Shown: positions 1 through 32,000 of the stretch, one piece after another
Position numbering within the stretch: the stretch's first letter is position 1
Layout of the letters: each line of letters begins with the position of its first letter
Program-made: the position numbers and the translations under genes
Notes under the pieces: generated by a model
The model's database searches: none
Seen by the model: only the letters and a program-made list of their open reading frames with translations
Told to the model about the DNA's origin: nothing
Assembly: GCA_003516025.1 (NCBI GenBank)
Contig: CP023991.1
Span: 1-32,000 of the forward strand
Length of the DNA stretch: 32,000 nucleotides
DNA from: Candidatus Saccharimonadota bacterium
GTDB lineage: Bacteria > Patescibacteriota > Saccharimonadia > Saccharimonadales > UBA4665
Direction: 5' to 3'

Positions 1-12
1 AGTCGCAGTGTA

Positions 13-1938
13 TTACTTCTTACGTGCTAAGCTTCGCACGGCTACCTGGCCAAAAATTTTACGGAAGCCGTAGCGGCGTTTGGCAAGCTTACCGTCGGGG
101 TTTTCAATATCCTCGTAGGCAATCGCCAACTGCTCATCGGAAATGGCGGGAGCTACCCACTGCTCGGGCCGGGTGATTGGCTCGGCAACGACAGGAAGTT
201 CATCAGGAGTGCTTTCAACAGTGTTCGGTATCCCCTCGTACTGGATCAGTAACTGGCCGTCAGCATCTATCAGCGGGTTTGGACCGTCGTTAGCCCGGGC
301 GCTGCGGCGAATGGCGGACTTATCAGCTTTCTTAAGGGATTTGAGAGCGTTCTGAGCTTCAACGGCAGCCTGGTCACGGGCAATCTGACGCAAAACATTG
401 GTCCTGAACTCCGCGAACTGGCTGCTGGAAGTTCCGTAATCTTTCATGATCTGGCGCTTCTCGGCGTCATTGAGGATGCCATATGGATTAGAGGGGTCGG
501 CATCCCGGTCAGCAGCATAGACACCTCGGAGGTGGACCGGCATAGAGTCGTCGATGTTGACGGCTAAATGCTGGCGTTCAAGCTTGCGGCGGTTAGGCCG
601 GATATTGCCATTCTTAACATTCACCTGCTGGTCGAGCAGGTCAGGTTTGCGGGCGCTGGCGTTCATAGCGATGCGTGCCCGGTGATAATCTTTGGCAGCT
701 TCAAGGGCTTCAGCCTCAGACAGGCCATTCTGCTTCCAGCGTTCTAACTGTGACCGGGTAAGCTTACCAAGGTCAGATGGCTTGCGGGCCAGGACGATCC
801 GCAGGCTTTCATTGAGGTCCGCGCGGCTAAGTGTCCAGGACTGCGGGTCGAGCCGGGCTTCAACGGTGCGCACCAGGAGCGGATCGAGGATGTTACCCTT
901 GCTATCGGCATACTGGGTAACCATCCGGTCATTTCCGCGGGCATCGGTAACTGGCAGACCCTTATCATTAAGTTCGACGACTTTTGATTCGAATATACGC
1001 TTTTTCATGGCGGCGTGGACCGAAGCCAGATCTTCCACGGAAGTTGGCGGCATTTCATCTAGTCCCTGCAGGGTCAGCATAATGTATTCAGCATCAGATA
1101 TCTTGCGGCTTTCAGGGTTGGTTGAGGCGGCAGTTTCCGTACTGTCCTGCTGTTCGGCTGACTGGTGAATGATCACCTCGGCTGTGCCGGCCGAGTGCTG
1201 GCCATGAGCCGCCTTGCGGTGAAGAGGCTGTGATTTTACGGGCTCCGAAATTACTTCGGCGCTACCACCGGTTGTAGCCGGCTGCGCAAGCATAGTGTTC
1301 ACGGCCCGGCCCTGGTCTATTGTGGCGACGCCCGATGTTGCCCGGCGGCGAGTCGGGTCTTTTGTAATAACTGGTGCCTGGGCGGCAGTAGCCGGTGGCA
1401 TGACTTTAGCGGATTCAACCGCTTCAGTAGATGCTACGGGTGGTGGTACCTTGCGGTAGTCGGCTTTTGGCTGGCGAGTGGGCTTCAGCGCCACGTTCAA
1501 CTGCAACCGGGAGCGGACATAATCCGTTATAGTCTGGTCGGTAGACGGGTCACGCGGGGTCGGCTCGGTTGCAAGGTAGGCCGCGATGTTTTCACGGTCG
1601 CGAATATACAAGTCATGGACATTGCCGGTTTTTAAGAAACGGCGGGCTCCAAGCTCGTGCTTATGGCGATACGTCCAGTGATCCGGTTCGGCTGCCTCGG
1701 AAATTTGTTTTGCCACAGCGGCATCAACCGTGCCGAGACCTTCGACCACGGCACCAGCTTCGGTGTCGGTGCCGGCAGTCATACGGCTTTTTATATCAGC
1801 CAGAGCCGGTAATTGCTCTACTGTTGGCACGAATAGGGGGTGCATGATTTGTTCAGCCAGTTGTTCGGCAGGCTCTACCTGCAGGGTTTCCTGTAGGGTC
1901 GGGTCGATTACTGGTATGTGGTTAAGCTGTTCGGTCAT
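13..1938 (-). CDS. hypothetical protein, 641 aa, soluble, with a Lys/Arg-rich C-terminal tail
   Basis: Long uninterrupted ORF. Overlapping plus-strand ORFs (143-355, 692-1168, 1569-1847) look like shadow frames. No hydrophobic segment or signal peptide. Last 25 aa (KLAKRRYGFRKIFGQVAVRSLARKK) hold 10 K/R. A sigma70-like promoter lies upstream at 1981-2009. No family recognised. Confidence 0.6.
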   Translation of the reverse strand: MTEQLNHIPVIDPTLQETLQVEPAEQLAEQIMHPLFVPTVEQLPALADIKSRMTAGTDTEAGAVVEGLGTVDAAVAKQISEAAEPDHWTYRHKHELGARRFLKTGNVHDLYIRDRENIAAYLATEPTPRDPSTDQTITDYVRSRLQLNVALKPTRQPKADYRKVPPPVASTEAVESAKVMPPATAAQAPVITKDPTRRRATSGVATIDQGRAVNTMLAQPATTGGSAEVISEPVKSQPLHRKAAHGQHSAGTAEVIIHQSAEQQDSTETAASTNPESRKISDAEYIMLTLQGLDEMPPTSVEDLASVHAAMKKRIFESKVVELNDKGLPVTDARGNDRMVTQYADSKGNILDPLLVRTVEARLDPQSWTLSRADLNESLRIVLARKPSDLGKLTRSQLERWKQNGLSEAEALEAAKDYHRARIAMNASARKPDLLDQQVNVKNGNIRPNRRKLERQHLAVNIDDSMPVHLRGVYAADRDADPSNPYGILNDAEKRQIMKDYGTSSSQFAEFRTNVLRQIARDQAAVEAQNALKSLKKADKSAIRRSARANDGPNPLIDADGQLLIQYEGIPNTVESTPDELPVVAEPITRPEQWVAPAISDEQLAIAYEDIENPDGKLAKRRYGFRKIFGQVAVRSLARKK

Positions 1939-1980
1939 AACATGAGTAATTATAGTTTTTGTTTTAGATTACTGATACGT

Positions 1981-2009
1981 AGTATAGCAAAAAACCTACG
2001 TTTTGTCAA
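1981..2009 (-). promoter_or_regulatory. sigma70-type promoter TTGACA-17-TATACT for the 641-aa gene
   Basis: Minus strand reads TATTGACAAAACGTAGGTTTTTTGCTATACT. The -35 is 2004-2009 and the -10 is 1981-1986, with an exact 17-nt spacer. It shares 12-nt and 10-nt blocks with the promoter at 3059-3087. Confidence 0.6.
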
Positions 2010-2045
2010 TAACTAGACAACAAATTAATAATTTAGCAATAACAC

Positions 2046-3047
2046 CTACGGCTGCGGGTTGCGGTCGCGCACACCGCTAATATACATAGCGCCAACACCG
2101 CCATACGCAAGCTGTTCGACGCCGCTAACAGGGATTTCTAGTTCAATAGCCGGTGCCGGTAGTGGATTACCGGAGCCCATCAGTGATCGATGCAGCGGGT
2201 TGGTGGCATCATAATCAATCTGAAAGACCTGGAGGTCCGTATCCCCTTCCCGGCCATTACGGAAGGATTTAAGGCTGTTTCCAGCTGTTCCCTGACCGGG
2301 GCCGGTTACGCCCGCGGACTGGTCGATGCCCTGTATAAAGCCGGCTTGCCATAATATAGCGGCGACACCGCCGACATAGTCGGTTGCATGCTTGAAGCCG
2401 TCGCTTCCCTGCGGAGCACCCACGATTTGATCACGGATAACATCAGCGCCCAGTAACTTTATGCGACCATCGCCTACATTGTAATTCTGCGCGGCCGTAT
2501 CGAGAGTTTGCTGTGCCAGGTCGGCATAATCGCCGCTGAAAGCATCCCAACGGTCGTGCGCTTCACGGCGGGGTATATTGTTCGAGAACGGCGCGGCTTC
2601 CTGCACGCCCTGACGTTTGCGGGCGCTGGACACGACCAGACCAAGCGTAGAAATAAGGCGATTGCTCACTTCCTGAACGTCTTCTTCGGCGCGGATTTCC
2701 GGCCGGCTCATGCCCCTGTTGCGTTCCACGCGGGCTTCGCGGATTTTAGTACGGACTACCGCTTCGTCGACATAAGGATGGGTTTCGCGGTACGAAGAAC
2801 CTTGACGGGCCCGGGCAGCCTGCGACTCATCGACACGTTTACGGATACTGGAGACTCCTGGACCGTCCGGCGCGCCATCTTTAGCGACGGTATCGCGAAC
2901 CTGTACGACAGTAGTGTCGATACCGCGTAGGATAGCACCACTCAGGCGCTGCAAGCGTTTTGGACCTTTTTGTTTATCGGCATTTGTACCGCCGGCTATG
3001 CGTTCGATGTCGGCGGAGCTTTTTCGAGGAGAGTTATTGTGGTTCAT
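2046..3047 (-). CDS. hypothetical protein, 333 aa
   Basis: Long ORF with a basic, low-complexity N-terminus and a Gly-rich C-terminal half. No TM segment and no recognised family. A consensus-like promoter lies 11 nt upstream of the ATG. Confidence 0.6.
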   Translation of the reverse strand: MNHNNSPRKSSADIERIAGGTNADKQKGPKRLQRLSGAILRGIDTTVVQVRDTVAKDGAPDGPGVSSIRKRVDESQAARARQGSSYRETHPYVDEAVVRTKIREARVERNRGMSRPEIRAEEDVQEVSNRLISTLGLVVSSARKRQGVQEAAPFSNNIPRREAHDRWDAFSGDYADLAQQTLDTAAQNYNVGDGRIKLLGADVIRDQIVGAPQGSDGFKHATDYVGGVAAILWQAGFIQGIDQSAGVTGPGQGTAGNSLKSFRNGREGDTDLQVFQIDYDATNPLHRSLMGSGNPLPAPAIELEIPVSGVEQLAYGGVGAMYISGVRDRNPQP

Positions 3048-3058
3048 AGATTATTCAT

Positions 3059-3087
3059 ATCATAGCAAAAAGGTAGTGTTTTGTCAA
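3059..3087 (-). promoter_or_regulatory. sigma70-type promoter TTGACA-17-TATGAT for the 333-aa gene
   Basis: Minus strand reads TATTGACAAAACACTACCTTTTTGCTATGAT. The -35 is 3082-3087 and the -10 is 3059-3064. The ATG follows 11 nt after the -10. It sits back to back with the tsaD -10 region. Confidence 0.6.
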
Positions 3088-3119
3088 TAGCTGGTGGAGG
3101 CGTGCTATGCTGGTAAGTA

Positions 3120-4181
3120 GTGAAAGTTTTAGGGATTGAGACCAGTTGTGACGAGACGGCGGCCGCGGTAGTTGAAGACGGCCGGATTCTGCATAGTAAC
3201 GTCGTGGCCAGCAGCATGGACCTGCATGCCCAGTACGGCGGCGTCGTGCCGGAAATTGCCGCGCGCAGCCACATTGAGGTGATTATGCCCGTCATCGAAC
3301 AGTCACTGGAAGAAGCCGCGGCGACCTGGGATGATATCGACGCCATCGCCGTTACGTACGGAGCCGGTTTGGGCGGCAGCCTGCTGATTGGCGTCTTGAC
3401 TGCCCGCACCCTGGCCATCGCCAAGCAAAAGCCACTGTACGCGATCAACCACGTCGAAGGACATTTATACGCCAACTTCTTAACGGGCACTTCCCTGCCC
3501 GGCTACGCTCTTCCGGCGTCGCAACCGGTTTTCCCTGTGCTTGGCCTGATCGTTTCCGGCGGACATAGCCAACTGGTCTATTTCCGCGACCATTTTGATT
3601 ACACCTTGCTCGGACAAACTCAGGACGATGCCATTGGTGAAGCTTTCGATAAGGTAGCTAAAATCCTCGGACTCCCCTACCCTGGCGGCCCGAGCGTATC
3701 AAAGAAGGCCCTGGAAGGTGATCCGTTTAAGTATTCTCTGCCCAAAGCCCGTCTAAACGGAAAATACGATTTTTCCTTTTCCGGACTTAAGACAGCGGTA
3801 CTCAGGTTAGCTCAGGAGCAGATTGGCGAGGACTTCACTTTCCCCTCCACTGCCCTGCCCGACCGCTTAAACGACCTACAAAAAGCTGATATAGCGGCCA
3901 GTTTTCAACGCGTAGCCGTGGAAACGGTAGTCGACAAAGCTGCTACGGCTTACGAAGAGTACGGGCCCAGAACCGTCATTATCGGCGGCGGCGTGGCCAG
4001 CAGCCCGGAACTGCGCCGGCAACTCAGCGGACGACTGCCCTTGCCTGTCAGCTATACCGATCCAAAGCTTTGTACTGACAACGGCGCTATGATTGCTACC
4101 CTTGGCTGTTACAAAGTTATGCTTGGCGCCGAGCCCGCCGACCCATACGCGCTTGATATCGCGCCGAATCTCTCGATGTAG
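3120..4181 (+). CDS. tsaD: tRNA N6-adenosine threonylcarbamoyltransferase TsaD
   Basis: N-terminus MKVLGIETSCDETAAAVV, metal-binding NHVEGHLYA, and GGVASSPELR near the C-terminus are typical of the Kae1/TsaD family. GTG start at 3120. TGcTATGCT (3103-3111) lies 8 nt upstream and there is no SD. Confidence 0.93.
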   Translation: MKVLGIETSCDETAAAVVEDGRILHSNVVASSMDLHAQYGGVVPEIAARSHIEVIMPVIEQSLEEAAATWDDIDAIAVTYGAGLGGSLLIGVLTARTLAIAKQKPLYAINHVEGHLYANFLTGTSLPGYALPASQPVFPVLGLIVSGGHSQLVYFRDHFDYTLLGQTQDDAIGEAFDKVAKILGLPYPGGPSVSKKALEGDPFKYSLPKARLNGKYDFSFSGLKTAVLRLAQEQIGEDFTFPSTALPDRLNDLQKADIAASFQRVAVETVVDKAATAYEEYGPRTVIIGGGVASSPELRRQLSGRLPLPVSYTDPKLCTDNGAMIATLGCYKVMLGAEPADPYALDIAPNLSM

Positions 4182-4212
4182 ATTACAAAATTATTAACTT
4201 ATTGCCCTGCCC

Positions 4213-4241
4213 TTGACAGGTGTTAGCATGAGCAGTATTCT
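4213..4241 (+). promoter_or_regulatory. sigma70-type promoter TTGACA-17-TATTCT ahead of a ~260-nt valS leader
   Basis: TTGACA at 4213-4218, a 17-nt spacer, and TATTCT at 4236-4241. No other comparable promoter lies before valS. Confidence 0.55.
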
Positions 4242-4379
4242 TGGGGTACCAAAACAAAAATGTTCGTCGTGTACATAGATTGCACAGTTCCAAAAAACCT
4301 TGCACATAGCTTGCAGACAACATTCGATCCGGTGAGCGGAAAAAGCGGTAAAGGGTATTAGACAAAGGGCTTTTCAGTG

Positions 4380-4430
4380 GTTTCACATGAAAAGGCTTAT
4401 GTTTAGTGCGTTTTTCGTTTCATGTGAAAC
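4380..4430 (+). promoter_or_regulatory. perfect 13-bp inverted repeat in the valS leader (hairpin or paired operator)
   Basis: GTTTCACATGAAA (4380-4392) and TTTCATGTGAAAC (4418-4430) are exact reverse complements separated by 25 nt. Each arm is itself near-palindromic and is followed by GCTTATG. Confidence 0.5.
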
Positions 4431-4501
4431 GCTTATGCTAGAAAAGCGTAGTTTAAGGTGTTAGACTAGGGTTAGTTGGTCTAAGGATAGGAAACAGGGA
4501 C

Positions 4502-7075
4502 ATGAAATTACCGAAGGTGTACGAGCCAGGCTTGTATGAAAACGATATTTACGCTTTATGGGAACGCAGCGAGGCTTTCAAGCCGAGCGGGGAAGGCGAC
4601 CCGTACGCTATCGTCATGCCGCCGCCCAACGCCAACGCTAATCTGCATATCGGCTATGAATTAACCGCGGCTCTGCAGGATATCGCGACCCGTTATCACC
4701 GCCTGAAAGGCGACAACACCTTGCTGTTGCCCGGTGCTGACCACGCCGGCTTTGAAACGCAATCTGTTTTTGAGAAACATTTGGCAAAAGAAGGGAAGAG
4801 CCGCTTTGATTTCTCCCGGGAAGAGCTCTACAACCAGATATGGGACTTCGTAGCCCTTAACAGAGGCAACTTCGAAAAACAAATGCGCCGTATGGGTGTT
4901 AGCTGCGATTGGAGCCGCTTTACGTTTACGCTCGACGACCGTGTCGTTAAACGGGCATACAAAACGTTCAAAAAGATGTGGGACGAAGATTTAGTTTACA
5001 GGGGTGAGCGCCTGGTTAACTTCTGTACGTTCCATGGAACCGCTTTTGCTGACATCGAGGTTGTCCATAAGGAAGAACCAGGCAAGCTATGGTACCTGAA
5101 ATATCCGTTAACCGATGGCAGCGGGGAACTGATTGTAGCCACCACCCGGCCGGAAACCATGTTCGGGGATACCGCGGTCGCCGTTCATCCGGACGACAAG
5201 CGCTACGCCAAATTCATCGGTAAGACCGTTAAGCTACCCCTGAGCAAGCGGGAAATCCCGGTAATCGCTGACGACTTCGTTGACCCGAAGTTCGGAACGG
5301 GCGCCGTAAAAATTACGCCAGCCCACGACCAAAACGACTACGAAGCAGGCAAGCGCCATGACTTACCAAAGATTACTGTTATCAGCACCGACGGCACCAT
5401 GAACGATGAAACACCGGAGGAGTACCGCGGATTAACAGTGGACGCTGCCCGCGGCAAGGTGGTCACAGAACTTACAGAGCAGGGGATTCTGGAAAAGACC
5501 GAAGAACACCACCACAGCGTAGGTCATTGTTATAAATGTGACAACGTTATTCAGCCGTTACTGCGCGACCAGTGGTTCATCGACATGCAACCGCTGGCTG
5601 CCGAAGCCATCAAAGCCCTGCAGGCTAATAAGATTACGTTTTACCCGGAAACTAAAAAGGACCAGTTGGTCTCCTACCTGGAAGGTCTGCACGATTGGAA
5701 CATCTCCCGGCAGATTGCCTGGGGTATCCCGATTCCGGCTTTCCAGAACGTCGATAATCCGGATGACTGGATTTATGACGAGCGGGTCGGGGAAGAACTG
5801 ATTACCATCGGCGACAAGACATACCACCGCGACCCCGACGTATTCGACACTTGGTTCAGCAGCAGCTCCTGGCCATACGCCACGCTTGGTTTTGAGTCTG
5901 ATAACGACCAGGACTTTAAAGACTTTTATCCGTTAGGCTTAATGGAAACCGGCGGCGAGATCCTCTACCCGTGGGTTTCACGCATGATTATGCTCGGACT
6001 GTATATAACCGGCGACATTCCGTTTAAGGAAGTCTACATACATGGGTATGTTATGGCCGAAGACGGTTCAAAAATGAGCAAGTCAATTGGCAACGTGGTC
6101 GACCCGCTACCTGTTATTGAACAGTATGGTTCCGACGCGCTGCGCATGGGCATCATTAGCGGCCGTAGTCCGGCAGTTAACCGGGGTTACGATACCCGCC
6201 GGGTTGAAGATGCCCGCAATTTTGCCAATAAACTGTGGAACGTCGCCCGCTTTATCGAAGATAGGGTAGGGGACGTATTCGCTGGTGCAGCTACCGCCGA
6301 ACCCGAAACAACCGCCGATCATTGGGTGTTGAGTAAATTACAACATACTATAAGATTGGTCAGCGATCACCTGGAGGAATACCGCTTTAGTGAAGCCTAC
6401 GAGGCGCTCTACCACTTCGTGTGGGACGATTTCGCGGACTGGTACATCGAGGCCAGTAAATCAGCACCGAATGCCGACCTGCTTGGCTACTGTCTGGAGG
6501 CGATATTAAAATTAGCCCACCCATTCGCGCCGTTTGTCACAGAAACTATCTGGCAGACGATCAACGACGACGACACCAGTGTTCTTGCTACGGCAACGTG
6601 GCCAAAGGCGGCTGATTTTGATAACAAGAAGGCGGCAGGATTTGAAGAAATTAAAGCTATTATCACTGAATCCCGTTTTATAACCGGCGTGCTGAAAGCG
6701 CAAGGTTCAACCCTGTACTACACGGACGTACCGGTATTAACAGAGAACGCGGCGCTAATAAGCCGAATGGCCCGTTTAGCGGCAGTCACCGAAGTAAAAG
6801 ATGGCACCGGGCTGTACCTCGTAGATACGAAATACAAGTGTTGGCTGGACATAGACGCGGCAACTGCCCGCGAATACCAGGGGCAGCTGGCTGAGAAGCG
6901 AACGGCCCAGGAGGCACTAATACAGCGCCTCGAGACCCGGTTAAGTAATAAGGGTTACGTAGACAACGCGCCCAAAAAGGTCGTTGAAGAGACGCGTCAG
7001 CAGCTCGTGGAAGCCCAGGACCAGCTGGAAAGCATCAAGACTGAATACGAGCGGTTCGGCAGCCAGGAAGCTTAA
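4502..7075 (+). CDS. valS: valine--tRNA ligase
   Basis: 857 aa. Class I HIGH-type motif PPPNANANLHIGY and KMSKS motif (GSKMSKSIGN). C-terminal coiled-coil typical of ValRS. A purine-rich AGGAAACAGGGA lies upstream of the ATG. Confidence 0.97.
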   Translation: MKLPKVYEPGLYENDIYALWERSEAFKPSGEGDPYAIVMPPPNANANLHIGYELTAALQDIATRYHRLKGDNTLLLPGADHAGFETQSVFEKHLAKEGKSRFDFSREELYNQIWDFVALNRGNFEKQMRRMGVSCDWSRFTFTLDDRVVKRAYKTFKKMWDEDLVYRGERLVNFCTFHGTAFADIEVVHKEEPGKLWYLKYPLTDGSGELIVATTRPETMFGDTAVAVHPDDKRYAKFIGKTVKLPLSKREIPVIADDFVDPKFGTGAVKITPAHDQNDYEAGKRHDLPKITVISTDGTMNDETPEEYRGLTVDAARGKVVTELTEQGILEKTEEHHHSVGHCYKCDNVIQPLLRDQWFIDMQPLAAEAIKALQANKITFYPETKKDQLVSYLEGLHDWNISRQIAWGIPIPAFQNVDNPDDWIYDERVGEELITIGDKTYHRDPDVFDTWFSSSSWPYATLGFESDNDQDFKDFYPLGLMETGGEILYPWVSRMIMLGLYITGDIPFKEVYIHGYVMAEDGSKMSKSIGNVVDPLPVIEQYGSDALRMGIISGRSPAVNRGYDTRRVEDARNFANKLWNVARFIEDRVGDVFAGAATAEPETTADHWVLSKLQHTIRLVSDHLEEYRFSEAYEALYHFVWDDFADWYIEASKSAPNADLLGYCLEAILKLAHPFAPFVTETIWQTINDDDTSVLATATWPKAADFDNKKAAGFEEIKAIITESRFITGVLKAQGSTLYYTDVPVLTENAALISRMARLAAVTEVKDGTGLYLVDTKYKCWLDIDAATAREYQGQLAEKRTAQEALIQRLETRLSNKGYVDNAPKKVVEETRQQLVEAQDQLESIKTEYERFGSQEA

Positions 7076-7935
7076 GCTTCCGGATTAGCCGGTTCCAGGG
7101 ACTCGCGTATGTGCGCGATGGTCTCATCAGGATGGAAATTGTCGCACCACAGGACGTGCCAGCCTAATTTATCCGCGGCCATAATGTTAGGGCGGGTATC
7201 ATCGATAAACAGAATTTCGTTGGCAGCGACGCCGGCCCGTTCCTGGGCTATTTCGTAGATACGCTTTTCTGGCTTGAGGGCACCGACCTCAGATGAATCA
7301 ATGATGACATCGTAATCAACGTCCGGCAGCATCCCCCGGGCGCGTAAAGCCAGGACCATACCCGGCGCGATATTGGTAAGCAAACCAATGCGGTAATGCC
7401 GGGCGGCCCAGGCGACCAGTTCGGCCATGCCTTCGATCGGTTCAACGGCATCAAGGTAATATGATTCCCAGTCGAATGAAGGGACGCCGAGTTTTTCGGC
7501 AAATTTCCGGTTGAATTCGTCCATAGTGATCGCGCCACGGCATATGTCGTCGTTATAAAGCCAGAAAGTTGATTCTGCTAAATCAGGTGAAACGCCTGTT
7601 TCTTCCGCTAATTTACTGAAGGCGCGGTGGAAGAAATACACCAGGCAGCCATTGACGTCAAAATATACGAAGCGGACGCCGTTTTTAGATATTGATTTGC
7701 CGTCAGCCGGCAAAACCGCCGGGGCGGGGGCTAAGCCCATGAGATTGTCGAGCGAGATACCAAGGGCCTGCGCGAGATGCTGGATAGTGAAAATAGAGGG
7801 GGATTTGATGGCGCCACGCTCAATTTTTGCCAGCGTAGAATAGCTGATGTTGGCCTTTTGGCACAGACTTTGCTGTGTTAGTCCTACCTTTTTGCGTGCG
7901 GCCTGCAGGCGCTTCCCCAACCCTATCTCGTCCAT
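7072..7935 (-). CDS. XRE-family HTH domain fused to a HAD-superfamily hydrolase-like domain
   Basis: N-terminal LGKRLQAARKKVGLTQQSLCQKANISYSTLAKIERG is an XRE HTH. The C-terminal part carries these HAD motifs:
- motif I variant: FVYFDVNGCLV
- motif II: LLTN
- Lys motif: ALKPEKRIY
- motif IV: LFIDDTRPN
GGAG lies 10 nt upstream of the ATG. Confidence 0.8.
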   Translation of the reverse strand: MDEIGLGKRLQAARKKVGLTQQSLCQKANISYSTLAKIERGAIKSPSIFTIQHLAQALGISLDNLMGLAPAPAVLPADGKSISKNGVRFVYFDVNGCLVYFFHRAFSKLAEETGVSPDLAESTFWLYNDDICRGAITMDEFNRKFAEKLGVPSFDWESYYLDAVEPIEGMAELVAWAARHYRIGLLTNIAPGMVLALRARGMLPDVDYDVIIDSSEVGALKPEKRIYEIAQERAGVAANEILFIDDTRPNIMAADKLGWHVLWCDNFHPDETIAHIRESLEPANPEA

Positions 7936-8034
7936 TACACTTCACTCCACTCGGTCATAGCCATATAATACCAGTTTTAGCATAAGTATTAAAGAGAACT
8001 AGCACGATATTACTACAACTTATTCTATCAGCGG

Positions 8035-8214
8035 CTAGAAATGAATGACGAACTTCAAAAAAGTGAATACGACAATAAAAAAAATGGTGCCGGCGACAGC
8101 AGCCAACGCGAAATTCGAGCCTGGGTTAGCATTGCCGTTGTTGCGGGCCAGGTACCCGTATACCCAGGCGGTAATACCGACAGCAATGATTAACGTAATA
8201 AACCAGGATGACAT
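8035..8214 (-). CDS. small two-TM membrane protein, 59 aa (below the ORF-track cutoff)
   Basis: Hand translation gives MSSWFITLIIAVGITAWVYGYLARNNGNANPGSNFALAAVAGTIFFIVVFTFLKFVIHF. GAGG lies 5 nt upstream of the ATG. The ORF starts 15 nt after the HIT gene stop on the same strand. The opposite-strand track ORF 8045-8233 has no signals. Confidence 0.45.
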   Translation of the reverse strand: MSSWFITLIIAVGITAWVYGYLARNNGNANPGSNFALAAVAGTIFFIVVFTFLKFVIHF

Positions 8215-8229
8215 AATAACCTCAGTGTA

Positions 8230-8622
8230 CTAAAACATAAGCTTTTTTGCTAATTCCGACAGAGCGGCGTGGTCCGGTTGGGAGTCCACGTCCGGTACGG
8301 CGCGGAATTCTGAGACCGTATGGAAGGGAATAAGGTGTACGTGGGCATGCGGTACATCAACACCGATAACCTGTTCGCCGACATATGGGACATCGAGAAC
8401 TTCACGGAGGCGGCGGGCGACTTTTTGAGCCGCATCCATAACAGAGCGATAATCATCGGCGGGTAAGTCCCATACGAATTCAACCTGCTTTTTGGGAATT
8501 ATGAGGGTATGGCCAGGCTGCACTGGGTGGATATCTAAAAAGGCCAGGACATATTCGTCTTCGTAAATTTTGTGGGCGGGGATGTCCCCCTTGACGATTT
8601 TGGTGAAAATACTGTCCTGCAT
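8230..8622 (-). CDS. HIT-family (Hint-like) nucleotide hydrolase
   Basis: From Met50 of the track ORF: MQDSIFTKIVKGDIPAHKIYEDEYVLAFLDIHPVQPGHTLIIPK, plus the histidine triad VPHAHVHLIP. The upstream 49-aa extension overlaps the divergent gene and the -10 box, so the start is set at 8622. Confidence 0.85.
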   Translation of the reverse strand: MQDSIFTKIVKGDIPAHKIYEDEYVLAFLDIHPVQPGHTLIIPKKQVEFVWDLPADDYRSVMDAAQKVARRLREVLDVPYVGEQVIGVDVPHAHVHLIPFHTVSEFRAVPDVDSQPDHAALSELAKKLMF

Positions 8623-8628
8623 ACCTAT

Positions 8629-8638
8629 ATTGTACAAT
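8629..8638. promoter_or_regulatory. palindromic ATTGTACAAT giving overlapping divergent -10 boxes
   Basis: TACAAT reads on plus at 8633-8638 and on minus at 8629-8634. ATG 8645 (plus) and ATG 8622 (minus) each lie exactly 6 nt beyond their hexamer, symmetric about 8633.5. Neither has an SD. Confidence 0.5.
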
Positions 8639-9688
8639 ATGAGTATGTTGAAACGACTTGGCGTAGGGCTGGTGAGCTCACTATTGATAACTATGGCGAC
8701 GTGCTGGATTGTACTGGCCGCGCTGCAAAGTACTATTGGTACGGCCGACAAGACTAAAACGCTACTCAATAACAGTGGCGCTTATCAGGCCGTGATACCC
8801 GATAAGCTCGTGGAAGCCGGCCAGAACAACTCTGAACTATCGGAATTATTATCCAACAGCCAGATACAAAAGTTATTCGCCGGCAGCTTGAGCGGCCAGA
8901 AGGTGGCCGAACAGGGAGACAGGGCGGTTGATGGCGTTTATGATTGGCTGGAAGGCAACACTGAGTCGCCTCAGGTGAAAATCAGCGTCACGCCTGACGA
9001 ATCGACTATTGGTGAAAGTGTTAATACATATGTAAACGATTTGCCGGTGTGCGCGGCAGGCGAAAATCCCGGAGCCAACATAACTACTGATCCGCTTTCG
9101 ATCCGCTGCATTCCAAATGGCATATCACCGAGTGTCATAACCAATTACCTTAAGGCGGCAGTCGCCAGTAACCCGGCGCTGGCTAACGGCGTACAAGTAG
9201 ACGAGAACGACTTACTGACCAACGGAAACCAGACTATCGACGACGCCTACAATTGGGCGCCAGCCGCCTACCAGGGCGCGCAAGCACTCCCGGTTATCAC
9301 CGCCGTAATTGGACTGGTGTGTATCGGCCTGCTGCTAGTGTTACTCAAATTACGTGCCGGCCTAAAGGCGGTTGGCGTGCAGTTAGTAACTATTGGTGCC
9401 GTCCTGGCAATTGGATCAGCCCTGATCGCCGGGGCCCTTAAAACGGTTCTGAATAATGTAATACCGGGATCTGAGACCGTAAATATCGCTAACGCCTTGA
9501 CTAAGCTGACGACCGAATTCAGCGACGCCTATAGAGGCAATATTATAAAGTTTGGGCTGTACGTGGCACTTCTCGGCGCCATTCTGTGGATTATAAGTTT
9601 TATCTTAGGACGCAGGGCACGTGGCGCTGTTACGAAACCACCGCAAGCTCAAGATACCAATGCGTTTAACAGACAAATAAACAGTTAG
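8639..9688 (+). CDS. hypothetical membrane protein (N-terminal TM, ~230-aa exposed domain, C-terminal multi-TM block)
   Basis: Hydrophobic LGVGLVSSLLITMATCWIVLAAL near the N-terminus and several TM segments from about residue 250 onward. Start is ambiguous: ATG 8639 or ATG 8645. The track start 8570 overlaps the HIT gene. Confidence 0.65.
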   Translation: MSMLKRLGVGLVSSLLITMATCWIVLAALQSTIGTADKTKTLLNNSGAYQAVIPDKLVEAGQNNSELSELLSNSQIQKLFAGSLSGQKVAEQGDRAVDGVYDWLEGNTESPQVKISVTPDESTIGESVNTYVNDLPVCAAGENPGANITTDPLSIRCIPNGISPSVITNYLKAAVASNPALANGVQVDENDLLTNGNQTIDDAYNWAPAAYQGAQALPVITAVIGLVCIGLLLVLLKLRAGLKAVGVQLVTIGAVLAIGSALIAGALKTVLNNVIPGSETVNIANALTKLTTEFSDAYRGNIIKFGLYVALLGAILWIISFILGRRARGAVTKPPQAQDTNAFNRQINS

Positions 9689-9726
9689 CACGTAAAAGAG
9701 CCCGACTAAAGCCGAGCCCATTTACG

Positions 9727-9816
9727 TGGCGGAGAGGGAGGGATTCGAACCCTCGGAACCGTTGCCGGCTCACTTGTTTTCGAGACAAGCCAATTCAACC
9801 ACTCTTGCACCTCTCC
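9727..9816 (-). tRNA. tRNA-Ser (anticodon CGA)
   Basis: Reverse complement is GGAGAGGTGCAAGAGTGG...CTCGAAA...GGTTCGAATCCCTCCCTCTCCGCCA. It has a 7-bp acceptor stem, anticodon loop CU-CGA-AA, long variable arm, T-loop and encoded CCA. Confidence 0.9.
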
Positions 9817-9953
9817 CTACATAGTCAAACTACTGCAAAGTATTGTAACAGATTGAACAAGTTTGACGACAGCCATTTTGCCTCTAGCCAGCGAAGCGAA
9901 TTTATGATAGGATTACATCTGTAGTTTTTCCGCTTTCGTACAGACATATATAT

Positions 9954-10030
9954 GTACCCGTAGCTCAGCTGGATAGAGCGTTGGCTTGCGGAGCCAAAGG
10001 CCGCAGGTTCGAATCCTGCCGGGTACACCA
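9954..10030 (+). tRNA. tRNA-Arg (anticodon GCG)
   Basis: GTACCCG-TA-GCTC-AGCTGGATA-GAGC-G-TTGGC-TTGCGGA-GCCAA-AGGCC-GCAGG-TTCGAAT-CCTGC-CGGGTAC-A-CCA. A full cloverleaf can be drawn by hand, and positions 34-36 are GCG. Confidence 0.9.
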
Positions 10031-10044
10031 TCATGCTAATGCTT

Positions 10045-10077
10045 AAAAGGCTTCTCTGATGAGCAGCCTTTTAATTT
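10045..10077 (+). terminator. rho-independent terminator after tRNA-Arg
   Basis: AAAAGGCT (10045-10052) pairs with AGCCTTTT (10065-10072), followed by a T-rich tail. Confidence 0.6.
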
Positions 10078-10144
10078 GGTGTTATTATGTTATTTATTAG
10101 CATTGCGTTCGTATCCTAGCAATTGTGTAGTATAGTTTAATGAC

Positions 10145-10495
10145 ATGAAAATAGATGACTCCGATACAACTATCAAAGACTTAACTGATTTATACTACGC
10201 ATTTTCCAAAGAGCGCAATTGGGAAGAGGGTTACAACCCATCATTTTTGACAAAATCTATCATTATCGAAGCAGCCGAGCTTCTTGAACATTTCCAAAAA
10301 TCTGACGGTAAAGCATCTATGGATAAAATGCAGGACCCACAAGCCAAGCAAGCCGTAGCATGGGAAATGGTCGACGTACTATACTACCTATTAATGTTGT
10401 CTCGGATCCTTGAAATTGACGTAGTGCAATCCTCAAAAGAAAAACTTGAGAATTTGGCATCAAGGTATACAGCAAAACGTATCAAGACATCATAA
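10145..10495 (+). CDS. MazG-like all-alpha nucleoside triphosphate pyrophosphohydrolase
   Basis: 116 aa. ExxE (EAAELLEH) and ExxD (EMVDVLYY) metal-binding motifs have the spacing typical of small MazG/dCTPase-like proteins. TATAGT lies 8 nt upstream of the ATG. Confidence 0.7.
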   Translation: MKIDDSDTTIKDLTDLYYAFSKERNWEEGYNPSFLTKSIIIEAAELLEHFQKSDGKASMDKMQDPQAKQAVAWEMVDVLYYLLMLSRILEIDVVQSSKEKLENLASRYTAKRIKTS

Positions 10496-10511
10496 TATAT
10501 TAAGCCGAGTG

Positions 10512-11450
10512 ATGAATGTAAAATTATCCGCCAACGATTTTGAAACCGTTATAAGCCAAAGAGTGGGTGATAGCAGGTTGGCGGAGTTAAAATCTATCAC
10601 TGCTCACGACCTGCCACCCGTTGCATATACCTCTTTTGACGGAGACATGTGGTCGCACAGTGAGTTAATGAAACAATATGTATTACGTAATGGTGCAGTA
10701 CCCCTGCATCCCGAAGCCGCTCTCGGCACGTACTTAGTGACTAATCATTACAAAGGCGATAAAGGCCCTATCATCGACGACTGTTTAAGTTTGATCAATG
10801 CGGTTGATGAGTTTTATGTTATGTCAACGGTCATGCCAGAAAAAGAGACAGACATTAGAGAACTGCCTGAAGGCGTGTTGGCGGAAGTCGTATACTGGAC
10901 CGCTCGTCGGAATAAGAAAATTAAATACATAGATATTTCTACGTATGCAGACAAAAAGGACTATGAGCATAGTCCTAAAATAATCGACAATTTGGCTACT
11001 GCCCAACAGGACGGAATCCGAGCAGCAACAAGCAAGAATAGGAAGCTAAGGAAGATAGCTTACTTATTATCTGGAGAATCTCATGCTAAACATACCGACT
11101 GGATGCGTCAGGATGCTTACGATAACGAATTGGTTCCTTTGTCTCCTTATACACTTCTAAACTACGGTACGCTTCAAATTGCATATCCAAATGATTATTT
11201 TATGCAAATTAAATGTCGAATGGCACTCGCCATAAGAGCAGACGTCGTTAACGTCTACGGTATACAACCGGAGCAGGACTTTGAGTTAATTAAACTGCCG
11301 GACGATACACTCTGTGAATTATACGTAATTATGCGTCTTAAACCCGAGACACATGTGAATTATAAATATTTCGGAGACGTAGGAGTGCCCAAATATACAG
11401 ATAGGAAAAAGTGGGTCATCACTGAGTACGAGCAAGGACTAACGGAATGA
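10512..11450 (+). CDS. hypothetical protein with an internal tandem duplication; each half resembles a nucleoside 2-deoxyribosyltransferase-like / DUF4406-like domain
   Basis: The two halves align by eye:
- half 1: VAYTSFDGD..MKQYVLRNGAVPLHPEAAL..IDDCLSLINAVDEFYV..LPEGVLAEVVYW
- half 2: IAYLLSGES..MRQDAYDNELVPLSPYTLL..KCRMALAIRADVVNVY..LPDDTLCELYVI
Start taken at ATG 10512 (MNVKL), 17 nt after the MazG stop. Confidence 0.55.
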   Translation: MNVKLSANDFETVISQRVGDSRLAELKSITAHDLPPVAYTSFDGDMWSHSELMKQYVLRNGAVPLHPEAALGTYLVTNHYKGDKGPIIDDCLSLINAVDEFYVMSTVMPEKETDIRELPEGVLAEVVYWTARRNKKIKYIDISTYADKKDYEHSPKIIDNLATAQQDGIRAATSKNRKLRKIAYLLSGESHAKHTDWMRQDAYDNELVPLSPYTLLNYGTLQIAYPNDYFMQIKCRMALAIRADVVNVYGIQPEQDFELIKLPDDTLCELYVIMRLKPETHVNYKYFGDVGVPKYTDRKKWVITEYEQGLTE

Positions 11451-11980
11451 TAAGCCGCCCATTTACGGAAATTCCGAGAATCGTAGTAGTGAACGGCGAT
11501 GTGTGTTCGGGCAGCTCAACGATCGCCCGTGAGATATCTACCAGTTTAAGCTACGATTATGTCGACGTAGGACAGCTGTTTCGATTAGAACTCAAGCGAG
11601 ATCCATCCCTTAATTTGGGCAGACTATCACTGCAGCTAAACGAAAAAGTGCGAGATAGGATAGCGACTGGCAGCAAATGCGTTATAGAAGGAAGGTTAGT
11701 TGGGCAGCAGGCACAGGGTTTCGAAGATATAGGTAAGGTACTGTGCACGGCGCAAGAATCTGTAATTCTTAGACGATACATGGAGAGGGAAGGCATACCT
11801 TATGCAGAATTAGCGATGCAATCCTTGACCGCGCGTTACACTCACGACGATGAAATACTTTCAAAGACATGGGGGATTACACGAGCCGACGCGTTAAACC
11901 CTGGCTTGTACGATGTAGCTATAGACACCTCGCATTCAAGTCCAGCAGAAATCGTTCGTGATCTCGGGTTCTCGACTTAG
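11447..11980 (+). CDS. cytidylate-kinase-like P-loop protein lacking the Walker A lysine
   Basis: RIVVVNGDVCSGSSTIAREIS resembles the (d)CMP kinase N-terminus, but GSST replaces GKST. The ATGA start/stop overlap with the upstream gene indicates translational coupling. Confidence 0.6.
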   Translation: MISRPFTEIPRIVVVNGDVCSGSSTIAREISTSLSYDYVDVGQLFRLELKRDPSLNLGRLSLQLNEKVRDRIATGSKCVIEGRLVGQQAQGFEDIGKVLCTAQESVILRRYMEREGIPYAELAMQSLTARYTHDDEILSKTWGITRADALNPGLYDVAIDTSHSSPAEIVRDLGFST

Positions 11981-12074
11981 CATATTCAAAACCATTTTCA
12001 GGTTACTCTGATGCTTAAACCTCGAATACGGGTTACCACTTCGTTGACTACGCTACACCATTTTCGTTATACAT

Positions 12075-12113
12075 ATAAAGTGCTTTTCAGATGAAAAGTA
12101 CTTTATATTTTTT
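12075..12113. terminator. bidirectional rho-independent terminator between convergent genes
   Basis: ATAAAGTGCTTTTC (12075-12088) pairs with GAAAAGTACTTTAT (12093-12106), 14 bp with one G-U. The loop is AGAT. An A-rich run precedes it and a T-run follows. Confidence 0.75.
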
Positions 12114-12123
12114 GAATTCTAGT

Positions 12124-13026
12124 CTACCAAATCTCGACATCAAGCTTTTTGAGTATCGTATCAATATTATTATCCGACACAATGTCTTTCCAGCCCCTAT
12201 GTCCAATTACCTGATAGCTATACGCATATAAATTTTTTGTATTGAAATACGGAATAGGGTCAGCAGCATGCTCTGTAAGGTAATTCTTTAGTCTGCGGCT
12301 AAACTCAGAGGTAAGTATGACCTCCCTGAAGCCAGCTTCAATACTCCGCAGTTCATCGATGGAATACATATCTTTTTTAAGCATCCTAAACTTGTGTGAG
12401 TAACCGACAAGATCCTGATATTCAGCCCATTCATCGCCGCTGTCGTAACAATTCCTAATCCGCTGGACCATTACATTTATCTCTGAAAGCGCAAGCGCTT
12501 GAAGAAGATAGACGGCAAGCGGTTTTAGGTCGAAGGGACATTCTTTGACGCGGTATGTTACGGAAAACTCTGCAAAACTGTGCGGAGATGTATTACTAAA
12601 CTGTATTAATTTCGAGTTTAATTCTCGCGCATCATCATTAATAGGATTTGATCTTAAGAAATCCTCGCGCATCGTCCAAGGCAAAGTATGTAATTCATGG
12701 ACCTCATCTAATAACTCTGGTACATCATACTGAACAAGTCGCTCATATTCACTGCTGATTTGATTAACTGCAGCTGTAATGTCATCCGAGTCTATACGTA
12801 CACTTTCCAGTATCGATAATAATCCTGTAATCATCGTCTCATGAGCAGCTTCAACGGATATAACAATAATGCCGTCATATGTATTCGCATTTAATTCATA
12901 GTCAAGAAGCGGTGCGTAGCGTTGTACCATGAAAAAATCATTGATTTTGTCAGCAATTATATGTTCATAAATATGTCCGACGGAATGGAAGGCAGATTGC
13001 TTTATTAGTGTAATCTCGGGTCTCAT
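12124..13026 (-). CDS. hypothetical protein, 300 aa, with an N-terminal HxxEH motif
   Basis: AT-rich long ORF. Residues 18-22 read H-I-Y-E-H, the inverted zinc motif of M16/pitrilysin-type proteins. The rest was not recognisable by eye. TAATAT lies 6 nt upstream of the ATG. Confidence 0.6.
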   Translation of the reverse strand: MRPEITLIKQSAFHSVGHIYEHIIADKINDFFMVQRYAPLLDYELNANTYDGIIVISVEAAHETMITGLLSILESVRIDSDDITAAVNQISSEYERLVQYDVPELLDEVHELHTLPWTMREDFLRSNPINDDARELNSKLIQFSNTSPHSFAEFSVTYRVKECPFDLKPLAVYLLQALALSEINVMVQRIRNCYDSGDEWAEYQDLVGYSHKFRMLKKDMYSIDELRSIEAGFREVILTSEFSRRLKNYLTEHAADPIPYFNTKNLYAYSYQVIGHRGWKDIVSDNNIDTILKKLDVEIW

Positions 13027-13170
13027 ATCAACATATTACAACATAGACAGAGTTTTATAAGTCATCAGGCTAACTTAACAGGTTAATAGAACTCCGTTAA
13101 GTATTTAATGAGTACAGTGGCATATGTACTATTCTATGATCTTGGTTCTAACCTCAGCTAGTTTGCTACA

Positions 13171-13210
13171 CCAAAGAAAAAGCCTCTCGCATGTGAGGCT
13201 TTTTCTTTGG
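13171..13210. terminator. perfect 16-bp hairpin, probable bidirectional terminator
   Basis: CCAAAGAAAAAGCCTC (13171-13186) and GAGGCTTTTTCTTTGG (13195-13210) are exact complements with an 8-nt loop. U-rich tracts lie at the 3' side on both strands. Confidence 0.65.
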
Positions 13211-13350
13211 TCTGTAGCATTCCGGTTCTGCGGCACAGATTTTGCTTCAGCAAAGATGCGAGCCGCCGGTTCGGTCGCCAACCTGCACGCGCAGGTGCTG
13301 GCACCGAGCACACAGGGAAGGCGTGCGATTATCCTGCCAGGTACGCCCGT
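13211..13350. ncRNA. unclassified GC-rich, hairpin-dense noncoding element
   Basis: About 140 nt of markedly GC-rich sequence in an AT-rich intergenic region. Several short stem-loops are visible: CCTGC-ACGC-GCAGG, GGTG-CTGG-CACC, TTTGC-TTCA-GCAAA and GCAC..GTGC. The track ORFs here (13124-13428) have no start signals. Strand and identity are unknown. Confidence 0.3.
13331..13347 (+). repeat. direct repeat of the tRNA-Arg 3' end (att-like)
   Basis: ATCCTGCCAGGTACGCC (13331-13347) versus ATCCTGCCGGGTACACC (10013-10029). That is 15/17 identical, on the same strand. Confidence 0.5.
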
Positions 13351-13369
13351 TTTAATACACGCGTCAAAC

Positions 13370-14011
13370 TTAGTTTTCTATGGTATGTATATTTGCATCC
13401 AATAAAGATTGCGGGGTCTGCATTATAATCCTTAAATCATTTTGAACGGAAGCAGTTTCAATATAACCCAGATCAAGTCGCATCGACCGGGCATACACCT
13501 CATCAGTAGATGACCTGTAGTGATGCCGGAATAATTGGCCTGGGCCCGTTAGTCCTGGTTTGGAGAGTTTGTAGGCCTCCTGCCAATCGTCGAAAAGGGC
13601 AGGGTCTACACTGGACATACGATCAAAGTCAATTTGTAATAAAGGACGGATGCCTACCAGGGACATGTGGCCAAGAATAACATTTGCTAATTGCGGAGCT
13701 TCGTCCAGGCCATACTGCCGTATTTTTTGTCCTACTTTGGAAGCGCGGCTGTCGAAAGTGCCGAAAGTTGCACCCGGACCGTCCGTTAAAGATCGGCGCA
13801 ATGTCCGGAGCTTAATCAAATCGAATGCCTTGCCTTTGTTACCGATCCTACTCTGAGTTAAGAACGGATTAAGAGACCGTGTATCAACAGCACTGGTGGC
13901 AGCGGCCGATGCGACCAGTGGAAATAATGCGCCTGCTAGAGCGAGACCACCTATAAAGTCGAGCTGCCGCTTGAGTGGGCTTTGAAGATATTCTGGACCA
14001 GTTATTTTCAT
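13370..14011 (-). CDS. bacterial sugar transferase (monotopic phosphoglycosyl transferase, WbaP/PglC-like)
   Basis: LKRQLDFIGGL.., SRIGNKGKAFDLIKLRTL, DEAPQLANVILGHMSLVGIRPL and KPGLTGPGQL match the conserved blocks of the Bac_transf family. Confidence 0.85.
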   Translation of the reverse strand: MKITGPEYLQSPLKRQLDFIGGLALAGALFPLVASAAATSAVDTRSLNPFLTQSRIGNKGKAFDLIKLRTLRRSLTDGPGATFGTFDSRASKVGQKIRQYGLDEAPQLANVILGHMSLVGIRPLLQIDFDRMSSVDPALFDDWQEAYKLSKPGLTGPGQLFRHHYRSSTDEVYARSMRLDLGYIETASVQNDLRIIMQTPQSLLDANIHTIEN

Positions 14012-14093
14012 AAGATACGGTTTAATATACCATCAATAGCGGCCAATACGAATGACGGTCTTTCATAAGTCCCATTTATGCCATAATTACAAA

Positions 14094-15143
14094 ATGAACA
14101 GTGACATACAGGACATCATTAGTAGCTACATCGACGACGGCGTTATTCCCGGAGCAGTGGTCGGCTACATAAAAAGTGACGCCAGCAGCATCCTCCCGTT
14201 CGGACGTTTTACCTACGCCAACGACGCGCCCCTTGTTGAGGAAGATACCGTGTACGACGTTGCCTCGATTACAAAATCGATTCCGACGGCAACGCTGCTG
14301 TTATTACTCGCCGAGCAGGGAGTGCTGAGTTTACATGACAGAGTTATCGATTATGTTCCCGAACTAACCAATAAGTACCGCGCGGATATAGAAATACGCC
14401 ATTTACTAAGTTACACCGTGGTATTCGACATTGAAGAACTCAGTTCTATAGCGTCCCACGGTGGCGAGGAAATATTGCAGACGATCTTCAGCGCGGAACT
14501 GAAAGCAAAGCCCGGCGAAATGTTTTTATATACTAATGCGCCAGCCATCCTCGCGGGTCTTATTATTGAAAGAGCCACCGTGAGCCGGCTGGACCAAGTT
14601 GCTGAACGGGAATTATTCAAACCGCTCGATATGCGGCACACAACCTTCCATCCGCGCGCTGACATCGGCAAAGACGGTACGCCGCCCACAGAAATTAACG
14701 ATAGAGGCAAACTACAGGCGGTCGTACACGACGAAGCAGCTAACGCGCTCCAGGAGCAGGGGATAATCGCCGGAAACGCCGGCCTCTTTACGAATGTTCC
14801 CGATCTACTCAAATTTTGTCAGGCTACTTTTGACGCGTACGCGGGTAAAGAAAATATCCTGAACAGGCCCGTGATAACTGCGATGCACGCTAACGCGAGC
14901 AACGTACCCGGCTCTCCCTACGGGCTGGGTTGGGAAATTGCTAATAGGGACCACATGGGCCACTATTTTACCCCTGCGACATTTGGTAAAACAGGGTTCA
15001 CCGGCTCTTCGATCATCATCGACCCATTAACGCGGGCCGCGGTAGTTATCCTGACCAATAATACGTATCCGACAAGACCCGACGATGCTTCGACTATCAA
15101 CTCGTTGCGGAGCAGAATTTGCGACGTTATATTGAAGCCCTGA
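14094..15143 (+). CDS. serine hydrolase of the beta-lactamase / DD-peptidase (class C-like) family
   Basis: SxxK (ASITKS), YxN (LYTNAP) and KTG (GKTGFTG) motifs are all present. Start set at ATG 14094 because TGcCATAAT (14079-14087) lies 6 nt upstream. The track ORF begins at 14052. Confidence 0.8.
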   Translation: MNSDIQDIISSYIDDGVIPGAVVGYIKSDASSILPFGRFTYANDAPLVEEDTVYDVASITKSIPTATLLLLLAEQGVLSLHDRVIDYVPELTNKYRADIEIRHLLSYTVVFDIEELSSIASHGGEEILQTIFSAELKAKPGEMFLYTNAPAILAGLIIERATVSRLDQVAERELFKPLDMRHTTFHPRADIGKDGTPPTEINDRGKLQAVVHDEAANALQEQGIIAGNAGLFTNVPDLLKFCQATFDAYAGKENILNRPVITAMHANASNVPGSPYGLGWEIANRDHMGHYFTPATFGKTGFTGSSIIIDPLTRAAVVILTNNTYPTRPDDASTINSLRSRICDVILKP

Positions 15144-15233
15144 AGCTAGTCGGGAAACTTTTTACTCACTTTGGCGGTAATAGTGTTTTTACCACTACGA
15201 CGCAGCCACTTCAGTGAAACCTCAACTTTCATT

Positions 15234-15242
15234 TGGTATAAT
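15234..15242 (+). promoter_or_regulatory. extended -10 promoter TGgTATAAT inside the annotated 5' end of the VKOR ORF
   Basis: TGGTATAAT at 15234-15242. An in-frame GTG at 15250 follows 7 nt later. Confidence 0.55.
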
Positions 15243-15249
15243 GTTGGCA

Positions 15250-15837
15250 GTGAAACGGCTTGCCAAACTCCCGAAAATTTTGCCGTACATCCTGATTATC
15301 TGCGGTACTATCGGCCTCATCTGCGCGTTTGTGATTATGTACGAAAAGCTGCAGCTGCTGGCAGACCCGTCATACAAGCCGGCCTGTAGTATAAATCCGG
15401 TGATCAGCTGCGGTAGTATTATGAAATCCGATCAAAGCCACCTGTTTGGCTTTCCGAACCCGATAATTGGCCTGGCGGCATTTCCCGTACTGATTACTAC
15501 CGGTGTCGCCATGCTGGCCGGCGCACAGTTTAAGCGCTGGTACTGGCGTGGCTTACAAATTGGATCGCTGCTTGGCGTAGCATTTGTAACCTGGTTATTC
15601 TTTGAGAGCGTTTACCGCATTGGCGCGCTCTGCCCATACTGCATGGTCGTGTGGACAATTACTATCATGACATTTTGGTATGTCACCCTGTATAACTTGC
15701 AGCAGGAACATATAAGACTGAACCCACGTGTTGCCAACTTCTTACAGCAACATCACTTTGATATTTTGCTAATGTGGTACCTGGTTATTGCCGGACTGAT
15801 ATTGCAACACTTCTGGTACTTTTTTGGTCCTAGCTAA
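15250..15837 (+). CDS. vitamin K epoxide reductase (VKOR) family protein
   Basis: Loop cysteine pair CSINPVISC, active-site CPYC and a 4-5 TM pattern. Start proposed at GTG 15250 (MKRLAKLPKIL...). The track ORF starts at 15214, upstream of the promoter. Confidence 0.8.
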   Translation: MKRLAKLPKILPYILIICGTIGLICAFVIMYEKLQLLADPSYKPACSINPVISCGSIMKSDQSHLFGFPNPIIGLAAFPVLITTGVAMLAGAQFKRWYWRGLQIGSLLGVAFVTWLFFESVYRIGALCPYCMVVWTITIMTFWYVTLYNLQQEHIRLNPRVANFLQQHHFDILLMWYLVIAGLILQHFWYFFGPS

Positions 15838-15879
15838 GACTAGGTAAAATACTGCTTTTTGATACATTAATAGGTAATC

Positions 15880-16446
15880 ATGGTCACAAAACAGGCGGCT
15901 CCGAGTAACAGACAAATCATACAGACGTTCTTAAAAACTGGAACCATTTCTTTTGGCGGATGGTCGACAACCGCCGTATTGCTAGAGAAAGAATTGGGCA
16001 GCAAAACTTATCGCCACAATCCGGTAGATCTAAAGGTCTCCATCACCTACGGGCAAATCTTGCCTGGCGCCACACAAGTCGCTATCGTATCCAATACCGG
16101 CTATCAGCTAAAAGGCTTTATAGGTGCTTTGCTGGCGACGGTGAGCTATTTACTGCCAGCAGTTAGCCTTGTCACGCTGTTTGCAATCATATACTTCGGG
16201 TATTTACAGGAAAGAAATATTACGGACCATATGGGTGGGCTAATTGCCGCCCTGAGCGGTATTATTCTCGCCAACGCTTGCAGAATCGGCCGTAAACACG
16301 TTACCCATCCGCTGCTCTGGGCATTAATTGCCGGGGTTTGTCTGGCGCAAGTTTTCGCGCACATGAATGCTTTGTTGATTATCCTGATATTTGGCGCGGC
16401 AGGGCTGGCCAAATCCGCCGCACAGACTAGAGAGAAAACTGTGTGA
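15880..16446 (+). CDS. chromate transporter (CHR family, short-chain), subunit 1
   Basis: FLKTGTISFGGWSTTAVLLEKEL and a multi-TM profile. Paired with the next gene, as is usual for split ChrA. Confidence 0.8.
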   Translation: MVTKQAAPSNRQIIQTFLKTGTISFGGWSTTAVLLEKELGSKTYRHNPVDLKVSITYGQILPGATQVAIVSNTGYQLKGFIGALLATVSYLLPAVSLVTLFAIIYFGYLQERNITDHMGGLIAALSGIILANACRIGRKHVTHPLLWALIAGVCLAQVFAHMNALLIILIFGAAGLAKSAAQTREKTV

Positions 16447-16961
16447 TCGCCGATATTGCACACCTGTTCGTTATTTCGTTGCTTATTAGCAGCGTGACGT
16501 TCGGCGGAGGATCACAGGCGTTATTTTATCAATACGGAGTACTGCAGACTGGCTGGATAAGCAAAACTGATTTATCGGCAGTGTTAGCTTTCGGCTATGC
16601 GACCCCCGGACCTGCAGCATTCGGCACGGCAACCTTTATTGGCTATAAGATAGGCGGGATAGGCGGAGCAGTCATCGGAACAATCGGTATATTCATCGTT
16701 CCGTTTTTGGCTTCTTTTTTGGCAGGAAAATATCTTAAGCATTTATTATCCGATCCCCGGGCTAAACATTTCGTACAGGGGATCGGTTTGGCCGCGGCCG
16801 GCTTAGTGGCCGCGGCGGCCTTCGGCGTAATTACAATCGAGACAGTTGGGGTATGGCACATTATTATCGCTGCGACGGCGCTTGTTGGATCGTTAAAGTG
16901 GAACGTTAATCCACTGGTGATATTACTAGCGGGACTGCTGGTAGGATTGATACTTTTATAA
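16443..16961 (+). CDS. chromate transporter (CHR family, short-chain), subunit 2
   Basis: SSVTFGGGSQALFYQYGVLQTGWISKTDLSAVLAFGYATPGPAAF. The GTG start overlaps the upstream TGA (GTGA), indicating coupling. Confidence 0.8.
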   Translation: MIADIAHLFVISLLISSVTFGGGSQALFYQYGVLQTGWISKTDLSAVLAFGYATPGPAAFGTATFIGYKIGGIGGAVIGTIGIFIVPFLASFLAGKYLKHLLSDPRAKHFVQGIGLAAAGLVAAAAFGVITIETVGVWHIIIAATALVGSLKWNVNPLVILLAGLLVGLILL

Positions 16962-17216
16962 ATTAGACCATTCCTAAGAGTGGGGCCAGAGGACATCACT
17001 TTTAATTGGCATTACTTAGAGATAGATAGAGCCTATCGAAAACCGGCATGAAACTCAAATACCGGGTGGCACATAGCGCATACAAAGCTTTTGTATTGTA
17101 GTCCTTCTATAATAGAGAGTAATAGAAATAGATAGAAAGCTGCTTTATCTGTTAGAATACTGTGTATAAGTATGTGGGTACAATTGATAGCTTGAGGGAG
17201 TACAGGGGTAGTTAGC

Positions 17217-17789
17217 ATGACGAAACTACGAATCGATTTATTTAGCGGCACATTAGAAGTCGACGGTGAAGAAGGCTTCGTACGATCGGTATACGACGAC
17301 TTTAAGGACCAGCTGCTTAAGGTACGCGGCGGCACGGCGGCTCAGACAGGCTTGAACGTACCAGCCACAACCAGCGAGACGGCCGCACCCGAGGAGACAC
17401 CAAGTGTTAAACCGCCTAAGCCTGTCCGGGTGGGCAGCCGTTCGCGCGGCGCAGCTGGGCTGGCGCTATCCAAAGACCTTGACCTGTCGGCCACCGCCAA
17501 TGACCTTGATCTAGGTGATTTCTATGCCGCTAAATCTCCACAGAGCGCCATGGAGCGTAACGCGGTATTCGTCTACTACCTGCAGCGCATTGCCGGAATC
17601 AGCCGCATAACCATTAACCATGTGTATACATGTTATAAATACGTCAACGTTAAATATCCTAATGCCCTCAAGCAGAGCCTGGCAGACACGTCGAGCCGCA
17701 AGAATTGGCTCAATACCAGCTCGTTCGATGATATCCAGTTATCGGCTGCCGGAGAGAATTACGTTGAACACGACCTGCCGGGGCGATAA
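17217..17789 (+). CDS. hypothetical protein, 190 aa
   Basis: ORF preceded by purine-rich GAGGGAG/AGGGG. It has a low-complexity Pro/Ala/Ser middle and a structured C-terminal domain. No family recognised. Confidence 0.6.
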   Translation: MTKLRIDLFSGTLEVDGEEGFVRSVYDDFKDQLLKVRGGTAAQTGLNVPATTSETAAPEETPSVKPPKPVRVGSRSRGAAGLALSKDLDLSATANDLDLGDFYAAKSPQSAMERNAVFVYYLQRIAGISRITINHVYTCYKYVNVKYPNALKQSLADTSSRKNWLNTSSFDDIQLSAAGENYVEHDLPGR

Positions 17790-17951
17790 CCGCCGCGTGG
17801 CCAACTGTGCTTAAAATAGTATGTTGAGTATAAGCGTCAGCAGCACACTAAGCACAATGCTTATGATGAGACTGGGCCAAAAGAAGAATTTTACTTTCAT
17901 GTATGTAGCCTATCGCATCCGGCCGAATTGACAGGTGAAAAATTACACCCA

Positions 17952-18845
17952 TCATGCTAAGGCAATGGTTTTAAGCAGGCCGGGGCAGATCTCGATCCGC
18001 ACGTCAGTGTTTTTTGGCAAATCTATTACTTCGCCGTCACACTGCAGTGGTGTCGGGCGAACCACCGTAAAAGCATAGCTTTTGAGCCGTTTTTCAGCAC
18101 CCAGGTGGCCAATAACACCCTTGAGCAGCCGTAACAGCAACAGCAATTTACGGTTGTGCTCAAACACTGTCAGTTCGAACAGACCATCTTGGGGATGGGC
18201 TTTTTTAGAAAAACTTAACACCTTAGCCATCTCTGGGATAGTACTACAGATGAGGCTGTCGACTTGGACCTTTTTGTCCTCAACCAGTATTTTAACCGGC
18301 TTGTAATGCCAAAATGTCTTTACGACGATAAACGCTTCCTTCAGTGAGTTAAGGGTATGCTTGTTCAGTTCGACTGCTACTGTTGGCGTCAGTCCTATGC
18401 CGGCGTACGAGTGAGCATAACGAACGGTCGGGGTCTGGTTAATAACATACGATACCTTGAGCAGGTCCAGGTGAGTTACGGCATCGTTATGAATAAGCTC
18501 AACCAGCGGCTTAGAGTGCATGGTACGGGCGTGATCGTTAGCGTTACCGGAGGGTAAAACAGCGCAAATTGGCTGCGCGCCCTCGGACTGCGCCTTCATA
18601 GCACCGTTAACTACCTCGTTATAGCCGCCGTCGCCGCTGGCAGAAATTATAAGCGGCCTCTGGTGCTTACGGGCAAAATCATAGGCGAGATTGGCCGCAT
18701 GACCAGCCCGCTCGGTCGGCAACAACGTGATACCTATACCTGACAGTGACTGTTTGAGATCCGCCGCCAAGCCTTCGGCGTTACGCGGCGCGTCGCCGGT
18801 ACTGTTGGGGTTATAAATAATTGCTACCTGGTTAAACTGCGGCAT
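17952..18845 (-). CDS. diacylglycerol kinase-family lipid kinase (YegS/DagK-like)
   Basis: QVAIIYNPNSTGD and ISASGDGGYNEVVNG match the DAGK catalytic domain motifs. Start set at ATG 18845 (MPQFNQVAIIYNP), with TATACT 6 nt upstream. The track start 18914 overlaps the divergent gene. Confidence 0.8.
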   Translation of the reverse strand: MPQFNQVAIIYNPNSTGDAPRNAEGLAADLKQSLSGIGITLLPTERAGHAANLAYDFARKHQRPLIISASGDGGYNEVVNGAMKAQSEGAQPICAVLPSGNANDHARTMHSKPLVELIHNDAVTHLDLLKVSYVINQTPTVRYAHSYAGIGLTPTVAVELNKHTLNSLKEAFIVVKTFWHYKPVKILVEDKKVQVDSLICSTIPEMAKVLSFSKKAHPQDGLFELTVFEHNRKLLLLLRLLKGVIGHLGAEKRLKSYAFTVVRPTPLQCDGEVIDLPKNTDVRIEICPGLLKTIALA

Positions 18846-18851
18846 ATACCT

Positions 18852-18886
18852 AGTATAGCGGCAGAGGGCCGCTATTGGGGTATGAT
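18852..18886. promoter_or_regulatory. divergent -10 pair for the lipid kinase and the SGNH hydrolase
   Basis: Minus-strand TATACT (18852-18857) lies 6 nt before ATG 18845. Plus-strand TATGAT (18881-18886) lies 6 nt before ATG 18893. GCGGC..GCCGC dyad lies between them. Confidence 0.45.
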
Positions 18887-18892
18887 GAACAG

Positions 18893-19651
18893 ATGAAAGC
18901 ATTGCCCGGTTCAAAAGTACTCCTGATTGTATTGGTTATTATCGGCTTGCTCGTTTGTCTGGTAGTGGTTAATTACCTTGCAATCCGTTATAACGGCACG
19001 AACGTGCCAGCTCCCACCATTCCCCGGCAGCCTGAGCAATATGGTCGGGGAAGGCCCATTACATACGCCGTACTGGGTGATAGCACTTCTATTTCGCAAG
19101 GTGGTGATTACGACAAGGGTTACGCCCGGGGCAGCGCCCGCTACCTAGCGAGTAAGGGCTATCTTGTGAGTTTTCAAAACTTTGGTATTTCCGGTGCCCG
19201 AACGGCAGACTTACTGCGAAAGCAGGTCCCAAAAGCGGCAACTTTGCGGCCGGATATCGTTCTCATAGCTGTAGGCGCTAACGATACGACGCATTTTACC
19301 AATATTACGAGCGTGCGGCGCGACCTGGCACAGTCCATTGCTGATTTGCGAAAGGCCAATCCAACGATAAAAATTCTGTTGACCGGATCGCCGCAAATGG
19401 GCTCGGTGCCTCGTTTCCCGGAACCAAGTAAAACTATTATGAGACAGCGCAGCGCGCAGGTTAACAGAGCCGTTCGTGAATTAGTGGATGATAAACAGGT
19501 TTTCTTCGTACCAATTGCCGACGAGACCGGCCCAGTGTTTATGCGGCATCCGGATTATTACGCGGCCGATAAGTTTCACCCCAATACTACTGGTTACGGG
19601 ATATGGACACCAGTGGTTACTAAAGTATTAGACCATGCTATAGGCCAATAA
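18893..19651 (+). CDS. SGNH/GDSL-family hydrolase with an N-terminal membrane anchor
   Basis: The SGNH blocks are:
- block I: AVLGDSTS
- block II: GISGART
- block III: AVGANDT
- block V: DKFHPN
The N-terminal anchor is VLLIVLVIIGLLVCLVVV. The track ORF uses TTG 18875; ATG 18893 is preferred. Confidence 0.8.
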   Translation: MKALPGSKVLLIVLVIIGLLVCLVVVNYLAIRYNGTNVPAPTIPRQPEQYGRGRPITYAVLGDSTSISQGGDYDKGYARGSARYLASKGYLVSFQNFGISGARTADLLRKQVPKAATLRPDIVLIAVGANDTTHFTNITSVRRDLAQSIADLRKANPTIKILLTGSPQMGSVPRFPEPSKTIMRQRSAQVNRAVRELVDDKQVFFVPIADETGPVFMRHPDYYAADKFHPNTTGYGIWTPVVTKVLDHAIGQ

Positions 19652-19684
19652 AAAAGCAGCTCCGGTGTAGGCTCCGGGCTGCTT
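19646..19684 (-). terminator. rho-independent terminator (minus strand; A-run gives weak plus-strand function)
   Basis: Minus strand reads AAGCAGCCC..GAGCTGCTT followed by TTTTTTATT. It lies downstream of the 51-aa ORF and just after the SGNH gene stop. Confidence 0.6.
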
Positions 19685-19746
19685 AAAGTGTGGAATAAGA
19701 AAATGGGGGATGGATGGAAGTAGCAGAAGTGGCAGTATTACTGAAG

Positions 19747-19902
19747 TTATCGGATAAGATAACGGTCGTCGGCGTAATCGGTATTAGTCAATGACTTCTT
19801 GAATTCAAGTTTTCGTTCCATGCGCTCGATAAATGAACGGCGACGGGCTACTTCAGCCTCAGAATCAATGTCTTTGTTGTTGTCTAAGAATCCTCTGGAC
19901 AT
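19747..19902 (-). CDS. small charged protein, 51 aa (below the ORF-track cutoff)
   Basis: Hand translation gives MSRGFLDNNKDIDSEAEVARRRSFIERMERKLEFKKSLTNTDYADDRYLIR. A strong SD (GGAGGAG) lies 6 nt upstream of the ATG, and a terminator follows. Confidence 0.55.
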   Translation of the reverse strand: MSRGFLDNNKDIDSEAEVARRRSFIERMERKLEFKKSLTNTDYADDRYLIR

Positions 19903-20059
19903 CTCTGTCTCCTCCATTTATCGTTTGTACTTATCAGTCTGAAGCATAAGCCACACTGTGTATGTGAATTATTTAGCACATGTGGTGTGTGGTTCGTCAC
20001 ATTGTTCAAGTGCTTAGCATTACAAGCTTATTTGTCGCTATTTAAAAGGTGCTTGGAAA

Positions 20060-20096
20060 CTACAAAACTCCGTGGATCTTTCACGGAGTTTTGTAG
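20060..20096 (-). terminator. perfect 15-bp hairpin, probable terminator
   Basis: CTACAAAACTCCGTG (20060-20074) and CACGGAGTTTTGTAG (20082-20096) are exact complements with a 7-nt loop. On the minus strand the stem ends in UUUUGUAGUUU. Confidence 0.6.
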
Positions 20097-20150
20097 TCCG
20101 ACCACTACGTCTCCCTGCTGGAAGAGTGATCGGAAGAAGAGCAAAAGCTA

Positions 20151-20291
20151 CTATCGGCCGGTGTCGTCAAGGGCAACATCCGGGTGCAGGCAAGGCATAT
20201 CGATGCTCAAATGAGCAGTTGTTTCGGCGCGGTAGCCGCGACGTGATATTCGGTGAGTATTGTGTATTGCGCTGGCTGTGTTAGTAATCAT
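20151..20291 (-). CDS. candidate small protein, 46 aa
   Basis: Hand translation gives MITNTASAIHNTHRISRRGYRAETTAHLSIDMPCLHPDVALDDTGR. AGGAG lies 9 nt upstream of the ATG, and TATAGT (20317-20322) lies about 25 nt upstream. The hairpin 20060-20096 lies downstream. Confidence 0.35.
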   Translation of the reverse strand: MITNTASAIHNTHRISRRGYRAETTAHLSIDMPCLHPDVALDDTGR

Positions 20292-20388
20292 TTCGCTTAT
20301 CTCCTTTGTATTCATCACTATACGAGACTAAGCCTAAGCACAATATAAAAAATCCTACACTGATTATGTTTTTGTGTATTTGCCAGCA

Positions 20389-20610
20389 TTACTGCCCGGT
20401 GTGGTCAGTCCGGTTGGTCGGCAGTGTAGTACCGTTAGCGTAGGTTGCATCATCGGTAGCGGGCACGGTTTGGTGGAATTCGACAGTGTAATTACTTTGC
20501 TGGAACTGAGCGCTGGAGAAATCGTAAGAAAGATAGACGAGTATTGTAAATAAAGCCGCAATTGTAAGCAGCTCAAATGTAATACGCAGCCTCTCCTGAA
20601 CTATCTCCAT
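20389..20610 (-). CDS. small single-pass membrane protein, 73 aa
   Basis: TM segment LLTIAALFTILVYLSY is followed by a polar Thr/Asn-rich tail. Its own consensus promoter lies 11 nt upstream. The overlapping frame 20364-20576 is rejected. Confidence 0.5.
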   Translation of the reverse strand: MEIVQERLRITFELLTIAALFTILVYLSYDFSSAQFQQSNYTVEFHQTVPATDDATYANGTTLPTNRTDHTGQ

Positions 20611-20621
20611 AGTAGATTGAT

Positions 20622-20650
20622 ATTTTACTACTTTATTTACTTTTTGTCAA
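20622..20650 (-). promoter_or_regulatory. sigma70-type promoter TTGACA-17-TAAAAT
   Basis: Minus strand reads ATTGACAAAAAGTAAATAAAGTAGTAAAAT. The -35 is 20645-20650 and the -10 is 20622-20627. Confidence 0.55.
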
Positions 20651-20668
20651 TATAGTAATGGAGCGTCC

Positions 20669-23083
20669 TTAGTAGGCACGTGCCTGAATAGAGGACCCAG
20701 TAAGGTGTACCTGGTAGTAGACCCCATTTGAAATAGTACCTATAACAGGATCACAGCCGTCATCAATACCATCGTTGTCCTGATCGACATGAGCGCTTGG
20801 CAAGTCTCCACACCCAGAGTCAGGCAGGGCGCCAGAACAGTCAGCTCCCGTAACGTATATAACTTTATGTATGTCCACGGGTTGATTGAGCATGTTCGGC
20901 CCAAGCACGTGTAGGGTGTGGTACCCGCAGCCAATGTCTTTTGGCAGAATGATATATCCGGCCACCACACCAAGCGTATCAGTTGTAATGCTTGACACGG
21001 ACGGGCCGCCGGCATCCAGCTTTACATCGTAAGTAGCGTTGGGAGGTAACAATATAGAAGACGAGTCCACACTAACCGGGATGTTCAGGTTACGGTTTAC
21101 TACGTCCGGTAGTAGATTGCTGTCGCTCGCCGATACTTTAGTGGGCCGCCCGGTTTTAGGCGCGTTGGCGAGTGGTAATTCACCACTCGGCGAAGAAGGA
21201 GGATTCACCGCTAGAGACTGCAGGTTATCGGTTCGAGCAAGGATAGTCCGCATCAGTAGCTCATGCCCAAAAGCATTTGGGTGATAACTCTCAGCACCAA
21301 TTATTTTTAGGCTACCGAAGCCGCCCTCATTACCAGCAGTCAAGCCGTTGACAGCCACCTGGTTGTCGGGACCTTCACACATCCGATGGCCATTAAGAGC
21401 GTCGCTCACGTCGACGTACCGCGCACCAACTGATTCGGCTGCAGTTTTTATTGTTTGATTCAGTACATCCGTCAAGTCGTTAAACAGTATGATTTCCTGG
21501 TTACTCAAATGAACGTTGGCAGCACAACTACCACCGCTTTTAACAATTTGCGGATAGCCTATCACATACAGCACCCTGCCAGGAGCCGCTAATAACAAGT
21601 AAGCACTCCGTAGTTTACTGCCTATAGCGGTAATTCTTTCTTTCAGCTCAACCTGGTCTTCGTACGAGTTAAAGCACGTATTGTCCTTAAGAGTCGGCAT
21701 GACGCATTGCTTTACAATATCCGCGAAGCCAATGTCATTACCACCAATTGACAAACTAAGGACCTGGGGGCTGTGTGTTTGCGCGAATTCCAGCTGCGAC
21801 AGGTAGCCCGGCGAGAAGTTCATAAGAATAGTACCGCTATTATTCCTGTCTTTACGAGCTATGCCGTCTCGTGTTTGGCCTTTATATACTTCAGACTGAC
21901 TGGTAACATCAATAATTCTGGCTCCAGAACAGGCGACTGAGTGTCCGCTCGCGAACAGTAGAGAGCTGAGGAGTAAGGGATACGATAAACCGGAAGTGTG
22001 GCAGCCGTTCGTGGCAGTGTCAGTATCTTGAATGTAATTGAATGCCCCTTGGCCGGACGCATAGGAATCACCCATACCAAGGTATTGGATGCCGCTCGGA
22101 CTTTCACCCGGAGCAGTCAATGTATAGTAGGCAACTTTAAAATTATTAGGACCAATGGTGTCATACTTTACAGCCAGGCTTAGCTGAGTGCCGTTAATAA
22201 AATGGGGTTCAAAAGCATTGTTAAAACTTGGAACTTGTGTTTTCAAGCTCGGCCAATAATCACGTAATTGGCATTTTGGCTTTAGGCGGTCAACTGGCAA
22301 GCTGGAGTCACGACAGCTTTGCACATCGTAGACTTCCAGTCGCTCCCATTGTACGGGTTTTATGGCGACATAGCGGCCGTCGTTCGACACGGAGATGTCA
22401 GCTTGGTGTGAAGTATAGTCTCCGGCTCCATTAAAAGCGGGCGCGAAGGGGATTACTTCAAAGGTGGACATGTTAACCCTGACGAAGCCTTTGGAATATA
22501 ATTCAATTACCATCCAATTGCCATTTGAAGAGAAAGCCATATTATCAGGGTTTACAGGCATGAGTCGACCGTCGGTGTCGCGAAAACTAAAATCAGGCGG
22601 CGCATTCAAGGTGTATTTTCGCAAGGCGTGGGTTACGGAATCATACGCAGGCCGAATTTTACTAAGGATTGAACTGTACAGATGCATGTAGACACCAACT
22701 ACTGGAGCGCTGCTGTATCCGATGACCGCCGATTGTCCAGGAACCGGACTGACACTTGACACATACGCCTGCGGTTCTATCTTTACGGCTTCTGAACTGC
22801 CAGTAAATACAACCTTGTTACTGTCGGCCAGACCATAGGGCGTCTGCTGCATACACAGGTTGCGCATGACCGTTTCATTGATATACCGCGCAGTTATTGG
22901 CAGGCAGGGGAAATTGCTAACCGAAGGGGTCGTATTATCCGGCAGGTCGGCAATCTTCCGTAATGTCGGGTCGCCGCTTCTAGTCCATGATCCATCACTT
23001 TCCAGCGCGAAAGCTATGCCCACAACACCGAAGAGCACTATAAAAACTAAAATACCGAACCACGTTTTGCGCTTGAACATCAC
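20669..23083 (-). CDS. large secreted or anchored multidomain SGNH/GDSL hydrolase (804 aa)
   Basis: Signal/anchor KTWFGILVFIVLFGVVGIAFA. The N-terminal ~330 aa are beta-rich. SGNH blocks are GMGDSYASGQG, SIGGNDIGF and SYHPNAFGH. The C-terminus has a calcium-binding-like DQDNDGIDDGCD. GGAG SD is present, with TTGCAT-17-TATATT upstream. Confidence 0.8.
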   Translation of the reverse strand: MMFKRKTWFGILVFIVLFGVVGIAFALESDGSWTRSGDPTLRKIADLPDNTTPSVSNFPCLPITARYINETVMRNLCMQQTPYGLADSNKVVFTGSSEAVKIEPQAYVSSVSPVPGQSAVIGYSSAPVVGVYMHLYSSILSKIRPAYDSVTHALRKYTLNAPPDFSFRDTDGRLMPVNPDNMAFSSNGNWMVIELYSKGFVRVNMSTFEVIPFAPAFNGAGDYTSHQADISVSNDGRYVAIKPVQWERLEVYDVQSCRDSSLPVDRLKPKCQLRDYWPSLKTQVPSFNNAFEPHFINGTQLSLAVKYDTIGPNNFKVAYYTLTAPGESPSGIQYLGMGDSYASGQGAFNYIQDTDTATNGCHTSGLSYPLLLSSLLFASGHSVACSGARIIDVTSQSEVYKGQTRDGIARKDRNNSGTILMNFSPGYLSQLEFAQTHSPQVLSLSIGGNDIGFADIVKQCVMPTLKDNTCFNSYEDQVELKERITAIGSKLRSAYLLLAAPGRVLYVIGYPQIVKSGGSCAANVHLSNQEIILFNDLTDVLNQTIKTAAESVGARYVDVSDALNGHRMCEGPDNQVAVNGLTAGNEGGFGSLKIIGAESYHPNAFGHELLMRTILARTDNLQSLAVNPPSSPSGELPLANAPKTGRPTKVSASDSNLLPDVVNRNLNIPVSVDSSSILLPPNATYDVKLDAGGPSVSSITTDTLGVVAGYIILPKDIGCGYHTLHVLGPNMLNQPVDIHKVIYVTGADCSGALPDSGCGDLPSAHVDQDNDGIDDGCDPVIGTISNGVYYQVHLTGSSIQARAY

Positions 23084-23172
23084 CTACTCCATGAATGTGG
23101 CGCTGAATATAACGTTATGGAATTTGGAATGCAAGCATGGGCATGAATTGACCCATTTTTGGTTCTATCCGG

Positions 23173-23922
23173 CTAGAACCGGATCCGGCGCATCAAGCGG
23201 TCGATAGCATCGTGTGAGCGGGCCTCAATAGGCAGGTAAGCAGCCAGTACATCAAGAATGCGTTCTTCGTCAGCGGGATCAAAATAAATGCTCATAGTAG
23301 GCATGAAGCGCTTGAGGGGCATGAGAGCAATGCTTTGAAAAGGGCCTTCCTGCATAACGGAAAAACCACGAAAGTTGCTGTAGGCATAGAAGCGGCGGCC
23401 AATAGTAATACCGTGGTCATCAACGCTATACTGCATCTCACGGGGTTTACGGCTGGCCGCGTAGCCAAAGATAATACTAACGATAACAGCCGTGCCGACT
23501 GACAAGGCGTCACGCGTAATCAACCAGACCAGCGCGGTTATGAGGATGGCTACCCCGACGAGGGCCAAATACCAGTTGGCTGATTTTTCATGAGCTATAA
23601 ATTCAGACGCCGTCCAGCTAACAGAATCGCCCACATGCTGCATACGCAGATCGGCAGGCTGCGGTTCGTCCTGATAACCGGGCTGATACTGAGGAACGTA
23701 TGATTGCTGATCCGGTGCCGGCGACTCGGTGGAACGGAAAAAATGCTGCTCCTCGGGAGCGCCCGGCGGGGCAGGCGATTGTGCCGATGGGCTGCCCGGC
23801 GTTACAACCTGTGATGGTTGCGGCGCGCCGTCATTTTGACGCATCGAAACAGTGTCTCCGGGCTTGAACTCCTCGCTACCTCCAGAATTGCCGGTACCGT
23901 CCGGCTGGGAATCACGATCCAT
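23173..23922 (-). CDS. membrane protein: Pro/Gln-rich N-terminus, two TM segments, PH-like (YdbS/YdbT-type) C-terminal domain
   Basis: TM hairpin WYLALVGVAILITALVWLI / VGTAVIVSIIFGYAA, followed by YSVDDHGITIGRRFYAYSNFRGF. Start set at ATG 23922 (MDRDSQ). The track extension to 23994 would cover a promoter and a terminator. Confidence 0.65.
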   Translation of the reverse strand: MDRDSQPDGTGNSGGSEEFKPGDTVSMRQNDGAPQPSQVVTPGSPSAQSPAPPGAPEEQHFFRSTESPAPDQQSYVPQYQPGYQDEPQPADLRMQHVGDSVSWTASEFIAHEKSANWYLALVGVAILITALVWLITRDALSVGTAVIVSIIFGYAASRKPREMQYSVDDHGITIGRRFYAYSNFRGFSVMQEGPFQSIALMPLKRFMPTMSIYFDPADEERILDVLAAYLPIEARSHDAIDRLMRRIRF

Positions 23923-23929
23923 AAGCGCT

Positions 23930-23958
23930 ATTGTACCTGATTGCTGTCTAAGATACAA
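23930..23958 (-). promoter_or_regulatory. promoter TTGTAT-17-TACAAT, 7 nt upstream of the ATG
   Basis: The -35 is 23953-23958 and the -10 is 23930-23935 (minus strand), followed by AGCGCTT and ATG 23922. No SD. Confidence 0.5.
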
Positions 23959-23992
23959 AAGCTCGATGCTCCGGGACCGGTACGCTTGGGGC

Positions 23993-24019
23993 AATAAAAA
24001 AGCCCGACGGCGTCGGACT
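23993..24019 (-). terminator. rho-independent terminator after tRNA-Ser(GCU)
   Basis: Minus strand reads AGTCCGAC-GCC-GTCGGGCT followed by TTTTTTATT. Confidence 0.6.
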
Positions 24020-24027
24020 CTTTATTT

Positions 24028-24120
24028 TGGCGGAGAGAGAGGGATTCGAACCCTCGCTGGGACTCGCGCCCCACTAACGATTTAGCAAACCGTCCCCTTC
24101 AGCCACTTGGGTACCTCTCC
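24028..24120 (-). tRNA. tRNA-Ser (anticodon GCU)
   Basis: Reverse complement is GGAGAGGTACCCAAGTGG...ACGGT-TTGCTAA-ATCGT...long variable arm...GGTTCGAATCCCTCTCTCTCCGCCA. Confidence 0.9.
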
Positions 24121-24233
24121 GTGGCAATTGCATTATTGTAACAGCTATAAATACGTGGTGGAAGGCGAAAAGTGCCGGCGGCGCTTTTTGTAGACGCCAG
24201 CGACGCGTCGTTACCATGACTACTGATATTACC

Positions 24234-24323
24234 TGGCGGAAGGGGTGGGATTCGAACCCACGGTACCGTTGCCGGCACGACGGTTTTCAAGACCGTTTCC
24301 TTAAACCGCTCGGACACCCTTCC
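24234..24323 (-). tRNA. tRNA-Ser (anticodon UGA)
   Basis: Reverse complement is GGAAGGGTGTCCGAGCGG...ACGGT-CTTGAAA-ACCGT...long variable arm...GGTTCGAATCCCACCCCTTCCGCCA. Confidence 0.9.
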
Positions 24324-24349
24324 AGGATATTAACGGCTGTAACGGAGTG

Positions 24350-24379
24350 ATTATAACAGATACGGCGGCCTTTTACCAA
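24350..24379 (-). promoter_or_regulatory. promoter TTGGTA-18-TATAAT for tRNA-Ser(UGA)
   Basis: The -10 TATAAT is 24350-24355 and the -35 is 24374-24379 (minus strand), 26 nt upstream of the mature tRNA 5' end. Confidence 0.5.
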
Positions 24380-24394
24380 ACAGTTATCACCCTT

Positions 24395-25063
24395 TTATGC
24401 CTGGGCAAACACCATGGCATGAATACGGCGGGCACCCGCCGCGCGCAGGACGCTGGCGCAGGCATCTATGGTAGCGCCGGTGGTAACCACATCGTCAATT
24501 AACAAGATTGACGCTCCATGAATATCTGAGCCATGAACCGCTCGGAAGTCACTGCCTAGTTGACTGGTACGCTGCGCACGATTGGCGCCAATCTGTTGAT
24601 GACGACCAGCCCGGGCCAGCAGAGGAATACAGGGGAGGCCATAGGCAGCTGCGAATGCCCGGGCAATCAATCGAGCCTGGTCGTACCCGCGTTGGCGCAC
24701 ATGCGTGGTAGCCGTAGGCACGTAGGTGACGACAGTATTATCAGCGACAGGAAGGAGCCGCTGTTTTGCCATAAGGGTTCCGATTTCCGCTGCGGCTGCC
24801 CGGGCCCGGCCAAATTTCAGCCTCCATATCAGCTCTTTGGCGATGCCCTGGTAGCAGGCGACCGGAAAGACGGCCGCCACGCTGGTTTCCTCGAAACACA
24901 GCTGGCAGGTAGCGAAGTCCCGATTGCCGGCCATACAGCGGTAGCAGCGCGGTGTCGCAGGAGGTAAGGATCGTGCGCACTGGCGGCATATCAGGCTGCC
25001 CTCGGAGCCACAACCCAGACAGTCATGGGGAGCCAACAGGGAGAGGAGGGGTGTAAGAAGCAT
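24395..25063 (-). CDS. comF: ComF-family phosphoribosyltransferase-like competence protein
   Basis: N-terminal zinc-finger-like CLGCGSEGSLICRQC..CYRC..C and a C-terminal PRTase loop ILLIDDVVTTGATI. This architecture is typical of ComFC. Confidence 0.8.
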   Translation of the reverse strand: MLLTPLLSLLAPHDCLGCGSEGSLICRQCARSLPPATPRCYRCMAGNRDFATCQLCFEETSVAAVFPVACYQGIAKELIWRLKFGRARAAAAEIGTLMAKQRLLPVADNTVVTYVPTATTHVRQRGYDQARLIARAFAAAYGLPCIPLLARAGRHQQIGANRAQRTSQLGSDFRAVHGSDIHGASILLIDDVVTTGATIDACASVLRAAGARRIHAMVFAQA

Positions 25064-25104
25064 AGGCGTTGTGATTAATGTGTTGTAAATACTGCTTATT
25101 CTTG

Positions 25105-25133
25105 TTGCAAGGTGTTTTATATGCGACTATACT
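25105..25133 (+). promoter_or_regulatory. promoter TTGCAA-17-TATACT for hsp20
   Basis: TTGCAA at 25105-25110 and TATACT at 25128-25133. The ~85-nt leader ends in an AGGAGA SD. Confidence 0.55.
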
Positions 25134-25222
25134 TTTAATAACACAAAAATGCAGCTGGTTCAAAATCAGGCAAAAATAACTCCAAAATATTCATAGTTTT
25201 TTAATTACGTAGGAGAACCACT

Positions 25223-25711
25223 ATGGCGCGACGCTCTCGCGACGATGACGACCTTTTGATGGAAGAGGATGAACTGACTGCAGCTTTCCTGGGCGACGAC
25301 GACCTTGGCGGTCCGATCGAACGAAGTAACCCAGGCTCTGCTCAGGCACCCGCTCCGGCAGAAGAATGGGACGAAGAAGACAGCGTTCCTGGCCAGTTGG
25401 CAGTTGATGTATACGAAACGAAGGAAAAGCTTGTCGTTAAAGCCCGCACCGCTGGCGTAAACAAGCACGATCTTGATGTCAGTATCTCTGATAATACGCT
25501 TACTATCCGCGGTACGCTTAGCGCCGGTAACGAAGACGACGTCGAAAACTACTTCCTGCAGGAGTGTTACTGGGGTGAATTCTCACGCAGCATCGCGCTG
25601 CCGGTTCCAGTCAAGGAAGAGGAGATCGAAGCCGTTCTCAAAGATGGCGTCCTGACCATCAGCTTCGGCAAGGTCAAGCAGGATACCGTAAAGAAAATTC
25701 AGATTCTCTAG
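25223..25711 (+). CDS. Hsp20/alpha-crystallin family small heat-shock protein
   Basis: Alpha-crystallin domain: LAVDVYETKEKLVVKARTAGVNKHDLDVSISDNTLTIRG ... GEFSRSIALPVPVKEEEIEAVLKDGVLTISF. The N-terminus is acidic. Confidence 0.88.
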   Translation: MARRSRDDDDLLMEEDELTAAFLGDDDLGGPIERSNPGSAQAPAPAEEWDEEDSVPGQLAVDVYETKEKLVVKARTAGVNKHDLDVSISDNTLTIRGTLSAGNEDDVENYFLQECYWGEFSRSIALPVPVKEEEIEAVLKDGVLTISFGKVKQDTVKKIQIL

Positions 25712-25727
25712 GGTATACGGCCCTTAT

Positions 25728-25763
25728 AAAAAACATCCCTTATAATGGGGGATGTTTTTTATT
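25728..25763 (+). terminator. rho-independent terminator after hsp20
   Basis: AAAAAACATCCC-TTATAAT-GGGGATGTTTTTT followed by ATTT. Confidence 0.8.
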
Positions 25764-25790
25764 TCACAGGCATCCGGGCAAGGTTTCAAT

Positions 25791-25821
25791 GCAAACGAAA
25801 ACCCCGCTCTTACGAGCGGGG
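25791..25821 (-). terminator. rho-independent terminator closing the pilin-like gene array
   Basis: Minus strand reads CCCCGCTC-GTAA-GAGCGGGG followed by TTTTCGTTT, about 30 nt after the stop of the last array gene. Confidence 0.75.
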
Positions 25822-25853
25822 CAGTGTAGGCGAAAGGTTCGCGGGTCCGGTTA

Positions 25854-26276
25854 TTAGCCGTCGAGGCCGGAAGCCTGGCCAAGTACGAAACGGACGATGA
25901 ACTGTGCCAAGGCAACGATCACCAAACCAACGAGGGCGTAGATGATAGTGTTCTTAGCACCAGATACGTTGCCAGAGTCGCCACCAGAGGTGATGTATTT
26001 TAGACCACCGATGATGATCATGATGACAGCAATAACACCAACGATGATTGAGAAGATGTTAATAACACGCTTCAGCAGGGTGCTAACGTTGTTAGCGGCG
26101 GTTTGACCTTCGGCTTCGGCATCACAAGTACCGGTAGCGTTCAGGTTGACGCCCTGACACAGGCTACCCTGAATATCAGTATCCTGAGCATAGACAGCGA
26201 CTGGTACCAAAGCTGGGGCAGCGAAGGTGAACAGCGCGGCAACTGCGATAAGCATATTACGTACTTTTGAGATCAT
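25854..26276 (-). CDS. VirB2/TrbC-like T4SS pilin-family protein, paralog 6 of 6 (140 aa)
   Basis: Signal peptide ending VAVYA-QD, a two-Cys loop (CQGVNLNATGTC), then a two-TM hairpin with GGLKYITSGGDSGNVSGAKNTIIYALVGLV. Own promoter at 26311-26340 and an AAAGG SD. Confidence 0.75.
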   Translation of the reverse strand: MISKVRNMLIAVAALFTFAAPALVPVAVYAQDTDIQGSLCQGVNLNATGTCDAEAEGQTAANNVSTLLKRVINIFSIIVGVIAVIMIIIGGLKYITSGGDSGNVSGAKNTIIYALVGLVIVALAQFIVRFVLGQASGLDG

Positions 26277-26310
26277 ATAGAACCTTTCATTACTTTCTTA
26301 TTTTAATCAA

Positions 26311-26340
26311 TTTATACCACAATACCTACCTGCTTTGCAA
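26311..26340 (-). promoter_or_regulatory. internal promoter TTGCAA-18-TGgTATAAA ahead of the last pilin-like gene
   Basis: The only sizeable gap in the array is 84 nt (26277-26360). The -35 is 26335-26340. The extended -10 runs 26311-26319, with the hexamer at 26311-26316. Confidence 0.5.
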
Positions 26341-26360
26341 GCATAAGTATTATCTAGGAA

Positions 26361-26744
26361 TTATACTGAACCGAGGGCGAATTTAACAATTACTTGGGCC
26401 AGGGCCGCTACGACAATGCCGACCAGAGCATAAGTAAGAGCACTCTTGGCACCCGAAACTTTACTGCTGTCACCGCCAGAGGTTATATAGCGTAATCCAG
26501 ATATCACGATCATAATCACAGCCGCGATACCAATGATATAGCTTAGGATATTGATGATAGCCTTTACCACACTGGCGATATCGACGCCCGTGCCGCCGTT
26601 ACAGTCGTTGCCGGCATTAATGGATTGGCAAACCTCGGTTTTTGGGTCAGCCGCAAAGACAGGTGCGGTTACCAATGGCGCCACGCCGAACCCGATCGTC
26701 AGGGCCATTACTCCAGTCATTATCAATTGTTTGATTCGTTGCAT
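26361..26744 (-). CDS. VirB2/TrbC-like pilin-family protein, paralog 5 of 6 (127 aa)
   Basis: Signal peptide ending APVFA-AD, two-Cys loop CQSINAGNDC and hairpin motif SGLRYITSGGDSSKVSGAKSALTYALVGIV. It starts 3 nt after the upstream stop. Confidence 0.75.
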   Translation of the reverse strand: MQRIKQLIMTGVMALTIGFGVAPLVTAPVFAADPKTEVCQSINAGNDCNGGTGVDIASVVKAIINILSYIIGIAAVIMIVISGLRYITSGGDSSKVSGAKSALTYALVGIVVAALAQVIVKFALGSV

Positions 26745-26747
26745 ACG

Positions 26748-27137
26748 TTATACCTTGCTTAATACAAATTTTAATATTGCTTGCGCCGTCAGGACGATCA
26801 CTACGCCAACCACCGCGCCGATTAATGCCGACTTGGCACTGGCTACCTTACTGGCTTCACCGTTGGCGGTAATAAAGTAAAAGCCGCTGAGCAGCACCAT
26901 GATAACGGCGGCGATACCGGCTACGTTAGCCACGATACGGGTAACCTTATACAGGATACCATTGGGGCCACTGACTGGATCAGCGGTCTTATTCTTGTCG
27001 GTACATACAGCCGATGAGCCCGAGTTGTTGCCGCCAACCTGACAGGCTTCATTAAGCGGATCATAGGCGACTGCCGAAGCAGCAGGTAAGGCGACGCAAC
27101 TGAATATAAGCGCCAGGGCAATGATAAAACGTTTCAT
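26748..27137 (-). CDS. VirB2/TrbC-like pilin-family protein, paralog 4 of 6 (129 aa)
   Basis: Signal peptide ending ASAVA-YD, two-Cys loop CQVGGNNSGSSAVC and hairpin motif SGFYFITANGEASKVASAKSALIGAVVGVV. TAATG stop/start overlap with the upstream gene. SD is AAGGGGGTG. Confidence 0.75.
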   Translation of the reverse strand: MKRFIIALALIFSCVALPAASAVAYDPLNEACQVGGNNSGSSAVCTDKNKTADPVSGPNGILYKVTRIVANVAGIAAVIMVLLSGFYFITANGEASKVASAKSALIGAVVGVVIVLTAQAILKFVLSKV

Positions 27138-27421
27138 TACGACACCCCCTTTACGACAAACGTTACGATCGAGAAAGCCATCAGCGAGACGACAAGCCCG
27201 ACCAGAGCATAAATGATAGTGTTCTTAGCTTGCGAGACAGCGCTTGGATCTCCGTGCGCTAAAACATAACGCAGGCCGCCAATAACGATCATCAACAGAG
27301 CGATAGAGCCGGTTATCGAGAACACAATGCTCAAAATATTATCAATAGAGGCCTGGTTGGCCTGAGCTTTCGGCAACCCTTCAGTGGTTATAACTTGTGC
27401 GAAATGATACAGACTATTCAT
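27137..27421 (-). CDS. VirB2/TrbC-like pilin-family protein, paralog 3 of 6 (94 aa), with no signal peptide and no Cys
   Basis: Starts with polar MNSLYHFAQVITTEGLPKAQ, then goes directly into the hairpin GGLRYVLAHGDPSAVSQAKNTIIYALVGLV. SD is GGGTGGA. Confidence 0.7.
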   Translation of the reverse strand: MNSLYHFAQVITTEGLPKAQANQASIDNILSIVFSITGSIALLMIVIGGLRYVLAHGDPSAVSQAKNTIIYALVGLVVSLMAFSIVTFVVKGVS

Positions 27422-27426
27422 ATATA

Positions 27427-27822
27427 TTATCCACCCAACCGGTTGCCCAGGAACGCTACCAGGCTAACAGCTATTAATGATACGACCAAGCCAATCAGGG
27501 CATTGATGATGGTCTGCTGCGCCTTGCTGGTCTGGTCGGGCGCGCCCTGACTGGTAACATAGGTAATACCGCCGTAAATAATAAATCCTACGGCAACCAA
27601 GGCGGCGACACGAAGCAGGTCGTCAACGATAACCAGCCCGATGAGCAGAAAATCGCTGCGGTTACCGAGAACCTGAAAATTTGTGACTTCGCAAGCGCCA
27701 GTCTGCGGGTTAGCCTGTAGATTAAGGTACTGGTACCACGGCTTAAGGCCGAAGAAGGTCGGCCGGTCCGTACAAGCCGCGGCGAAGTTCTGCACGAGCG
27801 GACTGATAAGCGAAGCGAACAT
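27427..27822 (-). CDS. VirB2/TrbC-like pilin-family protein, paralog 2 of 6 (131 aa)
   Basis: Atypical N-terminus MFASLISPLVQNFAAAC and two Cys (ACTDRP...GACEV). Hairpin motif is YGGITYVTSQGAPDQTSKAQQTIINALIGLV. SD is AGGAGGA. It starts 1 nt after the upstream stop. Confidence 0.7.
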   Translation of the reverse strand: MFASLISPLVQNFAAACTDRPTFFGLKPWYQYLNLQANPQTGACEVTNFQVLGNRSDFLLIGLVIVDDLLRVAALVAVGFIIYGGITYVTSQGAPDQTSKAQQTIINALIGLVVSLIAVSLVAFLGNRLGG

Positions 27823-27823
27823 A

Positions 27824-28264
27824 CTAAATGATTCCTCCTGGGATTAAGAAGTTGAGTAGCGCGTACAGGAAAAAGAAAGCAACCAGTGCCACGATGGCGT
27901 TGATGATCCATTTCTTACCGGAGGCGACTTTTTGCGGATCGCCACCTGAACTACCATACTGAATACCACCGTAAATAATCGCGATTACTACCGCGACACC
28001 AAAAAAGGCCGCTATAAAGCGGATCGCCGGATTGAGGTACGTCTTAATAAGACCGCAATCGCTCACATTGGCGCAGTCACCACCGCCAAGAGCAGGGTCG
28101 CAGGAATCGCGCTGTACCCGCTCAACCCCATCATCACTGGCTTCAGTAGAGGATGGGTCAGCGCATGTCGCGGCATATGCTTGGCTGGGAGTAGATACCA
28201 GGCCAATGCATGCCGAAGCGACAATGGCGAGTATGAGGAGTCGGAGCATTTTCATTTTTTGCAT
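27824..28264 (-). CDS. VirB2/TrbC-like pilin-family protein, paralog 1 of 6 (146 aa from MQKMKM)
   Basis: Signal peptide MQKMKMLRLLILAIVASACIGLVSTPSQAYA-AT and a four-Cys ectodomain. Hairpin motif is YGGIQYGSSGGDPQKVASGKKWIINAIVALV. The track start 28366 would run through the promoter region. Confidence 0.7.
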   Translation of the reverse strand: MQKMKMLRLLILAIVASACIGLVSTPSQAYAATCADPSSTEASDDGVERVQRDSCDPALGGGDCANVSDCGLIKTYLNPAIRFIAAFFGVAVVIAIIYGGIQYGSSGGDPQKVASGKKWIINAIVALVAFFFLYALLNFLIPGGII

Positions 28265-28282
28265 TTTATGAACCTGTAAGTA

Positions 28283-28311
28283 ATTATTAGCTTTTTTGGA
28301 CCGGTTTGCAA
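28283..28311 (-). promoter_or_regulatory. promoter TTGCAA-17-AATAAT for the pilin-like array
   Basis: The -35 is 28306-28311 and the -10 is 28283-28288 (minus strand), about 19 nt upstream of ATG 28264. Confidence 0.4.
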
Positions 28312-28359
28312 GTCTTAACCTTGATACATATATATAAGCATAGACTATGTATAAATTTT

Positions 28360-28388
28360 TACACACACTTGCGCCATTATGGTATAGT
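28360..28388 (+). promoter_or_regulatory. extended -10 promoter TACACA-17-TGgTATAGT for the VirB6-like operon
   Basis: TGGTATAGT at 28380-28388 with a weak -35 TACACA at 28360-65. It diverges from the array promoter. Confidence 0.45.
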
Positions 28389-28436
28389 TACTTAGTAATG
28401 AGTAGCTTTGGTGTGGGCCAGCAATACTGACATAAT

Positions 28437-31070
28437 ATGAAAAACTTTTTCAAACGGCGAAAATATCAGATTGCCATGTTTTTAGTGGCGACGTTTGCCC
28501 TAGGCGGACTATTCGCATTAGTTCCTACCTCTCAGGCTGAAGCAGCCGATGGCTGGGTAGTGGTCGAGAATGGCAACCGCACGGCTCAATGGGTCGCCCC
28601 GGACAAGATAGTATACGGCGGCCAGACATTCGTTGACAGCAATACCGGGGACAATAACTGGAATTTCGAATACAAATACGTACGGGACGGTGGGGTCGTA
28701 GGGCTTGACGACTGTGAGAGCAAAATTTGGTTCAACGTAAACCCGTACGGCGTTAACGGCGGCCAGAACGCGCGTGCCACCGTTGAAACAACCAACGGTG
28801 GCGGGGCTATTGCATGTAGCGCGACATTCACCGACGAGGCACTGCAGTTAACGAACCGGGTTACCCGCTGTAACGGCGACGCGGCCTGTGTACAGCAGGC
28901 TGCTCAGGAACAGTGTGGCACGACCGGAAGCGCGGATAGTATTAGTACCTGTATGGCCAATGTCACGCAGCAGGGTAATACCGCTCCGACGACTGGTGGC
29001 GCCGGCTCTACGGGAGGACAGTCGGCCGAAGACTCCAGCACTGGCTGTGATTTTGGTGGCAATCCCTTAACCTGGATCATTTGTCCGACAATTGGGATTT
29101 TAGAAGTCATGATCCAGAAAGTGGATGACTTTATTATGTCTTCACTGACTTTCGACACCGAGAATGTCTTTAAGACAGACGGTGGTTATTATGCCGCCTG
29201 GAACTCATTCAGAGTTATCGCTACCAGCTTGCTGGTTATCGTAGGTATCGTTATGGTGACCTCGCAGGCTCTGGGATTCGAGTTCCTCGATGCCTACACT
29301 ATTAAAAAAGTACTGCCGAGATTACTGATTGCGATTATTGGCATGACCCTGTCGTGGCCGCTCATGAAATTCGCGATTGAATTCTTTAACACGTTAGGGA
29401 CCGACGTTCGTAGCCTGATATATAGTCCGTTCGGAGCGGAGATACAAGGCACCCTAGGGGGAAGCACGCTATTCGTATTTAACGCCGCGACCATCGCCGC
29501 GTTAGTCGCATTAGGGCCGGGAGGAATACTGTCATTCCTCGTTACCGCCGCGCTAGCCGTACTGGTTGGTTTTGTTATTATCCTTGTCCGTTACCTGGCA
29601 ATCATTGTGCTGGTAGTGTTCGCGCCAATTGCCATAGCCGCTTTCATATTGCCAAATACCAACAAGATTTGGGACTTGTGGAGAACCAACTTTATCGGCT
29701 TATTACTGGTGTTCCCAATTATTTCAGCCTTCATCGCGATCGGTAGAGTATTTTCGGCGGTTTCGCTTGGTGGCGGCGGACCTGATTCATTCGCGGCCGG
29801 TAGTATTGCCCAGATCGTTGGTTTTGTGGCTTATTTCTTACCATACTTCTTACTTCCTATCGCCTTCAGGCTTGCCACGGGAGTAATCGGTTCCATAGCC
29901 GGCTTCGTGAACGACAAAAACCGCGGTGCCTTCGACCGGCTCAAAAAGTATCGCCAGAACGCTTACGCCACTCATGGTGGCGTTCGCATGGAGCGTGGCA
30001 AAGAACGTGCTCTGCAACAAAAATACCGGGCATATAACAACCTCCAGAATGCCAGTGGTGGACGCGTCAAACGGTTTGCTGCCCGCAGGGCAGCGGGGGC
30101 GATAGGCGGGTTCAACATTGAATCACAGGTATCTGCCAACAATGCTAAAAACGCCAAGATGATTGACGATCAGACAGCCAACGGGCCCGATAACTTAGTC
30201 CGTGCCTACACGGTCAATAAAAGCTACGCTGATAAATTATTGGCTAGTGGCGACTCACGCGCCTCTGACTTCGTCCGTGTCAATAAAGACGCTGCCGGCA
30301 ATGAGATTGGTCGTGAATACCGTTCAGTCGGTGGCTCATGGCAAAGCGAAGCCGACGTATTAGCTTCTAACCGCGCCTTTGGCAACAACAACCATGCTGC
30401 TTTCCAAAAAGCACTTACCTACGAAATGGGTAAGGCCAACACGCAGGAGGAGCAGGATCACGTTGTCAGTTCTTACGGAGCAGCTGCTGCCCGCTTTGGC
30501 ATGACACAGCGCGAAGCAGGAGAGGTCTGGATAGGCTCAGCGTACGCTCAGCAGAACAGCAACCGCCAGTGGAAGCATCACAAGTGGTCAACCGGTTCAG
30601 ACGGCATGCTGCACAGTTCTGTTAACGGCCTCGGTATGATGCGCGAAATTGACGAGAAGCAGGGCAACTACCAGATGATGCAGCAGAGTGCCGATACCTG
30701 GACTACCATGGGTCAGGAAGTCGTTACCGCCCGGCAGGTTATGGACGGCTCGGTTACTGGTGACCGCGTCAAGGCCGAAGAGACCTTGCAGCGGGCCGCC
30801 CGCATCGCGCACGCGACACGTTCCGGCGGTATGTCCCGTTCACCTGTTACCGGCCAGGAAGGTGACGTTACCGGAGCAACGACCGGCGGTGGTGGAGAAG
30901 TTGGATCTGGTGCTCCTGGCCGTGTCATGGAAGAGATGAACCGCTTCGTTCAACTTACCGATATGCATGCAGGTAAGTACACTCCGCCGAAAGGCAGCTC
31001 AGCTCCGCCGACAGTTATTCCTGGCGACGTAAGCGAAGGGACTATAAACCGGCGTTCTCCAGATCGGTAA
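28437..31070 (+). CDS. VirB6/TrbL-like polytopic T4SS membrane protein with a Cys-rich ectodomain and a long hydrophilic C-terminal extension (877 aa)
   Basis: Signal peptide ending SQAEA-AD. A ~170-aa ectodomain carries 8 Cys. About 7-8 TM segments span residues ~210-490, with Gly/Ile/Phe-rich helices like TrbL/VirB6. A ~390-aa polar tail ends in Gly-rich TGATTGGGGEVGSGAPG. Confidence 0.65.
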   Translation: MKNFFKRRKYQIAMFLVATFALGGLFALVPTSQAEAADGWVVVENGNRTAQWVAPDKIVYGGQTFVDSNTGDNNWNFEYKYVRDGGVVGLDDCESKIWFNVNPYGVNGGQNARATVETTNGGGAIACSATFTDEALQLTNRVTRCNGDAACVQQAAQEQCGTTGSADSISTCMANVTQQGNTAPTTGGAGSTGGQSAEDSSTGCDFGGNPLTWIICPTIGILEVMIQKVDDFIMSSLTFDTENVFKTDGGYYAAWNSFRVIATSLLVIVGIVMVTSQALGFEFLDAYTIKKVLPRLLIAIIGMTLSWPLMKFAIEFFNTLGTDVRSLIYSPFGAEIQGTLGGSTLFVFNAATIAALVALGPGGILSFLVTAALAVLVGFVIILVRYLAIIVLVVFAPIAIAAFILPNTNKIWDLWRTNFIGLLLVFPIISAFIAIGRVFSAVSLGGGGPDSFAAGSIAQIVGFVAYFLPYFLLPIAFRLATGVIGSIAGFVNDKNRGAFDRLKKYRQNAYATHGGVRMERGKERALQQKYRAYNNLQNASGGRVKRFAARRAAGAIGGFNIESQVSANNAKNAKMIDDQTANGPDNLVRAYTVNKSYADKLLASGDSRASDFVRVNKDAAGNEIGREYRSVGGSWQSEADVLASNRAFGNNNHAAFQKALTYEMGKANTQEEQDHVVSSYGAAAARFGMTQREAGEVWIGSAYAQQNSNRQWKHHKWSTGSDGMLHSSVNGLGMMREIDEKQGNYQMMQQSADTWTTMGQEVVTARQVMDGSVTGDRVKAEETLQRAARIAHATRSGGMSRSPVTGQEGDVTGATTGGGGEVGSGAPGRVMEEMNRFVQLTDMHAGKYTPPKGSSAPPTVIPGDVSEGTINRRSPDR

Positions 31071-31131
31071 AAATTCTCACTTACTATTTCTTGATAACAT
31101 GGTCTAATAGTTTAGTAATTTAAGGACTTCT

Positions 31132-31551
31132 ATGGCCTCAGAACGATTTGACACTCCGGTCTACAATGTAATACCCGTGCAACATGAAGATGCCGAAGAT
31201 GGAAAATTCTTTCCATTCCATAACCCTGTTACGGATGCCGAGGGCATTTCCATGATAGTAGGGCTGGTTCCGGCTGCCGATTTGAGCGGTGGTGATCACT
31301 TTAAATATTTGGGCCAGAAAGTTGATCCACCAGTAGAAGTAATGCCTTTACATGGCGTCCGAGGCGATAAAGCGCTCTGGTTTGACTTAAGCACGGTCAA
31401 TGACTCCGCCGCAGCACAGCAGCGCCTTGAAACGGTCCGGCAACTCATGGAAAAGGTGATTAACGTAGGTACGGATCCTCTCGGCTATTTCGAGGCTCGA
31501 TATGAGACAACGAGCGTAACTGAAACACTAGATATCCGCCCGCTGACGTAG
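31132..31551 (+). CDS. hypothetical small acidic cytoplasmic protein, 139 aa
   Basis: ORF with an AAGGA SD 8 nt upstream and no TM segment. Its position between the VirB6-like and PrgI-like genes suggests a locus-specific accessory protein. Confidence 0.6.
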   Translation: MASERFDTPVYNVIPVQHEDAEDGKFFPFHNPVTDAEGISMIVGLVPAADLSGGDHFKYLGQKVDPPVEVMPLHGVRGDKALWFDLSTVNDSAAAQQRLETVRQLMEKVINVGTDPLGYFEARYETTSVTETLDIRPLT

Positions 31552-31568
31552 TCCGTAACGAAATATTT

Positions 31569-31577
31569 TGCTATACT
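31569..31577 (+). promoter_or_regulatory. extended -10 TGcTATACT, 8 nt upstream of the PrgI-like ATG
   Basis: TGCTATACT at 31569-31577, then AAGCATAA, then ATG 31586. No SD. Confidence 0.4.
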
Positions 31578-31585
31578 AAGCATAA

Positions 31586-32000
31586 ATGGCGACGTACAAA
31601 GTTCTCCAGGATATTGAGGCAGAAGACAAGCTGGTGGGCCCGCTGACGCTCCGGCAGTGTATTTATGCTGCCATTGCTATCGTATCCATCTATTTTTCAT
31701 ACTTGGTTATATCCAAAGGCGCAGCCTTTTTGGCAGTCGTATTTCTACCGTTTATTGGTTTTGGCATTTTCTTTGCTTTCCCATGGAACAAGCAGCAGTC
31801 GACCGAAGTTTGGGCACTGGCAAAAGTCCGGTTCGCCCTTAAGCCGCGTAAGCGTATTTGGGATCAGAGCGGTATTAAACAGCTGGTTGCGATTACGGCT
31901 CCGAAGCAGGTTGAGGACCCACGCAAGAATAGCCACATGTCCGAAGTGGAAGTCCGCAACCGCCTGGCGGCCCTGGCGGCTACCGTTGACAGCCGTGGTT
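31586..32000 (+). CDS. PrgI/VirB3-like T4SS membrane protein, 5' part (runs off the window; may continue into a VirB4-like ATPase)
   Basis: Hand translation gives MATYKVLQDIEAEDKLVGPLTLRQCIYAAIAIVSIYFSYLVISKGAAFLAVVFLPFIGFGIFFAFPWNK.... The EDK-x-GPLTLRQ start plus two TM segments is the PrgI-family signature. There is no stop before 32000, so it is absent from the ORF track. Confidence 0.65.
   Translation, partial: MATYKVLQDIEAEDKLVGPLTLRQCIYAAIAIVSIYFSYLVISKGAAFLAVVFLPFIGFGIFFAFPWNKQQSTEVWALAKVRFALKPRKRIWDQSGIKQLVAITAPKQVEDPRKNSHMSEVEVRNRLAALAATVDSRG

Follow-up and report, generated by a model that had tools for sequence, protein, structure and literature searches.

Six positionally fixed pilin-type genes in what is probably the left half of a conserved Saccharimonadia chromosomal type IV secretion locus

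The stretch of DNA analysed here, referred to as the window, comprises 32,000 nt of contig CP023991.1 from a Candidatus Saccharimonadota bacterium and carries at its right end (25854-32000) two divergent operons. Six pilin genes occupy the minus strand (25854-28264) and face genes for a VirB6-like, a 139-aa and a PrgI-like protein on the plus strand. The parts encoded are those of a type IV secretion system (T4SS), namely six VirB2/T4SS_pilin-type proteins, an extended VirB6-like protein, a small acidic protein and an extended PrgI/VirB3-like protein. An earlier reading made from the letters alone, hereafter the sequence-only reading, had described the same layout and had correctly guessed at a CPR origin; every element was found where it had been placed, including the divergent spacer of about 170 bp, which measures 172 bp (28265-28436). 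The neighbours of the locus include the housekeeping genes for ValRS and TsaD as well as tRNAs, a ComF-like gene is conserved next to it, and the base composition is that of the surrounding sequence.

Starting from the distal end, the minus-strand genes encode pilin 1 (140 aa, 25854-26276), pilin 2 (127 aa, 26361-26744), pilin 3 (129 aa, 26748-27137), pilin 4 (94 aa, 27137-27421), pilin 5 (131 aa, 27427-27822) and the promoter-proximal pilin 6 (146 aa, 27824-28264), for which the start is taken as the ATG at 28264, the longest ORF extending to 28366. The gene junctions range from -1 to +5 nt, with the sole exception of an 84-nt spacer ahead of the distal gene. In a Pfam scan all six proteins exceeded the curated threshold of PF18895 T4SS_pilin (26.6 bits; range 27-53), scoring 53.3, 43.6, 36.4, 47.8, 27.1 and 33.1 bits from pilin 1 to pilin 6, so that pilin 5 passes barely. 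With PF04956 TrbC, pilin 1 alone lies above threshold (32.8 versus 27.9 bits) and pilins 2 and 3 lie below. The proposal that the small genes encode TrbC/VirB2-type pilins was thus borne out by the profile searches and by a common C-terminus of two hydrophobic helices, joined in alignment and hydropathy plots by a short conserved loop, GG-x-x-Y-[IV]-x-S-x-G-D...AK. Their N-termini differ. Pilins 1, 2, 3 and 6 begin, as judged by eye, with a signal peptide whose basic N-terminus leads through a hydrophobic stretch to an AxA-type site, followed by Cys40/Cys51, Cys39/Cys48 and Cys32/Cys45 in pilins 1 to 3 and by a Cys-rich N-terminal part in pilin 6. No such leader was seen by eye in pilins 4 and 5, of which the former is a short member devoid of cysteine and the latter carries the group-specific N-terminal motif FFGLxPWYxYL (group consensus).

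Identity among the six paralogs amounts to 19-46%. For pilin 1, which has 4984 homologs at E<=1e-3, the AF2 model (pLDDT 78.5) comprises a hairpin of helices 53-96 and 101-135 with pLDDT above 90. Since this fold is too simple, a Foldseek search against the PDB fails to discriminate, generic helical hairpins ranking on top and an Aeropyrum conjugation pilin 46th (E 4.2, TMt 0.63). Alignment with hhalign gave no significant match between pilin and TrwL of R388, and with NF045849, the family of the Mbov_0395 ICE pilin-like protein, the window pilins reach 20-35 bits, under its cutoff of 40.

Several noncoding elements accompany the array. A conserved sequence pattern predicts an internal promoter on the minus strand (26311-26340) within the 84-nt spacer before pilin 1, with a -35 element TTGCAA at 26340-26335, TGg at 26319-26317 and a -10 element TATAAA at 26316-26311, followed by a GAAAGG ribosome-binding site at 26288-26283. 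The pattern TTGNNN-N16-19-TATAA recurs in the distal spacer of 43 of 52 related loci, compared with 0.013 expected per spacer from its locus-wide density; the same spacer contains TGNTATAA in 32 and an SD-like motif in 46 of the 52. It therefore probably holds a promoter for the distal pilin. On the same strand, 32 nt past the distal pilin stop, lies a terminator-like stem-loop (25801-25822; GCCCCGCTCGTAAGAGCGGGGT TTTCGTTT) with a 9-bp stem including 7 G-C pairs, a 4-nt loop and a T-rich tail, which would end the pilin transcription units. The AT-rich divergent region offers promoter-like sites, as pattern matches only, on the minus strand (TTGCAA-17-AATAAT, 28311-28283) and on the plus strand (TACACA-17-TATAGT, 28360-28388, with TG before the -10).

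The first plus-strand gene (28437-31070) encodes a protein of 877 aa, or 864 aa if an alternative start is used, whose assignment draws on topology, homologs and fold matches. After an N-terminal anchor comes a Cys-rich domain that is poorly predicted (about 30-200); the membrane core (about 205-540) and the C-terminal domain (about 540-800) that follow are both helical. Hydropathy places the hydrophobic segments between residues 254 and 491, which makes the protein polytopic with at least five helices, and the AF2 model contains long helices from 211 to 537. Its more than 300 homologs stem nearly all from Saccharimonadales; 19 of 37 matched PF04610 TrbL at E<=1 (best 2.6e-5), and a precomputed Pfam match to PF19590 TrbL_3 is on record for the identical protein. 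The window protein itself gave no direct match in Pfam or NCBIfam scans, including those with the membrane core alone, and a profile search of PDB sequences returned nothing. Alignments by hhalign to PrgH and TrwI were not significant, both falling on the same helix (residues 373-422). A Foldseek search of the PDB yielded no match at E<=1e-3; chains of the R388 stalk complex made up seven of the eight best matches (ranks 1-7) and recurred at ranks 11 and 41, ranks 1-7 having E-values of 5.9e-3 to 0.26, probabilities of 0.87-1.00, about 190-280 aligned columns, 18-21% identity and TM-scores of 0.29-0.42 of the target. The sole R388 chain checked, 7o3v_F, is TrwI/VirB6 by sequence, and the next matches (MurJ, a vinculin homolog, GPCRs) had probabilities of 0.15 or less. 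Together with the position of the gene in a T4SS operon beside VirB3 and VirB4 genes, these data point weakly to a VirB6-like component, a putative channel or platform protein. Of the VirB6/TrbL assignment proposed from sequence, the polytopic topology and operon context stood, and the support from family profiles, homologs and folds is weak.

Next follows the acidic, soluble 139-aa protein (31132-31551, plus strand), whose pI of 4.57 agrees with its earlier description and which has no hydrophobic segment. It matches no Pfam or NCBIfam family, retrieved only itself among 5.8 billion proteins and found two remote relatives among 1.84 billion representatives. The better of these (35% identity) is encoded at the corresponding place, flanked by the C-terminus of a VirB6-like protein (56% identity) and by PrgI (64%); other loci have unrelated ORFs or no gene at all in this slot. 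The slot is variable, and its occupant here, the 139-aa protein, evolves fast and is specific to its lineage.

The gene truncated by the window edge (31586-32000, plus strand; N-terminal 138 aa) was rightly taken for a PrgI/VirB3-like membrane protein: residues 5-92 cover the whole PF12666 PrgI profile (47.7 bits, threshold 27), and a hydrophobic segment lies at 24-68. BLASTP found no similarity to PrgI of pCF10. The full length of 385 aa was read from a metagenome contig, L001 (5325-6482), which is 100% identical to window positions 26262-32000 over 5739 nt and served as the source of the downstream genes. Beyond the window, L001 encodes one TrsD-like protein directly between PrgI and VirB4, a CD1110-family VirB4 ATPase, a 1057-aa protein without family assignment and a hydrolase combining Phage_lysozyme2 and Peptidase_M23 domains. 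The VirB4 protein scores 362.6 bits against NF045971 (cutoff 325), of which its 640 aa cover positions 182-733 and the 290-aa TrsD-like protein positions 2-101; VirB4 is thus split over two genes, of which one supplies the TrsD-like N-terminal part and the other the CD1110-type ATPase. The ATPase also resembles the VirB4 of PDB 4ag5 (E=5e-47) and PrgJ of pCF10 (26% identity over 581 aa, E=1e-45), with GAGKS and VDEAW visible, and reaches 265 bits against NF045975, under the cutoff of 590. Of the genes that the sequence-only reading had suggested seeking downstream, the VirB4 ATPase and the cell-wall hydrolase are therefore present, whereas no VirD4-like coupling protein is among the L001 matches. 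Its statement that neither relaxase nor outer-membrane core is visible held for L001 as well: Pfam and NCBIfam hits of window ORFs of at least 100 aa and of L001 include no relaxase or coupling protein, the scans of both show no outer-membrane core gene, and no integrase or repeat boundary was seen in either.

Window and L001 together give the full order ComF, Hsp20, pilins (minus strand), VirB6-like, PrgI, TrsD-like, VirB4, large protein and peptidoglycan hydrolase. From ComF to VirB4 this order is kept across about 70 Saccharimonadales loci, so that the arrangement is not due to chance, and the full order, which agrees with the gene table of Candidatus Southlakia epibionticum ML1, recurs in most of 80 related loci. 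The locus is orthologous to SEML1_0006-0019 of ML1. We consider it likely, at a probability of roughly 0.85, that region 25854-32000 represents the left half of the T4SS that Saccharimonadia (Saccharibacteria, CPR/Patescibacteria) carry as a conserved chromosomal locus; the system is related to the Gram-positive conjugation systems of the MPF-FATA class.

Such a locus is not new. The sequence-only reading held it to be an undescribed apparatus, yet the same cluster, with six divergent pilins facing a VirB6-like gene, has been published for the cultured relative ML1 and found essential by Tn-seq (Wang 2023; PMC10633639). At later time points each of the pilins, the distal VirB6-like SEML1_0013, PrgI and VirB4 were essential (PMC10633639); essentiality for epibiotic growth is known from ML1 only. 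ML1 also has a distant coupling-protein homolog, which is not essential. Arrays of 2-11 VirB2-like genes with an average paralog identity of about 25% were catalogued in 383 Patescibacteria assemblies, relaxases being found in only 103 Patescibacteria genomes (Quiñonero-Coronel 2025; PMC12102498), and a T4SS review of 2025 draws attention to the six-pilin array (PMC12857230). Taken together, these accounts make six pilins the norm for the class and not the outlier that they had been thought to be. What did hold is that structure, substrate and role at the host interface are still unresolved in the literature (PMC11665869), which contains no experiment showing filament, channel or substrate in any Saccharibacterium (PMC11665869, PMC12857230) and treats a pilin filament in these organisms as a possibility only (PMC12857230). 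To the published accounts the present analysis adds the six positional ortholog groups, the promoter and duplication of the distal gene, and the lineage-specific slot genes.

The suggested survey of copy number and conservation found the array in about 70 related genomes, with 6 to 9 pilin genes among those compared. When the best cross-genome hits were determined per array position in 52 related species-level genomes, 309 of 312 fell on the same position (49/52 in group 2; 52/52 in each of groups 3, 4, 5 and 6). Median scores were 142 bits between genomes (orthologs) versus 69.5 bits within a genome (paralogs), and every group has its own conserved signature and length, position 4 for instance having a median ORF length of 99 aa. 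On these sequence comparisons, each of the six genes belongs to an ortholog group of its own with a fixed position in the array. Position 1 is the most conserved (mean ortholog identity 48%), and in arrays of seven and nine genes the additional copies are of this type, the sole one to be duplicated. All this bears on the proposal that such arrays supply interchangeable pilin variants for antigenic variation or matching of host strains, a role put forward for VirB2 paralogs in Bartonella and Anaplasma, with a similar suggestion for Patescibacteria (PMC12102498). The marked divergence of the paralogs, in the window as in the survey, and the varying copy number would suit it. Fixed positions, group-specific signatures and lengths, the greater closeness of orthologs than of paralogs and the individual essentiality of all six pilins in ML1 (PMC10633639) speak against it and render it improbable; as the position-1 type alone varies in copy number, at most that subunit could be variant.

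Fixed ortholog groups in combination with the promoter and duplication of the distal gene favour instead one major and five minor subunits. We infer that pilin 1 would be the abundant major subunit from three features of its gene, namely a conserved promoter of its own, the highest conservation in the array and duplication, which no other type shows; the spacer promoter would provide for its greater expression, and the five promoter-proximal genes would supply single-copy minor subunits. A single assembly in which each of the six pilins has a non-redundant place, one as major and five as minor subunits, is a tentative proposal to which we give slightly less than even odds, as neither essentiality nor orthology proves co-assembly; different pilins might serve different steps or sites.

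On the model of the R388 and F systems, each pilin would enter the membrane as a helical hairpin, with a signal peptide used by four of the six. VirB3/VirB4 would then pull the subunits out of the membrane and polymerise them on the VirB6-like platform, and the hydrolase would meanwhile open the cell's own wall; the product may be a pilin-based tube or stalk where the cell contacts its host bacterium. It is unlikely, though less so than variant pilins, that the small proteins are instead parts of a membrane channel or secreted effectors. Gram-positive T4SSs normally lack pili (PMC12102498, PMC10633639), two of the six proteins have no signal peptide, no filament has been seen, and TM7x papers label the genes 'Sec secreted array' or 'putative effector genes'. 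All six nevertheless match T4SS_pilin and one matches TrbC/VirB2, and two membrane-spanning helices ending each protein fit a soluble effector poorly. Far less credible still is a conjugative element, or its remnant, moving DNA between cells: VirB4, PrgI and the TrsD-like protein are closest to Gram-positive conjugation systems and Mycoplasma ICEs, and the pilins have their sub-threshold matches to the Mbov_0395 family, but window and L001 lack relaxase, coupling protein, integrase and repeat boundary, the neighbours are housekeeping genes, Hsp20/ComF synteny is kept across the order, composition equals that of the surroundings, and relaxases are rare in the phylum-wide survey (PMC12102498).

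A T4SS could also work inwards, importing DNA, nucleotides or other host molecules through a pilin tube like the ComB system of Helicobacter. This reading concerns the direction of transport and not the identity of the locus, and is therefore compatible with assignment to the conserved Saccharimonadia T4SS. T4SSs are far more often exporters, which counts against it, and the conserved ComF-like neighbour and the absence of coupling protein and relaxase from the locus count in its favour. These organisms, moreover, lack de novo synthesis of nucleotides, amino acids and lipids, and their T4SS is essential while ComEC is not (PMC12857230, PMC11665869). Given that ComF is non-essential in ML1 (PMC10633639) and its adjacency could be merely historical, we regard uptake as conceivable, at odds of about one in three.

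Among named systems, the ML1 locus is alike in the order and orientation of six divergent pilins, VirB6-like, PrgI, TrsD-like protein of about 290 aa, VirB4, protein of about 1100 aa and lysozyme-type hydrolase (PMC10633639), in its Hsp20, ComF and tRNA-Ser flank, in pilin size pattern and in a spacer of about 83 nt only before the distal pilin. It differs in that a non-essential NTF2-like gene separates the genes of two large membrane proteins of VirB6-like or T4SS type (0013, 0011), where the window has a single such protein followed by the near-orphan 139-aa gene, and in a hydrolase with two lysozyme-like domains instead of lysozyme plus M23. The Patescibacteria T4SS clade shares MPF-FATA VirB4, TrsD, PrgI, VirB6 and tandem VirB2-like genes with no relaxase nearby, and VirB2 arrays are abundant in Saccharimonadia; the survey reads them as variable and related to host range or antigenicity (PMC12102498), whereas the Saccharimonadales sampled here have six fixed groups of which only the distal one is amplified. 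The Prg/Pcf system of pCF10 likewise has no outer-membrane core and follows the order PrgH (VirB6-like), PrgI (VirB3-like), PrgJ (VirB4) and PrgK (lysozyme-type hydrolase), but it has surface adhesins in place of pilins, a coupling protein and a relaxase, an unsplit VirB4, and shorter PrgI (117 versus 385 aa) and PrgH (266 versus 877 aa). R388 VirB/Trw shares the VirB2-type hairpin pilin family, VirB3 and VirB4, and its stalk-complex chains, TrwI/VirB6 included, are the best fold matches of the 877-aa membrane core; it has a single pilin gene together with a VirB5 tip protein, a VirB7/9/10 outer-membrane core and VirB11, none of which was found at the window/L001 locus. Mycoplasma ICEs, as wall-less monoderm systems, also combine a pilin-like hairpin protein (Mbov_0395) with VirB4 (Mbov_0397), but are mobile, have a single pilin-like gene, and the window/L001 proteins all score under the respective NCBIfam cutoffs. 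Bartonella and Anaplasma, finally, have several tandem divergent VirB2-like genes beside a T4SS (PMC12102498), and their arrays are thought to give surface variation, whereas five of the six types in the present array are single-copy, have orthologs throughout the order and are essential in ML1.

Two divergent gene groups make up the locus, and the ORF map agrees with the sequence-only reading for the six minus-strand genes, the spacer and the three plus-strand genes. The minus strand carries the pilin genes, numbered from the distal pilin 1 (25854-26276) over pilin 2 (26361-26744), pilin 3 (26748-27137), pilin 4 (27137-27421) and pilin 5 (27427-27822) to the proximal pilin 6 (27824-28264). 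Their junctions measure -1 to +5 nt, with the one exception of an 84-nt spacer ahead of the distal gene, which is followed on its 3' side by a terminator-like hairpin (25822-25801, minus strand). The array is flanked by genes for Hsp20 (25223-25711), a ComF-like protein (24395-25063) and tRNA-Ser (24028-24323). Beyond a divergent AT-rich spacer of 172 bp (28265-28436), the plus strand encodes a VirB6-like protein of 877 aa (28437-31070), a 139-aa protein with a pI of 4.57 and without a hydrophobic segment (31132-31551), and a PrgI-like protein that starts at 31586 and is cut by the window edge.

The remainder of the window holds housekeeping genes, e.g. TsaD, ValRS and tRNAs. ORFs without a Pfam family at E<=1e-5 lie at 13-1938 (minus, 641 aa), 2046-3047 (minus, 333 aa), 8570-9688 (plus, 372 aa) and 23173-23994 (minus, 273 aa). 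The region 10001-13000 has a G+C content of 0.39-0.44 compared to 0.49-0.56 elsewhere, adjoins tRNA-Ser (9727-9816) and tRNA-Arg (9954-10030), and contains ORFs that are either family-less (10446-11450, 12124-13026) or MazG-like and cytidylate-kinase-like; it may constitute an acquired island beside tRNA genes.

All six small proteins exceed the curated threshold of the Pfam family PF18895 (T4SS_pilin; 27-53 bits against 26.6), and pilin 1 also exceeds that of PF04956 (TrbC/VirB2), while matches to NF045849, the Mycoplasma ICE pilin-like family of NCBIfam, are sub-threshold. In each of them the C-terminal end comprises two hydrophobic helices with a conserved loop in between, so that the earlier assignment as hairpin pilins holds. 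In the AlphaFold model of pilin 1 (pLDDT 78.5), the signal peptide forms a helix, which is followed by a stretch of poor order that contains Cys and by a long hairpin of helices; this fold is so simple that Foldseek did not discriminate among folds with this model. Likewise, alignment of the pilin profile (A2) with the R388 pilin TrwL by hhalign was not significant. The sole match of this profile among PDB sequences was a weak one to cytochrome bd subunit II (6rko_B, E 0.022), accompanied by a Pfam Cyt_bd_oxida_II match with E 0.003. Hence, the resemblance to CydB helices is probably the origin of the label 'cytochrome bd-type quinol oxidase subunit 2', which JGI assigns to many pilin 1 homologs (P0127, P0137, P0190 and others), and likely gives rise to wrong annotations in metagenomes. 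Conserved extracytoplasmic cysteines occur in five of the six pilins as well as in the N-terminal domain of the VirB6-like protein. A VKOR-family protein, a disulfide-forming enzyme, is encoded 10 kb from the array (15214-15837, plus strand; 151.6 bits).

The assignment of the 877-aa protein to VirB6 is less firm. Neither the whole protein nor its core (29037-30070) yielded a direct Pfam match, and none was found in NCBIfam. On the other hand, this family (homologs P0001, P0022 and P0091) is assigned PF19590 (TrbL_3) in precomputed tables, a model never returned by the direct Pfam scan; either it is missing from the scanned copy of Pfam or it has been altered. The family comprises more than 300 homologs, nearly all from Saccharimonadales, and in public gene calls the start codon lies 13 codons further downstream, giving an 864-aa form (P0001). 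When 37 aligned homologs were compared with PF04610 (TrbL/VirB6), 19 matched at E<=1, the best with E 2.6e-5. Moreover, the AlphaFold model (pLDDT 71 overall, 70-92 in the membrane core) retrieved chains of the R388 stalk complex as seven of the eight top Foldseek matches in the PDB (E 5.9e-3 to 0.26), with probabilities of 0.87-1.00 compared to at most 0.15 for subsequent matches; one of these chains, 7o3v_F, is TrwI/VirB6 by sequence. The family profile (A1) returned only noise from PDB sequences, its hhalign comparisons with PrgH, the VirB6-like protein of pCF10, and with R388 TrwI were not significant, and a tblastn search for VirB6 in 72,556 plasmids found nothing. Taken together, the PF19590 annotation, the PF04610 matches of homologs, the modelled core and the R388 fold matches argue with moderate confidence for a VirB6-like protein. 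Its N-terminal domain is rich in Cys and its C-terminal domain, about 340 aa long, is hydrophilic, which fits the 'extended VirB6' of a recent review (PMC12857230).

The PrgI/VirB3-like assignment of the gene at the window edge is borne out by PF12666 (PrgI), which matches with 47.7 bits over the whole profile. Its continuation can be followed on a JGI metagenome contig (L001) that is identical to window positions 26262-32000 over 5739 nt with zero mismatches. Downstream of the window edge, this contig encodes the full PrgI-like protein (385 aa), a TrsD-like protein of 290 aa (L001 6572-7444), a VirB4 ATPase of 640 aa (L001 7444-9366), a 1057-aa protein without family and, thereafter, a hydrolase of 429 aa featuring Phage_lysozyme2 and Peptidase_M23 domains. 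With 362.6 bits, the ATPase passes the NF045971 cutoff of 325, and it matches PDB 4ag5 (E=5e-47) and PrgJ, the VirB4 of pCF10 (26% identity, E=1e-45). Since the TrsD-like protein matches TrsD as well as the CD1110-type VirB4 model over its first ~100 positions, and the ATPase covers positions 182-733, VirB4 is split in two genes. The VirB4 ATPase and the cell-wall hydrolase that were to be sought beyond position 32000 are present on L001. No relaxase, coupling protein, integrase or VirB7/9/10-like protein was seen in the window or on L001, as the sequence-only reading had stated for relaxase and outer-membrane core. Its annotation as a T4SS-like locus was correct: similarity of the small proteins to pilins, of the 877-aa protein to VirB6/TrbL and an ATPase downstream were all found.

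In a comparison of 80 loci from species-representative Saccharimonadales genomes, analysed with our own ORF and HMM pipeline, nearly all share one gene order, namely ComF, Hsp20, pilins, VirB6-like protein, PrgI, TrsD-like protein and VirB4. The ortholog identities of VirB4 (84%) and Hsp20 (80%) were left out of the evidence. In 52 loci the array is contiguous and consists of exactly six pilin genes; here, 309 of 312 pilins find their best cross-genome match at the same array position, and the median score between orthologs (142 bits) is about twice that between paralogs (69.5 bits). Length and motif are specific to each position; position 4 is always short and leaderless, and position 5 is marked by FFGLxPWYxYL. 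The copy number, which had been left for comparison with relatives, also rises to nine (L028, L048, L050) or seven (L061, L064), and every extra gene belongs to the position-1 type, although one or two score nearly as high against position 2. Positions 2-6 remain single copy.

The sole true spacer within the arrays (median 71.5 nt) lies ahead of this same distal gene, at 26277-26360 (minus strand) in the window and as an equivalent spacer of 83 nt in the coordinates of Ca. Southlakia epibionticum ML1. It contains TTGNNN-N16-19-TATAA in 43 of 52 loci, compared to 0.013 occurrences expected per spacer. This sigma-70-type motif often reads TGNTATAA and often carries an extended -10 (TGN). In the window, the conserved copy is located at 26340-26311 (minus strand), with a strong GAAAGG ribosome-binding site 3' of it (26288-26283, minus strand); the promoter scan missed it owing to the final A of its -10 hexamer. 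A promoter-like site at 26389-26360 was set aside in favour of the conserved one. Judged by this motif, the distal pilin gene probably possesses its own conserved promoter.

In contrast to the very conserved operon around it, the slot that separates the VirB6-like gene from prgI is hypervariable. Among the related loci L002-L080 it is empty in about 20 and elsewhere holds one ORF of 100-630 aa, mostly unrelated to one another (40 ORFs in 36 clusters). The 139-aa protein of the window matched only itself among 5.8 billion proteins and two remote relatives among 1.84 billion representatives. The closer of these (35% identity) occupies the same slot, between the VirB6-like C-terminus and PrgI, whose identities reach 56% and 64%, respectively; the slot protein evolves faster than its neighbours. 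It possibly serves as cargo, as adaptor or as host-specific factor.

Several readings of the array and the locus were weighed. Antigenic variation at positions 2-6 was rejected on the grounds of positional orthology, single copy number and the essentiality of the pilins in ML1. A mobile element, in turn, was rejected in view of housekeeping neighbours, conserved synteny and the lack of an integrase or relaxase in the window and L001. Fixed positions, the distal promoter, amplification of position 1 alone and ML1 essentiality likewise disfavour interchangeable variants and favour one assembly, in which position 1 would be the abundant major subunit, having its own promoter and being the sole duplicable type, and positions 2-6 would provide five single-copy minor subunits. 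We know of no characterised T4SS with one major and five minor pilin subunits; known pili are, to our knowledge, built from a single VirB2-type pilin, to which at most a VirB5 tip protein is added. Such a division was not found in the published literature searched.

The joint reading, to which we tentatively assign a probability of roughly 0.35, is that the six pilins would form one tube or stalk of fixed heteromeric composition on the extended VirB6 platform, serving as a conduit to the host, with the slot gene product as lineage-specific cargo or adaptor. Whereas the families of the components and the extent to which they are conserved are shown, the working of the system is proposed by analogy with R388 and F-type models and on the basis of the literature: the pilins would insert as hairpins, while PrgI and the split VirB4 would extract and polymerise them on the VirB6-like platform; the hydrolase would open the cell's own wall, and the assembled structure would contact the host. 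The tube could then be the physical route for essential molecules from the host or for proteins into it. Conjugation is unlikely because the locus lacks a relaxase and a coupling protein, and transport may instead consist of protein export or host-molecule import. The fixed ortholog groups, the distal promoter, the amplification of one type and the hypervariable slot could allow for sharper experiments in cultivable species: a tag would best be placed on position 1, the likely filament subunit, positions 2-6 should be treated as assembly or tip factors, and the slot offers a candidate host-specific factor.

The locus is real and was correctly read, but it is already described, and the proposal of an undescribed apparatus does not hold in view of an orthologous locus in ML1 and published VirB2 arrays (PMC10633639, PMC12102498). 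The window represents one more copy of this orthologous locus and therefore opens no new question on T4SS function; its interest lies only in the unsettled biology of the system and in the modest refinements from the locus comparison. Homologs of TrsD, PrgI and VirB6 were reported in Patescibacteria, whose VirB4 clade adjoins MPF-FATA, and 383 assemblies yielded 441 VirB2 arrays with 2-11 genes each (Quiñonero-Coronel et al. 2025; PMC12102498). The T4SS of Saccharibacteria is conserved class-wide, essential in one tested species and the only Gram-positive-type T4SS with pilins (PMC12857230, PMC11665869). For ML1, Wang et al. 2023 (PMC10633639) described an apparent T4SS (SEML1_0006-0019), likened to Gram-positive conjugative systems, in which a row of pilin subunits is essential and neither a coupling protein nor a relaxase could be recognised. 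Its gene table runs from lysozyme, a 1113-aa protein, VirB4, a 293-aa protein, PrgI and a 998-aa T4SS protein through NTF2-like and TrbL/VirB6-like proteins to six divergent PF18895 pilins, Hsp20, ComF and tRNA-Ser (PMC10633639). This gene order is the same as that of the window and L001, including the flank of Hsp20, ComF and tRNA-Ser common to both.

Follow-up and report, generated by a model that had tools for sequence, protein, structure and literature searches.

Six tandem genes on the minus strand of the window (the whole 32,000-nucleotide stretch of DNA analyzed here) encode, we are confident, a set of VirB2-like pilins that belongs to the monoderm-type type IV secretion system (T4SS) encoded on the chromosome of a Saccharimonadales bacterium (Saccharibacteria, CPR/Patescibacteria). 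The genes, P6 to P1 in array order, form a fixed ordered set: P6, P5, P4 and P1 are clearly orthologous by position, P3 and P2 less so. The last and most conserved gene has, as judged from sequence, its own conserved extended −10 promoter. Taking all lines of evidence into account, we lean toward a VirB2-like set that works as a heteromer, with P1 as the major subunit and P2 to P6 as minor subunits. Because the array of Southlakia epibionticum ML1 (Wang 2023) and a 2025 survey of such arrays have been published, the array as such is already known, and it is no new kind of system. A preliminary description of this DNA had rightly called the proteins pilin-like but had recognized neither the T4SS setting nor the prior publication.

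A VirB2-like pilin array and its genomic setting

The first gene of the array, P6 (28264-27824, 146 aa), is followed by P5 (27822-27427, 131 aa), P4 (27421-27137, 94 aa, the shortest subunit), P3 (27137-26748, 129 aa), P2 (26744-26361, 127 aa) and, as the last gene, P1 (26276-25854, 140 aa), all on the minus strand. The junctions from P6 to P2 are, in order, spacers of 1 and 5 nt, a 1-nt overlap and a 3-nt spacer. In the overlap, at 27137, the stop codon of P4 overlaps the start codon of P3 in the TAATG manner (the start codon of P4 overlaps nothing), and 84 nt separate P2 from P1. The location of the six open reading frames, the short spacers and the overlap had been given correctly in the preliminary description.

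All six proteins passed the gathering threshold of the T4SS_pilin family (PF18895; whole-protein HMM score, threshold 26.6 bits), P1 scoring 53.3, P2 43.6, P3 36.4, P4 47.8, P6 33.2 and P5 a marginal 27.1 bits. With TrbC/VirB2 (PF04956, threshold 27.9 bits), P1 was above the threshold (32.8 bits), P2 (23.7) and P3 (23.5) were below it, and P4 to P6 had no match in the Pfam scan at E ≤ 0.1. All six also aligned over nearly the whole 80-residue model of NCBIfam NF045849, across the hairpin (E values of 1e-8 to 4e-4), although at 19.9 to 34.6 bits (best for P1) they fall short of membership, for which the curated cutoff is 40 bits. The label "pilin-like" is thus apt in that the six are T4SS_pilin proteins and relatives of VirB2/TrbC, though not type IV pilins: the class III prepilin leader and the G/FxxxE motif of type IV pilins and pseudopilins are absent from all six sequences, and none of the proteins had a Pfam match to a type IV pilin family.

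The 15 pairs among P1 to P6 scored between 20 and 90 bits (E values of 9e-5 to 2e-26), whereas the maximum for 3000 composition-matched shuffles was 13.2 bits. The hairpin motif that had been aligned by eye proved to be a real consensus in a multiple alignment, and the worry raised along with it, that it might be generic transmembrane composition, is dispelled by these significant pairwise similarities. Strictly invariant residues are G91, G99, A114, V119 and F130 (P1 numbering) and the start Met; P2 and P3 deviate from the motif with SG for GG, and P5 deviates with GA/AQ for GD/AK. Identity to P1 within the array is 28 to 47%, P2 being the closest paralog (47% identity, 90 bits). An AlphaFold2 model of P1 (pLDDT 74) consists of a leader helix (residues 2-28), a low-confidence loop and a helical hairpin (53-96/101-137), which is the VirB2-like arrangement of a leader and a two-helix hairpin with a short polar loop (a leader is predicted only in P1, P2, P3 and P6). 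The model of a fused P5-P4 protein contains two hairpins of the P1 type. A fold search of solved structures gave nothing significant (the archaeal conjugation pilus 8dfu ranked second, at E 3.8), and a profile search of solved structures gave no match.

The window pilins resemble the VirB2/TrbC/TraA pilins of Gram-negative T4SSs in having a signal peptide and then two hydrophobic helices with a short polar loop between them, in the TrbC/VirB2 score of P1 and in adjoining VirB3-, VirB4- and VirB6-like genes. They differ, however, in coming from a monoderm whose T4SS is of the MPF-FATA-like class, from which VirB2 is said to be missing; in carrying a Cys-bearing segment of 25 to 70 aa (up to about 200 aa) ahead of the hairpin; in forming six differentiated paralogs rather than one pilin plus VirB5; and in showing no sign of cyclization, with C-terminal tails that are not conserved.

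Divergent from the array lies a gene (28437-31070, plus strand) for an 877-aa multi-pass membrane protein, a VirB6/TrbL-like extended channel subunit. The protein had no match in the Pfam scan of the window, but its copy on a contig of the same strain (L083) is annotated as PF19590 (TrbL_3), a homologue in a relative (L023) is weakly PF04610 (TrbL/VirB6, 21.7 bits), and a VirB6-like homologue lies upstream of the array in 46 of 47 related loci. A PrgI family (VirB3-like) gene (31586-32000, plus strand; PF12666, 47.7 bits against a threshold of 27) is truncated by the end of the window, and on L083 it is followed by genes for a TraC-like protein, a VirB4-like ATPase (annotated P-loop_TraG/DUF87/AAA_10), a 1057-aa protein and a lysozyme/M23 hydrolase. 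A T4SS cluster with VirB4 is thereby present, with PrgI in the window and TrbL_3, TraC-like and VirB4-like genes contiguous on L083. Between the VirB6-like and PrgI-like genes, a gene at 31132-31551 (plus strand) encodes a 139-aa protein with no Pfam or NCBIfam match and no sequence conservation detected in any of 47 related loci; in L023, an open reading frame of similar size fills the same slot. On the opposite flank, an Hsp20 gene (25223-25711, plus strand; PF00011) is convergent with P1, as is an Hsp20 gene downstream of the array in 67 of 68 related loci.

Six PF18895 genes between a VirB6-like/PrgI/VirB4 block and Hsp20 plus comFC also characterize ML1, which is in the same bacterial class and in which the gene order of SEML1_0008-0021 equals that of the window locus. 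The six tandem pilins of ML1 have 132, 185, 103, 126, 127 and 138 aa, a run of sizes that matches the window array, and the gap before the last gene is 83 nt; both loci have divergent VirB6-like, PrgI and VirB4-like genes together with a gene of TraC-like size (882 bp, unannotated in ML1), and both have the convergent Hsp20 followed by comFC and then tRNA-Ser. ML1 differs in having SEML1_0012 and SEML1_0013 in addition between the VirB6-like gene and the array. By synteny, meaning gene order and sizes rather than sequences, the window array is orthologous to SEML1_0014-0019, all six of which are essential by transposon sequencing, as is the Hsp20 counterpart SEML1_0020 (Wang 2023; PMC10633639). 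The window organism is another species, uncultivated and of about 50% GC, and essentiality is known for ML1 only; there, the T4SS with its pilin series is one of a small number of envelope machines that a CPR bacterium has been shown to need for growth on its host. In its passages on these arrays, the survey of Patescibacteria (Quinonero-Coronel et al. 2025, Microb Genom, PMC12102498) reports 441 arrays of 2 to 11 genes, detected by PF18895/PF04956 and abundant in Saccharimonadia, with a mean within-array identity of 25% and a maximum of 54%, and the window array is of the same kind. The passages of that survey on pilins, VirB2 and paralogs do not mention orthology by position, a separate promoter for the last gene or gene fusions.

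Position orthology and the signature of each subunit

The comparison covered 80 related genomes, from which 48 six-gene arrays, each from a different species, were used for position tests (positions 1 to 6 being P6, P5, P4, P3, P2 and P1). The best match between genomes lay at the same position in 91, 92, 77, 54, 40 and 98% of cases from P6 to P1, where 17% is expected by chance. Closer similarity of paralogs to each other than to their counterparts elsewhere, as in arrays of the variation type, was not seen for P6, P5, P4 and P1 and was seen in part for P2, P3 and additional P1-like copies. Orthologues of P2 match P1 about as well as they match P2, and arrays of seven or eight genes hold additional P1-like copies; together with the weak orthology of P3 and P2, these copies point to turnover at that end of the array. 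All six genes are kept in relatives, contrary to the outcome that the preliminary description had feared, in which only one paralog would be conserved.

P1, with at least 4984 homologues, is the most conserved subunit: it scored highest between genomes (132 bits, versus 71 to 98 bits for the others) and shares 87% identity with its counterpart in the relative L086, compared with 36 to 58% for P2 to P6. Against L086, the segment ahead of the hairpin has changed more than the hairpin itself, identities being 21% versus 56% in P6 and 81% versus 96% in P1. Synonymous divergence (dS) is saturated against even the nearest relatives.

The preliminary description had counted 2, 2, 2 and 4 Cys residues after a signal peptide and had given P4 neither signal peptide nor Cys and P5 an atypical N terminus, all of which holds: P1, P2 and P3 have two Cys each after the predicted signal peptide, P6 has four, and P5 has some 60 residues ahead of its hairpin but no classical signal peptide. 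It left out, however, the two Cys of P5 (C17 and C44), a pair that is nearly invariant among P5 orthologues. It had also called the ectodomains diversified. They do differ between paralogs, yet each has its own signature that is conserved across species, and for P5 the term is wrong, since its N-terminal domain (FAAxC...FGLxPWYQYL...C) is highly conserved, with W and C invariant and the first Cys and PWYxYL nearly so. P6 has an ectodomain of about 1 to 196 aa with 2 to 12 Cys (an even number in 45 of 48 arrays) and ends in IPGG, a C terminus found as [IV]P[GA]G in 41 of 48 arrays and at position 1 only. The P4 position lacks Cys in 33 of 48 arrays and has a signal-peptide-like stretch in only 9 of 48. 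P3 has a two-Cys loop (two Cys in 44 of 48 arrays) and an NP/DP-x-GPNG(I/V)L motif ahead of the hairpin, [DN]P[VILF] occurring at position 4 in 34 of 48; P2 has a two-Cys loop (two Cys in 46 of 48), and P1 has a two-Cys loop and a nearly invariant hairpin. Over all 288 proteins, the ectodomain Cys total is even in 244, odd in 9 and zero in 35, nearly all of the last being P4-like.

Neighboring subunits are in some lineages joined in a single polypeptide. In-frame P5-P4 fusions, with P4 at the C terminus of P5, occur in at least five species (L006, L041, L059, L078 and L067), and P6-P5 fusions occur in two. Among public gene predictions, seven P5 homologues of 215 to 229 aa (one matching the contig of L078) all have a P4-like second half.

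Gene spacing and the predicted promoter of the last gene

In the 47 related six-gene arrays, median gaps among genes 1 to 5 range from −4 to +7 nt, and the median gap before the last gene is 73 nt. The tight coupling of the first five genes that the preliminary description had read from the spacers is therefore a conserved pattern. In the gap before P1 we found a predicted promoter (26311-26340, minus strand) composed of TTGCAA, an 18-nt spacer ending in TGG, and TATAAA (extended −10), which L086 and L087 share apart from a varying spacer sequence. The pattern TTGnnn...TGnTATAAn stands in the 100 nt ahead of the last gene in 39 of 47 arrays and ahead of any of genes 1 to 5 in 0 to 2 of 47. In the window, a promoter-like site upstream of P6 (28283-28311, minus strand; TTGCAA-17-AATAAT, 9 of 12 consensus matches) is, by its match to consensus, a possible operon promoter; relatives show no conservation of the pattern ahead of gene 1. 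P1 also has a ribosome-binding site (GAAAGG, 26283-26288, minus strand) 6 nt ahead of its start codon, and most related arrays have AAGAAAGG ahead of their last gene. An intrinsic-terminator-like hairpin (25801-25822, minus strand; 9-bp stem with 7 GC pairs and a T-rich tail) lies 32 nt past the P1 stop codon.

A proposed heteromeric assembly and its alternatives

We infer that the array is probably divided into one major subunit (P1) and five nonredundant minor subunits (P2 to P6). Of the two readings offered in the preliminary description, a heteromeric fiber of major and minor subunits is the better supported, given the conserved order, the promoter of the last gene, the fusions of neighbors and the essentiality of all six genes in ML1; the other, variable tips on a constant module, fits P6, with its wide range of ectodomain lengths and Cys numbers, but not the other subunits. 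Family membership, the natural fusions and the paired cysteines suggest that each subunit is a helical membrane hairpin with its N-terminal segment and C terminus outside the cell, where disulfides would stabilize the extracellular segments. The polar loop (Y-I-T-S-G-G-D...A-K-N) would be cytoplasmic in the membrane and lumenal after assembly, as in solved conjugative pili. P1, made in excess from its own promoter, would form the shaft, and P6 to P2, cotranslated at low, matched levels from the tightly packed upstream operon, would form a defined heteromeric complex in which P6, P5 and P4 are direct 1:1 neighbors. This complex may prime, cap or anchor the P1 polymer on the VirB6-like/VirB4 machine, a role held elsewhere by VirB5 or minor pilins. 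The type IV pilus and the type II secretion pseudopilus offer, with their minor pilins, an analogy in working only: there, too, an abundant major subunit is accompanied by a conserved operon of noninterchangeable low-abundance subunits that share its polymerization module, but there is no homology, and those subunits have one N-terminal helix and a globular head where the proteins here have a two-helix hairpin.

With its Cys-rich ectodomain of variable length, P6 would be the likeliest part to contact the host and a candidate distal minor subunit, and we nominate it as a candidate host-specificity determinant. The extracellular filament, the tip position and the role in host contact are speculative. 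Only tentatively do we propose a true heteromeric pilus in a monoderm, with a P1 shaft, a P6-P5-P4(-P3-P2) priming or tip module in place of VirB5, and P6 setting the host. If that proposal is true, T4SSs would have their first described minor-pilin system, and the CPR epibiotic lifestyle would have a defined specificity determinant (the P6 ectodomain), which would decide the host bacterium that can be parasitized. Several observations weigh against the heteromeric model: polar effects may partly explain the essentiality of the upstream genes in the transposon data, P3 and P2 have weak position orthology and P1-like copies recur, the searches of solved structures brought up nothing significant, and two subunits, P4 and P5, lack a signal peptide for their export.

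A rather unlikely alternative, and the one that survives best, is that these are pilin-family proteins without an extracellular pilus, forming a short channel, stalk, wall-spanning conduit or membrane accessory subunits of the VirB6/VirB4 machine, so that exchange with the host would run through a conduit at tight cell-cell contact. Pili are not known from monoderm T4SSs, and no Patescibacterium has been seen to carry a T4SS pilus (PMC12857230), so that the word "filament" reflects homology. Fixed stoichiometric partners and fusions would also suit a defined complex no less well than a filament. All six proteins resemble the Mbov_0395 family (NF045849) of a Mycoplasma integrative and conjugative element, a monoderm-type conjugation system, in the subthreshold hairpin-wide alignment described above, although in that case there is just one such gene, on a mobile element. 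To our knowledge, no conjugative pilus has been described for the wall-less mycoplasmas. What argues against the absence of a pilus is that P1 has the look of a structural subunit made in bulk (its promoter looks strong, it is extremely conserved and it is duplicated in some arrays) and passes the TrbC/VirB2 threshold, and that the exposed segments, which reach about 200 aa and have predicted disulfides, suggest surface display.

We consider it improbable that the six are interchangeable pilins that serve antigenic or host-range variation. In its passages on the subject, the 2025 survey (PMC12102498) draws an analogy with antigenic variation to suggest versatility toward different host strains, and it cites readings of the Bartonella Trw TrwL and Anaplasma phagocytophilum VirB2 arrays as immune-evasion or host-cell-range variants; these, like the window array, are tandem divergent VirB2-like genes inside a T4SS locus. 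The fast evolution of the segment ahead of the hairpin, the great length variation of the P6 ectodomain, the P1-like duplicates of seven- and eight-gene arrays and the difficulty of telling P2 and P3 from P1 would all agree with such variation. Unlike recent lineage-specific copies, however, four of the six window positions (P6, P5, P4 and P1) are ancient orthogroups that stand in the same order in 48 species-level genomes, each with a private motif; several lineages fuse neighbors; the ML1 counterparts are all essential, which argues against redundancy; and only one gene has a strong-looking promoter. The fixed set, the packing with its P1 promoter, the fusions and the even Cys numbers favor the heteromer over interchangeable variants. 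The comparative pattern behind the heteromeric model (fixed order, private last-gene promoter, P6-P5 and P5-P4 fusions, and paired cysteines) gives the published idea of host-range versatility a sharper, testable form, with one major subunit and five nonredundant minor ones.

Weak side matches to cytochrome bd subunit II and DctQ indicate that composition alone draws some matches, but the reading of the open reading frames as unrelated small membrane proteins alike by chance helix composition has virtually no chance of being right, refuted as it is by the PF18895 scores and the shuffle control and opposed by thousands of homologues in the same genomic context.

The pilin array and its family

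On the minus strand, six open reading frames (ORFs) follow one another head to tail from 28264 to 25854 and are named here, in transcription order, P6 (28264-27824, 146 aa), P5 (27822-27427, 131 aa), P4 (27421-27137, 94 aa), P3 (27137-26748, 129 aa), P2 (26744-26361, 127 aa), and P1 (26276-25854, 140 aa). The gaps among P6-P5-P4-P3-P2 are 1, 5, -1, and 3 nt, the -1 being a TAATG overlap at 27137; the P2-P1 spacer is 84 nt, and a strong terminator-like hairpin (25822-25801, minus strand) lies 3′ of P1. The preliminary description had reported stop/start overlaps or short spacers for the first five genes, as found here, and the membrane hairpin that it ascribed to all six proteins (two hydrophobic helices joined by a short polar loop) was seen in the six-protein alignment, in which no more than five residues, not counting the start Met, are invariant. 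All 15 paralog pairs scored 20 to 90 bits, whereas the best of 3000 composition-matched shuffles scored 13.2 bits, and the similarity therefore reflects homology rather than generic membrane-helix composition. What had been said of cysteines and signal peptides was correct as given, except that the two cysteines of P5 had been left out. The observation as a whole is confirmed, and its interpretation is supported, better as a heteromeric fiber than as surface-variable tips.

All six proteins passed the curated Pfam threshold for PF18895 (T4SS_pilin; T4SS, type IV secretion system), and P1 also scored above threshold for PF04956 (TrbC/VirB2 pilin), which P2 and P3 matched below threshold. The nearest named homologues are Candidatus Saccharimonadales proteins annotated “pilin,” and none of the six sequences carries a type IV prepilin leader. 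In an AlphaFold2 model of the P1 family alignment (pLDDT 74), a leader helix is followed by a Cys loop modeled with low confidence and then by a long helical hairpin (53-96/101-137). A Foldseek search of the PDB with this model gave no match at E<0.8; chemoreceptors and designed bundles matched the helical hairpins, and the second-ranked match, to the Aeropyrum conjugation pilus (8dfu), was not significant. The sole match of a P1-family profile to PDB sequences was a spurious one to cytochrome bd. We concluded that the six proteins are VirB2-family T4SS pilins in a conserved, chromosomal Saccharibacteria T4SS locus. Cyclization of the TrbC/VirB2 type was rejected, as the C-terminal tail is not conserved and the cluster shows no sign of a TraF-like peptidase. 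All six also matched the NCBIfam model NF045849 (Mycoplasma ICE “Mbov_0395 pilin-like conjugal transfer protein”) below its cut-off, with E values of 1e-8 to 4e-4, a hint that monoderm (MPF-FATA-type) conjugation systems already have VirB2-like hairpin proteins. These matches are relevant to a question raised in the literature, whether the pilins of Patescibacteria were co-opted from diderm systems.

The array itself is already known from published work. In Southlakia epibionticum ML1, Table S1 of Wang 2023 (PMC10633639) lists SEML1_0014-0019 at 399, 558, 312, 381, 384, and 417 bp; 83 nt separate the last pilin gene from the one before it, and all six are called GD/ES/ES. The ML1 array is flanked by a PrgI/VirB4-like block and by Hsp20 (essential), comFC, and tRNA-Ser, the layout seen in the window; the same paper records an unlinked, non-essential “pilin,” SEML1_0024. 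Quinonero-Coronel et al. 2025 (PMC12102498) report 441 arrays that hold 2 to 11 pilin genes each and in which members of one array average 25% identity; the authors suggest versatility towards different host strains.

Position-specific orthology and natural fusions

We called pilin ORFs in 80 species-representative loci, using the six window paralogs to build the HMM, and found six genes in 48 arrays (47 loci plus the window), seven in 13, eight in 3, and five in 10, the rest being truncated. Orthology was assessed as best match by position between six-gene arrays, with raw bit scores, which replaced length-normalized scores that biased matches towards the short P4. For positions 1 to 6 (P6 to P1), the best match fell at the gene's own position in 91, 92, 77, 54, 40, and 98% of comparisons, and P6, P5, P4, and P1 therefore represent ancient, distinct orthogroups. 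By the same scores P3 and P2 are P1-like and harder to separate, and average-linkage clustering of 468 pilin ORFs did not separate groups cleanly. Private signatures mark P6 (C-terminal (I/V)PGG, in 41 of 48 arrays and confined to that position), P5 (FAAxC...FGLxPWYQYL...C), and P3 (NP-x-GPNG(I/V)L); N(I/V)(F/L)S is found in P1 and P2. In arrays of seven or eight genes, one to three additional P1-like copies lie at the 3′ end, beside or downstream of the P1 position (loci L015, L016, L026, L036, L039, L043, L044, L055, L058, L061, L066, L070, L072, L076, and L079), and these look like recent duplications of the presumed major pilin.

With the hairpin HMM as an anchor, cysteines were counted ahead of the hairpin in the 288 proteins of the 48 six-gene arrays; their number was even in 244, odd in 9, and zero in 35, the Cys-free proteins being nearly all P4-like. 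P1, P2, and P3 have two Cys in 44 to 46 of 48 arrays and P5 in 40, P4 has none in 33, and P6 has 2 to 12, an even number in 45. The P6 ectodomain, the segment before the hairpin, ranges from ~1 to 196 aa.

In-frame fusions join P5 to P4 in five genomes (L006 8467-9129, L041 8433-9113, L059 8273-9079, L078 8412-9098, and L067 124-825) and P6 to P5 in two (L042 7825-8622 and L051 7984-8787), each product being a single four-helix protein. Seven P5 homologues of 215 to 229 aa, one of them from the source contig of L078, are also found among public gene predictions, and all seven align with P4 in their second half. AlphaFold2 placed two hairpins in one P5-P4 fusion with a disordered linker between them (pLDDT 73). 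The fusions imply that the fused subunits are adjacent and present in a 1:1 ratio. Since P6 opens with a signal peptide and such fusions exist, we infer that P5 and P4 probably have extracellular N-terminal segments. P5 has ~60 residues ahead of its hairpin and no leader. The reading of the P5 FAAxC motif as a lipoprotein or signal-peptidase I site was rejected, as there is no basic N-terminal region, orthologues have disallowed -1 residues, and the segment is kept inside P6-P5 fusions. Signal-peptide-like stretches occur in 9 of 48 P4-type proteins, most others having none; a clear signal peptide opens the P4-type protein of locus L005 (8752-9141, 129 aa), and none is seen in the window P4 (27421-27137).

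Spacing, putative promoter, and conservation of P1

Spacing is conserved across the arrays: the median distance between neighbors is -4 to +7 nt among genes 1 to 5, and the last gene is preceded by a median of 73 nt. The pattern TTGnnn-N13-17-TGnTAnn(A/T) precedes the last gene in 39 of 47 arrays, as against 0 to 2 of 47 for the other five genes, and was found in none of the 47 intergenic regions ahead of gene 1; as judged from this pattern, the last spacer carries a conserved putative promoter. In the window the predicted element is TTGCAA (26340-26335) with TGG TATAAA (26319-26311) on the minus strand, followed by a conserved ribosome-binding site, AAGAAAGG. The element is retained in the two nearest relatives (L086 and L087), with a different spacer sequence. 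A second, higher-scoring sigma-70-like candidate (26360-26389, minus strand; TTGTTA-18-TATAAT, 10/12) sits ~50 nt upstream of the conserved element, where it overlaps the end of P2.

P1 is the most conserved of the six by a wide margin, being 87% identical to its L086 counterpart, compared with 36 to 58% for P2 to P6 and, for scale, 93% for Hsp20 and 55% for ComF. In all six genes the segment ahead of the hairpin is less identical to L086 than the hairpin is, most strongly in P6 (ectodomain 21%, hairpin 56%). When dN/dS of ectodomain and hairpin, a check that the preliminary description had called for, was run on the closest available arrays, L086 and L087 (P1 87 and 82% identical), dS was >1.2 or undefined; because dS is saturated, the comparison is confined to dN and amino acid identity.

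Proposed subunit roles and neighboring genes

The published analogy to antigenic variation suits four of the six positions badly; the places where it may hold are the P1/P2/P3-like end of the array and the P6 ectodomain. We favor a model in which P1 would be the bulk subunit and P6 to P2 low-level, stoichiometrically coupled, non-interchangeable minor subunits. The latter would assemble into a defined complex, with P6, P5, and P4 as neighbors, that primes, caps, or anchors a P1 polymer on the VirB6-like/VirB4 machine; more speculatively, P6 may be distal and contact the host. The product of the array could be a short envelope-spanning conduit or a long pilus. The consulted portions of the cited papers contain neither such a model of one major and five minor subunits nor the fusion and promoter evidence, and the value of the present analysis lies in that evidence and in a refined, testable subunit model.

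P6 is divergent from genes for an 877-aa multi-pass, VirB6-like protein (28437-31070, plus strand), a 139-aa protein (31132-31551, plus strand), and a PrgI-family (VirB3-like) protein, the last interrupted by the window end. A Pfam scan of the window gave no match at E≤0.1 for the 877-aa protein, whereas the precomputed annotation of the same-strain metagenome contig (L083) lists PF19590 (TrbL_3) for the same gene, a discrepancy probably due to Pfam version; its homologue in the related locus L023 matches TrbL weakly. The N-terminal ~200 residues of the 877-aa protein form an exported Cys-rich segment, and its N-terminal region shares only 27% identity with the L086 relative. The 139-aa ORF has no family match and no sequence homologue detected in 47 related loci and may encode a fast-evolving T4SS accessory protein; L023 has a similar-sized ORF in the equivalent slot (3012-3416). 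On L083, PrgI is followed by genes for a TraC-like protein, a VirB4-like ATPase, a 1057-aa protein, and a lysozyme/M23 hydrolase.

On the P1 side lie a convergent Hsp20 gene (25223-25711, plus strand; acidic N-terminal extension), a ComF-like phosphoribosyltransferase gene, and tRNA-Ser genes. Among related loci Hsp20 is conserved in 67 of 68, the VirB6-like gene in 46 of 47, and PrgI in 47 of 47. The ML1 Hsp20 counterpart, SEML1_0020, is scored essential in the published data (PMC10633639). Hsp20 could be a pilin-handling chaperone, or its position could be plain synteny near the replication origin.

Elsewhere in the window, 9700-13100 is low in GC (0.39 to 0.44 versus ~0.50), starts beside tRNA-Ser(CGA) and tRNA-Arg(GCG) genes (9727-10030), encodes ORFs without Pfam matches plus a cytidylate-kinase-like protein, and may be an acquired island. 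Saccharibacteria, presumably this organism among them, are thought to lack fatty-acid synthesis, by a general statement in PMC10633639. Two GDSL-type lipase/acylhydrolase proteins encoded near each other (18875-19651, plus strand; 20669-23083, minus strand), one of them 804 aa with a central GDSL domain, could be host-lipid-scavenging enzymes.
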